Positions 1 through 52,834 of a DNA stretch of 52,834 nt are shown one piece after another (position 1 is the stretch's first letter; each line of letters begins with the position of its first letter). Source of the stretch: a virus (taxonomy: Duplodnaviria; Caudoviricetes); IMG/VR virus record IMGVR_UViG_3300023179_000144, positions 1 to 52,834 of that record. The stretch is one strand, 5' to 3'. The notes under the pieces were generated by a model, which saw only the letters and a list, made by a program, of their open reading frames with translations, was not told where the DNA came from and ran no database searches. The position numbers were made by a program, and so were the translations under genes.

Positions 1-1
1 A

Positions 2-160
2 GGGTTTTTGATCGCTGAGTTGGCTGAGGTTGCAGCGAAGTTGCCAAAGCGCGACAACATTTTTGCAGGGCAAATGATCAAGGCGTATGATTGCTTTGGT
101 AAGTTGAGCGCGAGGCAGGAAGCAGTGGTTCGTGAAATCCTTTTGAGAGCGGGAGTTTGA
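2..160 (+). CDS. Partial hypothetical protein (5' end outside window)
   Basis: Frame 2 is open from the edge (GFLIAELAEVAAKLPKRDN...RAGV) to TGA at 158-160, abutting the next ATG at 162. Confidence 0.7.
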   Translation, partial: GFLIAELAEVAAKLPKRDNIFAGQMIKAYDCFGKLSARQEAVVREILLRAGV

Positions 161-161
161 G

Positions 162-446
162 ATGAACGTAGCGCAAACGATTTTAGCGCAGATCAAGGCG
201 ATTGATTTTTTTGCGATGGGTGCGTGGGGTGCCAAGGATCTTGTCAGGATGGACGATGGTCTTAAGTTCAAGACATCAGGGATGACGCCGTTCAAGGGTT
301 ATGTGTATGTCAAGTATGATTGTGGAAGGGATCTGTATGAGGTGCACTTTTACAAGTTGAGGAAGTGTGAAATCAAAGTCTACAAAATTGTAAATCATGT
401 CTACGCCGAAAATCTCGTTGATGTGATTGATCGATTTGTCGGTTGA
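162..446 (+). CDS. Hypothetical early phage protein, 94 aa
   Basis: ATG preceded by GGGAG; tightly packed with neighbours. Confidence 0.8.
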   Translation: MNVAQTILAQIKAIDFFAMGAWGAKDLVRMDDGLKFKTSGMTPFKGYVYVKYDCGRDLYEVHFYKLRKCEIKVYKIVNHVYAENLVDVIDRFVG

Positions 447-471
447 CCTAATTACTTGTTTTTGTGGTAAT
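443..471 (+). promoter_or_regulatory. Putative sigma70-type early promoter
   Basis: TTGACC (443-448), 17-nt spacer, GGTAAT (466-471) with upstream TG; followed by AAGGA RBS and ATG at 502. Confidence 0.5.
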
Positions 472-501
472 GGCGTTACAGAAAACAAAAAAGGAATTAA
501 G

Positions 502-654
502 ATGGACAAGGCTGCAAAGTTAGCAATGTTGATGGAACAGTTAGAGCGTGTTGCGGATCAGCTGGATGATATGGGATATTTGGAAGTTGGCAGGAAGATA
601 GATGATCTGATATGCGAGCTCGATTTTGAGCTTTGTGCATGTAACGTTGAGTGA
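502..654 (+). CDS. Small hypothetical protein (MDKAAKLAML...)
   Basis: ATG 502 has an AAGGA RBS, a better start than the track's 427. Confidence 0.7.
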   Translation: MDKAAKLAMLMEQLERVADQLDDMGYLEVGRKIDDLICELDFELCACNVE

Positions 655-664
655 GGAGATAGAG

Positions 665-877
665 ATGCCTAGTATGTCTTATTGTATGTTCGAGAATACC
701 GCCATTGAAATGGCTCAGTGTTTAGACAATGTTGAGAATAATCTGGATAATCCAGAGTTTCTGCAGGACATGTCAGATTACGAACGTGACGGTATCATGC
801 AATTAGTGCAACTGGCAAGGCGTTTTGCCCGTTACGAGGGCTTCTTGCAAGCACAAAAGAACAGATTGTCATATTAG
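665..877 (+). CDS. Hypothetical protein (MPSMSYCMFENT...)
   Basis: GAGGAG RBS before ATG 665. Confidence 0.75.
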   Translation: MPSMSYCMFENTAIEMAQCLDNVENNLDNPEFLQDMSDYERDGIMQLVQLARRFARYEGFLQAQKNRLSY

Positions 878-884
878 GATAAAG

Positions 885-1040
885 ATGAAAGATCAAGTTA
901 AAGAAAAGTTGGAAGAAGTTCGTAGGTTGTTGCATCAAGCTACGATGAATGGTAACAGTTTAGAGGGTACTGCGCTTCTTACTGTGATGGAGCGAAATCT
1001 AGATAAATTGCTAGAGTATACTGACACTTATTTGGATTAA
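885..1040 (+). CDS. Small hypothetical protein (MKDQVKEK...)
   Basis: AGGA RBS before ATG 885; fills the gap between neighbours. Confidence 0.65.
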   Translation: MKDQVKEKLEEVRRLLHQATMNGNSLEGTALLTVMERNLDKLLEYTDTYLD

Positions 1041-1051
1041 TAGGAGTTAAC

Positions 1052-1252
1052 ATGAGTTATAATCAAAGACATGGTGGACCTTACGATCGTGGTAGTGCCG
1101 ATAGTTACTACAACCGCCCTTTCAATCCACATTTCTTTGTAGGGGGCACCTACAATTCTAGGCGTATAGGTATGGCAGATATGGCTGCTGAAGAAATAGT
1201 TGCCTATACTAAAGGATACAATGATAACGAAAAGTCTGGATGCAAGAAATAA
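1052..1252 (+). CDS. Hypothetical protein (HGGPYDRGSADSYY motif)
   Basis: TAGGAG RBS; motif recalled from small phage proteins. Confidence 0.75.
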   Translation: MSYNQRHGGPYDRGSADSYYNRPFNPHFFVGGTYNSRRIGMADMAAEEIVAYTKGYNDNEKSGCKK

Positions 1253-1261
1253 GGGGAAAAA

Positions 1262-1441
1262 ATGTATTTTGTTTACGATGTTTATAAGAACTCCATTCAT
1301 AAAAATACTATTGTCGTAAATGCTTTAGACGAAAAACATGCAGAGAATTTTTTACACAAAACCTTGACAGGATTTAGTTTTAAGCTGATTAGAACATCAG
1401 TATCAATTGTAAATGCGGATGGAAAAAATGATCCAAGCTAA
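1262..1441 (+). CDS. Small hypothetical protein, 59 aa, absent from the ORF track
   Basis: AAGGGG RBS, ATG 1262, MYFVYDVYKN...NDPS then TAA 1439-1441; fills an otherwise empty gap. Confidence 0.6.
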   Translation: MYFVYDVYKNSIHKNTIVVNALDEKHAENFLHKTLTGFSFKLIRTSVSIVNADGKNDPS

Positions 1442-1745
1442 AGAAATTGTTCCTACATATTATAGCACGACAGACGATAAAGAACGTGCAATTTTTCGTG
1501 AATGGTTATCAGGTCTACTTAGGACTGAGCATGTTAAAATTACATTCACTAAGAAAGATGGTTCTGTTAGAGAACTACTTGCTACTCTTAAAGAAGAAGC
1601 AATCGTTCCATATGAGAAGAAAACTGAAAGGACTAAAGCTCCAAATAAGGATTCTATCTCAGTATGGGATATTGAGAAAAATGCATGGAGGTCATTCCGC
1701 TTTGATTCTGTCTCCAAAATTTCTTTTACAATTGGCAAACAATGA
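1428..1745 (+). CDS. WYL_2/DUF2693-like SH3/Sm-fold protein
   Basis: VKITFTKKDGSVRELLATL and VWDIEKNAWRSFRFDSV signatures; start at 1413 or 1428. Confidence 0.75.
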   Translation: MIQAKEIVPTYYSTTDDKERAIFREWLSGLLRTEHVKITFTKKDGSVRELLATLKEEAIVPYEKKTERTKAPNKDSISVWDIEKNAWRSFRFDSVSKISFTIGKQ

Positions 1746-2788
1746 GCCCAACAGTGAACTCAACGGAACCAGTTGCTACAATCATTGTAGCTGGAAGTCC
1801 TGATTATCATAGTAAACTTATCAGAGCAATGAATTGGTATTCCTTGGAGAAAGATAAGAAAGAAGCTCGCATGTATCTCAAGCAGCAGGTAAAAACACTT
1901 AAGCCTGATCTGTTTAAGACGTTTGACCAGGTTCCTGATGATCAAATCAATTGTTCCTATGCTTGGATCTCGAGGATCCTTCAGCGTGGCTCTGTCCTTG
2001 ATCCTAGCCATGTCAACCAACTTAAATCATACTTAGAAACACTTAATCCAAAGAAAATAGTAAGGACTGATAGTGCTCCTAGAAAGTCAGTTGTTGACTA
2101 TACACAAGAACGTTCTAGTGAATATATCGGTGAGCTTGAAGGGATTCTTGATCAAGATGTACTTACTTTCTCATTGTTAGATGATCTTAAAGCAAAATCG
2201 ATTCCACAACCCTATGTTCCTCATATCACAAAATGGGTAAAGGTTAGGATGAAGGAATTCTTGGCTGTTTACGATAGCAAAGAATTGCAAGATGCCTATC
2301 GGTGGTCAAAAACAAAGGCTAAAGTTAAGTTAAAGTTGATGTCCTCGTTTCTCGAGGATCTCGAAAAGTACTCGTCTTTCAGAAAAGCTAACCGTAAACC
2401 TAAAGCGAAGAAAGCAAGGCCACCTGCAGCTCAGGTGAAAGCACTAAAGTATAAGACAAAGGATGAAGAGATAAATATTCAATCGATTAGTCCACTGGAA
2501 ATTGTCGGTGCTTCTCAAGTCTGGTTCTATAATACCAAGACAAAAAAGCTAGCCCTATATAAGACAGAATCATTAACCGGAATTCAAGTCAAAGGGACTA
2601 CGTTGCAAAACTATCAGCCCGAACTATCTTCAATGAAGACATTACGTAAACCTGAACAAAGTATTCAAGCTCTGTTGAAGGCAGGCAAAGTACAACTACG
2701 CAAGTTCATGGATGAGCTTTCAACAAAGCCATCACAAGTAAATGGAAGAATCAATACAGATATGTTAATACTAAGGGCAATAAAGTAA
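1742..2788 (+). CDS. Conserved T4-like hypothetical protein, basic C-terminus
   Basis: 348-aa ORF; C-terminal KTLRKPE...NGRINxDMLIL resembles an ORF often found upstream of rnh in environmental T4-like phages. Confidence 0.75.
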   Translation: MSPTVNSTEPVATIIVAGSPDYHSKLIRAMNWYSLEKDKKEARMYLKQQVKTLKPDLFKTFDQVPDDQINCSYAWISRILQRGSVLDPSHVNQLKSYLETLNPKKIVRTDSAPRKSVVDYTQERSSEYIGELEGILDQDVLTFSLLDDLKAKSIPQPYVPHITKWVKVRMKEFLAVYDSKELQDAYRWSKTKAKVKLKLMSSFLEDLEKYSSFRKANRKPKAKKARPPAAQVKALKYKTKDEEINIQSISPLEIVGASQVWFYNTKTKKLALYKTESLTGIQVKGTTLQNYQPELSSMKTLRKPEQSIQALLKAGKVQLRKFMDELSTKPSQVNGRINTDMLILRAIK

Positions 2789-2789
2789 A

Positions 2790-3728
2790 ATGGGGATAGG
2801 AGTTGGTACAGTTGTAAGAATTGTTTTATCTAAAATTGGGGGAATTCCTTTGATGGGGATTCCATCTGGTCTTACTATTAACGGCATGCCCGCAACAGTC
2901 CAACTGACCATATCACCAACAACTTTAATAGGATTAGCCACCGGGCAGGCTGGTGGTCTAGGCGGTTTATTAAATAGTGTTGCCTCTGGCGTAACAAACA
3001 ATCTTACAACTTCATTTGATGGATCATTAAGTCAACTTTTTCAAAATCCAGCAAGTACATACATCACCGATGCATCTACCAATTTTACTTCTGCTTTTTC
3101 AGAAGTAACATCCTATGCTGGCGTTTTAGATATTGCTGGGTTATCTGGTGTAATAGAGACTGTAGGGGATAACGTCTATCATACTCTTAAGACATTCGAA
3201 GCACATACAAACAGAATTTCAGGTGTTTCGATTGCAGACGACGAATCGCAATATGGCCTTACTGATGTTTTAAATATTACTTCCGGCATAGATGCTAACA
3301 TTGCCTCAAATCTTAATATTAGTGTTAATAATTATACCAATTCATTAAATAGAAATAGTGTTGTGCAGCAATTGCAAGCAAATCTTGCCTTAGTGAGCAC
3401 TGCAATTAATTCTAATGACCAGTCACAGGTGGATAGCCTTGTAGCTAACATTACAGCTCTTAAAGCTAACCTGGATACCACCGTTAACACGGATGTCACT
3501 AACTTTAATAAAACGTTAATCAAGGCTGATGTAATAGGAAGTGTGCAAAATCTTGCCATGGCGTATAATGGATCTTCTGCTGCTCAAAACTTGATTGGTT
3601 CAGTAACAAATGCAGCAATGAACACAGCAATCAAAGCTGCAGCTAGCCAGTTAGGAGGTATTACTGGTGGTGGTGTGCAGATTAATGCAGGAAGTGTTAA
3701 CGCACCTAACGGATTATATTCACCTTAA
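2790..3728 (+). CDS. Hypothetical low-charge protein, possibly structural
   Basis: 312-aa ORF rich in N/S/T/A/G, with a helical C-terminal half. Confidence 0.7.
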   Translation: MGIGVGTVVRIVLSKIGGIPLMGIPSGLTINGMPATVQLTISPTTLIGLATGQAGGLGGLLNSVASGVTNNLTTSFDGSLSQLFQNPASTYITDASTNFTSAFSEVTSYAGVLDIAGLSGVIETVGDNVYHTLKTFEAHTNRISGVSIADDESQYGLTDVLNITSGIDANIASNLNISVNNYTNSLNRNSVVQQLQANLALVSTAINSNDQSQVDSLVANITALKANLDTTVNTDVTNFNKTLIKADVIGSVQNLAMAYNGSSAAQNLIGSVTNAAMNTAIKAAASQLGGITGGGVQINAGSVNAPNGLYSP

Positions 3729-3739
3729 AAGAGATTAAA

Positions 3740-4615
3740 TTGATAGTTATAGATTATTCGCAGACTGTGATTGCAAACTTTATGAACGATGTAGGGGGAA
3801 GGAAAGATGTAGAGATTTCAGTTCCGTTACTTCGCCACATGATCTTAAATACAATCAGAAGTTTTAAACAGCGCTTTGGTAGAGAATACGGCGAAATTGT
3901 TATTGCTTGCGATAACAAAAAGTATTGGCGTAAAGAATTCTTTCCTTACTACAAAGCTAATCGTAAAAAAGCAAGGGATCAATCTGGCTATGATTGGTCA
4001 TTAATTTTTGATACAATGAATACGATCAAGGCAGAAATTGATTTGATTTTTCCCTACAAGGTCATCGATGTTGATGGGGCAGAAGCAGATGATGTCATAG
4101 CAGCACTTGTAGAATACTCTCAAACATTATCGGTCGGCAATGTTTTGTTTGAAGACGACCCCCAACCTTTTTTAATTATTTCGGGAGATCATGATTTTGT
4201 TCAACTTCAGAGATTCAACAATGTCAAACAATTCTCGCCAATTCAAAAAAAATTCATTAAGACAGACACAACGCCGGAGAGAATTGTTTTGGAACATACT
4301 TTCAAGGGAGATAAAGGGGATGGAATCCCAAATGTTTTATCAGCAGACAATTGCTTCATTACTGGAGAAAGACAAAAATCTGTTACCTCCAAAAAAATAG
4401 AAGAATGGATAAACAAGTTGCCTGAAGATTATGAATTTCAAACAAGATTTAAACGTAACCAGATATTAGTAGACTTTAATTTTATTCCACTACATATTAA
4501 GAATGCTGTTATTGATAAGTATAAGTCTCAGCCTCGTAAAGATAAGAGTCAGCTTCTAAATTATTTTATGAAGCATAAGATGAAACAAATGATTGAACTG
4601 ATTGAGGAATTTTAA
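3740..4615 (+). CDS. rnh: T4-type RNase H (5'-3' exonuclease, FEN family)
   Basis: IVIDYSQ, YWRKEFFPYYKANRKK, GAEADDVIA, ISGDHDFVQLQ, GDKGDGIPN motifs; TTG start. Confidence 0.95.
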   Translation: MIVIDYSQTVIANFMNDVGGRKDVEISVPLLRHMILNTIRSFKQRFGREYGEIVIACDNKKYWRKEFFPYYKANRKKARDQSGYDWSLIFDTMNTIKAEIDLIFPYKVIDVDGAEADDVIAALVEYSQTLSVGNVLFEDDPQPFLIISGDHDFVQLQRFNNVKQFSPIQKKFIKTDTTPERIVLEHTFKGDKGDGIPNVLSADNCFITGERQKSVTSKKIEEWINKLPEDYEFQTRFKRNQILVDFNFIPLHIKNAVIDKYKSQPRKDKSQLLNYFMKHKMKQMIELIEEF

Positions 4616-5118
4616 TGAAGACAACCGTTCCACAAGCACTAGAAGAAATGGAGAAGGCAAGAACTTTTGATGAGAAAGTTAGAGTCCTACAACAATATTC
4701 AAGTGATCCACTCAGAGCCTTAATTAGGTTAAATTTTGATTACAATGTAAAATTTAATTTACCTGAAGGCGCACCTCCTTATAAAACAGATAAGAACGTC
4801 CAGGACGGTCAAGCGCAGTCTAACCTGTATCTTGAATACAGAAGATTTTATATCTGGCTTGATTCTAACATTAATTTAACCCGGATTAAGAAAGAACAAC
4901 TATTTATCCAAATGCTAGAGGGCATTCACTGGAAAGAAGCAGAAGACCTTGTACTTGCTAAAGATAAAAAGTTACATTCCAAATACAAATCATTACACCC
5001 TAAAATTGTTCAGGAAGCTTTTCCTGGCTTAATTCCTCCTGATGTTGTTGATCTTCCAAAGGAGAAGAAAACAACAAAAAAAGCCAAGGACCCTTTGGAG
5101 GAATCCTTACCAGAATGA
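4615..5118 (+). CDS. Conserved hypothetical protein that follows rnh in T4-like phages
   Basis: LPEGAPPYK and KEQLFIQMLEGIHWKEAEDLVLAKDK; TAATG coupling to rnh. Confidence 0.8.
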   Translation: MKTTVPQALEEMEKARTFDEKVRVLQQYSSDPLRALIRLNFDYNVKFNLPEGAPPYKTDKNVQDGQAQSNLYLEYRRFYIWLDSNINLTRIKKEQLFIQMLEGIHWKEAEDLVLAKDKKLHSKYKSLHPKIVQEAFPGLIPPDVVDLPKEKKTTKKAKDPLEESLPE

Positions 5119-5228
5119 CATTCTGGAAAAAAAAGGAAATTCCAGAGGTGAAAGAAGATCCTTGGTTGCCATATTACGATATTCCAAAATACGATGACTA
5201 TTACACATTCAAAGTCAATAAAGAGTAA
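5115..5228 (+). CDS. Small hypothetical protein, 37 aa
   Basis: ATGA overlap with the upstream stop; MTFWKKKEIPEV...VNKE*. Confidence 0.5.
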   Translation: MTFWKKKEIPEVKEDPWLPYYDIPKYDDYYTFKVNKE

Positions 5229-5232
5229 CTGC

Positions 5233-5261
5233 TTGACATTGGCTGTATAATCAGATAAAAT
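5233..5261 (+). promoter_or_regulatory. Sigma70-type promoter
   Basis: TTGACA (5233-5238), 17 nt, TAAAAT (5256-5261); GGAG RBS and ATG 5281 downstream. Confidence 0.7.
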
Positions 5262-5280
5262 ATTATTTTTGGAGATCATA

Positions 5281-5617
5281 ATGCTTATTTACTTATCTAC
5301 TAAATCTCGTGTTAAAGCTAAGTCGATGACAAAAGGAAAAGGTAGAATATGATAATTGGTGTAAAAGTGTTGGTATAACAGGGAGTAAAAAAATGACTAA
5401 AGTATTAAAGACTGGTCAGTATATTCCGCCTAAGATATATCGGCGTGAAACCGCTAACATTCCATCACGCGATTCAGGAATCGGTTTTGCTTCTAAAAAA
5501 GAAGTTAATGTCTATACGGGTGATAAAGTAATGGGGATTTCTATTGTACACAAGTCCTGCTTACAACCCGTATTTACAAATGACCAGGCTAAAGACTTTG
5601 CCAATATGAGGCGATAA
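5281..5617 (+). pseudogene. Hypothetical gene apparently frameshifted near 5330-5340 (or an assembly indel)
   Basis: The RBS-led frame from ATG 5281 stops at 5352; the +1 frame is open from 5330 into the track ORF 5393-5617. Confidence 0.55.
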
Positions 5618-5648
5618 GATTTGGCTAATTTATGTGAGGTAAATTTTA

Positions 5649-5945
5649 ATGAATAACATTCCATCATCTCCAGCAGATCGTAAGCGTATCCAAGACGCAC
5701 TGAAAGAGATGTCTGATAGCATGACGCGGATTGAAGCAGAACGTGACTTGATCAAAGAAATCATCAACAATGTCCACGAAGAGTTTGAGCTTAATAAAAA
5801 GACATTTCGTAAGATGGCCAAGGTATATCATAAGCAAAACTTCAGTAAAGAGGTGGCTGAGCATGAAGAATTCGAAGTCCTTTATGAGAATATAACTCAA
5901 ACTATGTATATAACTCAAACAACAACAATGTCTACTGCATCATGA
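5649..5945 (+). CDS. dsbA: T4 DsbA-like double-stranded DNA-binding protein
   Basis: KEMSDSMTRIEAERDLIKEI...FRKMAKVYHKQNF...EEFEVLYE; GAGG RBS; near rnh as in T4. Confidence 0.75.
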   Translation: MNNIPSSPADRKRIQDALKEMSDSMTRIEAERDLIKEIINNVHEEFELNKKTFRKMAKVYHKQNFSKEVAEHEEFEVLYENITQTMYITQTTTMSTAS

Positions 5946-6151
5946 GTTTGCGATATATCCTCGAGGCAATTAAGGTTGACAGCAAGGGGCGAGCAAAGTC
6001 TTCTGCTATACACGGTGTCTATATGACACTCGAGGAAGTGGAAAACGTAATAAGTTGCCTTGAATCGAATTCTAAGTTAAAATTCAATATTAACACTGAC
6101 TACACACTATTTGATCATGTCAATTTACCAAATCATACAATTATTAGATAA
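5942..6151 (+). CDS. Hypothetical protein
   Basis: ATGA-coupled 69-aa ORF. Confidence 0.6.
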   Translation: MSLRYILEAIKVDSKGRAKSSAIHGVYMTLEEVENVISCLESNSKLKFNINTDYTLFDHVNLPNHTIIR

Positions 6152-7439
6152 CACATCTTCTCGATTGGCAAAAGAGCAGATCCTAAGAGAGCATTCTGAT
6201 AATGATCTTCTGAAGCGAGTAATCAAGCTCGCTTTAGATCCATTCACTCAATTTTACATTCGCAAAATCCCAAGTTACCAGGACAAGCCAGTCGCTAAGA
6301 TTTCGCTTGGGTTTGCTCTTGGTGAATTGAGAGCGCTTTCTTCGAGGGAAGTAACAGGTAAAGCAGCAATTGAACATTTGAGAAGTTTACTGGAGAATAT
6401 GGATGCAGAAGACGCAATGGTTATCGAACGAGTTATCGAAAAAGACCTTAAGTGTGGAGTCAGCGACGCAACCGTCAACAAAATCTGGCCTGAGTTCATT
6501 GCAACGTACCCCGTCATGCTGGCTTCTGGGTATGAGGACAAACTCATTTCCAAGTTCAACTGGCCAGGCTATGTCCAACTCAAATTGGACGGCATGCGCT
6601 TTAACGCGATCGTCCGTGACGGAAAAGTAGAATTTAGAAGCCGTAACGGTAAGCAGCTTGAGATTGCATCAGATTTACTAGGCAAAGCATTTGTAGAACT
6701 TGCAAAGCAATATGGATATGATTATGTGTTTGATGGTGAGTTGCTTGTTGTTGATGAATTTAGTCATCCTCTAGACCGCAAGACTGGAAACGGTATACTA
6801 ACTAAATCAATCAAAGGAACACAATCTCAAGCAGAGGGATCATTAGTAAGAGCTACGTTGTGGGATGCCATTCCTGTCAATGCATTTCTACTAGGTAAAT
6901 ACGAAGTACCATATCAGACTCGTTTTAGTGAGTTGGTAAAAAATTATGATAAGTTTGGTAATAAATCTGCTCTTAAACATTTGATTAATATGGTAGATAC
7001 TGTCACAGTTGATAACCTCTACGAGGCACAGAAAGTTTTTGCAGATTACTTTAAAAGAGGCTTTGAAGGATCGATTCTCAAGGATAAAAATGGAATTTGG
7101 GAAGACAAGCGATCGAAAGGTCAAATCAAATTTAAAGGCGAACTTGAATGCGATCTTAAGATCGTAGGATGGGAAGAGGGTACGGGTAAGAATAGGGGGC
7201 GCCTTGGTAATTTAATTCTTGAATCAGAAGACGGCAAAATTCGAGCGGGGGTGGGTACTGGATTTACTGATGCTGACCGGGATTCGATTAAACCAGATGT
7301 CGTTGGTAAGATTGTCGCCATCAAATATAATGCAAGAATTCAAGATAAGCGAGGTAACGTAGAAAGTTTATTCTTGCCAGTGTTCGTAGAAATTAGAGAT
7401 GATAAGACTATTGCAGACTCTAGTATTGATATAAAATGA
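6117..7439 (+). CDS. 30: ATP-dependent DNA ligase (gp30-like)
   Basis: Motif I QLKLDGMR, VFDGELL, FEGSILK, and C-terminal OB fold with SLFLPVFVEIRDDK. Confidence 0.95.
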   Translation: MSIYQIIQLLDNTSSRLAKEQILREHSDNDLLKRVIKLALDPFTQFYIRKIPSYQDKPVAKISLGFALGELRALSSREVTGKAAIEHLRSLLENMDAEDAMVIERVIEKDLKCGVSDATVNKIWPEFIATYPVMLASGYEDKLISKFNWPGYVQLKLDGMRFNAIVRDGKVEFRSRNGKQLEIASDLLGKAFVELAKQYGYDYVFDGELLVVDEFSHPLDRKTGNGILTKSIKGTQSQAEGSLVRATLWDAIPVNAFLLGKYEVPYQTRFSELVKNYDKFGNKSALKHLINMVDTVTVDNLYEAQKVFADYFKRGFEGSILKDKNGIWEDKRSKGQIKFKGELECDLKIVGWEEGTGKNRGRLGNLILESEDGKIRAGVGTGFTDADRDSIKPDVVGKIVAIKYNARIQDKRGNVESLFLPVFVEIRDDKTIADSSIDIK

Positions 7440-8215
7440 AACATAAATTTTTTGGTATAGCGGGTCTTCCAAGAACAGGATCTACTCTTCTTTCATGTAT
7501 ATTAAATCAAAATCCAACTGTTCATTGTGAGGGTAGTTCTTCACTTGGTACGATCATGTTTCATAATTATGGTCTACTTCAAGATTCGATGGTCAATTTA
7601 TCAAGAAAAAGAGATCTAATTGAAAGCCTGTTAGCTCAGCTTCCAGAAGTATATTACTCAGGAATTAAAAAGCCCATCATATTCGATAAAAATAGATCAT
7701 GGTCTATGGGAATCAATTATAGTATGTTTAAGAGTTATCTTAATCCTGAAGGTAAGATCATTGTTCTTTATAGAGATGTTGTTGAGATTTTAAAGTCATT
7801 TACGTTTATTGCAAAGGAAGCAGGATGGGAAGACAAAAGAATTTGGGCTTTATTGGAATCAATGGTAGACATCACTAATGGGCACATATTTTTAGACTTA
7901 AGTGGAATTGTCTATAATAAAACTAATAATATATCTAATACACTATACATAAGTTATAATGATATGGTGCATAATATGAGGGATACTATTAAGGAAATAT
8001 ACAATTTTTGTGATTTACCTTATTTCGATCATGATTTTGAAAATATTGTTAATGAATTTCCTGAGGACGATGAAAACTTTGGAATTGTGGGTCAACATGA
8101 TGTTAGGCGTAACATTTCTCAAAGAATCACAAATAATGTAATATTACCTGGCAGATTACATGAAATTGCTCTTATGTTTAATCAACAACTAAACTCATTA
8201 GGATTGTTAGTATGA
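7436..8215 (+). CDS. Sulfotransferase-family protein
   Basis: 5'-PSB loop GLPRTGSTLL, IIFDKNRSW, IIVLYRDVVEILKS. Confidence 0.85.
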   Translation: MKHKFFGIAGLPRTGSTLLSCILNQNPTVHCEGSSSLGTIMFHNYGLLQDSMVNLSRKRDLIESLLAQLPEVYYSGIKKPIIFDKNRSWSMGINYSMFKSYLNPEGKIIVLYRDVVEILKSFTFIAKEAGWEDKRIWALLESMVDITNGHIFLDLSGIVYNKTNNISNTLYISYNDMVHNMRDTIKEIYNFCDLPYFDHDFENIVNEFPEDDENFGIVGQHDVRRNISQRITNNVILPGRLHEIALMFNQQLNSLGLLV

Positions 8216-8592
8216 TGAAATTGACCAAAGCTCAAATTGAAAACACAATATTAAGTTTAAAACAGGGATCTAGTTTACTTGTATCTGCTGCTGTGGTTTC
8301 TACCTTGTTAAGCGATAAGCTAAAAAACAAATTGTTAAAAATCCTTGATGAACTTGAGGAGGTCGAGAATGAGTTTAAAGATATCCTTTTATATTATGAT
8401 AAAAAAGTAAATGATGCTGAGATGAACCCACCTGTTGTTTCTTTTACAGTTGGGGATGTTGAAGATCCTCATCTTGTCGCGCAGATGAAAATATTAGAGA
8501 TGTATCCAACGGATTCACATAAGTATAATTACACTTTACTTGTGTCTGATTTTGGTTATCAAGTAAGGGTCTTTGAAAAACAAAGATTGTAG
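8212..8592 (+). CDS. Hypothetical protein
   Basis: Coupled 126-aa ORF. Confidence 0.65.
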   Translation: MMKLTKAQIENTILSLKQGSSLLVSAAVVSTLLSDKLKNKLLKILDELEEVENEFKDILLYYDKKVNDAEMNPPVVSFTVGDVEDPHLVAQMKILEMYPTDSHKYNYTLLVSDFGYQVRVFEKQRL

Positions 8593-8601
8593 GAGATTTT
8601 T

Positions 8602-8841
8602 ATGGATGAAGAAGCAAAACTTAAACACAGCAAGAGAATCCAACAGAAAGAAAATCACATTAAAAAGCAAGTTGATATTGCAAAACAACATGGCTTAGGT
8701 TTTGTTGATGAAGTGATCCAACAACCTCATCGATTAGCAAAACACAATGTACTGGATTGTGTGAATCCTCGAAAAGTACTGAAAGAACGAACAAAGCAGG
8801 AAAAAAGTTTCGATCAGACGCGTGTGTGGGAGACAGAATAA
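8602..8841 (+). CDS. Hypothetical protein
   Basis: AGGAG RBS; PHRLAKHN...NPRK...TKQE motif. Confidence 0.75.
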   Translation: MDEEAKLKHSKRIQQKENHIKKQVDIAKQHGLGFVDEVIQQPHRLAKHNVLDCVNPRKVLKERTKQEKSFDQTRVWETE

Positions 8842-8860
8842 CCCTACAACTTAGTAGGGT
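8841..8860. repeat. Inverted repeat ACCCTAC-6nt-GTAGGGT
   Basis: Perfect 7-bp stem directly after a stop codon and upstream of a promoter. Confidence 0.6.
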
Positions 8861-8874
8861 ATTAATCTCTTTGA

Positions 8875-8887
8875 AATCAAGAAGTTA
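8875..8887 (+). promoter_or_regulatory. IHF-consensus site
   Basis: AATCAAgaagTTA matches WATCARNNNNTTR, 8 nt upstream of a -35 box. Confidence 0.5.
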
Positions 8888-8895
8888 CGACCTCG

Positions 8896-8923
8896 TTGAC
8901 TTAAATCCTGATTCCTCTATAAT
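8896..8923 (+). promoter_or_regulatory. Sigma70-type early promoter
   Basis: TTGACT (8896-8901), 16 nt, TATAAT (8918-8923). Confidence 0.75.
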
Positions 8924-8953
8924 GGGCATATGTCAAACAAAACGAGGTCAACC

Positions 8954-9193
8954 ATGATTCGAGATACAGAAATCACCATTTCAGGCCGCAGGGCTCTTGT
9001 TGCAGCAGAACACGCTGCTACGTTTATCAAGAAAAACGAGCTCGTGACGGAAGCAAGTCGCCTGCAAGCACTCGCTGCTGTAGGATTTTCGAGAGAAGTT
9101 GATGCTAAGTTAGTTCAAACGATGGTTAAAATTCAGCGAATCAATCGTAAGATCAAACGCGAAAACATGTTTGTCGTTTTCCCGCAGCAGTAA
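8954..9193 (+). CDS. Hypothetical early protein
   Basis: GAGG RBS before ATG 8954. Confidence 0.7.
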   Translation: MIRDTEITISGRRALVAAEHAATFIKKNELVTEASRLQALAAVGFSREVDAKLVQTMVKIQRINRKIKRENMFVVFPQQ

Positions 9194-9199
9194 CACCTG

Positions 9200-9228
9200 T
9201 TGACCTTTTTTCAAATATCCCTGATAAT
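9200..9228 (+). promoter_or_regulatory. Sigma70-type early promoter
   Basis: TTGACC (9200-9205), 17 nt, GATAAT (9223-9228); GGAG RBS then ATG 9254. Confidence 0.65.
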
Positions 9229-9253
9229 GACTCATCAACTGGAGAAACACACA

Positions 9254-9490
9254 ATGAACACACAAGAAAGACTTCGCGCACAGCATCATGATAACACCTT
9301 CGGCATGCCTAAGGTTGAACTTGACTTGCTCGTTGAGCAAAACAAGGATCGTTTGGTTGGCCTTGCTGCAGGAATGTTGAGCGACATTCAAGAGTTACTG
9401 GCTAATGCCCCTGCATCGAAGATTCGTGATGAGATGATCAGAAAGCAGTTGAATGTAGCTAAGTACGTGATGTTTGAATCCAACGTTTAA
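9254..9490 (+). CDS. Hypothetical early protein
   Basis: ATG 9254 with RBS; the track's TTG start is the -35 box. Confidence 0.75.
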   Translation: MNTQERLRAQHHDNTFGMPKVELDLLVEQNKDRLVGLAAGMLSDIQELLANAPASKIRDEMIRKQLNVAKYVMFESNV

Positions 9491-9507
9491 TTTAGGATAA
9501 AATCACT

Positions 9508-9720
9508 ATGTGGAACCTCGAAGGAATGCATGTTGAGGGTAAGTACATGGGTGAATTCCCTGTGCATGGTAAAGTTGTGAGTAGCCGTGTTAAGTACGGT
9601 GGTGAAGTAGTTCACACGGTTATCCTCAGCAAGCCAATCGTGATGAAGTGGCGTGCTGAGCCTGCAGAGCGTGTTTTGCTCGAGCACAAGTTTGTTTCAA
9701 GAGTGATGGACAACGTTTAA
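9508..9720 (+). CDS. Hypothetical protein, small beta-barrel-like
   Basis: MWNLEGMHVEGKY...SRVKYGG; AGGA RBS. Confidence 0.75.
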   Translation: MWNLEGMHVEGKYMGEFPVHGKVVSSRVKYGGEVVHTVILSKPIVMKWRAEPAERVLLEHKFVSRVMDNV

Positions 9721-9729
9721 GGGGATTTT

Positions 9730-9963
9730 ATGCGTATAATTCAAGATTATGGTTTAGTGAGAGTGGTCAATGATGGAGATCCCTTCAACAAGGCTTTCAA
9801 CATTGTTGTTGAGACTCGTAGCAGCTTAGAGTCACCGTGGCAATTTTATCATGGATTCAATTCTCTAAGCGATGACTATGCCTACACGAATGCTAGAGAA
9901 GCAGCAGGTCGTGCAGTGAAGAAAATTGCAGCAGAAATCGCTAACAACTATCCTGGAGCCTAA
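9730..9963 (+). CDS. Hypothetical protein
   Basis: AGGGG RBS; SLSDDYAYTNAREAA. Confidence 0.75.
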   Translation: MRIIQDYGLVRVVNDGDPFNKAFNIVVETRSSLESPWQFYHGFNSLSDDYAYTNAREAAGRAVKKIAAEIANNYPGA

Positions 9964-9965
9964 TA

Positions 9966-10286
9966 ATGAAGCTTTTTATTGAATGCCAATATCTCGAAAA
10001 CTACGGCACTGCCGTTTTTCCACATTGGAAGTATAAGGGTGGCGAGGAATACTTTTACTCGCTAGAAGACTTTAGGTTTGAAGATGATTTGGCTAATAAA
10101 AAGCTCTCAATGATTGTGGATTCTCTTCGTTCAAAGGTTGAATGGGATGACGAATTTTCAAAACAATATATATTAGATTGGAGTGTCGTCGAGGACGACT
10201 ACTTCACTTCATTTGAGAAAGACCAGCTAGAGTATGAGGGTAAAATTACCTATCCAACTAAATACTTAAACGAGGAGACTATATGA
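9966..10286 (+). CDS. Hypothetical protein
   Basis: QYLENYG...HWKYKGGEEY motif; GGAG RBS. Confidence 0.75.
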   Translation: MKLFIECQYLENYGTAVFPHWKYKGGEEYFYSLEDFRFEDDLANKKLSMIVDSLRSKVEWDDEFSKQYILDWSVVEDDYFTSFEKDQLEYEGKITYPTKYLNEETI

Positions 10287-10615
10287 AAAAGTTTCTAATT
10301 GGTTTACTTATATCTGCCGCAGCAATTCCGTCAGCATATGCCTGGGGTGATAGAGAGCAGGGCGCTTTGGCTGGTCTGATTGTAGGATCAATGATCCACA
10401 ACAACAGCCATAGACAATGGTATCCCTCGCATTACCACGCACCTCGATATGTGCATCCAGGATTTGTAGCTCCGATTGCTGCTGCACCTGTTTATTACTA
10501 CGTACAACCTCAAGTTGTCGTAATTCAAGATAATTGCAAGAGAGTTCCAGTCTATGATCAAAACAATCAGATAGTTGCTTTCACGCAAGTTTGCAATAAC
10601 CAGGTTACTCAGTAA
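10283..10615 (+). CDS. Secreted or periplasmic protein with signal peptide
   Basis: MKKFLIGLLISAAAIPSAYA then WGDREQGALAGLIVG; Pro/Tyr-rich middle; GAGGAG RBS. Confidence 0.75.
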   Translation: MKKFLIGLLISAAAIPSAYAWGDREQGALAGLIVGSMIHNNSHRQWYPSHYHAPRYVHPGFVAPIAAAPVYYYVQPQVVVIQDNCKRVPVYDQNNQIVAFTQVCNNQVTQ

Positions 10616-10899
10616 TGGTTAGGATCAACGATATCATTGACGACGAAGACCTTGCCTTGTGTATTGATGGTTGTACAGACCTTAATATGATCAGAAGAGT
10701 CATCGATATAACACAACAAGAAACGTTGGTCGATGTACATATGTTTGCAGAGCAATTTGCAAAGAATATTGAAGGATTCATCGAATTTGAAAAAGGAACT
10801 TCAGAGTGGCGTGAGGCTTATGAAAATAATTTCGATTGGGGCATTGGTATAGCCGATTCAATCAATGACTATATTTACGATAAGTGGACAAAATTATGA
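10615..10899 (+). CDS. Acidic hypothetical protein
   Basis: TAATG-coupled ORF. Confidence 0.7.
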   Translation: MVRINDIIDDEDLALCIDGCTDLNMIRRVIDITQQETLVDVHMFAEQFAKNIEGFIEFEKGTSEWREAYENNFDWGIGIADSINDYIYDKWTKL

Positions 10900-11105
10900 A
10901 AGTTTGGATTGATCCTCCTGAAGGATGGAGATATGGATTTCCTAAGATCTATGACCAAGATACTGACGGCACGACTAAAGAGTTCTTGATCAAGAACGGT
11001 TATCCAGAAAAGTTGTATGATCAGTTGGCTACTAAATCAACGATGTGGGTAAGGACCTGGGCGGCTGAGAATCAACAAGAAGATTTACCACCGCATACAG
11101 ACTAA
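10896..11105 (+). CDS. Hypothetical protein (IDPPEGWRYGFPK)
   Basis: ATGA coupling at 10896; motif recalled from small phage proteins. Confidence 0.75.
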   Translation: MKVWIDPPEGWRYGFPKIYDQDTDGTTKEFLIKNGYPEKLYDQLATKSTMWVRTWAAENQQEDLPPHTD

Positions 11106-11107
11106 CG

Positions 11108-11311
11108 ATGAACTTTTTACATACAAACGAAGCATTGCCAAGGATCTATTATGATCTAAATGTGCAGAAAAAACATCATGCTTTAAGAGTTCCAAAACCA
11201 CCAAAAGATCCTGAAATTATATTTGAACCACCTACCATTGAAGAAGTAAATGAAGATATCAAACCCCCACCGAAAGCAAAGAGCTCTAAGCCAAGTAAAG
11301 GAAAACGTTGA
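11108..11311 (+). CDS. Hypothetical Pro/Lys-rich protein
   Basis: Packed ORF. Confidence 0.55.
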   Translation: MNFLHTNEALPRIYYDLNVQKKHHALRVPKPPKDPEIIFEPPTIEEVNEDIKPPPKAKSSKPSKGKR

Positions 11312-11525
11312 CGAAGAAATCAAAGTTGAGTGGCTTACACCAAGACGTACAAAAGCTGTAATTTTAAAGGACGGACGTGTAGGATATATTCAAAGAGAAG
11401 AGGATGGGTTATACCATGTTTTAATTCCACAATCAAACTGGCCATTTCCAGACTGGCAAATGTGCAAGAAGTCTCATTTTAAAAACTACAATTACCTCGA
11501 AGGAATTGAAGAGGCGCCTTTTTAA
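11250..11525 (+). CDS. Hypothetical protein, start uncertain
   Basis: Ends ...IEEAPF, coupled to the next gene. Confidence 0.6.
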   Translation: MKISNPHRKQRALSQVKENVDEEIKVEWLTPRRTKAVILKDGRVGYIQREEDGLYHVLIPQSNWPFPDWQMCKKSHFKNYNYLEGIEEAPF

Positions 11526-12037
11526 TGCACCAAGTTATAGACGATTTTTTGGATCAGCGATCATTCAATGAGATGGTAAAGACGTTTTTACCTTTTAATT
11601 TTTCATCGTTTGATTGGTACTATACAGAAATTGTGACTACTGGTAATAAAGGTGTAGATTTATCTAGTACAGGATACTTTATTCATAACCTATTTAATGT
11701 AGATAGGCCTGAAAATGATAAATCTAGTAAGTACTTTCCTATCATATTTCCTATTCTTGACAAACTAAACATCCATGCGATGTTAAGAGCTAAGGTAAAT
11801 TTGTATCCTAGAACTACCAATATTGAAGAGCATGTGCCGCACGTTGATTACACATTTCCACATAAAAGCTGTATCATGTTTCTTAACGATTGTAATGGAT
11901 TTACAAGGTTAGTACAGGAAAAGGTTGACTCTATTTCCAATAGACTTTTAATGTTCGATGGTGATAAAATACATAACAGTTCTTCGTGTACAGATAAAAA
12001 ATTTAGACTAACATTAAACATTAATTACATCGATTGA
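11525..12037 (+). CDS. 2OG-Fe(II) oxygenase-like protein
   Basis: VIDDFL start, HVD, distal H (KIHNSS) and RLTLNINY; NRLLMFDG. Confidence 0.8.
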   Translation: MHQVIDDFLDQRSFNEMVKTFLPFNFSSFDWYYTEIVTTGNKGVDLSSTGYFIHNLFNVDRPENDKSSKYFPIIFPILDKLNIHAMLRAKVNLYPRTTNIEEHVPHVDYTFPHKSCIMFLNDCNGFTRLVQEKVDSISNRLLMFDGDKIHNSSSCTDKKFRLTLNINYID

Positions 12038-12038
12038 T

Positions 12039-12662
12039 ATGAAAGTATACATTGGTCCATACAAAAATTGGATAGGTCCATATCAAATTGTGGATGCTTT
12101 ATTCTTTTGGCACGAGAAATATCCAAGCGATGAACTTATAAAACGTTGGGATTATCGCCTACATGATAAGTTATCAGAGTGGTTGGCATCTACTTGGGTA
12201 AATGATTTCTGTGAGTGGGTTCAAAGCAAAAGACAACGTAATATTCAAATTCGTATTGATAAATGGGACACATGGGGCATGGATCATACACTTGCTATGA
12301 TAATTGTTCCTATGCTTAAACAACTTCATGTAACCAAACATGGGGCACCCTACGTTGATGATGAAGATGTACCAGAAGATCTTAGATCTACTGCAGTTCC
12401 TATTCCAGAAGATTATGATGTAGATGAAAATCATTTCAAGCGTTGGGATTGGGTGATGGATGAATTAATCTGGACATTCGAGCAATGTGCTATGGAAGAT
12501 AGCACTAATCAATTTTTCACGCATCCTACTGGAAAGTTTGATAAGTTTGAAGATAGAATTGCTGCTATTGAGGTAGATCGTGAAGGATTGGATGCTCACA
12601 CGGCCCGTATTAAAAATGGATTGCGGTTGTTTGGTAAATACTATGAAGGATTGTGGGATTAA
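12039..12662 (+). CDS. Conserved T4-like hypothetical protein
   Basis: IDKWDTWGMDHTLAMIIVPML...GLRLFGKYYEGLWD. Confidence 0.8.
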   Translation: MKVYIGPYKNWIGPYQIVDALFFWHEKYPSDELIKRWDYRLHDKLSEWLASTWVNDFCEWVQSKRQRNIQIRIDKWDTWGMDHTLAMIIVPMLKQLHVTKHGAPYVDDEDVPEDLRSTAVPIPEDYDVDENHFKRWDWVMDELIWTFEQCAMEDSTNQFFTHPTGKFDKFEDRIAAIEVDREGLDAHTARIKNGLRLFGKYYEGLWD

Positions 12663-12664
12663 AG

Positions 12665-12796
12665 GTGCACAAGTACAATTGGTCAAGAATAGTCAATAAC
12701 TATTATTCCAATACAAAATTTACTGTTATAGAATTGTTTTTAATTATAGGATTGCTAGCTTACTCAGTGTTGGAGATTTATAAATACTTTTTATGA
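12665..12796 (+). CDS. Small putative single-pass membrane protein, 43 aa
   Basis: GTG start 2 nt after the upstream stop; hydrophobic VIELFLIIGLLAYSVL. Confidence 0.45.
   Translation: MHKYNWSRIVNNYYSNTKFTVIELFLIIGLLAYSVLEIYKYFL
12779..12786 (+). promoter_or_regulatory. T4-type late promoter
   Basis: Exact TATAAATA, 25 nt upstream of ATG 12812. Confidence 0.55.
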
Positions 12797-12811
12797 ATAC
12801 TCTAACATCTT

Positions 12812-13093
12812 ATGACAGCTACAATCTTACAATTTCCTGTTAAGGAAGTCTCAAGGACCAGTTACCGAATCCCTCTATATTCGGACGAAGAGGTCTTTAT
12901 CACTCTTTTAATCGTCAATACGTTTGGCGATTTACCATTCAAAGCTAAAGAAGAAGATTTAGCTCGTCTAGATTCCAGCCTTGTCCTTAAGTTTTTACAT
13001 GATGCTCAAGACTTATCCATTTTCTCTCCAAGTACAAGAAGTTTAATTAGAAAAATACTTCGCTCTGTAGAAGAAATTCCAATTCAAATGTGA
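12812..13093 (+). CDS. Hypothetical protein
   Basis: 93-aa ORF with ILQFP N-terminus. Confidence 0.7.
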   Translation: MTATILQFPVKEVSRTSYRIPLYSDEEVFITLLIVNTFGDLPFKAKEEDLARLDSSLVLKFLHDAQDLSIFSPSTRSLIRKILRSVEEIPIQM

Positions 13094-13102
13094 GGATTTG
13101 TT

Positions 13103-13366
13103 ATGCCAACCTATGATCTTAAATGTAATGATTGTCAAGAAGAATTTACTGTGAGATGCTCATATGAAGAGCGTTTAGCTACACCATGTCCAAAGTGCAC
13201 TTCCACAAATCATGAACAACATTTTACCACTACTTCGCCTTCAGTGGGTGACTCGGTTCGTCTAGGAGTCAGAACGATAGATGGTGGTTTTAGAGAGGTA
13301 TTGTCTAAGATACATTCGGCTAATGGCCTTCGAAGTACCTTGGCATCCAAACTATCTAGGCGATAA
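13103..13366 (+). CDS. FmdB-family zinc-ribbon protein
   Basis: MPTYDLKCNDC...CPKC; precedes phoH as in many T4-like phages. Confidence 0.85.
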   Translation: MPTYDLKCNDCQEEFTVRCSYEERLATPCPKCTSTNHEQHFTTTSPSVGDSVRLGVRTIDGGFREVLSKIHSANGLRSTLASKLSRR

Positions 13367-13393
13367 TATGTTTGTTTACAAAAAATTACTCCT

Positions 13394-13436
13394 GGGGGGC
13401 AATAGCTAATATGGTTATTGCCCTCTTTTTATTTTT
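13394..13436 (+). terminator. Intrinsic terminator-like hairpin
   Basis: GGGCAATAGC...GTTATTGCCC stem followed by TCTTTTTATTTTT. Confidence 0.55.
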
Positions 13437-13447
13437 AGAGGGCGTAC

Positions 13448-14197
13448 ATGGCAAAAAAACAACAACATTTACAATTACAAGACTCTACACCTAAAATGAC
13501 TTTATCTTCAAATAAATTAAAGTTACGTTTAGATGATATGGAGGTAATTGAGCCATTAACAGATAACCAAAGGAGAGTATTTGATGAGTATGATCATGCA
13601 AACATTATGTTGTTGCATGGGGTGGCTGGAACAGGAAAAACGTTTATAGCATTGTATCATGCATTAGAGGAGGTGCTTGATCGATCTAATCCATATGAAA
13701 AAGTAGTTATTGTAAGGTCTGCTGTTCCTTCAAGGGATATCGGTCATTTACCGGGTGATGAAAAAGAAAAGACCGAAGTTTATACAGAACCTTATGTAGA
13801 AATTTGCAAATCCCTTTTTGGTAGATCGGACGCTTATCAACGACTTAATGAACAAGGTGTAATTCAATTTTTAGTTACCTCTTTTGTTCGTGGTATTACA
13901 TTGGATGATTGTATTATTATAGTAGACGAATGTCAAAATATGACGGATATGGAGCTTAATTCAATTATTACTAGAGTCGGAGAAAGATCAAAAATTATAT
14001 TTTGTGGTGATTTTAGACAGACAGATCTCTACAAGAAATCTGATTTATCAGGACTTAAAAAGTTTATCGTTATTGCCGACATGATGCCTTCTTTTAAAGT
14101 ATTTGAGTTTGGAATAGAGGATATAGTTAGATCTAGTATTGTTAAGGAATATATAATAGCAAGAATGGCTTACGAAGAAAGATATGGTGGAAATTAG
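13448..14197 (+). CDS. phoH: PhoH-like ATPase
   Basis: Walker A GVAGTGKT, SFVRGITLD, IIVDECQN, CGDFRQTD, DIVRS. Confidence 0.95.
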   Translation: MAKKQQHLQLQDSTPKMTLSSNKLKLRLDDMEVIEPLTDNQRRVFDEYDHANIMLLHGVAGTGKTFIALYHALEEVLDRSNPYEKVVIVRSAVPSRDIGHLPGDEKEKTEVYTEPYVEICKSLFGRSDAYQRLNEQGVIQFLVTSFVRGITLDDCIIIVDECQNMTDMELNSIITRVGERSKIIFCGDFRQTDLYKKSDLSGLKKFIVIADMMPSFKVFEFGIEDIVRSSIVKEYIIARMAYEERYGGN

Positions 14198-14207
14198 ATA
14201 AATAACT

Positions 14208-14230
14208 AGGGGGCTTTTAAAGCCCCCTTT
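14208..14230 (+). terminator. Inverted repeat / terminator after phoH
   Basis: AGGGGGCTTT-T-AAAGCCCCCT then TT. Confidence 0.6.
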
Positions 14231-14391
14231 ACATTAATTGGTCAATATGAATATTTCAGGCGTAGATATATCAGGAATAGGTTTAGTAGAACCTGTCAAT
14301 ACGAGCGGTGTTGATTTAGGGACAACGGTATAAAAATGTACAAGTATAAATTATGGTGTAGGCAATATTTTCAACTATATAGGGTAGAATA

Positions 14392-14712
14392 ATGCTCACA
14401 GTTACAGATAAAGCGTTTAATCAAATACGACAAGTTCAACTAGAAGAAAATGAAACTTCTCCTTTAAGAGTTTTCATTCAGGGTGGAGGTTGTTCGGGAT
14501 TTCAGTATGGCTTTACGTTTGATGAAAAACAAGGTGATGATGATTTCGTATTAGAGAAAGATGGGATAAAATTATTAGTTGATGCCATGTCCATGTCTTA
14601 TCTGGATGGAGCCGAAATAGATTATAAAAAAGATATAGCATCTGCACAGTTTGTAATTAAAAATCCTAACGCTACAACTACTTGTGGTTGTGGCTCATCT
14701 TTCGCGGCATAA
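14392..14712 (+). CDS. erpA: A-type Fe-S carrier (ErpA/IscA, HesB family)
   Basis: [15 protein letters not shown] and [14 protein letters not shown]; three conserved Cys. Confidence 0.93.
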
Positions 14713-14714
14713 AA

Positions 14715-15110
14715 ATGTCTTACTCTTCTCAAGTATTAGATCACTACGAAAATCCTCGTAACGTTGGCTCTTTTGCTAAAGAAGTGAAAAGAATAGGTAC
14801 CGGCATGGTTGGAGCACCTGCCTGCGGAGATGTAATGAAGTTACAGATACAAGTAAACGAAGAGGGTGTTATCACAGATGCGAAATTCAAAACGTATGGC
14901 TGCGGCTCAGCGATCGCAAGTTCATCACTCGTTACGGAATGGGTCAAGGGTAAGACGCTGGATGAGGCGGGATCTCTTAAGAATACTCAAATCGCCGAAC
15001 ATCTTGCACTCCCCCCAGTTAAAATACATTGCTCAATTCTTGCTGAAGACGCGATCAAGGCTGCTATAAAAGACTTCAGAGATAGGTATGAAAACATTCA
15101 ATCAAATTAG
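14715..15110 (+). CDS. iscU: Fe-S scaffold IscU
   Basis: MSYSSQVLDHYENPRNVG, GAPACGDVM, GCGSAIASSS, LPPVKIHCS; start ATG 14715. Confidence 0.96.
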   Translation: MSYSSQVLDHYENPRNVGSFAKEVKRIGTGMVGAPACGDVMKLQIQVNEEGVITDAKFKTYGCGSAIASSSLVTEWVKGKTLDEAGSLKNTQIAEHLALPPVKIHCSILAEDAIKAAIKDFRDRYENIQSN

Positions 15111-15534
15111 AGAAGCATTTAGCGGTCAAAAACCAGATGTTCAGTCTGATACTATGAACTTAAATGACATGCATAAGTATCTTGGTGCTGCTAAAATGAA
15201 GCTAATTATAAATCATCCTGATTTTAAAGAGCATTTTTCTACCCCTATGACGACTAGAACGCCAATTGGTGCAAGGTTTAGAAGAACTAATGGCGTAGAG
15301 CGTGTTGAGATTGCTCATGCACCAATAGGTGATAATAAGTTTAGAAAAATGGTAACGTTTACATTGGGTCACAGCGGTCGAAAAATTTCTCAGACAGATA
15401 CTTTTGTAAATAGAAACGATGATAGATATTCTAGCGTAGAAGGCAAGCCTATAAAATGGGATCACTTCAAAACCAATATTCATAAAGTAGATGCTGCCTT
15501 AGAAAAAAGATTGAAAAAGAAAAGAAAGGAGTAG
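15088..15534 (+). CDS. Basic hypothetical protein, possible internal head protein
   Basis: N-terminus MKTFNQIREA resembles T4 internal-protein capsid-targeting leaders. Confidence 0.6.
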   Translation: MKTFNQIREAFSGQKPDVQSDTMNLNDMHKYLGAAKMKLIINHPDFKEHFSTPMTTRTPIGARFRRTNGVERVEIAHAPIGDNKFRKMVTFTLGHSGRKISQTDTFVNRNDDRYSSVEGKPIKWDHFKTNIHKVDAALEKRLKKKRKE

Positions 15535-15536
15535 CA

Positions 15537-16169
15537 ATGGAATTTGAATTTGATTTCACAGTAGACCATGTCAGGGCACTGTTGCCTAAGGTAAAAAACC
15601 ATGATGAATGGTTTGAATCGATGGTTGATGCCTTACCTCAATACAACATTTATAATGTAGAGAGAGTCGCTGCTTTTATTGCGCAATGCGCACACGAGTC
15701 TGGTGGTTTTACCATGTTATCAGAGAATTTAAATTACTCTGCAGACGGTCTGCGTAAAGTTTTCCCTAAATACTTTCCTAATGCTGAGATTGCACAACAA
15801 TATCATAGACAGCCTGAAAAGATTGCAAATAGAGTCTATGCAAGCAGAATGGGTAATGGGCCCGAATCATCTGGCGAAGGATTTAGATACAGAGGTCGCG
15901 GTCTTATTCAATTGACTGGTAAAGATAATTATAAACGTTGTAGTAATTATATGTTTGAGGATGATACACTGCTTCAACAACCTGATGTGCTTACTCAACC
16001 TTATTACGCTTTACATTCTGCGTGTTGGTTTTGGACCGCAAATAAATTAAATGACCTGGCTGACACGCAAGACTTAAGAATGATGACAAAGAGAATTAAT
16101 GGTGGTTTTATTGGTCTAGATGATCGTGTTAAACATTATAACCATGCTTTAGAAGTATTACAAACATAA
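15537..16169 (+). CDS. Glycoside hydrolase family 19 endolysin
   Basis: AAFIAQCAHESGGF, ENLNYSA, YRGRGLIQLTGKDNY, TKRINGG. Confidence 0.92.
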   Translation: MEFEFDFTVDHVRALLPKVKNHDEWFESMVDALPQYNIYNVERVAAFIAQCAHESGGFTMLSENLNYSADGLRKVFPKYFPNAEIAQQYHRQPEKIANRVYASRMGNGPESSGEGFRYRGRGLIQLTGKDNYKRCSNYMFEDDTLLQQPDVLTQPYYALHSACWFWTANKLNDLADTQDLRMMTKRINGGFIGLDDRVKHYNHALEVLQT

Positions 16170-16170
16170 C

Positions 16171-16827
16171 ATGAAAACATTTCGCCATGTACCAGTTGAT
16201 CTACCTTTAATAAAGCAAGTCAATCTAGAAAATAAACGTTTATATGAAACATCTATGGGAAACAAATACCCATCGATTACTACAGTGTTGTCTGAATATA
16301 ATAAACATGTTATAATGGAATGGCGTAAAAGGGTAGGGGCCGATAATGCAAATAGTATAGCTGCAGCTGCCTCGAGGCGTGGCACTAAGGTCCATTCTAT
16401 TATTGAGGCTTATCTTAAAAACGATGATGCACCGATAGAAGATAAGTTAGATCTCGATAGATTTTTTTCTTTGGAACCTTTCTTAGACTGCATTGATAAT
16501 ATACATGTTCAAGAGAAAGGTTTATATTCCGATCACCTAAGGATAGCTGGAACAGTAGACTGTATTGCTGAGTATAATGGTAAGTTATCTGTTATTGATT
16601 TTAAGACATCTTCTAAACCAAAGAAGAAAGAATGGATTGATAATTACTTTATGCAATGTGCAGCATATGCAATCATGTACGAAGAAAGAACCGGTACTCC
16701 AATCAATAGGCTAGTTATTATGATTTCTGTTGAGCAGGACGCACCGCAAATATTTTTAGAGAAAAGAGATAATTGGGTCAAGCAACTTTTACATTATAGA
16801 GATTTGTATGAAAGAAAAAAGACGTAA
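16171..16827 (+). CDS. PD-(D/E)XK exonuclease
   Basis: YPSITTVL, RGTKVHSIIE, AGTVDCIAE, VIDFKTS, YFMQCAAYA. Confidence 0.9.
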   Translation: MKTFRHVPVDLPLIKQVNLENKRLYETSMGNKYPSITTVLSEYNKHVIMEWRKRVGADNANSIAAAASRRGTKVHSIIEAYLKNDDAPIEDKLDLDRFFSLEPFLDCIDNIHVQEKGLYSDHLRIAGTVDCIAEYNGKLSVIDFKTSSKPKKKEWIDNYFMQCAAYAIMYEERTGTPINRLVIMISVEQDAPQIFLEKRDNWVKQLLHYRDLYERKKT

Positions 16828-17950
16828 AAAATTAGCTGTAATTGGAAGAGGCACTGCTGGTTGTCTATCAATTGCTCATTTTCAAAGATGGTCTGATTTT
16901 GATATAGAGTGGTATTTTGATCCAAACATTAAACCTCAAGCAGTTGGAGAAGGTTCTACTGCTTCTCTTCCTTATAACCTTTTTGATTATTTAAATTTTA
17001 CCATTGTCGACTTAGAAAAAATACATGGCACACTTAAAGGCGGAATAAAAAAGACAAATTGGGGATATAAAGATTATATACACCCTTTTCCTGGCAATGT
17101 TCATGGATATCATTTCAATGCTGTAAAATTGCAAGAGATGATCATTGATAAATTAAGCAATCATCCAAGAATAAAAATAACAGAGAAAAACGTTAGTGAT
17201 GATTCTATAGATAGTGATTTCGTAATGAATTGCATGGGTGCACCCAAAGAAAAAGATGAACGATTCATATACAGCAACCACATTCCTGTCAACTCAGCCT
17301 ACGTTACTCAATGTTATTGGGAAGGTGTAAAATTTGAATATACACTGACTATAGCAAGACCATATGGCTGGGTATTTGGTATTCCTCTTCTTAACAGATG
17401 TAGTATTGGTTACATGTTTAACAGCAGTATTAATAGTTTAGAAGAAGTAAAAGAAGATGTAAAAAATGTTTTTAAAGAATACGGATTGACGCCTAGTCAA
17501 GATACTAATCATTTAAAATTTAAAAATTATTATCGTAATCAAAATTGTACTGGAAGAGTTGTTTATAATGGTAATGCTAGTTTTTTCTTGGAGCCATTGG
17601 AGGCAACCAGCTTAGCATTTGTAAATCATATTAACAGAAATGCTTTTGACCATTGGTATGATAAGACATCTGTTGAAACCGTTAACACAAAATACAACGA
17701 TTTAATAAGTCAAATAGAATCAGTAATAATGTTACACTATGCAGCTGGTTCTAAATTTGATACAGAATTTTGGAAATTTGCAAAGGCTAGAGGGCTAGAA
17801 AACTTTTTAAGGTTTATTAATACAGATACATTTTTAAAGATAAGGCAAAGCATACTTTTAAATGAACCTGAAATAGGTACATGGCCGCCTTATTCTTGGG
17901 AAGTTAATTTACATAATTTAGGTTTAATGAAATACCTATCAGCAAAATAG
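16808..17950 (+). CDS. Tryptophan-halogenase-like flavoprotein
   Basis: VIGRGTAG FAD motif, VGEGST, GWVFGIPL, GNASFFLEPLEATSL. Confidence 0.85.
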   Translation: MKEKRRKKLAVIGRGTAGCLSIAHFQRWSDFDIEWYFDPNIKPQAVGEGSTASLPYNLFDYLNFTIVDLEKIHGTLKGGIKKTNWGYKDYIHPFPGNVHGYHFNAVKLQEMIIDKLSNHPRIKITEKNVSDDSIDSDFVMNCMGAPKEKDERFIYSNHIPVNSAYVTQCYWEGVKFEYTLTIARPYGWVFGIPLLNRCSIGYMFNSSINSLEEVKEDVKNVFKEYGLTPSQDTNHLKFKNYYRNQNCTGRVVYNGNASFFLEPLEATSLAFVNHINRNAFDHWYDKTSVETVNTKYNDLISQIESVIMLHYAAGSKFDTEFWKFAKARGLENFLRFINTDTFLKIRQSILLNEPEIGTWPPYSWEVNLHNLGLMKYLSAK

Positions 17951-17951
17951 A

Positions 17952-17959
17952 TATAAATA
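17952..17959 (+). promoter_or_regulatory. T4-type late promoter for the tmRNA gene
   Basis: Exact TATAAATA, 7 nt before the inferred 5' end of the acceptor piece. Confidence 0.75.
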
Positions 17960-17966
17960 CAATTAT

Positions 17967-18246
17967 AGTTGTATGAAGCAAGCAGAAAAGTGCTGCGGAC
18001 GCCGGGGCAGTACCGGCCAGGTCCACCAAAAATACATTCGGAACACGATACTTGATTATTTTTGATGGGCCTGAACAAGTTTCGACGGGGCAAATAGTAA
18101 GTAAGTGGACAACTCGTTAGGCGAAGGACGTAATCCTAGCAAAAGCAAATAGACGCAAACGACGACTATTTTTATCAGGACCTTAAGCTAGCCGCTTAAA
18201 CCTGACGGGGTATTGGCAGTTCACCTTGTTACCCAAAGAACTGCCT
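17967..18246 (+). ncRNA. ssrA: Circularly permuted (two-piece) tmRNA; tag (A)NDDYFYQDLKLAA*
   Basis: T-arm GCCGG-GGCAGTA-CCGGC (18001-18017) and CAGGTCC-A-CCA (18018-18028) lie upstream of the 5' strand GGGCCTG (18067-18073), forming a 7-bp stem with G3:U70. TTCGAC follows. Resume context ATAGAC-GCA; tag ORF 18155-18199. Confidence 0.93.
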
Positions 18247-18281
18247 TTTTATTTTTACACACAAACACAAAGGAGAAGTAA

Positions 18282-18548
18282 ATGAGTAATATGACACCAT
18301 TCGAAATTCGTTTAGAGTTATTAAAGTTGTCGAAAGACATGCTTAGTGAGGATTATTTTGCTAAGCGTTCAGTATCAGAAAACAACTGGCAAACCGCTTG
18401 TGAAAATGCAAGACAGCGCGGCGAACCTCTACCCCTCCAACCAGATCTTCCAGCCTATCCTCATGAAGAAGATGTTATAAAAAAGGCAAATATGCTTAAT
18501 GGATTTGTTTCACAAATCCCATCGGCTGAAAAACCAATTAGGCAGTAA
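18282..18548 (+). CDS. Conserved hypothetical protein
   Basis: AAGGAG RBS; TPFEIRLELLKL...DVIKKANMLNGFVS. Confidence 0.85.
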   Translation: MSNMTPFEIRLELLKLSKDMLSEDYFAKRSVSENNWQTACENARQRGEPLPLQPDLPAYPHEEDVIKKANMLNGFVSQIPSAEKPIRQ

Positions 18549-18550
18549 AA

Positions 18551-18572
18551 AACAGGGGGTATACCCCCTGTT
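18551..18572. terminator. Perfect 22-bp palindrome / hairpin
   Basis: AACAGGGGG-TATA-CCCCCTGTT between two CDSs. Confidence 0.6.
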
Positions 18573-18581
18573 GGAGATTCT

Positions 18582-19109
18582 ATGGACAAAATAATAAAAA
18601 TATTACTAACTTGTCTTTCTGCTTTACTTGTTGGTAATTTATTTTTAGATTTTATTAATTATAAACTTGAAATTTTAAGAACTGAGCAAGCTGAAACTAA
18701 GTATACCACTATGGCTGAGCGTGAAAGACAACTTGAATGTTTAGCTAGAAATATTTACTTTGAAGCAGGAAAAGAATCGTTTGAAGGCAAGGTAGCTGTA
18801 GCACAGGTTACTATCAATAGATCAGAATCAGGAATTTTCCCTAGTGATATTTGTAAAGTAATTTATCAAAAAAATATTTTTATGGAAAGAGTAGTGTGTC
18901 AATTTAGTTGGTATTGCCAACAGGTTAACAAAAAACATATACAGCCAGAAACATACAAAGAATGTTACGCTGTTGCAAAAAAGGTTTTGTTAGAAGGATT
19001 TAGACTTGACATTTTAAATGAAGCCATGTATTATCATGCAACCTACATTAATCCAAAGTGGAGAAAAGAAAAAGTAGCAGTTATTGGAAACCATATTTTT
19101 TATAAGTAA
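18582..19109 (+). CDS. SleB-like cell wall hydrolase (Hydrolase_2) with N-terminal anchor
   Basis: CLARNIYFEA, GKVAVAQVTINR, CQFSWYC, YYHATY, IGNHIFY. Confidence 0.9.
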   Translation: MDKIIKILLTCLSALLVGNLFLDFINYKLEILRTEQAETKYTTMAERERQLECLARNIYFEAGKESFEGKVAVAQVTINRSESGIFPSDICKVIYQKNIFMERVVCQFSWYCQQVNKKHIQPETYKECYAVAKKVLLEGFRLDILNEAMYYHATYINPKWRKEKVAVIGNHIFYK

Positions 19110-19111
19110 AA

Positions 19112-19447
19112 ATGAAACAAAACGCAAAAATGAACTTTAAAATCCCTTCCCTAGATTTACAAAAAATTATTGAGTATTGTAAAACTAATCTTACCCATGC
19201 AACAGCGGAAACCATTTCCTGGGTCGGTGTAATGCTAATTCATGCAGCTACTGTCCCAACCATGATTGCATTAATGACGGGTCTATCTGATAAGACACCA
19301 CCCATTGAATTAGTTTTAATTATTTGGGGTGGACTAGCTTTGTTCTATGTTAGAGCAGCAATACTAAAGGATATGCTTAATGTAATTACAATAGGTTTTG
19401 GCTTTTTAATTCATGCTGTAATGTTAGCATTGGTAATGTTTAAATGA
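19112..19447 (+). CDS. Membrane protein with about 3 TM segments
   Basis: Three hydrophobic stretches. Confidence 0.7.
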   Translation: MKQNAKMNFKIPSLDLQKIIEYCKTNLTHATAETISWVGVMLIHAATVPTMIALMTGLSDKTPPIELVLIIWGGLALFYVRAAILKDMLNVITIGFGFLIHAVMLALVMFK

Positions 19448-19704
19448 ATGATATAAAAGATTTAACTGATGGATTAGTAATTACTAAAAGATTTAGATCA
19501 TCCAATGAATTTTCTATTCACATAGAAGAACAAGTAAGGTCACTTAATATTAGTTATATGGAAGCTATTATTACTTATTGCAATGAACAAGACATTGATG
19601 TAGAAAGAATAGCTGGATTGATTAGTTCTTCTTTAAAAGATAAAATCCAACTTGAAGCTGAAGAATTAAATATGATAAAGAGAGGTGGTAGGTTACCCTT
19701 ATGA
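19444..19704 (+). CDS. 33: Late-transcription coactivator gp33
   Basis: FSIHIEE...SYMEAIITYC...LISSSLKDKIQLEAEELN...LPL; synteny with 59 and 32. Confidence 0.9.
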   Translation: MNDIKDLTDGLVITKRFRSSNEFSIHIEEQVRSLNISYMEAIITYCNEQDIDVERIAGLISSSLKDKIQLEAEELNMIKRGGRLPL

Positions 19705-20279
19705 TTATGACAGAATTTGAAGTGTATCGGTTTTACTTGGCATTAAAATTACATTTTACAACAGACAAATATGATGTTATTAAACAAAAAGGTAGAGTAA
19801 GAGCAAAGCGTGCGGCATTTGCAAAACGCAATGATTTAATTTCTATTAAGAAAATTGCAAAGAATTATTCGGATGAAGAGGTAGTAAATTTTTTGGTTGC
19901 AAACTTTGTATCCGGCGACAGATGGGGTGGAATATTTGATACCGAAGCAAATGAAAGATATCTTTCATGGAAAAAAAGAATTGAGGGTTTAACGTATACA
20001 TTTACTGAAGATATCAATAAATTATTTTCAAATAACATCAATCCTTTTAGTTGCTCGAAAGAAGAACATTCCTATATAATAAAACAATACTTAAGAAATA
20101 ATGTTTCTATAGAAACATTAGTTGTCATAGATTCATTTAGATCATTTGTAGATGAATATGATCAAATATATAAAGAAGATATAGTTTGGCCAGATATTTC
20201 AAGAATTATTAAAAAGTATAAACCGTTTCTAAAATTTAATAAAGAAAAACTCTATGCAATCTATAGAACAAGATCTTAA
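19701..20279 (+). CDS. 59: Helicase loader gp59
   Basis: YLALKLHFTTDKYD, FLVANF, SIETLVVID, IKKYKPFL. Confidence 0.9.
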   Translation: MIMTEFEVYRFYLALKLHFTTDKYDVIKQKGRVRAKRAAFAKRNDLISIKKIAKNYSDEEVVNFLVANFVSGDRWGGIFDTEANERYLSWKKRIEGLTYTFTEDINKLFSNNINPFSCSKEEHSYIIKQYLRNNVSIETLVVIDSFRSFVDEYDQIYKEDIVWPDISRIIKKYKPFLKFNKEKLYAIYRTRS

Positions 20280-20472
20280 TTATACTGGTGCGAAAATTAA
20301 GCGCCTAGAGGAAAATATAGTAGACCTTCAAGATGCGGTTTCTCATTATGCTGATCAACTTAAAGAAACACAAAAATTTTTAATTAAACTTGCACACAAC
20401 CAAGCTGAACTCACTAAAAGAATTAGTGCCTGGCCGTATATCGTAGTGGCTGACGACAGTGAAGAAGCATAA
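20254..20472 (+). CDS. Coiled-coil hypothetical protein
   Basis: 72-aa ORF between 59 and 32. Confidence 0.7.
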   Translation: MQSIEQDLNYTGAKIKRLEENIVDLQDAVSHYADQLKETQKFLIKLAHNQAELTKRISAWPYIVVADDSEEA

Positions 20473-20493
20473 CAGGAGATTTATTGCATTACT

Positions 20494-20682
20494 ATGAGTG
20501 ACACAAAACAATATGAAAATTACGACCGCGAAAAAAAATTGCATCGTGTGGAAAAACAAAAAAGTAAGGTTGCAAAGCATCGCAAATACATATATAATAT
20601 GTTGACTAAGGATAACTTAGATGACGAATTTGATCAGCTGTATGATGATGAATATTTTAATACAAAAATTAAGCGCCGTTAA
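20494..20682 (+). CDS. Hypothetical protein
   Basis: 62-aa charged ORF. Confidence 0.65.
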   Translation: MSDTKQYENYDREKKLHRVEKQKSKVAKHRKYIYNMLTKDNLDDEFDQLYDDEYFNTKIKRR

Positions 20683-20707
20683 TATATCGTAAATAAGGAG
20701 AAGTAAC

Positions 20708-21628
20708 ATGGCTAATGGATCCCTATCGGAACTTCGTAAATCACGTGGTGGTTTCGATAAGATGATGAAAGAAGTTGAAAAGATTTCTGCCCCTGCAGAA
20801 GGTAGTGGTAAAGACGATCGTTTCTGGCAGCCAGAAGTAGATAAAGCTGGAAATGGTTACGCTGTAATTCGATTCCTATCGCCACCTAAAGGCGAAGAAC
20901 TTCCTTGGGTTCGCATTTGGAATCACGGTTTTCAAGGTCCTACTGGAAAGTGGTATATTGAAAACTCTCTCACAACGATTGGTAAACAAGACCCAATCTC
21001 AGAATTGAATACCAAATTGTGGAACTCTGGCAACGAGAAGGACAAAGAGACAGTTCGCAAACAAAAACGCAAACTCACCTACATCTCAAACGTTTTAGTT
21101 GTTAAGGATCCTGCACATCCTGAGAATGAAGGAAAGGTGTTTCTCTTTAAGTATGGCAAGAAGATCTTTGATAAGATTAAAGACCTTGCTGAACCTCAGT
21201 TTGAGGATGAGAAGCCTGTAAATCCTTTTGACTTTTGGGAAGGTGCTAACTTCAAGATTAAGATTCGTAATGTAGAGGGTTATCGCAATTACGATAAATC
21301 AGAATTCGAATCCCCTTCAGCTATTTCAGACAATGATGATGGAATTATGGCTATTTGGAATAAGCAATACTCTCTTACAGAGTTCTTACATCCAAGAAAC
21401 TTTAAATCTTATGAAGAGCTCAAGGCAAAACTAGATTCTGTGTTGAACGCAACATCTGCCCCGGCAATGCGCAGGATCGAAGAGGATGATGTTGCAGAAG
21501 CTCCTGCTCCTAAAGCAGTTGCTCGTCAAGCAGCTCAACCAGAAAAGCCTGCACCAAAGAAAGAAGTAGATTTTGATGACGATGAAGAATCTCTCTCATA
21601 TTTTGCAAAACTTGCAAACGAAGAGTAA
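20708..21628 (+). CDS. 32: Single-stranded DNA-binding protein gp32
   Basis: DDRFWQPEVDKAGNGYAVIRFL, WYIENSLTT, NPFDFWEGANFK, acidic tail SYFAKLANEE. Confidence 0.97.
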   Translation: MANGSLSELRKSRGGFDKMMKEVEKISAPAEGSGKDDRFWQPEVDKAGNGYAVIRFLSPPKGEELPWVRIWNHGFQGPTGKWYIENSLTTIGKQDPISELNTKLWNSGNEKDKETVRKQKRKLTYISNVLVVKDPAHPENEGKVFLFKYGKKIFDKIKDLAEPQFEDEKPVNPFDFWEGANFKIKIRNVEGYRNYDKSEFESPSAISDNDDGIMAIWNKQYSLTEFLHPRNFKSYEELKAKLDSVLNATSAPAMRRIEEDDVAEAPAPKAVARQAAQPEKPAPKKEVDFDDDEESLSYFAKLANEE

Positions 21629-21734
21629 CACTAAAATTAGTCTTAGCCCAAAACAACCCTTACACCATTATGTGTAACATTGGTTGATGTAGAGGATGAC
21701 GAAGTTTAGGTTTTTAACTTAAAAAGGAACTAGT

Positions 21735-22001
21735 ATGAAAACATTGATCGCTTTAATTGCAGCATTTGGTCTTTCAACCGCTTTTGCTGCTGATGCTAAG
21801 AAAGAAGAGGCTAAAAAGGCTGAACCCGCAAAAGCTGAAGTAAAAAAGGATGAAACACCTAAGCCTAAGGTCAAACCGGTTGGCAAAGATGGCAAGCCAG
21901 TAGATGACAAGGCTGCTGCAGCACCAGCTGCTCCTGCAGCACCAGCTGCTCCTGCAGCACCAGCTGCTCCTGCAGCTAAAGCAGAACCTGCTAAGAAGTA
22001 A
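21735..22001 (+). CDS. Small secreted Ala/Lys/Pro-rich protein
   Basis: AAGGA RBS; signal peptide MKTLIALIAAFGLSTAFA; (AAP)n tail. Confidence 0.8.
   Translation: MKTLIALIAAFGLSTAFAADAKKEEAKKAEPAKAEVKKDETPKPKVKPVGKDGKPVDDKAAAAPAAPAAPAAPAAPAAPAAKAEPAKK
21918..21971 (+). repeat. 3 x 18-bp tandem repeat encoding AAPAAP
   Basis: GCAGCACCAGCTGCTCCT repeated three times exactly. Confidence 0.95.
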
Positions 22002-22005
22002 ATAA

Positions 22006-22036
22006 AAAAGGAGAGAGCTAAAAACTCTCTCCTTTT
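22006..22036. terminator. Bidirectional intrinsic terminator
   Basis: AAAAGGAGAGAG-CTAAAAA-CTCTCTCCTTTT near the convergence of the + and - gene blocks. Confidence 0.8.
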
Positions 22037-22041
22037 ACACT

Positions 22042-22236
22042 ATGAAATTAGAACTTAATGACCTTGTTGCAGTATTGGCAATTTTTGATCTGGCGGCATC
22101 CAGAGGCGCCTTCAAGGCAAATGAACTAGCTGAGATTGGTGCAGTATTTAATAAAGTACAAACTTTAGCTCAATTGGTGCAAAGAAATGCCGAAATTCAA
22201 TCTACACCACCAGACGAAGAACTTATGCCAGAGTAG
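22042..22236 (+). CDS. Small hypothetical protein
   Basis: LNDL...IFDLAASRGAFKANEL...GAVFNKV motif recalled from phage proteins. Confidence 0.65.
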   Translation: MKLELNDLVAVLAIFDLAASRGAFKANELAEIGAVFNKVQTLAQLVQRNAEIQSTPPDEELMPE

Positions 22237-24556
22237 GAAATGCATTTTTAAACATTACATTTTCTATAGTGGAATTTACATTTCTTGTTCCAGATATAGA
22301 AGGTAATGTCTTAGTTGATCCACCTTGAGGTTGTGGCACAGCATTGTTTACATTATTAACAACGATTGGTGGCATTGCTTTATTAGATGCTGTTTCTTGT
22401 TGTTGCAATGTCTCAATCTCTTTTGCAGAAGTTGACATTGGAGATGGAACTTGACTAACTGATGATTGACTTACATTTACAACTGATGGATTACTACTTA
22501 CCATATTACTACTTACCATATTACTACTTACCATATTATTACTACTTACCATATTATTACTAGATGATTGAGAATTGGTAACATTATTACTAGATTGTGA
22601 AGGTGTTATATTAGTGTTATCACCATTTTTAATAGTAATAGATCCAGCACCAGCAGCCTCTATCTGATCCTTAAACTTTTTAACAGCCTCAACTTTAGCT
22701 TTCTGTTGTGATAATTCTTTAATACTTTGTACTCTTTGGGTAGGTGAATTTTCTGTAATTTTATATTTCTTAGAATCTTCTTTATAAATCTCTTCAGTTC
22801 TTTGGTTTCTAAATTCAACAAACTTCTTATAATTTTCTGGATCTTTTTCAGCAAAAGCTTTTTCACTAAAGTTGATATCAACCTTTTCTGACATTCCTGT
22901 TTTTTGAATTTGAGTCGATGATTCCGAATTGTTAACTATATCTTTACTTTTTTCAGTAAGATATTCTGTCTCCTTCTTAACTCGATCTGCTCTTGCTTGT
23001 CTTGCCATGTTACCTAAGAATAAAAAGTCTCCAACCTTCTCAACGCCCCTTGCGATTCCAGATTGAATCTTTTGGCCAGTAGTCATCTTTTGCCAATTGG
23101 CTTCATCTTGTGATTCATTAATTTTTATATCATTACCCTGCTCATCTTTGCCGACACCCAGCTTACCTAATCCATAATCTACAGCTGCACCTCCAGCTAC
23201 AGCAACTGCTCCAGCTGCTAATGTAGGGGCTGCAGCAAGTGCCATTCTTCCTGCAGCAGAGGCACCTTTCTTGATTGCACCAGTAGCTGCAGCTCCAGCT
23301 GCGCCTCCAAGTAATCCTTCGATTAATGAACCACCACCTCCACCCGTTTCTCTTAATTCATCGAGTTTATCTAATAGCTTAATAGTATTCTTATCCATAG
23401 CCTTAATGATTGGAGCTACATCAAAGGTCTGTTTTTGCTCTGCATTTGATACATTAAGCTGTGATGGTGTGGCAACAAGAGGAATAAACTTGGGCCTTTT
23501 AGGTTCATTAGAAGGTTTTGTCTTTTCCTCTTTTTCTTTTTTTGCTAATCTACCTGGCACCAAAAAATTAAGAATATTTTCCTTTACTCTTTTATAATCA
23601 TCTTTAAGATCTTTTTCAATATTATCTACAAAACTTATTTTTTTTATTATTTGTTTTTCATTAAGATTTGTATCTGTGTTTACATTTTTAATATTGTTAT
23701 AATCTTTAAGATCAAATATATTTTCGTTGGTATTTAATTGATTTACCTTATCAAAATTACTTAAATTACTACTAGTATTGTTACTGGTACTATTGTTTTT
23801 ATTGTTAGTATTGTTGGTATTGTTGGTATTGTTAGTATTGTTAGTATTGTTACTGGTACTATTGTTTTTATTGTTAGTATTGTTGGTATTGTTAGTATTG
23901 TTACTGGTACTATTGTTTTTATTGTTTTTATTGTTTGTATTGTTACTGGTACTATTGTTTTTATTGTTAGTATTGTTACTGGTACTATTGTTTTTATTGT
24001 TAGTATTGTTGGTATTGTTAGTATTGTTGGTATTGTTAGTATTGTTAGTATTGTTAGTATTGTTAGTATTGTTAGTATTGTTAGTATTGTTACTGGTACT
24101 ATTGTTTATATTGTTTGTATTGTTACTGGTACTATTTTTTGTATTGTTAGCATTAATATTGGAATTACTACTAGTAATAATATCAATAGTACTAGTGTTG
24201 TTGTTATTAATAGAGCTTTTTAATTGAGTTATTTTTTCGAGTAAATTATTTTTTTTAATATTATTGTTTAGTTTATCTATATTTTCGCTGAATAAACCAA
24301 AACCTTTTTCTAAAACCTTTACTAGCTTATCTAAAGAATCGGATGATAGTTTAGTATATTCAGTTAATTTTACTAACCTATCATTATCTTCCTTAGCATT
24401 TGTTTTTTGTTTTGATTTGTCGTTATAGTATGCACTATTTAAATTACTAGGTTTTACTTTTGCTATTAATCCCAATAGTCTATTAGCAACATCAGCCTTT
24501 CGACTTTGCTTTTCATTAACAGCAATAACTCTTTCTAGTAATTTGTTTGCTAACAT
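22223..24556 (-). CDS. Tape-measure / baseplate-hub-like protein with Asn-rich repeats
   Basis: 777 aa; Gly/Ala-rich hydrophobic centre, C-terminal PPIVVNNVNN; downstream of gp26/gp51-like genes. Confidence 0.6.
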   Translation of the reverse strand: MLANKLLERVIAVNEKQSRKADVANRLLGLIAKVKPSNLNSAYYNDKSKQKTNAKEDNDRLVKLTEYTKLSSDSLDKLVKVLEKGFGLFSENIDKLNNNIKKNNLLEKITQLKSSINNNNTSTIDIITSSNSNINANNTKNSTSNNTNNINNSTSNNTNNTNNTNNTNNTNNTNNTNNTNNTNNTNNKNNSTSNNTNNKNNSTSNNTNNKNNKNNSTSNNTNNTNNTNNKNNSTSNNTNNTNNTNNTNNTNNKNNSTSNNTSSNLSNFDKVNQLNTNENIFDLKDYNNIKNVNTDTNLNEKQIIKKISFVDNIEKDLKDDYKRVKENILNFLVPGRLAKKEKEEKTKPSNEPKRPKFIPLVATPSQLNVSNAEQKQTFDVAPIIKAMDKNTIKLLDKLDELRETGGGGGSLIEGLLGGAAGAAATGAIKKGASAAGRMALAAAPTLAAGAVAVAGGAAVDYGLGKLGVGKDEQGNDIKINESQDEANWQKMTTGQKIQSGIARGVEKVGDFLFLGNMARQARADRVKKETEYLTEKSKDIVNNSESSTQIQKTGMSEKVDINFSEKAFAEKDPENYKKFVEFRNQRTEEIYKEDSKKYKITENSPTQRVQSIKELSQQKAKVEAVKKFKDQIEAAGAGSITIKNGDNTNITPSQSSNNVTNSQSSSNNMVSSNNMVSSNMVSSNMVSSNPSVVNVSQSSVSQVPSPMSTSAKEIETLQQQETASNKAMPPIVVNNVNNAVPQPQGGSTKTLPSISGTRNVNSTIENVMFKNAFPTLA
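22490..22563 (-). repeat. Tandem repeats encoding (N)NMVSS
   Basis: Four copies of ATTACTACTTACCAT on the + strand at 15-18 nt spacing. Confidence 0.85.
23775..24140 (-). repeat. Minisatellite of 9-bp units encoding NNT/NNK with interspersed NNSTS
   Basis: Runs of TATTGTTAG/TATTGTTGG with recurring TTACTGGTACTATTG blocks. Confidence 0.95.
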
Positions 24557-24862
24557 TTAGATCGGTCTTCTAATAGTTGGTTTGTTAATCTCTGGCATAC
24601 TTTGTAAACTTTGAATTCCTGCAATCTTTTCTTTACCTCTTGACCAAGCGGTAACACCGAGAATTGCACCCATCGATAAGTGATATAATCCTGCGCCCTG
24701 TAGTGTGATAGGGTTCCATTGTGTAGGTTGACCAATAGTTAAAGACTGTAAGATTGCCCATAACACTGGAAATATCACAAAATCCATTGTGCACGTAACC
24801 ATATAGATCCAACCCATCATTGGACGCCACTTTTTATCCATCCAATTTTCTTGATTTTCCAT
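24557..24862 (-). CDS. Holin-like membrane protein (GTA 3TM holin-like)
   Basis: KKWRPMMGWIY...YHLSMGAILGVTAWSRGKEK. Confidence 0.65.
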   Translation of the reverse strand: MENQENWMDKKWRPMMGWIYMVTCTMDFVIFPVLWAILQSLTIGQPTQWNPITLQGAGLYHLSMGAILGVTAWSRGKEKIAGIQSLQSMPEINKPTIRRPI

Positions 24863-25005
24863 TACATAGCCTCTCTTTGTTTTCTCAAAATTGCCTCACG
24901 TTCTGTTCTCTCTTTTAAGTCATTTACTAATAAAGCAATGTATACATCTCTTTCCCATGGTAACATATTCTCTAGTTCGGTTAGTGAATATTTGTAATGA
25001 TGCAT
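24862..25005 (-). CDS. 51: gp51-like baseplate hub assembly peptide; frame stays open upstream past 25062
   Basis: Manual translation: LSHEGLENYFQTNFTL-MHHYKYSLTELENMLPWERDVYIALL...EAM*; missed by the ORF track. Confidence 0.8.
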   Translation of the reverse strand: MHHYKYSLTELENMLPWERDVYIALLVNDLKERTEREAILRKQREAM

Positions 25006-25055
25006 TAATGTAAAATTAGTTTGAAAATAATTCTCTAAGCCTTCATGGGAAAGGC

Positions 25056-25763
25056 TTAAACGAAAAAATTTTGAAGGCCCTCTAATGTAACTTTATTGTG
25101 TGTACCACATTTATTACAATCCCCTTCAATAGTTTGCATTATTTTAGGCATGGTTTTATAGAATTGCTCTAACTGTAAAAATTGTTCTTTTGATAAAGAC
25201 AATAAAAATTCTTCTATTTCCTCTATTGTATATTCTTTTGCATTATATACTTCATCGTCTTTTGTAATTGTTTTTAAATTATTGCTTATTACTTCAAATA
25301 TTTTATCTACATCATCTTGATATTCATAGATTATTAACATTTCTTTAAATGTAGGGTATTCTAATTCAACAATAATATTTCCAAATCTAATTTTCTTTGT
25401 ATGAATTTCATTTTTTACTACTTTTATTTCATTGAGATTGGCTTGCACTGGAATTTCGTTTCCACACTCGCACGTAATGGATAAATTTAGAATTTCACCT
25501 ATTGATCTCGATCTAAGATTTAAAAAAATGTACTCAATATCAAAATGAGGTAGCTTATCAACCTTTAACTTACCAAATGTACAATTATCTATTAATTCTC
25601 TTATTACCCTTGCAATTTCTTCAATATTACTATCCTTGAGCATCATTAATATCTTGTGCTCTTTTACTAAAAAAGGTCTATATTTTATCTTTTTATTTGT
25701 TGAAGGTAATATTATTTCATAAGTAGGTACTTCCATTTTTGGTAACGGCATTTGTATTGTCAT
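25056..25763 (-). CDS. 26: Baseplate hub subunit/chaperone, gp26 family
   Basis: PTYEIILPS...KYRPFLVKEHKIL, FDIEYIFLNLRSRSIGE, CNKCG...LEGLQNFF. Confidence 0.9.
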   Translation of the reverse strand: MTIQMPLPKMEVPTYEIILPSTNKKIKYRPFLVKEHKILMMLKDSNIEEIARVIRELIDNCTFGKLKVDKLPHFDIEYIFLNLRSRSIGEILNLSITCECGNEIPVQANLNEIKVVKNEIHTKKIRFGNIIVELEYPTFKEMLIIYEYQDDVDKIFEVISNNLKTITKDDEVYNAKEYTIEEIEEFLLSLSKEQFLQLEQFYKTMPKIMQTIEGDCNKCGTHNKVTLEGLQNFFV

Positions 25764-25775
25764 AATTTACCTTTA

Positions 25776-26354
25776 TTAATTAACATCAGTAAAAGTAGAA
25801 TTTTTTCCAGAGTTTGTAAACCCTGTCAATGGCCTCCATCTTCTGAATGTAAAGTTAACATTGCAACGATGGAATTGGTCTCTGCTTCCCTGATTTAATT
25901 CCATCATGTTCATACTTCTTGGAAAAGCCTCTAGCAATTCAATCGCATAAACTCTCTTAGATTGATTATCGAGTTGATATATTTGTATAGTAGTTTTATA
26001 ATTATCGTTTAAGTTAACTGTAAATTGTTCAAAATCTACAATAGAAGCCATCCATTGATCAAAGAACTTCTTTTGAGTCATATTCTGATCAACTAGGAAT
26101 GTGAATGGCAACCCCTCACCACCAAACTCAATTGCATGAGGTCTTTGATGCGATGGTCCAAATATCTTTAATGGTCTAACTGAGATGCTAAGTTGAGGAA
26201 GAGTTGTCGATTCGCACATTAGAGAGATATCATTCCTTGTATCCCAAGCACCAGCTAAACTTGCAGGTGGAGAAATCACTACTTCAAAGTTATTAAGACG
26301 AGCTAATCCCTTTTTAAGTACATTCTGTTTAAAGTTATCTACGCTAAATAGCAT
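25776..26354 (-). CDS. Tail-tube-fold protein, gp54-like initiator
   Basis: GLARLNNFEVVI, MCESTTLP, FFDQWM, LLEAFP, VNFTFRRW. Confidence 0.75.
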   Translation of the reverse strand: MLFSVDNFKQNVLKKGLARLNNFEVVISPPASLAGAWDTRNDISLMCESTTLPQLSISVRPLKIFGPSHQRPHAIEFGGEGLPFTFLVDQNMTQKKFFDQWMASIVDFEQFTVNLNDNYKTTIQIYQLDNQSKRVYAIELLEAFPRSMNMMELNQGSRDQFHRCNVNFTFRRWRPLTGFTNSGKNSTFTDVN

Positions 26355-26926
26355 TAAATCATCCTCGAGGAGTCTCTCCAGACTTGGTTTTTATTAGCAC
26401 TTTCAAACCTTTCAATAGGTAGCATTGACATAACGACCCAATCATCTGGATTTATTTTTAAAAATCTACTTTGTACATGGTCGTTAAGATAATGCTTCAC
26501 ACATGGTATCACTGGTTTAAGTTTTGCAGCGCTTGATAGAATTTTCCAAGATAATGCTAACCTTCTATCCTCGTTTTTACTTACAGCATACTCATTCAAA
26601 GCACCCATCAATCTTAATCTTAAACCATAATTAAGATAATGGAGGTTAATCCCGTAAAATCCACCCTTTACTTTTCTAAAGGGGAATATAAGTGGAAAAG
26701 TATCGTAGTATGGCAACGTTTCTTTAGTTTTGGGATCATACATAAAGAGATACATTGATCCAACCAATACTCTATTCTCCAGCTGATTGGTTGCTCTAAG
26801 ATAAGTCTCAGGACGCTGAGTGCCAAGTTTTCTAATTTGATCTTGGAACCATGTTGCAGATCTTTTCTGATCTTGCGAGCTGATCTTAATCTTTTCTAAT
26901 TTGGAAAATGGATTTGCTGTAGCCAT
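26354..26926 (-). CDS. 2: DNA end protector gp2
   Basis: GSMYLFMYDPKTKETLPYYDTFPLIF, GINLHYL, CVKHYL. Confidence 0.92.
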   Translation of the reverse strand: MATANPFSKLEKIKISSQDQKRSATWFQDQIRKLGTQRPETYLRATNQLENRVLVGSMYLFMYDPKTKETLPYYDTFPLIFPFRKVKGGFYGINLHYLNYGLRLRLMGALNEYAVSKNEDRRLALSWKILSSAAKLKPVIPCVKHYLNDHVQSRFLKINPDDWVVMSMLPIERFESANKNQVWRDSSRMI

Positions 26927-26939
26927 TACAATATTTATC

Positions 26940-27386
26940 TCACTTTATTCCAAGCTCTTTTTCTGTTAATACCATAAACTTCCATCCCCTATCATCACAA
27001 AATTCCTTTGCTGATTTCCATTTTGCACTATTGACACCATATTGAAATACTTCATCAACAAATCTTTTAGTCTTTTTAGCAGGAATAGTAGGAGGTTTCG
27101 TTTGGCTATCTGGTTTGATTTCAATTAAATACTTTTGAATCTGACCATTGGAAGCTTTAACTTTAATATAAAAGTCTACAAAGTATCGATGAATCTTTTT
27201 ATCAAGTGGTGAAACGTAAGGAATCACTGCGATCTCTGAACCCCATTCAATAATAGAAGGATTCGAATCACACCATTTCATAAACCTTAATTCCCATGAA
27301 CTCCTAAAGATGATGCCGTGAACATCTCCAACATACTTGGATATATTTGTTGGTTTAAATTTACCTTTGTAGAACTGTTTAGCCAT
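26940..27386 (-). CDS. 4: Head completion nuclease gp4
   Basis: YKGKFKPTNISKYVGD, RSSWEL, HRYFVDF, EIKP, NSAKW; likely start ATG 27386. Confidence 0.93.
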   Translation of the reverse strand: MAKQFYKGKFKPTNISKYVGDVHGIIFRSSWELRFMKWCDSNPSIIEWGSEIAVIPYVSPLDKKIHRYFVDFYIKVKASNGQIQKYLIEIKPDSQTKPPTIPAKKTKRFVDEVFQYGVNSAKWKSAKEFCDDRGWKFMVLTEKELGIK

Positions 27387-27389
27387 GGG

Positions 27390-27431
27390 TATAAATATTC
27401 TCATTACTCTAATACTTACTATTTATAAATA
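27390..27431. promoter_or_regulatory. Divergent late promoters
   Basis: TATAAATA on + at 27390-27397 and 27424-27431, on - at 27420-27427 (palindrome TATTTATAAATA). Confidence 0.8.
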
Positions 27432-27439
27432 GGCCCCTA

Positions 27440-28591
27440 ATGGAAAAGAATTTTGCCTCAATGGAAGATTATAGAGATGTTGCGGATAGACAAGAACGCA
27501 ACAAAAATCTATATGATCCCAACCTTTCTCCCACGTATAGTTCGGGGCGCTATAACATTGGTTCAATGAGATATCCACAAGATATTGGTGAACAAGAAAA
27601 TCTTCAGTATGTTGCATTTTACATTAATGTAAGAGGAAAGTCCAAGTATAATCAAGATAATAGAATACAATCTATACCTTCTGAAGGTACTTCTAGCTTG
27701 ACTTCAGATCAAATGGCTGCTGGTGTAACTACTGCTGGAACAATCGCTGGTGCTGTTGGTGGAGTAGCTGTAGGTAATAAACTAGGCGTACAGACTACAC
27801 CAGGAAGAGTTGTTACTGGATCCGTTGGTACTGCAGTTGGCTTAGGTGGGACATTAGCATTTCAAAGCACCGAAATAGGTAGAGCAGATACTTCTCAAAG
27901 AATTAGTTCAGTTATTACTCTTTATGTTGATGCTCCTCCTTCTGTTACATATGGTGCAAAATATGCAAACCAAGATCTTGGAACCTTAGCTGGTTTGCTA
28001 TCACAAGGTGGTGCAGCTGTTGGCGATCTTCTAAGAAATTTTTATAATGCTGGATTTGATTCTAATTTTTTTAATAGTGCAGGTAATTTAGGTGGAATAG
28101 GTGCAGAAGGTGCTGGTGCTTTGTTATTACAACTTGCGCAGCTTCCAAGTGCATTTGGTTCTACTGATCTTAAAGCTCTTCAATCAGCTGCATCAAAAAC
28201 AACTACCAATCCATTTAGAGAAGTGCTGTTTGAGATGATGGACTTTAGATCGTTTAAATTTAAGTATAAGTTTATGCCAAGAAATGATAGTGAATTAAAT
28301 TCAGTAAAAAAGATTATTGATGAATTTAAGTTTCACATGCACCCAGAACTATCTAAAAACAAATTCTTTTTAATTTATCCTGCAGACTTCAATATTGTAT
28401 ATTACTTTAGAGGTTCTGCCAATGAATTTGTACATAAGATTGGAAGGTGTGTGCTCACAGACATGAGTGTAGAGTATGGAAGTGGTGAATATACTGCATT
28501 TAGTAATGGCAGCCCCTCAGAAATCAATATGGCTCTATCGTTCCAGGAAACAGAAATGCTTACCAAAGAACGTATTCTTGCTGGATACTAA
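27440..28591 (+). CDS. 48: Baseplate tail-tube cap gp48
   Basis: RYPQD, NPFREVLFEMMDFRSFKFKYKFMPRN, CVLTDMSVEY, LSFQETE. Confidence 0.88.
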   Translation: MEKNFASMEDYRDVADRQERNKNLYDPNLSPTYSSGRYNIGSMRYPQDIGEQENLQYVAFYINVRGKSKYNQDNRIQSIPSEGTSSLTSDQMAAGVTTAGTIAGAVGGVAVGNKLGVQTTPGRVVTGSVGTAVGLGGTLAFQSTEIGRADTSQRISSVITLYVDAPPSVTYGAKYANQDLGTLAGLLSQGGAAVGDLLRNFYNAGFDSNFFNSAGNLGGIGAEGAGALLLQLAQLPSAFGSTDLKALQSAASKTTTNPFREVLFEMMDFRSFKFKYKFMPRNDSELNSVKKIIDEFKFHMHPELSKNKFFLIYPADFNIVYYFRGSANEFVHKIGRCVLTDMSVEYGSGEYTAFSNGSPSEINMALSFQETEMLTKERILAGY

Positions 28592-28593
28592 TT

Positions 28594-29328
28594 ATGGCAT
28601 ATTTTACAAATTTTCCGATTGTTTATTATACACTTGATGATAGAAAATCAGTTAACCTCGTTCAAGACGTTCTTCGTAGAATCGTTATTGATCAAAGAGT
28701 ATTAGAAAATACTTTAATATTTGACGAATATGATATGGTTGAAGGCGAGACGTTGGAGATGGTTGCTGATAAGTTCTATAAAGATCCAAATATGTATTGG
28801 GTGATAGCACTTACAAACGATATACTTGATCCAAGATTTGATACTATATTAGGTTATAATGAATTTGAAAAGTTTATTAAATCCAAATATCCATCTAATG
28901 TTTTTTTAACAGCTAATGTTGCAAATTCTTTTTATATTAATGAAGTAATTACTGGATTATCATCTGGTGCAACAGCAAAGGTATATTCAAATATTACACT
29001 GTCCTCTAATCTTCAATACATTAACTTGAATGGTGCATTTGAGGCTGGTGAAGATATACAAGGATACTTAAGTAGAGCTAATGCAACGATAACATCTAAT
29101 AATCCACATGTTGTTGATTCTAGATTTAACACACATCATTATGAAAATGGCAACGGAATTATTGTAACATATGCCACATATGCAAATTCTACGGTTGCTA
29201 CAAAGAAAGAAGTGACAAACTATGACTATGAAGTTAATTTACAATCAGAAAAAAGAAGATTAAAAATTTTGAAGCCAGAATATGCATCTATAATTGTTAC
29301 AGAATTTGATAAGAAAATTTCATCATGA
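28594..29328 (+). CDS. 53: Baseplate wedge gp53
   Basis: MAYFTNFP, EGETLEMVADKFY...WVIALTN, VTNYDYE...KRRLKILKP. Confidence 0.9.
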   Translation: MAYFTNFPIVYYTLDDRKSVNLVQDVLRRIVIDQRVLENTLIFDEYDMVEGETLEMVADKFYKDPNMYWVIALTNDILDPRFDTILGYNEFEKFIKSKYPSNVFLTANVANSFYINEVITGLSSGATAKVYSNITLSSNLQYINLNGAFEAGEDIQGYLSRANATITSNNPHVVDSRFNTHHYENGNGIIVTYATYANSTVATKKEVTNYDYEVNLQSEKRRLKILKPEYASIIVTEFDKKISS

Positions 29329-30701
29329 GTGAATCAGGAATTGAGCCATTTTTACAGAAGCCTGGTTCTGTAAATTTATCTGAGATCTACATCTTATTGC
29401 CTGGTGGTAGGGCATTTGATCTTACTAGCTACATGATGGAATTTTCTTTTTTTGAAGATATATTCAGCAATACTATGTCTGGCTATATTGCTATTACCGA
29501 TAGCAGAAACCTTATTGCATCATTACCTATTGTTGGTGATGAGTATATTCATGTTAGCTTTATTACTCCTTCATTTCCTGAATCTTCAAGAATAAAAAGA
29601 GTATTCAAGGTATTTTCAATATCTAATAGAAAAATAATTAGAGATACAAGTACTACTGTTTATACATTAGAATTCTGTTCACCAGAATTAATTAAAGATA
29701 GTGCTGTAATATCTCATGATTTATTTGATGTCCCAAGTGTTGCACCTAATATTCCCAATTCTATCTTCAAAAAATATCTTGCTGCCCCAAGAGAAGCGAT
29801 TGTTGATCCAGAATCTTTAACGTGGTCATTTGGTCAAGAATCTTCAATCGATTATAATACTAAAGAAACTGCAAATAGTGCTAAAGTAATCATTCCTGGT
29901 TGGAGCCCATTAAAGGTTATAAATTGGATTGCATCTAGATCAGTTCCTCCAAATCTTCCTGCTTGTAACTATTTGTTCTATGAGAATAATAAAGGGTATA
30001 AATTCTATCAAGTTGAGCAGCTAATTAAGGATCAACTTTCTGCGCCTAGGGGACCATTCACTTATTATGGAACTGGCATTCCTGATAAGGATACAAGCGA
30101 CCTAATGACAAGAGTGCAAGCACTCGAATTTGATATATCTAATGATGCATTGAGGAATGCACATTCTGGTTACTTTGCAAACCAAATGATTACATTAGAT
30201 CTATTTAAGAAACAAGTAGATTATGTTAGATATGATCATGTTGGTGATTGGATAAAGTATACGCATACAAATGGTAATGAGAGCGTATTACCAACTTTCG
30301 GAAAAGATGTAAAGAGAGCAGCAGATGTATACACTAAAGTATATCCACTTAACTCTAAACTATTTCAGAATGCGCCTAAGGTAAATGGTCCTTCAGGAAT
30401 AAACAGTTCAACTGGAACAATATTTGGAAATAGGCATTCTAATATTCAAGATCTAACTAATCTAAAATTAAGAATATTAATTCCAGGAAGAACTGATCTC
30501 GGGGCAGGAAACTTAATTAAATTAAGAGTACCAAACCTAGCACCAAGAGATGAGACTGATTCATCAAAAGATTTATTTGATACTTTATACTCTGGTAATT
30601 ATTTAATTACATCTATTAGACATAAAATTATGGCTGGAGAACATATGATGACTTGTGAATTAGTAACTGACTCTTTATTAACTACTATGTTGGTTGCTTA
30701 A
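29325..30701 (+). CDS. Putative baseplate hub protein (gp27-like position and fold)
   Basis: FEDIFSNTMSG...DSRNLI...LPIVGDE, YLFYEN, SGNYLITSIRH; lies between 53 and 5. Confidence 0.6.
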   Translation: MSESGIEPFLQKPGSVNLSEIYILLPGGRAFDLTSYMMEFSFFEDIFSNTMSGYIAITDSRNLIASLPIVGDEYIHVSFITPSFPESSRIKRVFKVFSISNRKIIRDTSTTVYTLEFCSPELIKDSAVISHDLFDVPSVAPNIPNSIFKKYLAAPREAIVDPESLTWSFGQESSIDYNTKETANSAKVIIPGWSPLKVINWIASRSVPPNLPACNYLFYENNKGYKFYQVEQLIKDQLSAPRGPFTYYGTGIPDKDTSDLMTRVQALEFDISNDALRNAHSGYFANQMITLDLFKKQVDYVRYDHVGDWIKYTHTNGNESVLPTFGKDVKRAADVYTKVYPLNSKLFQNAPKVNGPSGINSSTGTIFGNRHSNIQDLTNLKLRILIPGRTDLGAGNLIKLRVPNLAPRDETDSSKDLFDTLYSGNYLITSIRHKIMAGEHMMTCELVTDSLLTTMLVA

Positions 30702-30703
30702 AT

Positions 30704-31816
30704 ATGAGTAAGCACATTTATCCAAACTTTAATTGGTGGATTGGCGTTGTAGAAGATAGAATGGATCCTGAAAAGATGGGTCGTGTGAGAGCTCGTATTT
30801 ACGGTTATCATACTCCAGATAAAGCAGCTCTACCTACAAAAGATTTGCCATGGGCATTTCCTATTCAACCTATTACATCTGGAGCAATTTCTGGAATAGG
30901 ATCTTCTCCACTCGGCCCTTTGCCTGGAACATGGGTTATAGGATTTTTCCTTGATGGCGAAGATATGCAACAGCCTGCATTCTTTGGTACTTTTGCAAGT
31001 AAGTTTACTGGAATATTCTTTAAATCAGATACATCTCCCCAACCATCTGTAAATATGAATGATGGAATATTGAGAGATCCAAAAACTAATGAGCCTATAT
31101 TAGATAAGAATGGAAATCCTCAACCGATTGCAGCACCTCCTACACCAGGTTGGACATTGGGTCAAACTTCAGAAAAGTATGAAAGTGGTGGCAGAGGTCC
31201 AGGAACAATCAATAATTACAAAGCGTCTAACGATGCAGGTGGTGCTTCCTATGGCACATATCAATTAGCATCATTCTTGCCTGCAACAAGACCAGACGGT
31301 AAATCTAGATCTGGCTCTTATGCAAAGAACTCTCCTGTATTACAGTATCTTGCAACATCTGGATATGGTGCACAATTTACTGGATTGGTGCCAGGTACAG
31401 ATGCGTTTGATGCAAAGTGGAAAGAGATAGCAGCAAAAGATGCAGATAATTTTAAAAGAAGCCAACACGATTTTATACAACGAACATATTACGAACCAAT
31501 GGCTGGCAAACTTAAATCAAAAGGTATAATAGATGCTAATAGTCACGGACCAGCTGTGAAGGATCTAATTTGGAGTACTGCAGTTCAATTTGGGCCAAAT
31601 GAAACATCTTTATTTGAAGTTCCTTTATCTGGTAAAAAAGAAAAAGACGACTTATCAATTGTTAAGCTAGTATCTCAGTATAAAATATCACAAGCTCCTA
31701 ATTATAGGGGGTTTAGTAGTGCTGGATTAGTTTCATCTGTTCAAAATAGATACAAGAATGAAGAGCAAGACTTAATTAAACTAGCATCTAACATTACTGG
31801 CGGCAATGTAGGATAA
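30704..31816 (+). CDS. 5: gp5 N-terminal part: OB fold plus lysozyme-like domain
   Basis: WWIGVVEDRMDPEKMGRVRAR...LPWA...GFFLDG...QQP, then SEKYESGG...DAGGASYGTYQL muramidase-like motif. Confidence 0.85.
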   Translation: MSKHIYPNFNWWIGVVEDRMDPEKMGRVRARIYGYHTPDKAALPTKDLPWAFPIQPITSGAISGIGSSPLGPLPGTWVIGFFLDGEDMQQPAFFGTFASKFTGIFFKSDTSPQPSVNMNDGILRDPKTNEPILDKNGNPQPIAAPPTPGWTLGQTSEKYESGGRGPGTINNYKASNDAGGASYGTYQLASFLPATRPDGKSRSGSYAKNSPVLQYLATSGYGAQFTGLVPGTDAFDAKWKEIAAKDADNFKRSQHDFIQRTYYEPMAGKLKSKGIIDANSHGPAVKDLIWSTAVQFGPNETSLFEVPLSGKKEKDDLSIVKLVSQYKISQAPNYRGFSSAGLVSSVQNRYKNEEQDLIKLASNITGGNVG

Positions 31817-31818
31817 TA

Positions 31819-33939
31819 ATGAGTACAACAAATATTAAAAATGTAGTCTTACAAGATTTAATCAATACAACGATTAATTCTTTACAACGTTCTTCGCTTA
31901 ATAATGTTCCAAATAATGTTCTTCAGCCAACATTAAATACTGTCCTTAATCCTCTTGCCACTCAGCTTGTAAACAATACAAACCAGACTCATCTTACTAC
32001 ACTTAATAGAGCAGATACTACGAGGATAGGCGTTAACAATCCATTTGATTTAATTAATAATAATTTTTCATCAAATCAAATATCAAATAACTTACTTACA
32101 TCATATCCATCTGGTTCAATTAATACCATTACTCAAAGTTTTGGTGACATTGCAACTAGAAACTTATTTAATCAATTACCAAATGTCTTCACACAAGGCG
32201 TTAGTTCTGAATCTATTAAACAAGGATTAACTAACGCACTAAAAGGCACTGTAAATGAATCATTGAATAAGATTACTGGACAATTTGTTAATGGATTGTT
32301 TGGTAAATCATTACCTCAAAATACATTTATTAATAATAATTCAATTGGTGCAATCGCTACTAACCCAAGTGTTGCCCTTTCTGACATTAATAATCAATAT
32401 GCACAAGGTATAACTTCTAAATATTTGGATTTTGCAGGAAACTTTGATCCTGGTAATCAAGAAAATAAAAATAAACTAGCTAATCAGAATTTTGGATTTT
32501 ATGATCCTACAGGTACCTATCCTGAAGAATCTTATAAAGATAAAAGTGAAGTTAATTTAGCAGCACAGGGAGAGATTACTCAACAGGTAAAAGAAAGAGA
32601 AGCAGATAGGCCAAAGATTCCTCAAGCAGGTGGTAGCAATTGGCAAGTCCCTCCACCGGCATTTAATGGAAAATATCCATACAATAAAGTTACACAGACT
32701 GAACGTGGTCACATATTTGAAGTAGACGACACACCAGGTTCCGAAAGACTTTTTTTCTATCATAGAAATGGAACCTATGTTGAAATAAATGCATTTGGGA
32801 CTATGGTTAGAAGAACAAAAGGTTCTGATTATACTATTGTTGATAGAAATGGTTATATTTCAATAGCAGGTAAATGTAGTGTATCAGTGGGTGGTTCAAC
32901 AAACATCTATGTAGGCAATGACGCAACGATTGAAGTTGGTGGTGATGTAGATCTAACCTGCCATAACGATATAGAGGCAAAGGCTGGTGGAAGGCTTAAG
33001 TTATCTGGTGCAGAGGCAGTAGATATTCGTGGCAAAAATGTTTACATTGAAGCTGATAGTCAATTACATTTGAAAGGTGATTCTGCAGCATTCCTATCAT
33101 CTCCTTCTGTGCAAATGAATGGAAGTAGCTCATTCAAAATAGGGTCTCCATCCTTTAGAGCAGGACCATTTTCTGTATCTTCGGCCTCATCCTCACAAGC
33201 ATCTGTATTAGATAGAAGAAAAACTGCTACAGAAACTAATATATCAGAATACGAACCTCCATCACCAAGAGACTCTCTTGCTTTGAAATGTGAAGATGAT
33301 GGGGCATCTGGAGATGAGCTTTCTGATCATCAGAAAGAATTAATTAGACAAGGTATTATTACTGAAGAAGATCTAAGAAAGCCACCAGTAGAGGGCGAAT
33401 CCTCAGATGTTAAATCTGGCAACGATAAAGAAATTGAAAAGTCTGGTTTTTGTGATAATTTAAAAGAGGCACCAGAATCATTTAAGCTATCTCCTAATTT
33501 TACTTTAGGAATGTTGTCATCGAAGGCACCATGTTCTCAAGATAAACTTGTAGCACAGCGTGGTCTAACTTATGGAAACATTTTAAGTAACCTAGAAGTT
33601 ATTGCTAAAAACATTTGCGAACCAGTGTTTAACCTTTATCCAAATATGCTTGTTACATCTGGATTCAGAAGTGAGGCAAATTGCACAGCAACTTCTCAGC
33701 ATGGCAAAGGGCAGGCAGTAGATATTCAAATAAGAGGAATTGCAAAGAGCGAATATTTCAATATTGCAAAAATTTTAGCACAATCTCTTAACTACGATCA
33801 ATTATTATTAGAATATTCTAATTATACTAATAACCCATGGATTCATATTTCTTTTGCCGCAGGTTCAAATAGAAAACAAGTGATGACATTCTATAATAAC
33901 AAAAAGCATTCAGATGGCCTTGTAAATTTGGCCACGTAA
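31819..33939 (+). CDS. gp5 C-terminal part: beta-helix spike plus C-terminal peptidase M15
   Basis: YPYNKVTQTERGHIFEVDDTPGSERL, VxG repeats, TSGFRS...SQHGKGQAVDI...WIHIS. Confidence 0.85.
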   Translation: MSTTNIKNVVLQDLINTTINSLQRSSLNNVPNNVLQPTLNTVLNPLATQLVNNTNQTHLTTLNRADTTRIGVNNPFDLINNNFSSNQISNNLLTSYPSGSINTITQSFGDIATRNLFNQLPNVFTQGVSSESIKQGLTNALKGTVNESLNKITGQFVNGLFGKSLPQNTFINNNSIGAIATNPSVALSDINNQYAQGITSKYLDFAGNFDPGNQENKNKLANQNFGFYDPTGTYPEESYKDKSEVNLAAQGEITQQVKEREADRPKIPQAGGSNWQVPPPAFNGKYPYNKVTQTERGHIFEVDDTPGSERLFFYHRNGTYVEINAFGTMVRRTKGSDYTIVDRNGYISIAGKCSVSVGGSTNIYVGNDATIEVGGDVDLTCHNDIEAKAGGRLKLSGAEAVDIRGKNVYIEADSQLHLKGDSAAFLSSPSVQMNGSSSFKIGSPSFRAGPFSVSSASSSQASVLDRRKTATETNISEYEPPSPRDSLALKCEDDGASGDELSDHQKELIRQGIITEEDLRKPPVEGESSDVKSGNDKEIEKSGFCDNLKEAPESFKLSPNFTLGMLSSKAPCSQDKLVAQRGLTYGNILSNLEVIAKNICEPVFNLYPNMLVTSGFRSEANCTATSQHGKGQAVDIQIRGIAKSEYFNIAKILAQSLNYDQLLLEYSNYTNNPWIHISFAAGSNRKQVMTFYNNKKHSDGLVNLAT

Positions 33940-33958
33940 TTCGAACATAAATATTAAG

Positions 33959-34363
33959 ATGTCTACAACAACAATCAATAGAAAAACAAAATTATATACT
34001 GATATAGATCTAGCTTTCTCTAAATCTATATCGGGTGATGTTGCTACCAAGTCTGATGAGAACGCAATTAAGGCAGCTCTCAAACATCTTATCTTGACTA
34101 TAAATTATGAGAGACCATTTCATCCTGAAATTGGATGCCAGGTCAACAACTTATTATTTGAACCGTTTGACCCTATAACACAAGCTATTATGGAGCAAAC
34201 GATTTACGATGTAGTAGCAAAGTTTGAGCCACGTGTTGAACTATTAAAGGTTAAGGTATCAAGCCAAGTAGATAGCAATGATGTACAAGTGTCTATTACG
34301 TTTAGAACTAGAAATAGTCCAACACCTATCAATTTTATTACTATATTAAATAGAGTTCGATAA
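33959..34363 (+). CDS. 25: Baseplate wedge gp25
   Basis: YTDIDLAF, ERPFHPEIG, FEPRV; cATAAATA late-type promoter upstream. Confidence 0.93.
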   Translation: MSTTTINRKTKLYTDIDLAFSKSISGDVATKSDENAIKAALKHLILTINYERPFHPEIGCQVNNLLFEPFDPITQAIMEQTIYDVVAKFEPRVELLKVKVSSQVDSNDVQVSITFRTRNSPTPINFITILNRVR

Positions 34364-36222
34364 TGGCAAATATTAGAGTCACAGAGCTTGATTTTGATCA
34401 AATCAAGAAGAATTTAAAAGAATATCTTAAGACGCAGACAACTTTTAATAGTTATGAGTATGAAGGTTCTGCATTATCTATTTTATTAGATATTCTTTCA
34501 TACAATACTCACTATAATGCATTCTTGGCAAATATGCTTGCCAACGAAATGTTCTTAGATAGTGCAGTAAAGCGGGCCTCTATTGTGTCGTTGGCTAAAC
34601 ATCTTGGATATACACCAAGATCAGCAAGAGGTGCAATTGGTAACATATCTTTCAGCATCACTTTAAATAATCCTTCAACAAACTATATCAATCTACCTAA
34701 AAATACAGTACTAACTGCATCGATTGGTGGCAATCCATTATCATTTTATAATTCAGAAGATGTAGTCGGCGAAAGAAATATTAATACATTTTCATTTGTT
34801 GGCGTTCCTATTAAAGAAGGTAGTGTACTAGATTATAACTTTACTGTTATTAATCCAGGACCTGCTGAAAAATACGTTATTCCAAATATAAATGTTGATA
34901 CCACATCAATAGTAGTTACTGTTCAAAATTCTTCTTCTGACTCTACTACTTACTACTATCAACATGCACTAGATGTAGCAAGTATTAATGGCACATCCAA
35001 AGTATACTTCCTTGATGAGAATAAGCAAGGGTTGTATGAGATATATTTTGGCGATAATGTATTTGGAAAGAAATTAGTAGCTGGAAATATTGTTAGAGTA
35101 TCATATGCAATTTGTAATGGGGCATTAGGAAATGCTACAGAAACTGAAGAAATTATATTTTCTTTGTCTTCGATAGCTGGCGTTGGTAATGTTAGTATAG
35201 ATTCTGGTAGCCTTGTAATTAATACAAGACCATCCAACGGTGCAGATATTGAAGGTGTAGAAAGTATTAAATTCAATGCGCCCAAATTTAGATCATCGCA
35301 GAATAGAGCAGTCACTGCAAATGATTATGCAGCAGTAATTAAGGCATCTAATCCTAATATTGAGAGTATTGCAGTTTGGGGTGGTGAGGAAAACAATCCA
35401 CCAACGTATGGCAAAGTGTTTATTGCAATTAAACCAACTACTGGTTATATCATTACAGACTCAGTAAAAGATTACATTAAGAATTATGTTCTTAAAGATA
35501 AAAAAGTAATGTCTGTAATTCCTGAGATTGTAGATCCAGATTATCTTTTTGTGAATTTAATTGTTGATATTACATATGATAGACTTGTAACATCTCTCAA
35601 TGCTGCAAAGATTCAGAATCTAGCAACTGGTGCAATTCAATTATACTTTGATAATGAATTAGAAAAGTTTAATAAACCATTATCATTTTCTAAGTTATTA
35701 AATACGATTGATACAACTACTACAGCTATTACAAGTACTATTATGTCTGTTGGGTTGCAAAGAAGAGTAAATGTTACTTTAAGTGCAAATAATCAATTTA
35801 TAGATTCTAATAATATTAAATTCTATAACAGGATTCATCCTAATTCTGTTAAGTCAACATACTTCTTTGTTCAATATGCTGGTGTATCAACAAAAGCGTA
35901 TATGAAAGATCAATCAGCATCTAATCCACCTAATTATGATGGATTAGGGGATATCTACTTGGTCAGAGAATCTGATGACTTAGTAATTAATGATCAGTTT
36001 GGTACGGTTAATTATAGAACTGGTGAAATTGAAATTCCGGAATTAATTCCTACAGCACTTCCAACTGGTACATCCGATTTAAGAATTAATGTTAGTGTTC
36101 AGCGTGCTTCATACAACTTAGCTACTCAAAAAAATCTTATTCTTACCTTAGACAATACTGATACTGATATAGATAAAGGAAGAACATCTGGACTCGTTGT
36201 AAACGTAACAGCAGAATCTTAA
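34363..36222 (+). CDS. 6: Baseplate wedge gp6
   Basis: TELDFDQIKKNL, YNTHYNAF...NEMFLDSA, SQNRAVTANDY, WGGEEN...YGKVFI. Confidence 0.95.
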   Translation: MANIRVTELDFDQIKKNLKEYLKTQTTFNSYEYEGSALSILLDILSYNTHYNAFLANMLANEMFLDSAVKRASIVSLAKHLGYTPRSARGAIGNISFSITLNNPSTNYINLPKNTVLTASIGGNPLSFYNSEDVVGERNINTFSFVGVPIKEGSVLDYNFTVINPGPAEKYVIPNINVDTTSIVVTVQNSSSDSTTYYYQHALDVASINGTSKVYFLDENKQGLYEIYFGDNVFGKKLVAGNIVRVSYAICNGALGNATETEEIIFSLSSIAGVGNVSIDSGSLVINTRPSNGADIEGVESIKFNAPKFRSSQNRAVTANDYAAVIKASNPNIESIAVWGGEENNPPTYGKVFIAIKPTTGYIITDSVKDYIKNYVLKDKKVMSVIPEIVDPDYLFVNLIVDITYDRLVTSLNAAKIQNLATGAIQLYFDNELEKFNKPLSFSKLLNTIDTTTTAITSTIMSVGLQRRVNVTLSANNQFIDSNNIKFYNRIHPNSVKSTYFFVQYAGVSTKAYMKDQSASNPPNYDGLGDIYLVRESDDLVINDQFGTVNYRTGEIEIPELIPTALPTGTSDLRINVSVQRASYNLATQKNLILTLDNTDTDIDKGRTSGLVVNVTAES

Positions 36223-36223
36223 T

Positions 36224-38848
36224 ATGTCATTAGATTTTAAAGTATCTAGTATAGTCTCTGAACAGCTCCCTGAGTTTGTTCAGAGTGATTATCCCAATTT
36301 TATTTCTTTCTTAGAAAATTATTATGAATATGTTGAAAAGGTAGGTTTGCCTTCTGAAATTATTCAGAATCTTTCTAAGTATAATGATATTGATCTTACT
36401 CAAGATGCTTGGATAACCTATTTTCTTAAGTATTATGCTGAAGATATACCTAAGAATAAACAGCTTGATAGTAAAATATTAGTTAAGACTCTCACTGAGC
36501 TCTATAATAGAAAAGGATCTGAAAAAGCAGTTAAAATGCTTTTTCGTATTCTATATGGCATTGAATCTGAAGTTCAATATCCATTTGAATACGTCTTAAG
36601 AGCTTCTGGGGGTCAATGGCAATCACCAATATCAATTAAGATTAGAACTGGATTAGGTGACTTTACTAAATTGATAGGTACTACTATTGTTGGTGATATA
36701 TCAGGCGCAACTGGATATGTTGTAGATATTATCAGCTATGTCGCTAACCAAGAATTAATTTATGAATTATTTTTAGATAGAAAATCTGTTACAGGAACTT
36801 TTCAATCATACGAAACAATTACAGGGACATACTCATCATTAAATAGTACTGTCTTAATTGAAAATATTTACTTAGATATTTTTGACCGTGAGCCAACAGA
36901 AGATGAAATTTCACTTGTACTAGAAGATATTAACAACGGTATTTCTATCAATACAATCATTAAAGGATTGTTGAAATCATACGCTGTATTAGCTTTACCT
37001 AATGTTGATTTTATTGATAAGATCTATTATGCAACAACAGGTGCACTTCCAAGCGTAGATACAAGATATTACGAACATACACGCTTATTAAATGGTGTTG
37101 CAAAGACAACTTTAATTGACGATGTGATGGCATCACTAGCTTCAGTAAGATATCTTAAAAATTATAGTGTAGAAAGAAATAGTGTAACTGCAACTGGAAC
37201 TATTATTCCAGTAGTCAGCGAAGTAGTTGTTTATGATGGTGGAAGAAACTTTAGCTTAGGTGATAAAGTAAAAGTTGCAATGAACACAGGCAGAACTGCC
37301 TACGGTGTAGTTGCAGATGTTGATACTAATCCAATTTGGGATTATTCTAATTATGAACTTCTTTCTGAATCAGAATTAGTAATTGTATCTGAGAGTGGAA
37401 ATATCCTTGGTCAAGAGATAGATAAAACTGAAGTTTCTTTGCCAAGTCAAATAGAATTATTACAAGAAGACGGCAATGTGTTATTGCATTCAGGTAACAT
37501 TTCTGTTGTCTTGGAGACATTATTATATACTCCATCAAACTCTATCATTAAGATAGAAATGACTGATTGCGATGTATTTTCTGATTCCTATAATGATCTT
37601 GCTGATTTTGAAATCTTATTAGAAAATAAAACAAAACTTTTAAATGAAGATATATCTACAGCAAATACTTCTATTATCCTAGAAACACCTTTTGCAGATT
37701 ATGTAAGAGATTTTGAGTTTTTATCAGAAAGTGGAAGCGATATTATCAAAGTTGAAGATGGATATTCCTCGATTATCCAGGAAAGAGCTCATTATGCTGT
37801 AATATCGTTTGTTAATAAAGATGGCCAAGCAACAAACGGAATAAGGTCTAATGTTGATTATATTTCTGGTCCTGTTTGTAGATATCATGGTGATTGGAAA
37901 AACTTCCAATCAAGAATTAGCTTAGATAATGTAGGTGCAGTGACTCCTGGTCGCTATGATATTGGCGTTGATTCTTCTATTAGAAGAAGGTTTATCGAAA
38001 GAGTATTTTATTACTCAATGAACCGCGCACCAACAGTATTAGAGTATAGAGATTATGAAGCAAAGATTATAAATGGTGTATCGTTGGCTGATATTATTGC
38101 TGAAATAACAACTTTACTTGAAGCTACTGATACTGGTAAACCATTAAATTCTAATTCTCAGTTTATTACTGGTCTTTATAGAATTTGCTTAGATAGAGAA
38201 CCAGAGGCTGGAGGATTAGTATATTGGTCTAAGTTATTAGTCGGCACGAATATTGAAAACTTTATTAATAACACTTACCTTATTATGTTTGGTAGAGTGC
38301 CTGAATCTTTAGAATTGAAGCTTTGGGTAAATTATATTGAAGGAAATAAGTTTGCCAATAAATTAGATACTATGAAGAATTTTATTAGAAATATTGCAGA
38401 TAACGATGAAGCTTCTAATTATCTAAAAGACTTTAATAACTTCTTAAATAGCCTATACAGAAGCACTTTAAATAGAAATCCATCTGAAGTAGAGAGATCA
38501 AGAGACTTTAATTTTATTCAAAAAGGAAATAATAGATCATACATTATTAACTTAGTTGTAGATAGTCTTGAGTGCTCAACATTCTTTTCAGGTAACTATA
38601 TTAATAGAATTCCAAGAAACCTTATTGCAAAATCTATAGCGGAATCAAGAGAGGCTCAAGGTTATCTTGCTCAATTCTTGGCTGCAGATGTTCAATCAAA
38701 AGATCCAATTTATTATTCACCATTCTCTTATACAATTTTATCTGAACAGCCTAAGATAAAATGGGAAAAGACTGTTAGAGATCTTGTGCATCCAGCTGGT
38801 TTGCAATCATTTGGTCGTGTTAAAGTGTTTATAAGGAATTCTGTGTAA
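36224..38848 (+). CDS. 7: Baseplate wedge initiator gp7-like with inserted DUF4214-like repeats
   Basis: QLPEFVQSDYPNF, YNRKGSEKAVKMLFRILYG, C-terminal YYSPFSY...LVHPAG...FG; lies between 6 and 8. Confidence 0.8.
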   Translation: MSLDFKVSSIVSEQLPEFVQSDYPNFISFLENYYEYVEKVGLPSEIIQNLSKYNDIDLTQDAWITYFLKYYAEDIPKNKQLDSKILVKTLTELYNRKGSEKAVKMLFRILYGIESEVQYPFEYVLRASGGQWQSPISIKIRTGLGDFTKLIGTTIVGDISGATGYVVDIISYVANQELIYELFLDRKSVTGTFQSYETITGTYSSLNSTVLIENIYLDIFDREPTEDEISLVLEDINNGISINTIIKGLLKSYAVLALPNVDFIDKIYYATTGALPSVDTRYYEHTRLLNGVAKTTLIDDVMASLASVRYLKNYSVERNSVTATGTIIPVVSEVVVYDGGRNFSLGDKVKVAMNTGRTAYGVVADVDTNPIWDYSNYELLSESELVIVSESGNILGQEIDKTEVSLPSQIELLQEDGNVLLHSGNISVVLETLLYTPSNSIIKIEMTDCDVFSDSYNDLADFEILLENKTKLLNEDISTANTSIILETPFADYVRDFEFLSESGSDIIKVEDGYSSIIQERAHYAVISFVNKDGQATNGIRSNVDYISGPVCRYHGDWKNFQSRISLDNVGAVTPGRYDIGVDSSIRRRFIERVFYYSMNRAPTVLEYRDYEAKIINGVSLADIIAEITTLLEATDTGKPLNSNSQFITGLYRICLDREPEAGGLVYWSKLLVGTNIENFINNTYLIMFGRVPESLELKLWVNYIEGNKFANKLDTMKNFIRNIADNDEASNYLKDFNNFLNSLYRSTLNRNPSEVERSRDFNFIQKGNNRSYIINLVVDSLECSTFFSGNYINRIPRNLIAKSIAESREAQGYLAQFLAADVQSKDPIYYSPFSYTILSEQPKIKWEKTVRDLVHPAGLQSFGRVKVFIRNSV

Positions 38849-39114
38849 TGAGACGTAATGTTTTTATCTATATTAATGTAAATGATCTTGATCCAAGAGG
38901 ACCAAGTGTTTACTCTAAAGCTCCACCTCTTGGTGCAAGGATAGGAACTACTGAGAGATTTTGGTATTCACCAAGCTGGATTCCAAATACAGATGATTTT
39001 TCTGCAGACCCATTGCAAATTAAAGACATTCAAGATATTACGATTGCTCAGTATATTTTCGAGCCCGCCACAAAATATAACATAGCACCACCGAGTTATA
39101 TAAAAGTCGTTTAA
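38848..39114 (+). CDS. Small structural protein, possibly a detached gp7 C-terminal segment
   Basis: TAATG-coupled 88-aa ORF. Confidence 0.6.
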   Translation: MRRNVFIYINVNDLDPRGPSVYSKAPPLGARIGTTERFWYSPSWIPNTDDFSADPLQIKDIQDITIAQYIFEPATKYNIAPPSYIKVV

Positions 39115-39154
39115 GACTAATCGAATAAATAATATATTATCTAAGAGGATTTAA

Positions 39155-40477
39155 ATGGCCGCGATTGTAACAAACGAGTTCAGAATATTAAATGCCAGAC
39201 AACTGGTAGAGAGTGTGTCTGAAACCGCCCCCTCCAATGTATATTTGTTCATTGGTCGTCCTCAGGCGTGGACTGATGATCAAGATCCACCTACTCCTCT
39301 TGATACTGTGCAAGCACAATATGAATGGAATAATGAGATGATTGCTCTAAAAAGAGTAACATCTGATAATGTTTCATTTGTTATTCCAAGAAGAGATTGG
39401 GCATCGGGAACAGTCTATGATGAGTATAGCCACGATATTAGTAGTTTAAATCCTACTTATAGTGGTGCTTCTGATAAAGCTGATGCAACCTATATTGTGA
39501 TGACTGAAGAATATCGTGTTTATAAATGTTTATTTAATAACGGTAATACAGCATCAACTGTTAAACCAATATCAACAAGTGGTTCACCATTCTTTACATT
39601 AGATGGATATTGTTGGCTCTATCTCTATACGATTGATGTAACTTCAAGAACCAAATTCTTAACACCAGACTTCATGCCTGTGTTATCCTCATTTGTATCT
39701 AATGTGGATGGTTCAGTAAATTATATAAAGATTATTTCTGGTGGATCTGGATATAGCTTTGCTCCAACGGTTGCGCTTGATGGTGATGGTGCTGGGTTCG
39801 AGGGCACAGTATATCTTAGTGATGATGAAGTAGCAAATGTTACTATTACTAATCCAGGATATGGATATAGATTTGCTAATGTAACATTTTCTGGTGGTGG
39901 TGCAACAACTGCAGCCACCGGTAAAGCAATTATTTCACCATATGGTGGCCATGGCACTGATACAGTTAGTGAACTTGATGCATTTTATGTCATGTTGTAT
40001 ACACAACTTGCATATGACGAAGGAAGTGGTGATTTTCCGCCTTCAAACCAATTTAGAACAGTTGGATTATTAGTTGATCCAAAAGATCAAGGAACTAACA
40101 CAATATCATATGCAACAACTCTCAATGCTACTTATTCTGTAAGTTGCACAAGTGCAAGTGGGCCATTTACTGAAGATGAAATTATTTTAGGTGGTACATC
40201 TGGTGCTAAGGCAATGTTGCTAACTGCACCTACGCCATCAGTTGGTGCTGTAACGATGAGATACATACAGCCAGCTAATCAGGGTGCAAACTTTAGATCA
40301 TTTACAGTTGGTGAAACTATTACTGGTCAAACATCTGGAAGAACTGCAACTGTCGCTTCAATAGTTGCTCCAGAGTATAAAACTGATTCAGGTAAAGTGA
40401 TTTACGTAGAAAATAGATCACCAATCACAAGATCCCTTTCAAACGTAGAGTCAATTCATATTGTCGTTGAATTCTAA
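39155..40477 (+). CDS. 8: Baseplate wedge gp8
   Basis: MAAIVTNEFRILNA, YLFIGRPQAW, RVYKCLFNN, SPYGGHG, YVENRSPITR...IVVEF; aATAAATA upstream. Confidence 0.92.
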   Translation: MAAIVTNEFRILNARQLVESVSETAPSNVYLFIGRPQAWTDDQDPPTPLDTVQAQYEWNNEMIALKRVTSDNVSFVIPRRDWASGTVYDEYSHDISSLNPTYSGASDKADATYIVMTEEYRVYKCLFNNGNTASTVKPISTSGSPFFTLDGYCWLYLYTIDVTSRTKFLTPDFMPVLSSFVSNVDGSVNYIKIISGGSGYSFAPTVALDGDGAGFEGTVYLSDDEVANVTITNPGYGYRFANVTFSGGGATTAATGKAIISPYGGHGTDTVSELDAFYVMLYTQLAYDEGSGDFPPSNQFRTVGLLVDPKDQGTNTISYATTLNATYSVSCTSASGPFTEDEIILGGTSGAKAMLLTAPTPSVGAVTMRYIQPANQGANFRSFTVGETITGQTSGRTATVASIVAPEYKTDSGKVIYVENRSPITRSLSNVESIHIVVEF

Positions 40478-40485
40478 GGTAACAA

Positions 40486-43400
40486 ATGATCAAGACTTAT
40501 AATCAATTCCCGTATTACGACGATTTCCAAGAAAATAAGAATTTTTATAGAATTCTATTTAGACCTGGTCGTGCTGTGCAAGCAAGAGAGCTTACACAGA
40601 TGCAGTCTATTCTTCACAACCAGATTTCTAAGATCGGTGATCATTTGTTTAAAGAAGGTGCGTTGATTGATTCAACAGCAACTCCTACTTATGATAATAA
40701 ATTAGAATATGTTAAACTATATGCCACTCATCCAACATTAGGTACAATTGCTGATAATGTTATTGCGGGATTAATTGGTAAAAAAGTATTAGGATCAGTT
40801 ACAGGAATTAGAGCAGTTGTTAGAGCAATTACTAAGGGTGAAACAGTAGATGGAATCTATGAGCCACCTACAATCTATGTTGCATATGAAAATAAAGCGT
40901 CTGATGGTATTGTAAGTACATTTGTTGCTAATGAAGATTTAGTTGAAATCACTACAAGTAATCCTGTAACACTTAGAGCAGAAAAAACTAACCCAACAGG
41001 AAGAGGTGTTGGTCTCGGTTTAAATGCCAATTATGTTTATGTAAAAGGAACATTTGTTTATATCAATAGTGAATTGAAGATTGTAAGCAAATATTCTAAT
41101 CTTGCTTCTAAAAGTATTGGTTTTCAGATCAATGAAAGAATCATTTCATACGGAAGAGATACATCTTTATTAGATCCAGCTGTAGTATCAGAGGGTAGTG
41201 CTGAAAGTAATTATTATGCAACAGGCGCAGATCGTTATCAAATTACAGTAGACATCAAAGCTATTGATTTATTAGAAGATTTGCAAAATGCACCTGAAAA
41301 TTTTGTTGAATTAATTAGAGTAGATGCAGATGGCAATCCATCTATATCTCAAGCCCAAAATGTTTATAATAAGATTGGTGATGAATTAGCAAAAAGAACG
41401 TTTGAAGAATCTGGTAATTATGTTGTCAATGATTTCAAAGTTCAATTAAGAGAGCATAAAAGAAATAGTACTGTAAACTTAACTACTGGTGTAGTTAATA
41501 TAGCTGGTGGTGAGTATATACAAGGCAATGCAGATAAGATTTCTGCAGTAGTTACACCTGGTTTAGCTTATGTAAAAGGGTATAGAACTGAATTGCCATT
41601 TCCATCTTATTTGGAAATCAATAAGGCAAGAGAATTTACTACTAAGCCATATGAAAATACACCAATTGCAACTGGCCATTATATAAAGATTACAAATGTA
41701 TACAGTTTACCAAATTTAGCATCTGATATTCCTCTTGTTAATCTTTATAATACATTAAATTCTACTCAAGGCACAGCCCCAGCTTCTACTGCTTTAGTTG
41801 GAACTGCAAGAGTAAGAGCAATTGAGTATGCAGGTGGCTTCATTGGCACAAGATCAGCTATCTATCATCTTTGGTTGTTTGATATTAAGATGAATCCAGG
41901 TGAGACATTTGCAAGATCAGTAAAATCTATTTACAGTGATAATGATGGCTTTCCAGATTTTACATGTGACATCTATCCAGACTTATTAAAATTATCTGGC
42001 GAAGTATCTACGACCAATGGAAGTAATATTCTTATTGGCGATCGCTCATTATTTGGTATGGAATTGGCTGTACTTGGCAAGAGCAAAGATTTTGTATTCG
42101 TTGATGACAAATATACTGCTCAGGTCTATCAAGTTGCCAATGTTATTAATGATACAAAAGCATTCTTATCGACAACAGCAACATCTACATTAAACAGAGT
42201 AGAGGCATATGCTGCAGTTGCTGACCTAGAAGAAAAACATAATTATAATTACTTTCAACCATTGAAGTATCGTGATGTAAAAACTATTTCACCATCAAAA
42301 TACATCATAAAAAGAGCATTTCATAGTACATTAGACTCTTCCTCTAGAGCGACTATTTCTCTTTCATCAAATACTGATGAATATTTTGAAGGCGCATCAC
42401 TTAAAAATAGTATATTGACTATTGGAACAGGTAGTGATATTGGTAAATTCATTTCACCAAAGAATGTAAGATTAATTGATAATAAAACATTAGAGATTGA
42501 TCTTTATAAAGCAAATCTTGTTTCTAGCCCAACATCAACTTATTCTGGAAATGAATCCTTTAGACTAATTGTACCTATTAGAAAAGTTGCGTCTAAAGCA
42601 ACTCCTACTGTTAAACAATTGGTCAGAAGTCATTATGAAGATTATATATATGAAGCTAACGTTAATCAATCAACCATTATTTTAAATAAGGCTGATGGAT
42701 ATAAGTTAGAAGGTGTTTATATGTCTAATAACACCGTGAATTTTGGCAATTCATGGAGCGAATATAATAAAATAGATATTACTGATAGATATGTTTTTGA
42801 TAATGGTCAGAGGGACACCTATTATGACCTAGCTAGAATTTCAAGATCTGCAATGGCTCTAAAGCCAACTGCACCTATTCGTGTAGTTTATTCTTATTTT
42901 ACAAATAGTGGATCTGGTGATTATTTTAGTGTAGATTCTTATACAAATATTGATTATAGTGAAATTCCAACCTATACGTTTAATGGCACTCAATATAATC
43001 TTTCTGATGTTATTGATTATAGACCAATTAAAGCAAGTGATAGCACATTTACTGGCACAGGTGCGTGGCTTCCAGAATTCCTAACAAATATTAATAAAGA
43101 TTTCACATTTACAAGTAACATTAGCTATTATTTGCCTAAGAATTCTATTGTTACATTAAGTGAAACAGGAAGATTTAAAGTAGTTGAAGGTAGTTCTAAA
43201 CTTTCACCAACTGATCCATCAATTCCAGATGATTCTATGCCTTTGTTTAGAATAAAACAAAAAGCGTATGTAAGGGATATTAATAAAGATGTTTTAATAG
43301 AGGATCTTGGTATTAAAAGATATACTATGAAAGACATTCGTAGTCTTGAAAATAGAATTAAAAATGTTGAATATTATACATCTCTTAATTTGTTAGAAAA

Positions 43401-44151
43401 AGCAACAGAAAATATTAAGATCAAAGATACGATGGGTATCGATAGATTCAAGAATGGTTTTGTTGTTGATAATTTTTCTGGGTTCAGTATTGCTGATCTA
43501 AATAACTCCGACTACAATGCTGCAATTGATGCTAAGAAAAACGAATTAAGACCTAATTATTTTCAGACCCCTTTAGGGTTGCAAGAATACATTGAAAATG
43601 ATGATCCCAAGACTGCTATTGGCCAAAAGATTAGAGAAGCATATAATGTAATACTTGGCAGGGAGCCAGAGGCTGCTGGATATGATTATTGGAGTACTGC
43701 TGTGACTTCAGCAACAGAACTTACTACCATGTTCAATGCGTTCCTAGCCTCAGAAGAAAGAAGTAATTATGTAGCACAAGGCAACGGTATGCCTATCGGA
43801 CAAATTACTGAGAACAATGCTGCTTTCATGACACCATTTAACCGTAAGAATAAAAATTATCAGCTTACAGGTGATCTTGTTTCATTACCTTATAGACACG
43901 TGCCATATGTAAGAAATGCATTTGCGTCTTATGGCGTATCTGTTAATCCATTTGGAATTCCAACTTTTATGGGAATGATGAGTTTATCTCCAGAAGATAT
44001 ATTAGTTACGAATGATCAACAAATTGCTGCTGTTTATAATGATATTAACAATGATATTATTCCATTAATAGATAAAACATCATCTACTGCAATACTATGG
44101 GATTCAGAAACCGATTCGTTATATCAAAATCAAAGTACTGATGGATATTAA
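40486..44151 (+). CDS. Large virion structural protein (DUF4815/VrlC-like), part 1
   Basis: PYYDDF...YRILFRPGRAVQARELTQMQ, RTFEESGNY, RYTMKDI...RIKNVEYYTSL, DRFKNGFVVDNF. Confidence 0.85.
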   Translation: MIKTYNQFPYYDDFQENKNFYRILFRPGRAVQARELTQMQSILHNQISKIGDHLFKEGALIDSTATPTYDNKLEYVKLYATHPTLGTIADNVIAGLIGKKVLGSVTGIRAVVRAITKGETVDGIYEPPTIYVAYENKASDGIVSTFVANEDLVEITTSNPVTLRAEKTNPTGRGVGLGLNANYVYVKGTFVYINSELKIVSKYSNLASKSIGFQINERIISYGRDTSLLDPAVVSEGSAESNYYATGADRYQITVDIKAIDLLEDLQNAPENFVELIRVDADGNPSISQAQNVYNKIGDELAKRTFEESGNYVVNDFKVQLREHKRNSTVNLTTGVVNIAGGEYIQGNADKISAVVTPGLAYVKGYRTELPFPSYLEINKAREFTTKPYENTPIATGHYIKITNVYSLPNLASDIPLVNLYNTLNSTQGTAPASTALVGTARVRAIEYAGGFIGTRSAIYHLWLFDIKMNPGETFARSVKSIYSDNDGFPDFTCDIYPDLLKLSGEVSTTNGSNILIGDRSLFGMELAVLGKSKDFVFVDDKYTAQVYQVANVINDTKAFLSTTATSTLNRVEAYAAVADLEEKHNYNYFQPLKYRDVKTISPSKYIIKRAFHSTLDSSSRATISLSSNTDEYFEGASLKNSILTIGTGSDIGKFISPKNVRLIDNKTLEIDLYKANLVSSPTSTYSGNESFRLIVPIRKVASKATPTVKQLVRSHYEDYIYEANVNQSTIILNKADGYKLEGVYMSNNTVNFGNSWSEYNKIDITDRYVFDNGQRDTYYDLARISRSAMALKPTAPIRVVYSYFTNSGSGDYFSVDSYTNIDYSEIPTYTFNGTQYNLSDVIDYRPIKASDSTFTGTGAWLPEFLTNINKDFTFTSNISYYLPKNSIVTLSETGRFKVVEGSSKLSPTDPSIPDDSMPLFRIKQKAYVRDINKDVLIEDLGIKRYTMKDIRSLENRIKNVEYYTSLNLLEKATENIKIKDTMGIDRFKNGFVVDNFSGFSIADLNNSDYNAAIDAKKNELRPNYFQTPLGLQEYIENDDPKTAIGQKIREAYNVILGREPEAAGYDYWSTAVTSATELTTMFNAFLASEERSNYVAQGNGMPIGQITENNAAFMTPFNRKNKNYQLTGDLVSLPYRHVPYVRNAFASYGVSVNPFGIPTFMGMMSLSPEDILVTNDQQIAAVYNDINNDIIPLIDKTSSTAILWDSETDSLYQNQSTDGY

Positions 44152-44181
44152 AAAAATATGATATCCTTTTAGGAGATACTA

Positions 44182-45648
44182 GTGTCATTAATTAGTTCAA
44201 CAAAAAATTCATTTGGTTCATCTGCGTTAAATGTGGAGACTCAACCCCCCACTATTGCAAGATACATGCCAGATGTCAGTATTAAGTTTAATGTCAAAGG
44301 AATGAAACCTTTCACTAAACTATATGCTTTCTTCGGTAATCGTGATGTTACAAATAAAATAGTAGTTAATTCTCCATCAAATAATAATCAGTTTATTACT
44401 ACTGATTTAATTACTGATGTAGATGGTAATGTATCTGGTACATTCTCATACAAAGAAGCTGAGTTAAAGTTTATTGCTGGTGTTTATGATTTTATCTTAA
44501 CAGATAGTCCAGATAATTCATCAACAAATAGAACTACATTTGCTATGGCTAAGTTTAGTTCTGCTGGCAAGGTTCTTTATGATACTGATGGTACCATTAG
44601 AACAAGGCAGCCACTATCTGGTTTAAATCTTTCCACATCAGATACTACCTATGTTAATCAACCTGTTTATGTTGAATCAAGCGATGGAACAGGAACATCT
44701 GTTGTAAGTAACATTGATGTTATAGACTTTATGTTCATGTATGCATTTGGTCAAAAACCATCTGCAGAAGATAAATTAGCAGCTTATAATATGTTTACTA
44801 CCGATGGTGTGAATTGGGATAATTTCCTAGCTGCAAAATCATTAAATGTAGAAACCGGTGCCGAAACAACTGGTGTAGAAATGTGGAATAGTGATGGTAC
44901 ACCAAGAATTCACCCGATATTAACTTATGTTGATAGATCTACCGTACCTTTGGTTGTAGGTGATGGTGAGACGCCAGGTGATCTTGGAACAAAATTTATA
45001 CAAAATGCTACTTACAATTATGGAAAATGGGATTGGTTTTGGTTAAACAAAACTCAAGGTTCAACAAATGATCACAAATGGCTGTTTTGGCCAGCTACCA
45101 TGTATCAGGCCTACTTCCATCCATCTAGGCCAGGTTGGTCTACCCAATATGTTCCATATTATAATTCTGTAGCCTACTCAAGTATTAATACAGATGGTAG
45201 AAAAGTATTTGATAGAATGTTAAGATTTATCAATACATATATTACAAGAGAAATTAATGATAAAAACGGTATTGATGGTTATCTTGGTTATCTAGCAAGA
45301 GAATATAACTATACAGCTGTAAATACTAATAATACAAATGTTCCTATTGGCAATCCAAAACTACCTGATACAATTAGTGTTAAGGATCCTGATACTGGAT
45401 CTTATGTAAATATTTCAACAGTATATAAAAATTCATATAAAGACTTATTTACATATGAAGGTGTTGTTTATATGAATGGTGACAGCTGCCTACAGCACGG
45501 AGAATGGGATCTACTTACAGTACCATTAAATAAACAAGGTGAGGATGCATATAATCCAAGTTTTGATTCTTCTAACCCACCAACAATTGAAGCAGATAAT
45601 AGAGTGGTTGGTGTGGAAAAAGAAAAGATATTCTACGATGAAAGATAA
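44182..45648 (+). CDS. DUF4815/VrlC-like protein, part 2
   Basis: AGGAG RBS and GTG start; YM...FNVKGMKPFTKLYAFF...LITD...F.LTD segment that is normally internal to this family. Confidence 0.7.
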   Translation: MSLISSTKNSFGSSALNVETQPPTIARYMPDVSIKFNVKGMKPFTKLYAFFGNRDVTNKIVVNSPSNNNQFITTDLITDVDGNVSGTFSYKEAELKFIAGVYDFILTDSPDNSSTNRTTFAMAKFSSAGKVLYDTDGTIRTRQPLSGLNLSTSDTTYVNQPVYVESSDGTGTSVVSNIDVIDFMFMYAFGQKPSAEDKLAAYNMFTTDGVNWDNFLAAKSLNVETGAETTGVEMWNSDGTPRIHPILTYVDRSTVPLVVGDGETPGDLGTKFIQNATYNYGKWDWFWLNKTQGSTNDHKWLFWPATMYQAYFHPSRPGWSTQYVPYYNSVAYSSINTDGRKVFDRMLRFINTYITREINDKNGIDGYLGYLAREYNYTAVNTNNTNVPIGNPKLPDTISVKDPDTGSYVNISTVYKNSYKDLFTYEGVVYMNGDSCLQHGEWDLLTVPLNKQGEDAYNPSFDSSNPPTIEADNRVVGVEKEKIFYDER

Positions 45649-45662
45649 CCTAAAGTAAAGAT

Positions 45663-47936
45663 ATGTCAGACTATAAATCACAAGTATTTGATATTTGTCT
45701 TGAAAAAATCAAGATTAAATTAGCATCGTATCTGTATACCACTCTGATGGGTGCTAATTATAAGCAAACGGGTGAGTCAACAGAAGTCAATGGAGCTGTT
45801 GTTCCAACCTCTGGAACTCGTGGCTACTACACATATTCTCAAATACCAGCACTTGGTACAGGATTTAATCCAAGCACATTAGGTTTAGCTGGAACAAACA
45901 GTTCTCCTCAGCCATGGTATAGAGATGCAAGAATTGCTTGGTATAACGGTCTAAGAAGTACAATTACTGACGATCTTTACAAGATTGGTAAAGGCGGTAA
46001 AGATGTTGTATTATTGAGTAATGGTGCAGCTGACAATACAAATATTAATACTAAAAATGGATTAATTGGAGCTGTAGATCCAATTGCACAGTCATTCTTT
46101 GTTACCGAAGATGCTGTTGTTATAACAAAAATAGATTTATTTTTATATTCTAAAGACGATAATCTTCCAATTTATCTAGAATTAAGAAAGATGGTTTCAG
46201 GTGTACCTGGAACTGATATTATTCCTTTTGGAAGAGCAGTTGTTCCTAGCAATTTTGTTGTTACAAGTGCAGATGCAACAAAGCCAACTACATTTATTTT
46301 TGAATCGCCAGTTCATTTAGAATCTGGAGAATATGCATTTGTTATTAGAACAGATTCAGCTAACTATAAACTTTGGGCATCAGCATTAAATGATGTTGAT
46401 ATTGTTAAAAAGACAAGAATTACCGAACAACCTACAGTAGGCAATTACTTTAAATCTCAAAATTTAACAAATTGGACAGAAGATCCTGTTGTAGATTTGA
46501 AGTTTACGTTGTTTAGGGCTGAGTTTGATATTTCTGCAATTGGAACTCCTCAGTTTTCTGTATTATCGCCAAGCTACGATACCATTACTCTTGAAAATAA
46601 TCCATTAGAGTTTTTCCCCAATGTAAACTACATGCGTGTTTATGCACCTAATCATGGAAATGCAACAGGTGATGTAATTTCTTTACAAGGTATTAATTTT
46701 ACAACAAATATTATTGACGAGGATACAAGCACACTTAATACAACCTATCAGGTTATTAAGGCTAACAAAGATGATTTCATCGTCCAGTGGACAAATGTTG
46801 CAAATGCTAATATAATTTCAAGAGCAACAAGAGTTGGCGGAACAGGAATTGTTCTTTCTGGTTCTAAAAATATTTTATTTGATACAGTGATTCCTGAAGT
46901 AGCAACATATGTCCCAAAGAATACTAAGCTCGAGGCATTTGTTAAGACAGTCGAAGAAGGAACAAGAGGATATCGTTATCAGTATATTGATTTAGCAAGC
47001 CAGTATAATTTCGAAAAGATGCAGGTATTGCTAAGCAGCAAGAATAAAGGCAACATGAGTCAGGATTATAACACACTTTATCCTGGCTTAAGAAACTTTG
47101 AACCTTTCCATGTTGTATTTCCAATATCTTCTGAAAATACTTTAGTATCTCCATTAATTGATATCAAGAAAACTAGATTTAACTTTGTTAAGAGTGATCT
47201 AGATAGTGGAAGTTTGTTACCATACAACCAAACTACAGTAGATCAAACATTAGTTTTCACTAATTCTAATGTTTATGTTAATATATCAGATGCTGCATAT
47301 AGAAATTCTAGAATTTATGTTCAGTATCCAGATCAAAGATCTAATGTCAATCAATATGTTAGGGAAGGTTCATTAATTATCTATAATGTACCTAAACTGA
47401 ATGCAACATTAACTTATCGTGTTGATAGTGTGGAGAATACAGGTGCAAATATCTATGTGACAGAGATGACGCCACCGTATGTTCCAATGTTCACTAACTT
47501 AATAAATCATGATGGTGCAACAAGAGTTAATACCAACATGTATGTAAATACATACTATGTATTTGATACCGCATCTAAAGGATCAACAACACCTGCTCAA
47601 CACATTACAAAAGAATTTAAGTTTGCAAATCCAAGTTCTGGATTGACGGCCTATGCTGATGTTTGTGTGCCTGATGGTACTTCTATTACGATGATGTATA
47701 GAACTAAGCAGGTTGGTGAAGGTGATACTCCTATCAGCGATAAGCCATTTAAGTATTTTGAACAAACAAAATTAAGTAAGTTAATTACAGATAAAAATAA
47801 ATTTGTTGAAATATCTGTTAGTGGCGAAAATTTACCATTATTTGAATCGGTTCAGGTTAAAATTATTTTTAACAGAAACTCACAAAGTGGTTTAGTTCCT
47901 AGGGTGAAGAATTTAAGGGTGATTGCTCTTGCATGA
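45663..47936 (+). CDS. DUF4815/VrlC-like protein, part 3
   Basis: DPIAQSFFV...ITKIDLF, FKSQNLTNW...DLKFTLFRAEF, terminal VPRVKNLRVIALA. Confidence 0.8.
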   Translation: MSDYKSQVFDICLEKIKIKLASYLYTTLMGANYKQTGESTEVNGAVVPTSGTRGYYTYSQIPALGTGFNPSTLGLAGTNSSPQPWYRDARIAWYNGLRSTITDDLYKIGKGGKDVVLLSNGAADNTNINTKNGLIGAVDPIAQSFFVTEDAVVITKIDLFLYSKDDNLPIYLELRKMVSGVPGTDIIPFGRAVVPSNFVVTSADATKPTTFIFESPVHLESGEYAFVIRTDSANYKLWASALNDVDIVKKTRITEQPTVGNYFKSQNLTNWTEDPVVDLKFTLFRAEFDISAIGTPQFSVLSPSYDTITLENNPLEFFPNVNYMRVYAPNHGNATGDVISLQGINFTTNIIDEDTSTLNTTYQVIKANKDDFIVQWTNVANANIISRATRVGGTGIVLSGSKNILFDTVIPEVATYVPKNTKLEAFVKTVEEGTRGYRYQYIDLASQYNFEKMQVLLSSKNKGNMSQDYNTLYPGLRNFEPFHVVFPISSENTLVSPLIDIKKTRFNFVKSDLDSGSLLPYNQTTVDQTLVFTNSNVYVNISDAAYRNSRIYVQYPDQRSNVNQYVREGSLIIYNVPKLNATLTYRVDSVENTGANIYVTEMTPPYVPMFTNLINHDGATRVNTNMYVNTYYVFDTASKGSTTPAQHITKEFKFANPSSGLTAYADVCVPDGTSITMMYRTKQVGEGDTPISDKPFKYFEQTKLSKLITDKNKFVEISVSGENLPLFESVQVKIIFNRNSQSGLVPRVKNLRVIALA

Positions 47937-48163
47937 TGTATAAAATTAAAGATTATCCTCATTTGGTGAAGGACGATGGCACTAAGGCTGTAGTTAATAC
48001 GGACTTTACAAGCTATCAAAACTATATCGCCGAAAGAAATTACAGAATGGGTGTCAAGGAAAATACATCACAGCTTGAGCATGAAATAAATAATCTTAAG
48101 TCTGATATGGCTGAGATTAAATCACTTTTAATTCAACTCCTTGGAATAAGTAAATGGCCTTAA
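47933..48163 (+). CDS. Small coiled-coil protein conserved after the VrlC-like gene
   Basis: HLVKD...AVVNTD...EINNLKSDMAEIKSLL. Confidence 0.8.
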   Translation: MMYKIKDYPHLVKDDGTKAVVNTDFTSYQNYIAERNYRMGVKENTSQLEHEINNLKSDMAEIKSLLIQLLGISKWP

Positions 48164-50265
48164 CGGTTGTCAATGTAACTGACACAATCAATACATTTCG
48201 TCTTAAGACCAACGAGCTATCTGCTAATGTTGGTGATAAGGGGAATTTCTTAACTGGCATTGCCACAGCTAATGTTGTCGAGGCAATCAATTCTGTATTT
48301 AAGAACGCTAATTCAGCTGTCCATTTAATTGGTAATTTGTCTTTACTAGATGCTGGTATTATTAATCGCAACAACTTAGTATCCGCAATAAATTATGTTT
48401 GGGCAAATATTGATGATGTTGTTTATGTTACTAGTGCAAATGGAGTTGGAACTAATCTTTATGTAACTAACGCCTATATTCAAGGTGGCACATTTAATAA
48501 TGCCAACATCTTTGGAGGGTTAGTTGTATCCAATGCAGTTTTTACTAACGCAGTTTTTACTAACAATATTACATCTGTAGATAATATTGTTTATTTTTAT
48601 AGTGCATCTGATGGTACATACATTGCTGCAGAACCAGGTGGATTTAGATTTGCAAATAAACAAGCTAATCTTGCCTATATCACACATGATGGTAATCCAA
48701 CCAATCAAAATACTCTCTTAACATTTAGATTTGCAAACTTGCATCTTGCACAAAACACCGATGCAAGAATGTCTAATGCCTATATTGCAAATGCTAATCT
48801 ATATTATGCAAATATTGATCATGCAAATGTCAATGATCTAATAGTAACTGATAATGTTATTACATTTGGTAAAACAAATGGTGCAAACATTACATGGAAT
48901 CCAGTTGCAAATGCCATATTGTTTAATAATGGTGGCTATAGTTATGGAATGTTGCAGGCTAATAATCAGTTATTAGATCAAAATACAGTTATGAAAGTTG
49001 GACTTGCTAACATTCATTATTTGCAAGTTAATAACACATCAGTATCTAATATTACAATACTTGGTGCCAATGTTAGAAACATGATAGCCAATGATAATAG
49101 CTATTATTTTCATTCAACTACAGAAGGTAGTTATATTAGATGGGAAGAATTGCCTGGTGCTGGATATGACGGGCATTATGTATTTGCTGCTAAGAATAAT
49201 GAATATACTGATATTACCTATACAGGATTTCCATTTGATGAAAATTCGTTAGTTTCAACTAAATTTGGTAATATTAATTATGTAACTACTGTTGGTAACC
49301 AAAATCAATATATTAATGGTGTTAAAGTATTTACTGACACACTAGTATTAGAGGCATGGCCTGGAATATGGTGGGATCCAGCAAGCAGTGGTACATATCC
49401 ACTTGGTTTGATGGGTAATACGATTACTAGTGGCCATAACAATATGTACTTTTCAGTACAAAAGACCTCTGTTCCTACTGCATATTTTACATATACTTAC
49501 CAAGCACAAGACGGTACCTTTGCTGCAGAAGGTAATTTGTACTCAGGAGCTGGGAAAGTTACTCTTAATGATGGCACCAAAGTAAGGGAGCTTAAAGCTA
49601 ATGTAATTGGTCTTTACCTTGATGGTGCTAATATTGTAGACCAAATTACTGGTAATATTAACTATGTAACTACTACAAGAGATCAAACTGTTAGTGGAAT
49701 TAAACATTTAACAGGGATAAGCAGATTTAGTAATTATCAAGCGTTTTGGGGCAGAGGTGCAGGTAATGCTATATACTGGACTGATCAAGGGTCTAACTTT
49801 TCACCAGTTATATATTCTGAAGATCTTAACAATTTAACAATCGATGCTAATAGCAGTAGCGCAAGCAGTAATCTTACTTTAGCATCTAAGGTAGTTTATG
49901 CACCATATATTATGTTTGGTGCACAGCAATTAGTAAAAACCGTTGTTGTTAGTCCGGGTTCAACTACTATTAATTTGGCATTAGGTGGTATTTTTGAATG
50001 TACGATGAATTCCTCTATTACTAGTTTATCTATTACAAATATTCCTGGCAATACTGGTTTAACGCAAACCACCGCATCTATTTTTATTTTAAGACTAATT
50101 TACACTGGTGCTGCTGTTTATGTTACATGGCCAGCATCGTTTAAGTGGCCAGGTGGAACTGCCCCTGCTTTATCATCCGGATCAAGTAAAGTAGATACAT
50201 TTGCATTTTATACTACTAACTATGGTTCAACCTGGAACGCATTTATTGTAGGCCAAAATAATTAA
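48154..50265 (+). CDS. Tail/neck fibre-like protein
   Basis: N-terminal VNVTDTINTFRLKTNEL, NAN-rich beta repeats, QxI/VxGxKxF/LT repeats, C-terminal TWPASFKWPGGTAP module. Confidence 0.75.
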   Translation: MALTVVNVTDTINTFRLKTNELSANVGDKGNFLTGIATANVVEAINSVFKNANSAVHLIGNLSLLDAGIINRNNLVSAINYVWANIDDVVYVTSANGVGTNLYVTNAYIQGGTFNNANIFGGLVVSNAVFTNAVFTNNITSVDNIVYFYSASDGTYIAAEPGGFRFANKQANLAYITHDGNPTNQNTLLTFRFANLHLAQNTDARMSNAYIANANLYYANIDHANVNDLIVTDNVITFGKTNGANITWNPVANAILFNNGGYSYGMLQANNQLLDQNTVMKVGLANIHYLQVNNTSVSNITILGANVRNMIANDNSYYFHSTTEGSYIRWEELPGAGYDGHYVFAAKNNEYTDITYTGFPFDENSLVSTKFGNINYVTTVGNQNQYINGVKVFTDTLVLEAWPGIWWDPASSGTYPLGLMGNTITSGHNNMYFSVQKTSVPTAYFTYTYQAQDGTFAAEGNLYSGAGKVTLNDGTKVRELKANVIGLYLDGANIVDQITGNINYVTTTRDQTVSGIKHLTGISRFSNYQAFWGRGAGNAIYWTDQGSNFSPVIYSEDLNNLTIDANSSSASSNLTLASKVVYAPYIMFGAQQLVKTVVVSPGSTTINLALGGIFECTMNSSITSLSITNIPGNTGLTQTTASIFILRLIYTGAAVYVTWPASFKWPGGTAPALSSGSSKVDTFAFYTTNYGSTWNAFIVGQNN

Positions 50266-50281
50266 AAAATAAAATTTTATT

Positions 50282-50959
50282 ATGATAAATGTGAAAATTT
50301 TTATTGGGTATGATTCAGAATTTTCTCAAGTTTATGAAACTTGTGTAGCATCTATAAAACGTTACACCAATGTTCCTATTGAACCTATAAATATAAATTT
50401 TTTAAAGCAACAGGGTCTTTATTGGAGAAAAGATAAAGGATCTACGGAATTTACTTTCACTAGATTTCTTGTTCCATATTTAAAAGGGTATTATGGTTAT
50501 GCTATCTTTTGTGATTGTGATTTTATTTGGACAAGAGATCCCTTGGATGTAATGAAAGAGATAGAAATAAATAAGGCTGTCAATGTTGTAAAACATAATA
50601 TAAGAGCTCAAGACTTACCGTCTATTAAAATGGATGGTCAGCCTCAAGTTTGGTATGAAAGAAAGAATTGGTCATCTTTTATGGTCTTTAATTGTGATCA
50701 CCCATTTTGCAAATTATTAACGCCCGAATATGTTTCTACTTCCTCATGGAAAGATTTACAAACATTGGAATGGGCAAGGGAATCTATAGGAAATATTCCA
50801 TATGAATATAATTTCTTAGTAGGATATTATGAGCCAAGTATTTTGCCTTATGGAATCCATTATACTGATGGAGGTCCGTGGCTAGAAGATTATAAAGATT
50901 GTGAATTTAATGAATTGTGGAATGAGGTTTATGTAAATAATGTACAACGCCGAACTTAA
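50282..50959 (+). CDS. GT-A glycosyltransferase (GT8-like)
   Basis: IFIGYD, STEFTFTRFLVP, DCD motif, RKNWSS, HYTDGGPW. Confidence 0.88.
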   Translation: MINVKIFIGYDSEFSQVYETCVASIKRYTNVPIEPININFLKQQGLYWRKDKGSTEFTFTRFLVPYLKGYYGYAIFCDCDFIWTRDPLDVMKEIEINKAVNVVKHNIRAQDLPSIKMDGQPQVWYERKNWSSFMVFNCDHPFCKLLTPEYVSTSSWKDLQTLEWARESIGNIPYEYNFLVGYYEPSILPYGIHYTDGGPWLEDYKDCEFNELWNEVYVNNVQRRT

Positions 50960-51695
50960 TAATAAATGGATTGGGCATCTTAAAAACTTTGTTGCAGATA
51001 AAAAAGTATTACTTGTTGGTAATTCACTTTCACTTTTTGCCGATAAAACTGGAGAATTAATTGATAGCTATGATGTTGTAATTAGAGTTGGTAAAGGATT
51101 ACCTTATACAGAATTTAAAGAATTTTTAGGAAGTAAATTTGATGTTTGGTCATTTGGAGTTTTAAGATCTGGTGCAATTAATCAAGTAACTGCACCATTT
51201 AAAATTTATAACTTTGCACAGGTTCATTTTTATAATAAAAAAGATATGCTGGTTACTCCTGCGTTCATGTATAATGATAAACATCAAGTGTATCGGGATT
51301 ATTTTTTAATTGGTTCTATTAGAGATTTAAAGGGATACTTAAGATTCTTTCCAAAAGATTGTGATAGAATTTCACAAGGATTAATAACGTTACTATTTTT
51401 TATAGATAAGATAAAAAGTTATAAGGATATTACTCTTTACGGTTTTGATTTTTTTGAAAATCACTTATCCTTTAACTTAAGTGATGGTGAAAAACAATCT
51501 TATAGCTGGCACTTACCTAAGACTAAGACAGGTGCCGTGATGCCACATTCTAATAAGCTAGAAAAACCATTTATTGAAAGACTAGCGAGCAAAAACTTAA
51601 TTAACATTATTAAATGTCCAACAGGACCTATTGATAAATATGTTATGGATTCATTGTTTCAAAAATTTAGGCCAGAGGCAGTCAAAAAGGAATAA
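50940..51695 (+). CDS. GT29/sialyltransferase-like protein
   Basis: KKVLLVGNS...GELIDSYDVVIR...GSKFD (sialylmotif-L-like), LYGFDF, distal H...E. Confidence 0.72.
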   Translation: MYNAELNNKWIGHLKNFVADKKVLLVGNSLSLFADKTGELIDSYDVVIRVGKGLPYTEFKEFLGSKFDVWSFGVLRSGAINQVTAPFKIYNFAQVHFYNKKDMLVTPAFMYNDKHQVYRDYFLIGSIRDLKGYLRFFPKDCDRISQGLITLLFFIDKIKSYKDITLYGFDFFENHLSFNLSDGEKQSYSWHLPKTKTGAVMPHSNKLEKPFIERLASKNLINIIKCPTGPIDKYVMDSLFQKFRPEAVKKE

Positions 51696-51697
51696 AC

Positions 51698-52174
51698 ATG
51701 CTTTTCGTCAGGGTTATAGACGGTGAGGCCCAAGGCCCGCCGACCGATATTCAAAGAATAAAAGAAAGACATAAAAATATATCTTTTCCAAAAAAAATTA
51801 CTGCTGATTATACGGAAATATTGGCTTCTTTGGGTTATGAGCCTGTGCCTATCCCAATCAATGGCAATAAACCTACTGCTAATGTAAATGAGATTGTTGT
51901 CCTTACTAAGCCCGAATATGTTAATGGGGTTTGGGAAAGGAGATATACCATTGTAAAAAGATCTTTACAGGAAATCGAAAAGCAATTATTTTTTGTAAGG
52001 CATGCAAGAAATCAGCTATTGGCTTCTACGGATTATGTAGAATTGCCATCTATTAGAGAAACTAAATCAGAAGAATGGAAGGCAGCTTGGGATTCGTATA
52101 GACAACAATTGAGAGATATAACAGATACAGATGATCTTTTTAATATCACATGGCCAAGATCTCCTAAAATATGA
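51698..52174 (+). CDS. Tail fibre assembly chaperone
   Basis: VRHARNQLLASTDY...WDSYRQQLRDIT...ITWP. Confidence 0.85.
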   Translation: MLFVRVIDGEAQGPPTDIQRIKERHKNISFPKKITADYTEILASLGYEPVPIPINGNKPTANVNEIVVLTKPEYVNGVWERRYTIVKRSLQEIEKQLFFVRHARNQLLASTDYVELPSIRETKSEEWKAAWDSYRQQLRDITDTDDLFNITWPRSPKI

Positions 52175-52834
52175 GTGCTTCATTATTATTGCTTCTTGCT
52201 GGCCAAGGATTTACTGTATTTGAAACACATCCTACAACGGATTATGTTACAAATACAGTATACACTACTTATTACGAAACAACCTACGATACTAATAAAG
52301 CCACTAACACAGTATACCTGACAAACCATAATACTAACACTTATAAAAATACTGTTACTCTCTTTGATACATTAACCGTTTTTGGAACTAACAGAATTAC
52401 AAGCAGAACTACTAATTTTAGTACAAATACAGAATTTATAACTGAATTTCCAACTTATTTTCAAGTACAAACTTATTATTCAACAGATGTAACTTATTAT
52501 AATTCTGCACTTACATATTGGGATGTTGGGGGTCCAGTTAAAGGAGATCTTGGAGTAAGAAATCAAGGGTTCGATGACTATACCTTTGTTATTCAGCTTT
52601 ATTTGCAGTATATGGAAAGATATCCAGCACAAGGAGAAATAGATTGGTGGTATAATGATATTGTAACACCTTACGGTCAATATCATTCAGAATTAGGTGG
52701 TGGACCAGGTGGTGTCAGTGGCTTTATTGGTTTTCCGGAAACTAGAAATGCTATGACCTATTGGACCGAGTCTGGGTCTGTAAGCACTATTTATTTAACT
52801 ACTTACGAACAACAAACAACCAGAACTACCAATC
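52171..52834 (+). CDS. Partial Thr-rich fibre-like protein (runs off the window)
   Basis: ATGA-coupled; MSASLLLLLAGQGFTVFETHPTT...; open to the edge; contains QLYLQYMERYPAQGEIDWW. Confidence 0.75.
   Translation, partial: MSASLLLLLAGQGFTVFETHPTTDYVTNTVYTTYYETTYDTNKATNTVYLTNHNTNTYKNTVTLFDTLTVFGTNRITSRTTNFSTNTEFITEFPTYFQVQTYYSTDVTYYNSALTYWDVGGPVKGDLGVRNQGFDDYTFVIQLYLQYMERYPAQGEIDWWYNDIVTPYGQYHSELGGGPGGVSGFIGFPETRNAMTYWTESGSVSTIYLTTYEQQTTRTTN

What the first reader, a model, noticed from the sequence alone, without database searches (positions are those of the whole stretch)
17952..18250. Phage-encoded circularly permuted two-piece tmRNA under a T4 late promoter
Seen in sequence: the 3' half of a tRNA-Ala-like domain (T-arm 18001-18017, CAGGTCC-A-CCA 18018-18028) comes before the 5' half (GGGCCTG 18067-18073). 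The halves give a 7-bp acceptor stem with the G3:U70 alanine identity pair, separated by a 38-nt intervening segment with self-pairing ends (CAAAAATA/TATTTTTG). AGTTGT (17967-17972) can pair with ACAACT (18109-18114) to hold the pieces together. A tag frame (A)NDDYFYQDLKLAA* follows (18155-18199), and TATAAATA lies just upstream. Established: permuted tmRNAs occur in Alphaproteobacteria, some Betaproteobacteria, picocyanobacteria and some mitochondria; C-terminal LAA is the ClpXP degron. Inference: the phage supplies its own ribosome-rescue RNA late in infection, using host SmpB and RNases (no smpB in this window), perhaps to replace host tmRNA cut by defence nucleases. I cannot confirm from here how novel a permuted form is in phages.
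Basis: partly seen in the sequence, partly recalled or inferred. Interest (0 to 1): 0.92.

Follow-up and report, generated by a model that had tools for sequence, protein, structure and literature searches.

The report
Phage-encoded two-piece tmRNA gene
This is a real, conserved, circularly permuted ribosome-rescue RNA (tmRNA) gene in an uncultured T4-like phage, at the same genome position as the two-piece tmRNAs already published for the related marine phages Melnitz and HTVC008M, so it is a correct but not a new kind of finding.

Summary
ARAGORN calls a permuted tmRNA with tag ANDDYFYQDLKLAA*. Rfam tmRNA_permuted scores 127.7 bits against a cut-off of 47. The window is a T4-like phage fragment, 33% complete.

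The gene order is PhoH, nuclease, tmRNA, gp33, gp59, gp32. Phages Melnitz and HTVC008M have the same order, and both carry permuted tmRNAs. In 65 of 80 related viral contigs a permuted tmRNA lies upstream of the same 88-aa gene. The acceptor stem, T-arm, P2, spacer helix and 3' hairpin all covary, and G3:U70 is invariant. No smpB was found in the window or in two complete relatives.

The late-promoter claim is plausible for this copy only. TATAAATA lies 7 nt upstream, and 4 of the window's 6 TATAAATA sites are intergenic. Ten of 39 upstream regions have full sigma-70 promoters instead.

Two-piece tmRNAs in marine T4-like phages were published in 2022 (PMC9004378). Smaller new points are hybrid alpha/beta typing, a swapped T-arm and no glutamine riboswitch. 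Verdict: a new member of a known kind, of modest interest.

The parts
17952..17959 (+). TATAAATA box (T4 late-promoter consensus), 7 nt upstream of the first paired base of the tmRNA. It occupies the same place as the -10 box in the Rfam beta_tmRNA model.
   Evidence: Sequence. Exact-match scan: 6 sites in the window against 9.8 expected, but 4 of 6 are in non-coding DNA. Aligned to 'UAuAAU' of RF01850. No sigma-70 -35/-10 pair was found here by the consensus scan.
17967..18028 (+). Acceptor piece (62 nt). It holds the 5' strands of the P2 helices (17967-17971, 17980-17983, 17991-17997), the T-arm (18001-18017, with T-loop GGCAGUA), the 3' strand of the acceptor stem (18018-18024), discriminator A18025 and an encoded CCA (18026-18028).
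   Evidence: Rfam alignment. Covariation: T-arm 100% paired with 3 of 5 pairs changed on both sides; P2 outer helix 98.7% paired with 5 of 5 pairs changed on both sides. The T-loop type recurs in 16 of 79 distinct viral TLD halves and matches the alpha_tmRNA consensus.
18029..18066 (+). Intervening segment (38 nt), expected to be excised from the precursor. Its ends can pair (CAAAAAUA / UAUUUUUG).
   Evidence: Sequence and fold (-4.8 kcal/mol, z -0.68, so not significant alone). In relatives the length varies from 34 to 186 nt where it could be measured. The basal helix covaries: 94.7% paired and 7 of 9 pairs changed on both sides, in a register 2 columns from the window's own (slide -2).
18067..18245 (+). 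Coding piece. It holds the 5' strand of the acceptor stem (18067-18073), the D-loop-like stretch (18074-18085), the 3' strands of P2 (18086-18092, 18101-18104, 18110-18114), the PK1 hairpin (18115-18130), the tag frame, and the 3' hairpin (18215-18245) with a possible pseudoknot strand at 18206-18210.
   Evidence: Rfam alignments. Acceptor stem 100% paired, with G3:U70 in 17 of 17 sequences and 3 pairs changed on both sides. In the 3' hairpin 7 of 8 pairs changed on both sides; the pseudoknot is less clear, with one pair unpaired in 22 of 28 sequences.
18155..18199 (+). Tag reading frame: resume codon GCA, then ANDDYFYQDLKLAA and stop TAA.
   Evidence: ARAGORN, aligned to the tag part of RF04321. 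L124 has the identical tag. All 56 relatives called by ARAGORN have a tag closed by a stop, and 55 of the 56 tags end in AA (one ends in VA).
18246..18256 (+). T-rich tract (TTTTTATTTTT) directly after the 3' hairpin. It is a probable intrinsic terminator and the 3' end of the precursor.
   Evidence: Sequence. The hairpin folds at -16.5 kcal/mol, z -2.5. The simple terminator scan missed it because the loop is 15 nt. The T tract is not kept in all relatives.

Best explanation
It is a functional ssrA gene carried by a lytic T4-like phage, encoding a circularly permuted (two-piece) tmRNA.

Proposed mechanism (all steps inferred):
1. A precursor of about 285-290 nt is made from the box at 17952-17959. 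It starts near 17965-17967 and ends at the hairpin and U tract (18215-18256).
2. Host enzymes remove the 38-nt spacer. RNase P would cut 5' of G18067, and 3' trimming would stop at the encoded CCA at 18028. This leaves a 62-nt acceptor piece and a coding piece of about 180 nt. The acceptor stem and the P2 helices hold the two pieces together.
3. Host AlaRS charges the RNA through G3:U70. Host SmpB and EF-Tu deliver it to ribosomes stalled on broken mRNAs.
4. Translation resumes at GCA (18155) and adds ANDDYFYQDLKLAA. The ribosome is released at TAA, and the tagged peptide goes to host proteases.

The likely benefit is to keep ribosome rescue running while the phage shuts off host gene expression and mRNA decay produces non-stop messages.

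Shown here: the gene's identity, its structure and its conservation. Inferred: processing, charging, SmpB use, tagging, timing and benefit.
For: **Identity.** ARAGORN calls a permuted tmRNA with a tag. Rfam tmRNA_permuted scores 127.7 bits against a cut-off of 47.

**Selection on structure.**
- In 17 sequences from related contigs the acceptor stem and T-arm are 100% paired, and P2 is 98-99% paired.
- 20 of 31 pairs changed on both sides, G3:U70 is present in 17 of 17, and 0 of 500 shuffles reach the covariation score.
- The 3' hairpin has 7 of 8 pairs changed on both sides.
- The spacer's basal helix covaries.

**Selection on the tag.** All 56 ARAGORN-called relatives keep a stop-terminated tag, and 55 of the 56 tags end in AA.

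**Phage context.**
- gp32, gp59, gp33, PhoH and baseplate genes are present.
- A permuted tmRNA lies upstream of the same 88-aa gene in 65 of 80 related loci: 56 by ARAGORN plus 9 of 20 rechecked with Rfam.
- Melnitz, HTVC008M and Mosig (3 of 3) have a permuted tmRNA over the cut-off. It lies in the same gene order in Melnitz and HTVC008M.

**No smpB.** None in the window or in 5 related or known records, 2 of them complete.

**Spread.** More than 119 IMG/VR stretches match a strict permuted-TLD pattern, and ARAGORN of those 119 as permuted tmRNA.

**Literature.** The same reading is given for Melnitz (PMC9004378).
Against: - There is no direct evidence of expression, processing, alanylation or tagging, and no RNA run was available.
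- Two P2b pairs and one P2d pair are non-canonical in this copy.
- The MAFFT alignment gives only 53-54% pairing for P2b and the PK1 hairpin.
- The T-loop (GGCAGUA) departs from the usual UUCGANU type seen in most relatives. However, it is a recurrent type in which positions 54 and 58 change together.
- 11 of 80 related loci show no tmRNA in the 683-3000 nt available upstream, so the gene is dispensable for some relatives.
- The window covers only a third of the genome, so a phage smpB elsewhere in this genome is not excluded.
Confidence: 0.85

Rival explanations
1. The RNA is made and charged, but its purpose is not to maintain rescue. Instead the phage uses it to tag and destroy host (or selected) nascent proteins and so recycle amino acids. 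The longer, acidic and aromatic tag might change how tagged proteins are handled.
For: The authors of the Melnitz paper raise this as an alternative (PMC9004378, passage). The tag of this copy (14 aa) is longer than the 10-aa tags of most relatives.
Against: The mechanism is the same as in the best explanation and only the benefit differs. Nothing in the sequence tells the two apart. The tag still ends in LAA like ordinary tags.
Confidence: 0.08
2. It is a decoy. The tRNA-like domain soaks up host SmpB and blocks host trans-translation, as proposed for the TLD-only gene of mycobacteriophage DS6A.
For: PMC4131195 (passage) notes that a TLD-only molecule strongly inhibits tmRNA, perhaps by titrating SmpB. 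No smpB is present in this window or in the relatives searched.
Against: The complete coding piece, resume codon, tag frame, stop and 3' hairpin are kept under selection in relatives. A decoy would not need them.
Confidence: 0.04
3. It is a passenger: a host gene picked up by chance, an attachment-site remnant, or an assembly chimaera with host DNA, with no function in the phage.
For: tmRNA genes are common integration sites, and fragments of them occur in prophages (stated in PMC9004378).
Against: - Both halves are full length.
- The gene lies between T4-type core genes.
- The position is conserved in 65 of 80 related contigs and in cultured phages.
- The helices covary.
- A motif from its P2 region gave only 6 matches in 185,579 species genomes, and none of them is a tmRNA.
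Confidence: 0.03

Closest known systems
SsrA (two-piece tmRNA) of Methylophilales phage Melnitz EXVC044M (MZ577097.1, tmRNA 45984-46436), with the unannotated homologues in Pelagibacter phages HTVC008M and Mosig
   Same: - Permuted tmRNA over the Rfam cut-off.
- Same gene order: PhoH, PDDEXK nuclease, tmRNA, gp33, gp59, gp32.
- Same T-loop, GGCAGUA, in Melnitz.
- TATAAATA at the -10 position in Melnitz.
- A related 3' hairpin motif.
- No phage smpB.
   Different: - Those three type only as alpha_tmRNA. The window scores higher with beta_tmRNA (89.2) than with alpha_tmRNA (72.9).
- Melnitz has a glutamine riboswitch (RF01739, 52.8 bits) right after the tmRNA. The window has none at E<=10, nor do any of 40 relatives scanned at the gathering score.
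- Melnitz has a -35 box and the window does not.
- The window has an 88-aa gene, a cell-wall hydrolase and a 111-aa gene between the tmRNA and gp33.
- Nucleotide similarity is too low for blastn. Baseplate gp6 is only about 37-38% identical.
Bacterial two-piece tmRNAs (Rfam beta_tmRNA RF01850, alpha_tmRNA RF01849 and the merged tmRNA_permuted RF04321)
   Same: The architecture is the same: the acceptor piece comes first, then the spacer, then the coding piece. It has P2, PK1, a tag and a 3' pseudoknot hairpin. It matches all three models full length and above their cut-offs.
   Different: - It is encoded by a lytic phage with no smpB nearby.
- It is a hybrid. The T-loop matches the alpha consensus, while the 3' hairpin loop (CCUUGUUACC.AAA) matches the beta consensus.
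- A late-type phage promoter box stands where the beta model has UAuAAU.
- 0 of 151 sampled genomes of one GTDB class reached the beta_tmRNA cut-off, so no cellular donor was identified.
One-piece tmRNAs of mycobacteriophages (Bxz1 group) and Bacillus phage G, and the TLD-only gene of DS6A
   Same: They are phage-borne ssrA genes (PMC4131195).
   Different: Going by the 2014 list in PMC4131195, which names no phage two-piece form, those genes are not permuted. They come from unrelated phage groups and hosts.

Membership tests
tmRNA, permuted/two-piece form (Rfam RF04321) | Score at or above the curated cut-off of the covariance model, over its full length | tested here: met
   127.7 bits against 47, model positions 1-213 of 213.
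tmRNA, permuted/two-piece form (Rfam RF04321) | Gene order permuted: the 3' half of the tRNA-like domain, ending in CCA, comes before the 5' half | tested here: met
   ACCA at 18025-18028 precedes GGGCCTG at 18067-18073. ARAGORN flags the gene as permuted.
tmRNA, permuted/two-piece form (Rfam RF04321) | 7-bp acceptor stem with the G3:U70 alanine identity pair | tested here: met
   Sequence. The stem is 100% paired, G:U is present in 17 of 17 sequences, and 3 other pairs changed on both sides.
tmRNA, permuted/two-piece form (Rfam RF04321) | T-arm with a T-loop | tested here: met
   5-bp stem, 100% paired across relatives. The loop GGCAGUA is the alpha-type variant, not UUCGANU.
tmRNA, permuted/two-piece form (Rfam RF04321) | Long-range P2 helices joining the two pieces | tested here: met
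   The outer helix is 98.7% paired with 5 of 5 pairs changed on both sides, and the inner helices are 98% paired. The middle helix (P2b) is only 53% paired in the MAFFT alignment and has 2 non-canonical pairs in the window.
tmRNA, permuted/two-piece form (Rfam RF04321) | Pseudoknot PK1 before the resume codon | tested here: inconclusive
   The model places the hairpin at 18115-18130, but it is only 54% paired in the MAFFT alignment. The pseudoknot strand was not tested.
tmRNA, permuted/two-piece form (Rfam RF04321) | Short tag frame that starts at an Ala resume codon, ends in hydrophobic residues plus AA, and is closed by a stop | tested here: met
   GCA ... LAA TAA at 18155-18199. Stop-terminated tags are kept in 56 of 56 ARAGORN-called relatives, and 55 of the 56 end in AA.
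tmRNA, permuted/two-piece form (Rfam RF04321) | Processing into two RNAs, alanylation, SmpB binding and tagging activity | not testable with these tools
   No RNA run was listed. These need bench work.
beta_tmRNA subtype (RF01850) | Best-scoring subtype model above its cut-off, including the subtype-specific 3' hairpin | tested here: inconclusive
   89.2 bits against 84 is a narrow pass. The 3' loop matches the consensus well, but the last hairpin of the model is absent. alpha_tmRNA also passes (72.9 against 50), and the T-loop is of the alpha type. Among relatives, 19 of 20 type as beta and 5 others type as alpha.
T4-type late promoter | Exact TATAAATA at about -10, with no -35 requirement, in a phage that has the gp33/gp55 late system | tested here: met
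   The box is at 17952-17959, 7 nt before the RNA. No -35/-10 pair was found there. gp33 is at 19444-19704 (PF16805, 1.2e-21). gp55 was not looked for, and only a third of the genome is held.
T4-type late promoter | Motif used as a signal in this genome and conserved at this site in relatives | tested here: inconclusive
   4 of the window's 6 sites are intergenic (P about 6e-5 by a binomial that ignores the AT-richness of spacers). Only 4 of 39 distinct upstream regions (window included) keep it, while 10 of 39 have sigma-70 promoters.
Glutamine riboswitch attached to a phage tmRNA (as in Melnitz) | RF01739 match downstream of the tag | tested here: not met
   The window has no match at E<=10. 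Melnitz scores 52.8 bits with the same tool. 0 of 40 related loci match at the gathering score.

The most novel reading that the evidence does not exclude
Phage two-piece tmRNAs may be a long-lived, phage-maintained lineage that evolves by swapping modules (T-arm, spacer, tag plus 3' domain, promoter) among co-infecting phages and hosts. T4-like aquatic phages could then be a vehicle that moves permuted-tmRNA parts between alpha- and beta-proteobacterial lineages. In this copy the promoter module would have been switched from sigma-70 to late control.

Observations that allow this reading:
- One syntenic locus holds alpha-typed tmRNAs (Melnitz, HTVC008M, Mosig, L127, L137-139, L170) and beta-typed tmRNAs (19 of 20 other relatives).
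- The window matches L124 at 213 of 224 positions outside the T-arm and spacer, but at only 10 of 17 in the T-arm, where it carries the alpha-type loop.
- L125 shares the 5' part (34 of 34 positions) but has a different tag and 3' domain (23 of 45 and 24 of 46).
Probability: 0.15. Interest if true: 0.55.

Novelty: new member of a known kind. Interest (0 to 1): 0.3.

Why it matters
It adds a large uncultured branch of T4-like phages to those known to carry their own ribosome-rescue RNA. At least 587 IMG/VR stretches encode the neighbouring 88-aa protein. It also shows that the gene has sat at one conserved locus across distantly related phages, with gp6 only about 37-38% identical.

This strengthens the case that trans-translation capacity limits large lytic phages of aquatic bacteria. 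It also gives material for studying how a structured RNA evolves by module exchange and promoter switching.

It does not open a new category. The phenomenon, its marine bias and its possible roles were published in 2022. What remains unknown is experimental: no study turned up in the searches run here shows that any phage two-piece tmRNA is processed, charged or used.

Tried and rejected
- **blastn against phages.** The tmRNA region gave no match against 50,697 phage records.
- **Relatives of the virus record.** I used the search for related loci and pattern scans.
- **Cellular donor or host.** A P2-region pattern scanned over 185,579 species genomes gave 6 hits, none a tmRNA by ARAGORN. RF01850 over 151 genomes sampled from the GTDB class of one of those hits gave 0 over the cut-off. 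That call included two genomes flagged unpublished, G145 and G043, and nothing here rests on them beyond that tally. The host and donor remain unknown.
- **Glutamine riboswitch as in Melnitz.** Not present here.
- **Expression.** No RNA holder was listed for window 17400-18800.
- **The 88-aa neighbour as a possible tmRNA partner.**
  - It has no Pfam or PHROG family.
  - The AlphaFold model (pLDDT 89.3) is a two-helix protein.
  - No PDB match at E<=0.001. Only uncharacterised phage proteins match in BFVD.
  - Its only hit in cultured phages is weak (27% identity, E 4e-4, phage C48C1).
  - Nothing links it to tmRNA beyond adjacency.
- **Simple terminator scan.** It found nothing because the 3' hairpin loop is 15 nt. 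The hairpin was shown by folding and covariation.
- **My first spacer-helix register.** It gave no covariation (54.5% paired). The register 2 columns away gave 94.7%.
- **My first anchor regex.** It lost 42 loci and was replaced. 4 loci still lacked the anchor and were left out of the promoter count.
- **Rows left out of alignments.**
  - A1 used 17 of the 21 references that script one search listed (spacer up to 101 nt). Four near-duplicates were dropped: L135, L136, L171 and L174.
  - A3 used 28 of 36 distinct 3' tails. L125 was dropped because its 3' domain is different, and 7 near-duplicates were dropped.
- Supplementary Table S1 of PMC9004378, the list of phages with two-piece tmRNAs, could not be seen and may already include close relatives of this contig.
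Full report
**1. The observation**

- ARAGORN finds a single RNA gene in the whole 52.8-kb window. It is a permuted tmRNA at 17936-18290 on the + strand, with the tag ANDDYFYQDLKLAA* at 18155-18199.
- Rfam's merged model for permuted tmRNAs (RF04321) matches 17967-18199 over its full length at 127.7 bits, against a cut-off of 47.
- The older subtype models also match: beta_tmRNA 89.2 bits (cut-off 84) and alpha_tmRNA 72.9 bits (cut-off 50).
- cyano_tmRNA reaches only 27.9 bits, below its cut-off of 70.

**2. What the window is**

The tool reports an IMG/VR virus record of 52,834 bases with CheckV completeness 33%.

PHROG and Pfam scans show a T4-like myophage:

| Coordinates | Gene |
|---|---|
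| 13448-14197 | PhoH |
| 15537-16169 | endolysin |
| 16171-16827 | PDDEXK-type exonuclease |
| 16808-17950 | tryptophan-halogenase-like protein |
| 18582-19109 | cell-wall hydrolase |
| 19444-19704 | late-transcription coactivator gp33 |
| 19701-20279 | helicase loader gp59 |
| 20708-21628 | ssDNA-binding protein gp32 |
| 27-40 kb | baseplate genes gp48, gp5, gp6, gp7, gp8 |

By gp6, the closest cultured phages are Methylophilales phage Melnitz, Pelagibacter phages HTVC008M and Mosig, and cyanomyoviruses, at about 35-38% identity. By gp32, cyanophages are closest at about 54-56%. This is therefore a distant, uncultured branch.

**3. Anatomy**

| Coordinates | Element |
|---|---|
| 17952-17959 | TATAAATA box |
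| 17967-18028 | acceptor piece |
| 18029-18066 | spacer |
| 18067-18245 | coding piece |
| 18246-18256 | T tract |

- **Acceptor piece.** It holds the P2 5' strands, the T-arm (18001-18017), the acceptor 3' strand (18018-18024) and ACCA (18025-18028).
- **Coding piece.** It holds the acceptor 5' strand (18067-18073), the P2 3' strands, the PK1 hairpin (18115-18130), the tag frame (18155-18199) and the hairpin GGCAGUUC/GAACUGCC (18215-18245). The hairpin folds at -16.5 kcal/mol, z -2.5.
- **Resume-codon context.** It aligns with the model consensus around 'UGCaAACGA'.

**4. Conservation and covariation**

ARAGORN of those 119 as permuted tmRNAs with tags. None is close to this one; the best is 73% identity over 200 nt.

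*Is it kept in relatives?* I anchored on the 88-aa gene just downstream (18282-18548). That found at least 587 related stretches, of which the best 80 were kept.
- ARAGORN finds a same-strand permuted tmRNA upstream in 56 of the 80. Often it lies 75-85 nt before the gene, as in the window, where the gap is 83 nt.
- 20 loci had no ARAGORN call but at least 600 nt of upstream sequence. Rfam finds a permuted tmRNA over the cut-off in 9 of these.
- The totals are 65 of 80 with a tmRNA, 11 without one in the 683-3000 nt available, and 4 too short to judge.

*Do the helices covary?* I made a MAFFT alignment of 17 sequences (A1) and mapped the Rfam structure onto it.
- 87.3% of cells are paired, against 72.5% in shuffles.
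- 20 of 31 pairs changed on both sides.
- The covariation score is 0.421 against 0.147, and 0 of 500 shuffles reach it. All slid controls stay below 0.13.
- The acceptor stem and T-arm are 100% paired, and G3:U70 is present in 17 of 17 sequences.
- The basal helix of the spacer covaries in a register two columns from the window's own: 94.7% paired, with 7 of 9 pairs changed on both sides.
- In the 3' hairpin, 7 of 8 pairs changed on both sides in 28 sequences. The pseudoknot with the upstream G-run is less clear.

Weaker points:
- P2b and the PK1 hairpin are only 53-54% paired in the MAFFT alignment.
- The window has three non-canonical P2 pairs.
- The window's spacer fold alone is not significant.

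**5. Known relatives and the literature**

Rfam finds a permuted tmRNA over the cut-off in Melnitz, HTVC008M and Mosig, 3 of 3.
- In Melnitz it is annotated as SsrA. The gene order there is PhoH, PDDEXK nuclease, two small genes, tmRNA, gp33, gp59, ThyX, gp32.
- In HTVC008M the order is PhoH, endolysin, exonuclease, tmRNA (not annotated in that record), two small genes, gp33.
- The window has the same order. This is the same locus in a distant relative.

Buchholz et al. 2022 (PMC9004378; passages from the abstract, introduction, results, conclusion and figure legends read) report the following:
- They describe the Melnitz two-piece tmRNA and a glutamine riboswitch in its 3' part.
- They count 53 two-piece tmRNAs among the 402 phage genomes with a tmRNA, out of 18,146 phage genomes. 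50 of the 53 come from marine or aquatic phages.
- They find permuted tmRNAs in 17 of 47 Melnitz- and pelagimyophage-like contigs.
- They propose the same two roles discussed here.

The 2025 tmRNA database paper also covers viral genomes and built RF04321 (PMC11915505, passages). The 2014 survey listed only one-piece or TLD-only phage genes (PMC4131195, passages).

None of the papers they listed has a title that points to an experimental test of a phage two-piece tmRNA. I read only the three papers named here.

**6. The promoter**

For a late promoter in this copy:
- The box is exact and lies 7 nt before the first paired base.
- The consensus scan finds no sigma-70 pair there.
- The genome encodes gp33.
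- TATAAATA is not over-represented overall (6 sites against 9.8 expected). But 4 of the 6 sites lie in the 4.6% of DNA that is non-coding. Two of them form a back-to-back pair between the divergent genes 26940-27404 (-) and 27440-28591 (+, gp48). ATAAATA also precedes the gene at 33959 and gp8 at 39155.
- A binomial gives P about 6e-5 for TATAAATA and 8e-9 for ATAAATA. Both are overstated, because spacers are AT-rich.

Against conservation of that control:
- Of 39 distinct upstream regions, only 4 have TATAAATA (the window, L123, L161, L172). Ten have a full TTGAC(A/T)-16..18-TANNNT promoter, and 25 have neither pattern.
- The two closest copies have TATAGATA (L124) and TATACATA (L125).
- Melnitz has TTGACA-17-TATAAATA, which its authors read as early.

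My reading is that the promoter class at this site has changed repeatedly. Late, or dual early and late, expression is a reasonable guess for this phage (about 0.5), and it is unproven. The statements about the T4 late-promoter consensus and its distance to the start site rest on my general knowledge.

**7. Subtype and mosaic structure**

- *Subtype models.* Melnitz, HTVC008M and Mosig type as alpha_tmRNA. 19 of 20 relatives of the window type as beta_tmRNA, at up to 173 bits. Five other relatives type as alpha: L127, L137-139 and L170. The window passes both models.
- *T-loop.* The window's T-loop, GGCAGUA, is the type found in the alpha_tmRNA consensus (GGCgGUA) and in Melnitz. Among 79 distinct viral tRNA-like-domain halves, loop positions 1 and 5 (54 and 58 in tRNA numbering) are either U and A (63) or G and G (16). 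No mixed cases occur.
- *3' loop.* The window's 3' hairpin loop matches the beta consensus.
- *Against L124* (same tag), the window is identical at 213 of 224 positions. By segment this is 31 of 34 in the 5' part of P2, 11 of 11 in the acceptor 3' strand plus ACCA, 84 of 88 in the coding piece, 44 of 45 in the tag and 43 of 46 in the 3' domain. The T-arm matches at only 10 of 17 and the spacer at 18 of 38.
- *Against L125*, the 5' part is identical (34 of 34) and the coding piece matches at 79 of 88. The tag (23 of 45) and 3' domain (24 of 46) differ.

This pattern suggests exchange of modules. I did not test it with a recombination method or against cellular sequences.

The window has no glutamine riboswitch at E<=10, and none of the 40 related loci scanned has one at the gathering score. 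The same tool finds it in Melnitz at 52.8 bits.

**8. Mechanism and rivals**

The best-supported reading is an ordinary two-piece tmRNA that works with host factors. The proposed steps are:
1. Transcription from the box at 17952.
2. Excision of the spacer, by RNase P at G18067 and 3' trimming to the encoded CCA.
3. Charging by AlaRS through G3:U70.
4. Delivery by host SmpB and EF-Tu.
5. Tagging with ANDDYFYQDLKLAA.
6. Release at TAA.

No smpB is present in the window. None is present in two complete relatives (168.9 and 165.3 kb, with terminal repeats), one partial relative, Melnitz or HTVC008M, 0 of 5. The enzymatic steps are inferred from what is established for bacterial two-piece tmRNAs. 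None was tested here.

Rivals:
- Same mechanism used to destroy host proteins (0.08).
- SmpB decoy (0.04). This is disfavoured because the tag frame and 3' domain are conserved.
- Passenger or artefact (0.03). This is disfavoured by synteny and covariation.

**9. Verdict**

Identity and host dependence are supported, the timing claim is half supported, and the purpose is open. The kind of element is already published, so this is a new member of a known kind.

The modest new points are:
- the size of this uncultured lineage;
- the fixed locus across distant T4-like phages;
- the hybrid alpha/beta features and the swapped T-arm;
- the turnover of promoter type;
- the absence of the riboswitch seen in Melnitz.

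Interest is 0.3.

**10. Limits**

- No expression data are available.
- The host and any cellular donor are unknown.
- The alignments for covariation are MAFFT alignments of selected, non-identical rows; the rows left out are listed under Tried and rejected.
- The supplement of PMC9004378 was not visible.

Noticed in passing
window 18282-18548 (+): An 88-aa gene lies 83 nt after the tmRNA tag stop. It is very widely conserved in uncultured phages: at least 587 IMG/VR stretches, with 24 invariant columns in 24 sequences. It has no Pfam or PHROG family. The AlphaFold model (pLDDT 89.3) shows a long helix (residues 6-46), a proline-rich loop and a second helix (62-77). It matches no PDB entry and only uncharacterised phage proteins in BFVD. 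It is often adjacent to the tmRNA but is absent from Melnitz and HTVC008M.
   Followed up: partly
window 18006-18012; loci L004-L202: There are two T-loop types among viral permuted tmRNAs. Loop positions 1 and 5 are U and A in 63 distinct sequences and G and G in 16, with no mixed cases. The G/G type (GGCRGNA) is the Rfam alpha_tmRNA consensus and is also present in Melnitz. The structural reason was not examined.
   Followed up: partly
window 18001-18066 against L124:985-1405 and L125:2195-2560: The mosaic pattern is module-like. The T-arm and spacer differ sharply from L124, while the rest matches at 213 of 224 positions. L125 shares the 5' part but has another tag and 3' domain.
   Followed up: partly
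window 16808-17950 (+): A tryptophan-halogenase-like gene (PF04820, 8.4e-33; phrog_2928, 3.9e-67) ends 1 nt before the TATAAATA box. This is an unusual auxiliary gene for a T4-like phage.
   Followed up: no
window 27390-27431: Three TATAAATA boxes lie close together. Two form a back-to-back pair (27420-27427 on the - strand, 27424-27431 on the + strand) in the 35-nt gap between divergent genes 26940-27404 (-) and 27440-28591 (+, gp48-like). This is probably a bidirectional late-promoter pair.
   Followed up: partly
L216 (NC_020484.1 145161-145370) and MT647606.1 111558-111772: The records of Pelagibacter phages HTVC008M and Mosig hold permuted tmRNAs over the Rfam cut-off (90.6 and 93.6 bits). 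The HTVC008M feature table does not annotate its copy, and the RNA overlaps the end of hypothetical protein I899_gp194. The Mosig annotation at that place was not looked at.
   Followed up: partly
window 22223-24556 (-): A 777-aa ORF lies on the opposite strand, in a region of reversed GC and AT skew (22-28 kb). It has no PHROG family at E<=0.001.
   Followed up: no
window 15537-16169 and 18582-19109: Two different peptidoglycan-hydrolase genes lie within 3.5 kb, one on each side of the tmRNA. One matches phrog_181 (endolysin, 2.7e-79) and the other Pfam Hydrolase_2 (5.4e-25).
   Followed up: no
L137, L138, L139, L127, L170 and others: ARAGORN missed 9 permuted tmRNAs that Rfam RF04321 finds at 54-111 bits. 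Three of these are cut by the contig end. Counts based on ARAGORN alone therefore undercount phage two-piece tmRNAs.
   Followed up: yes
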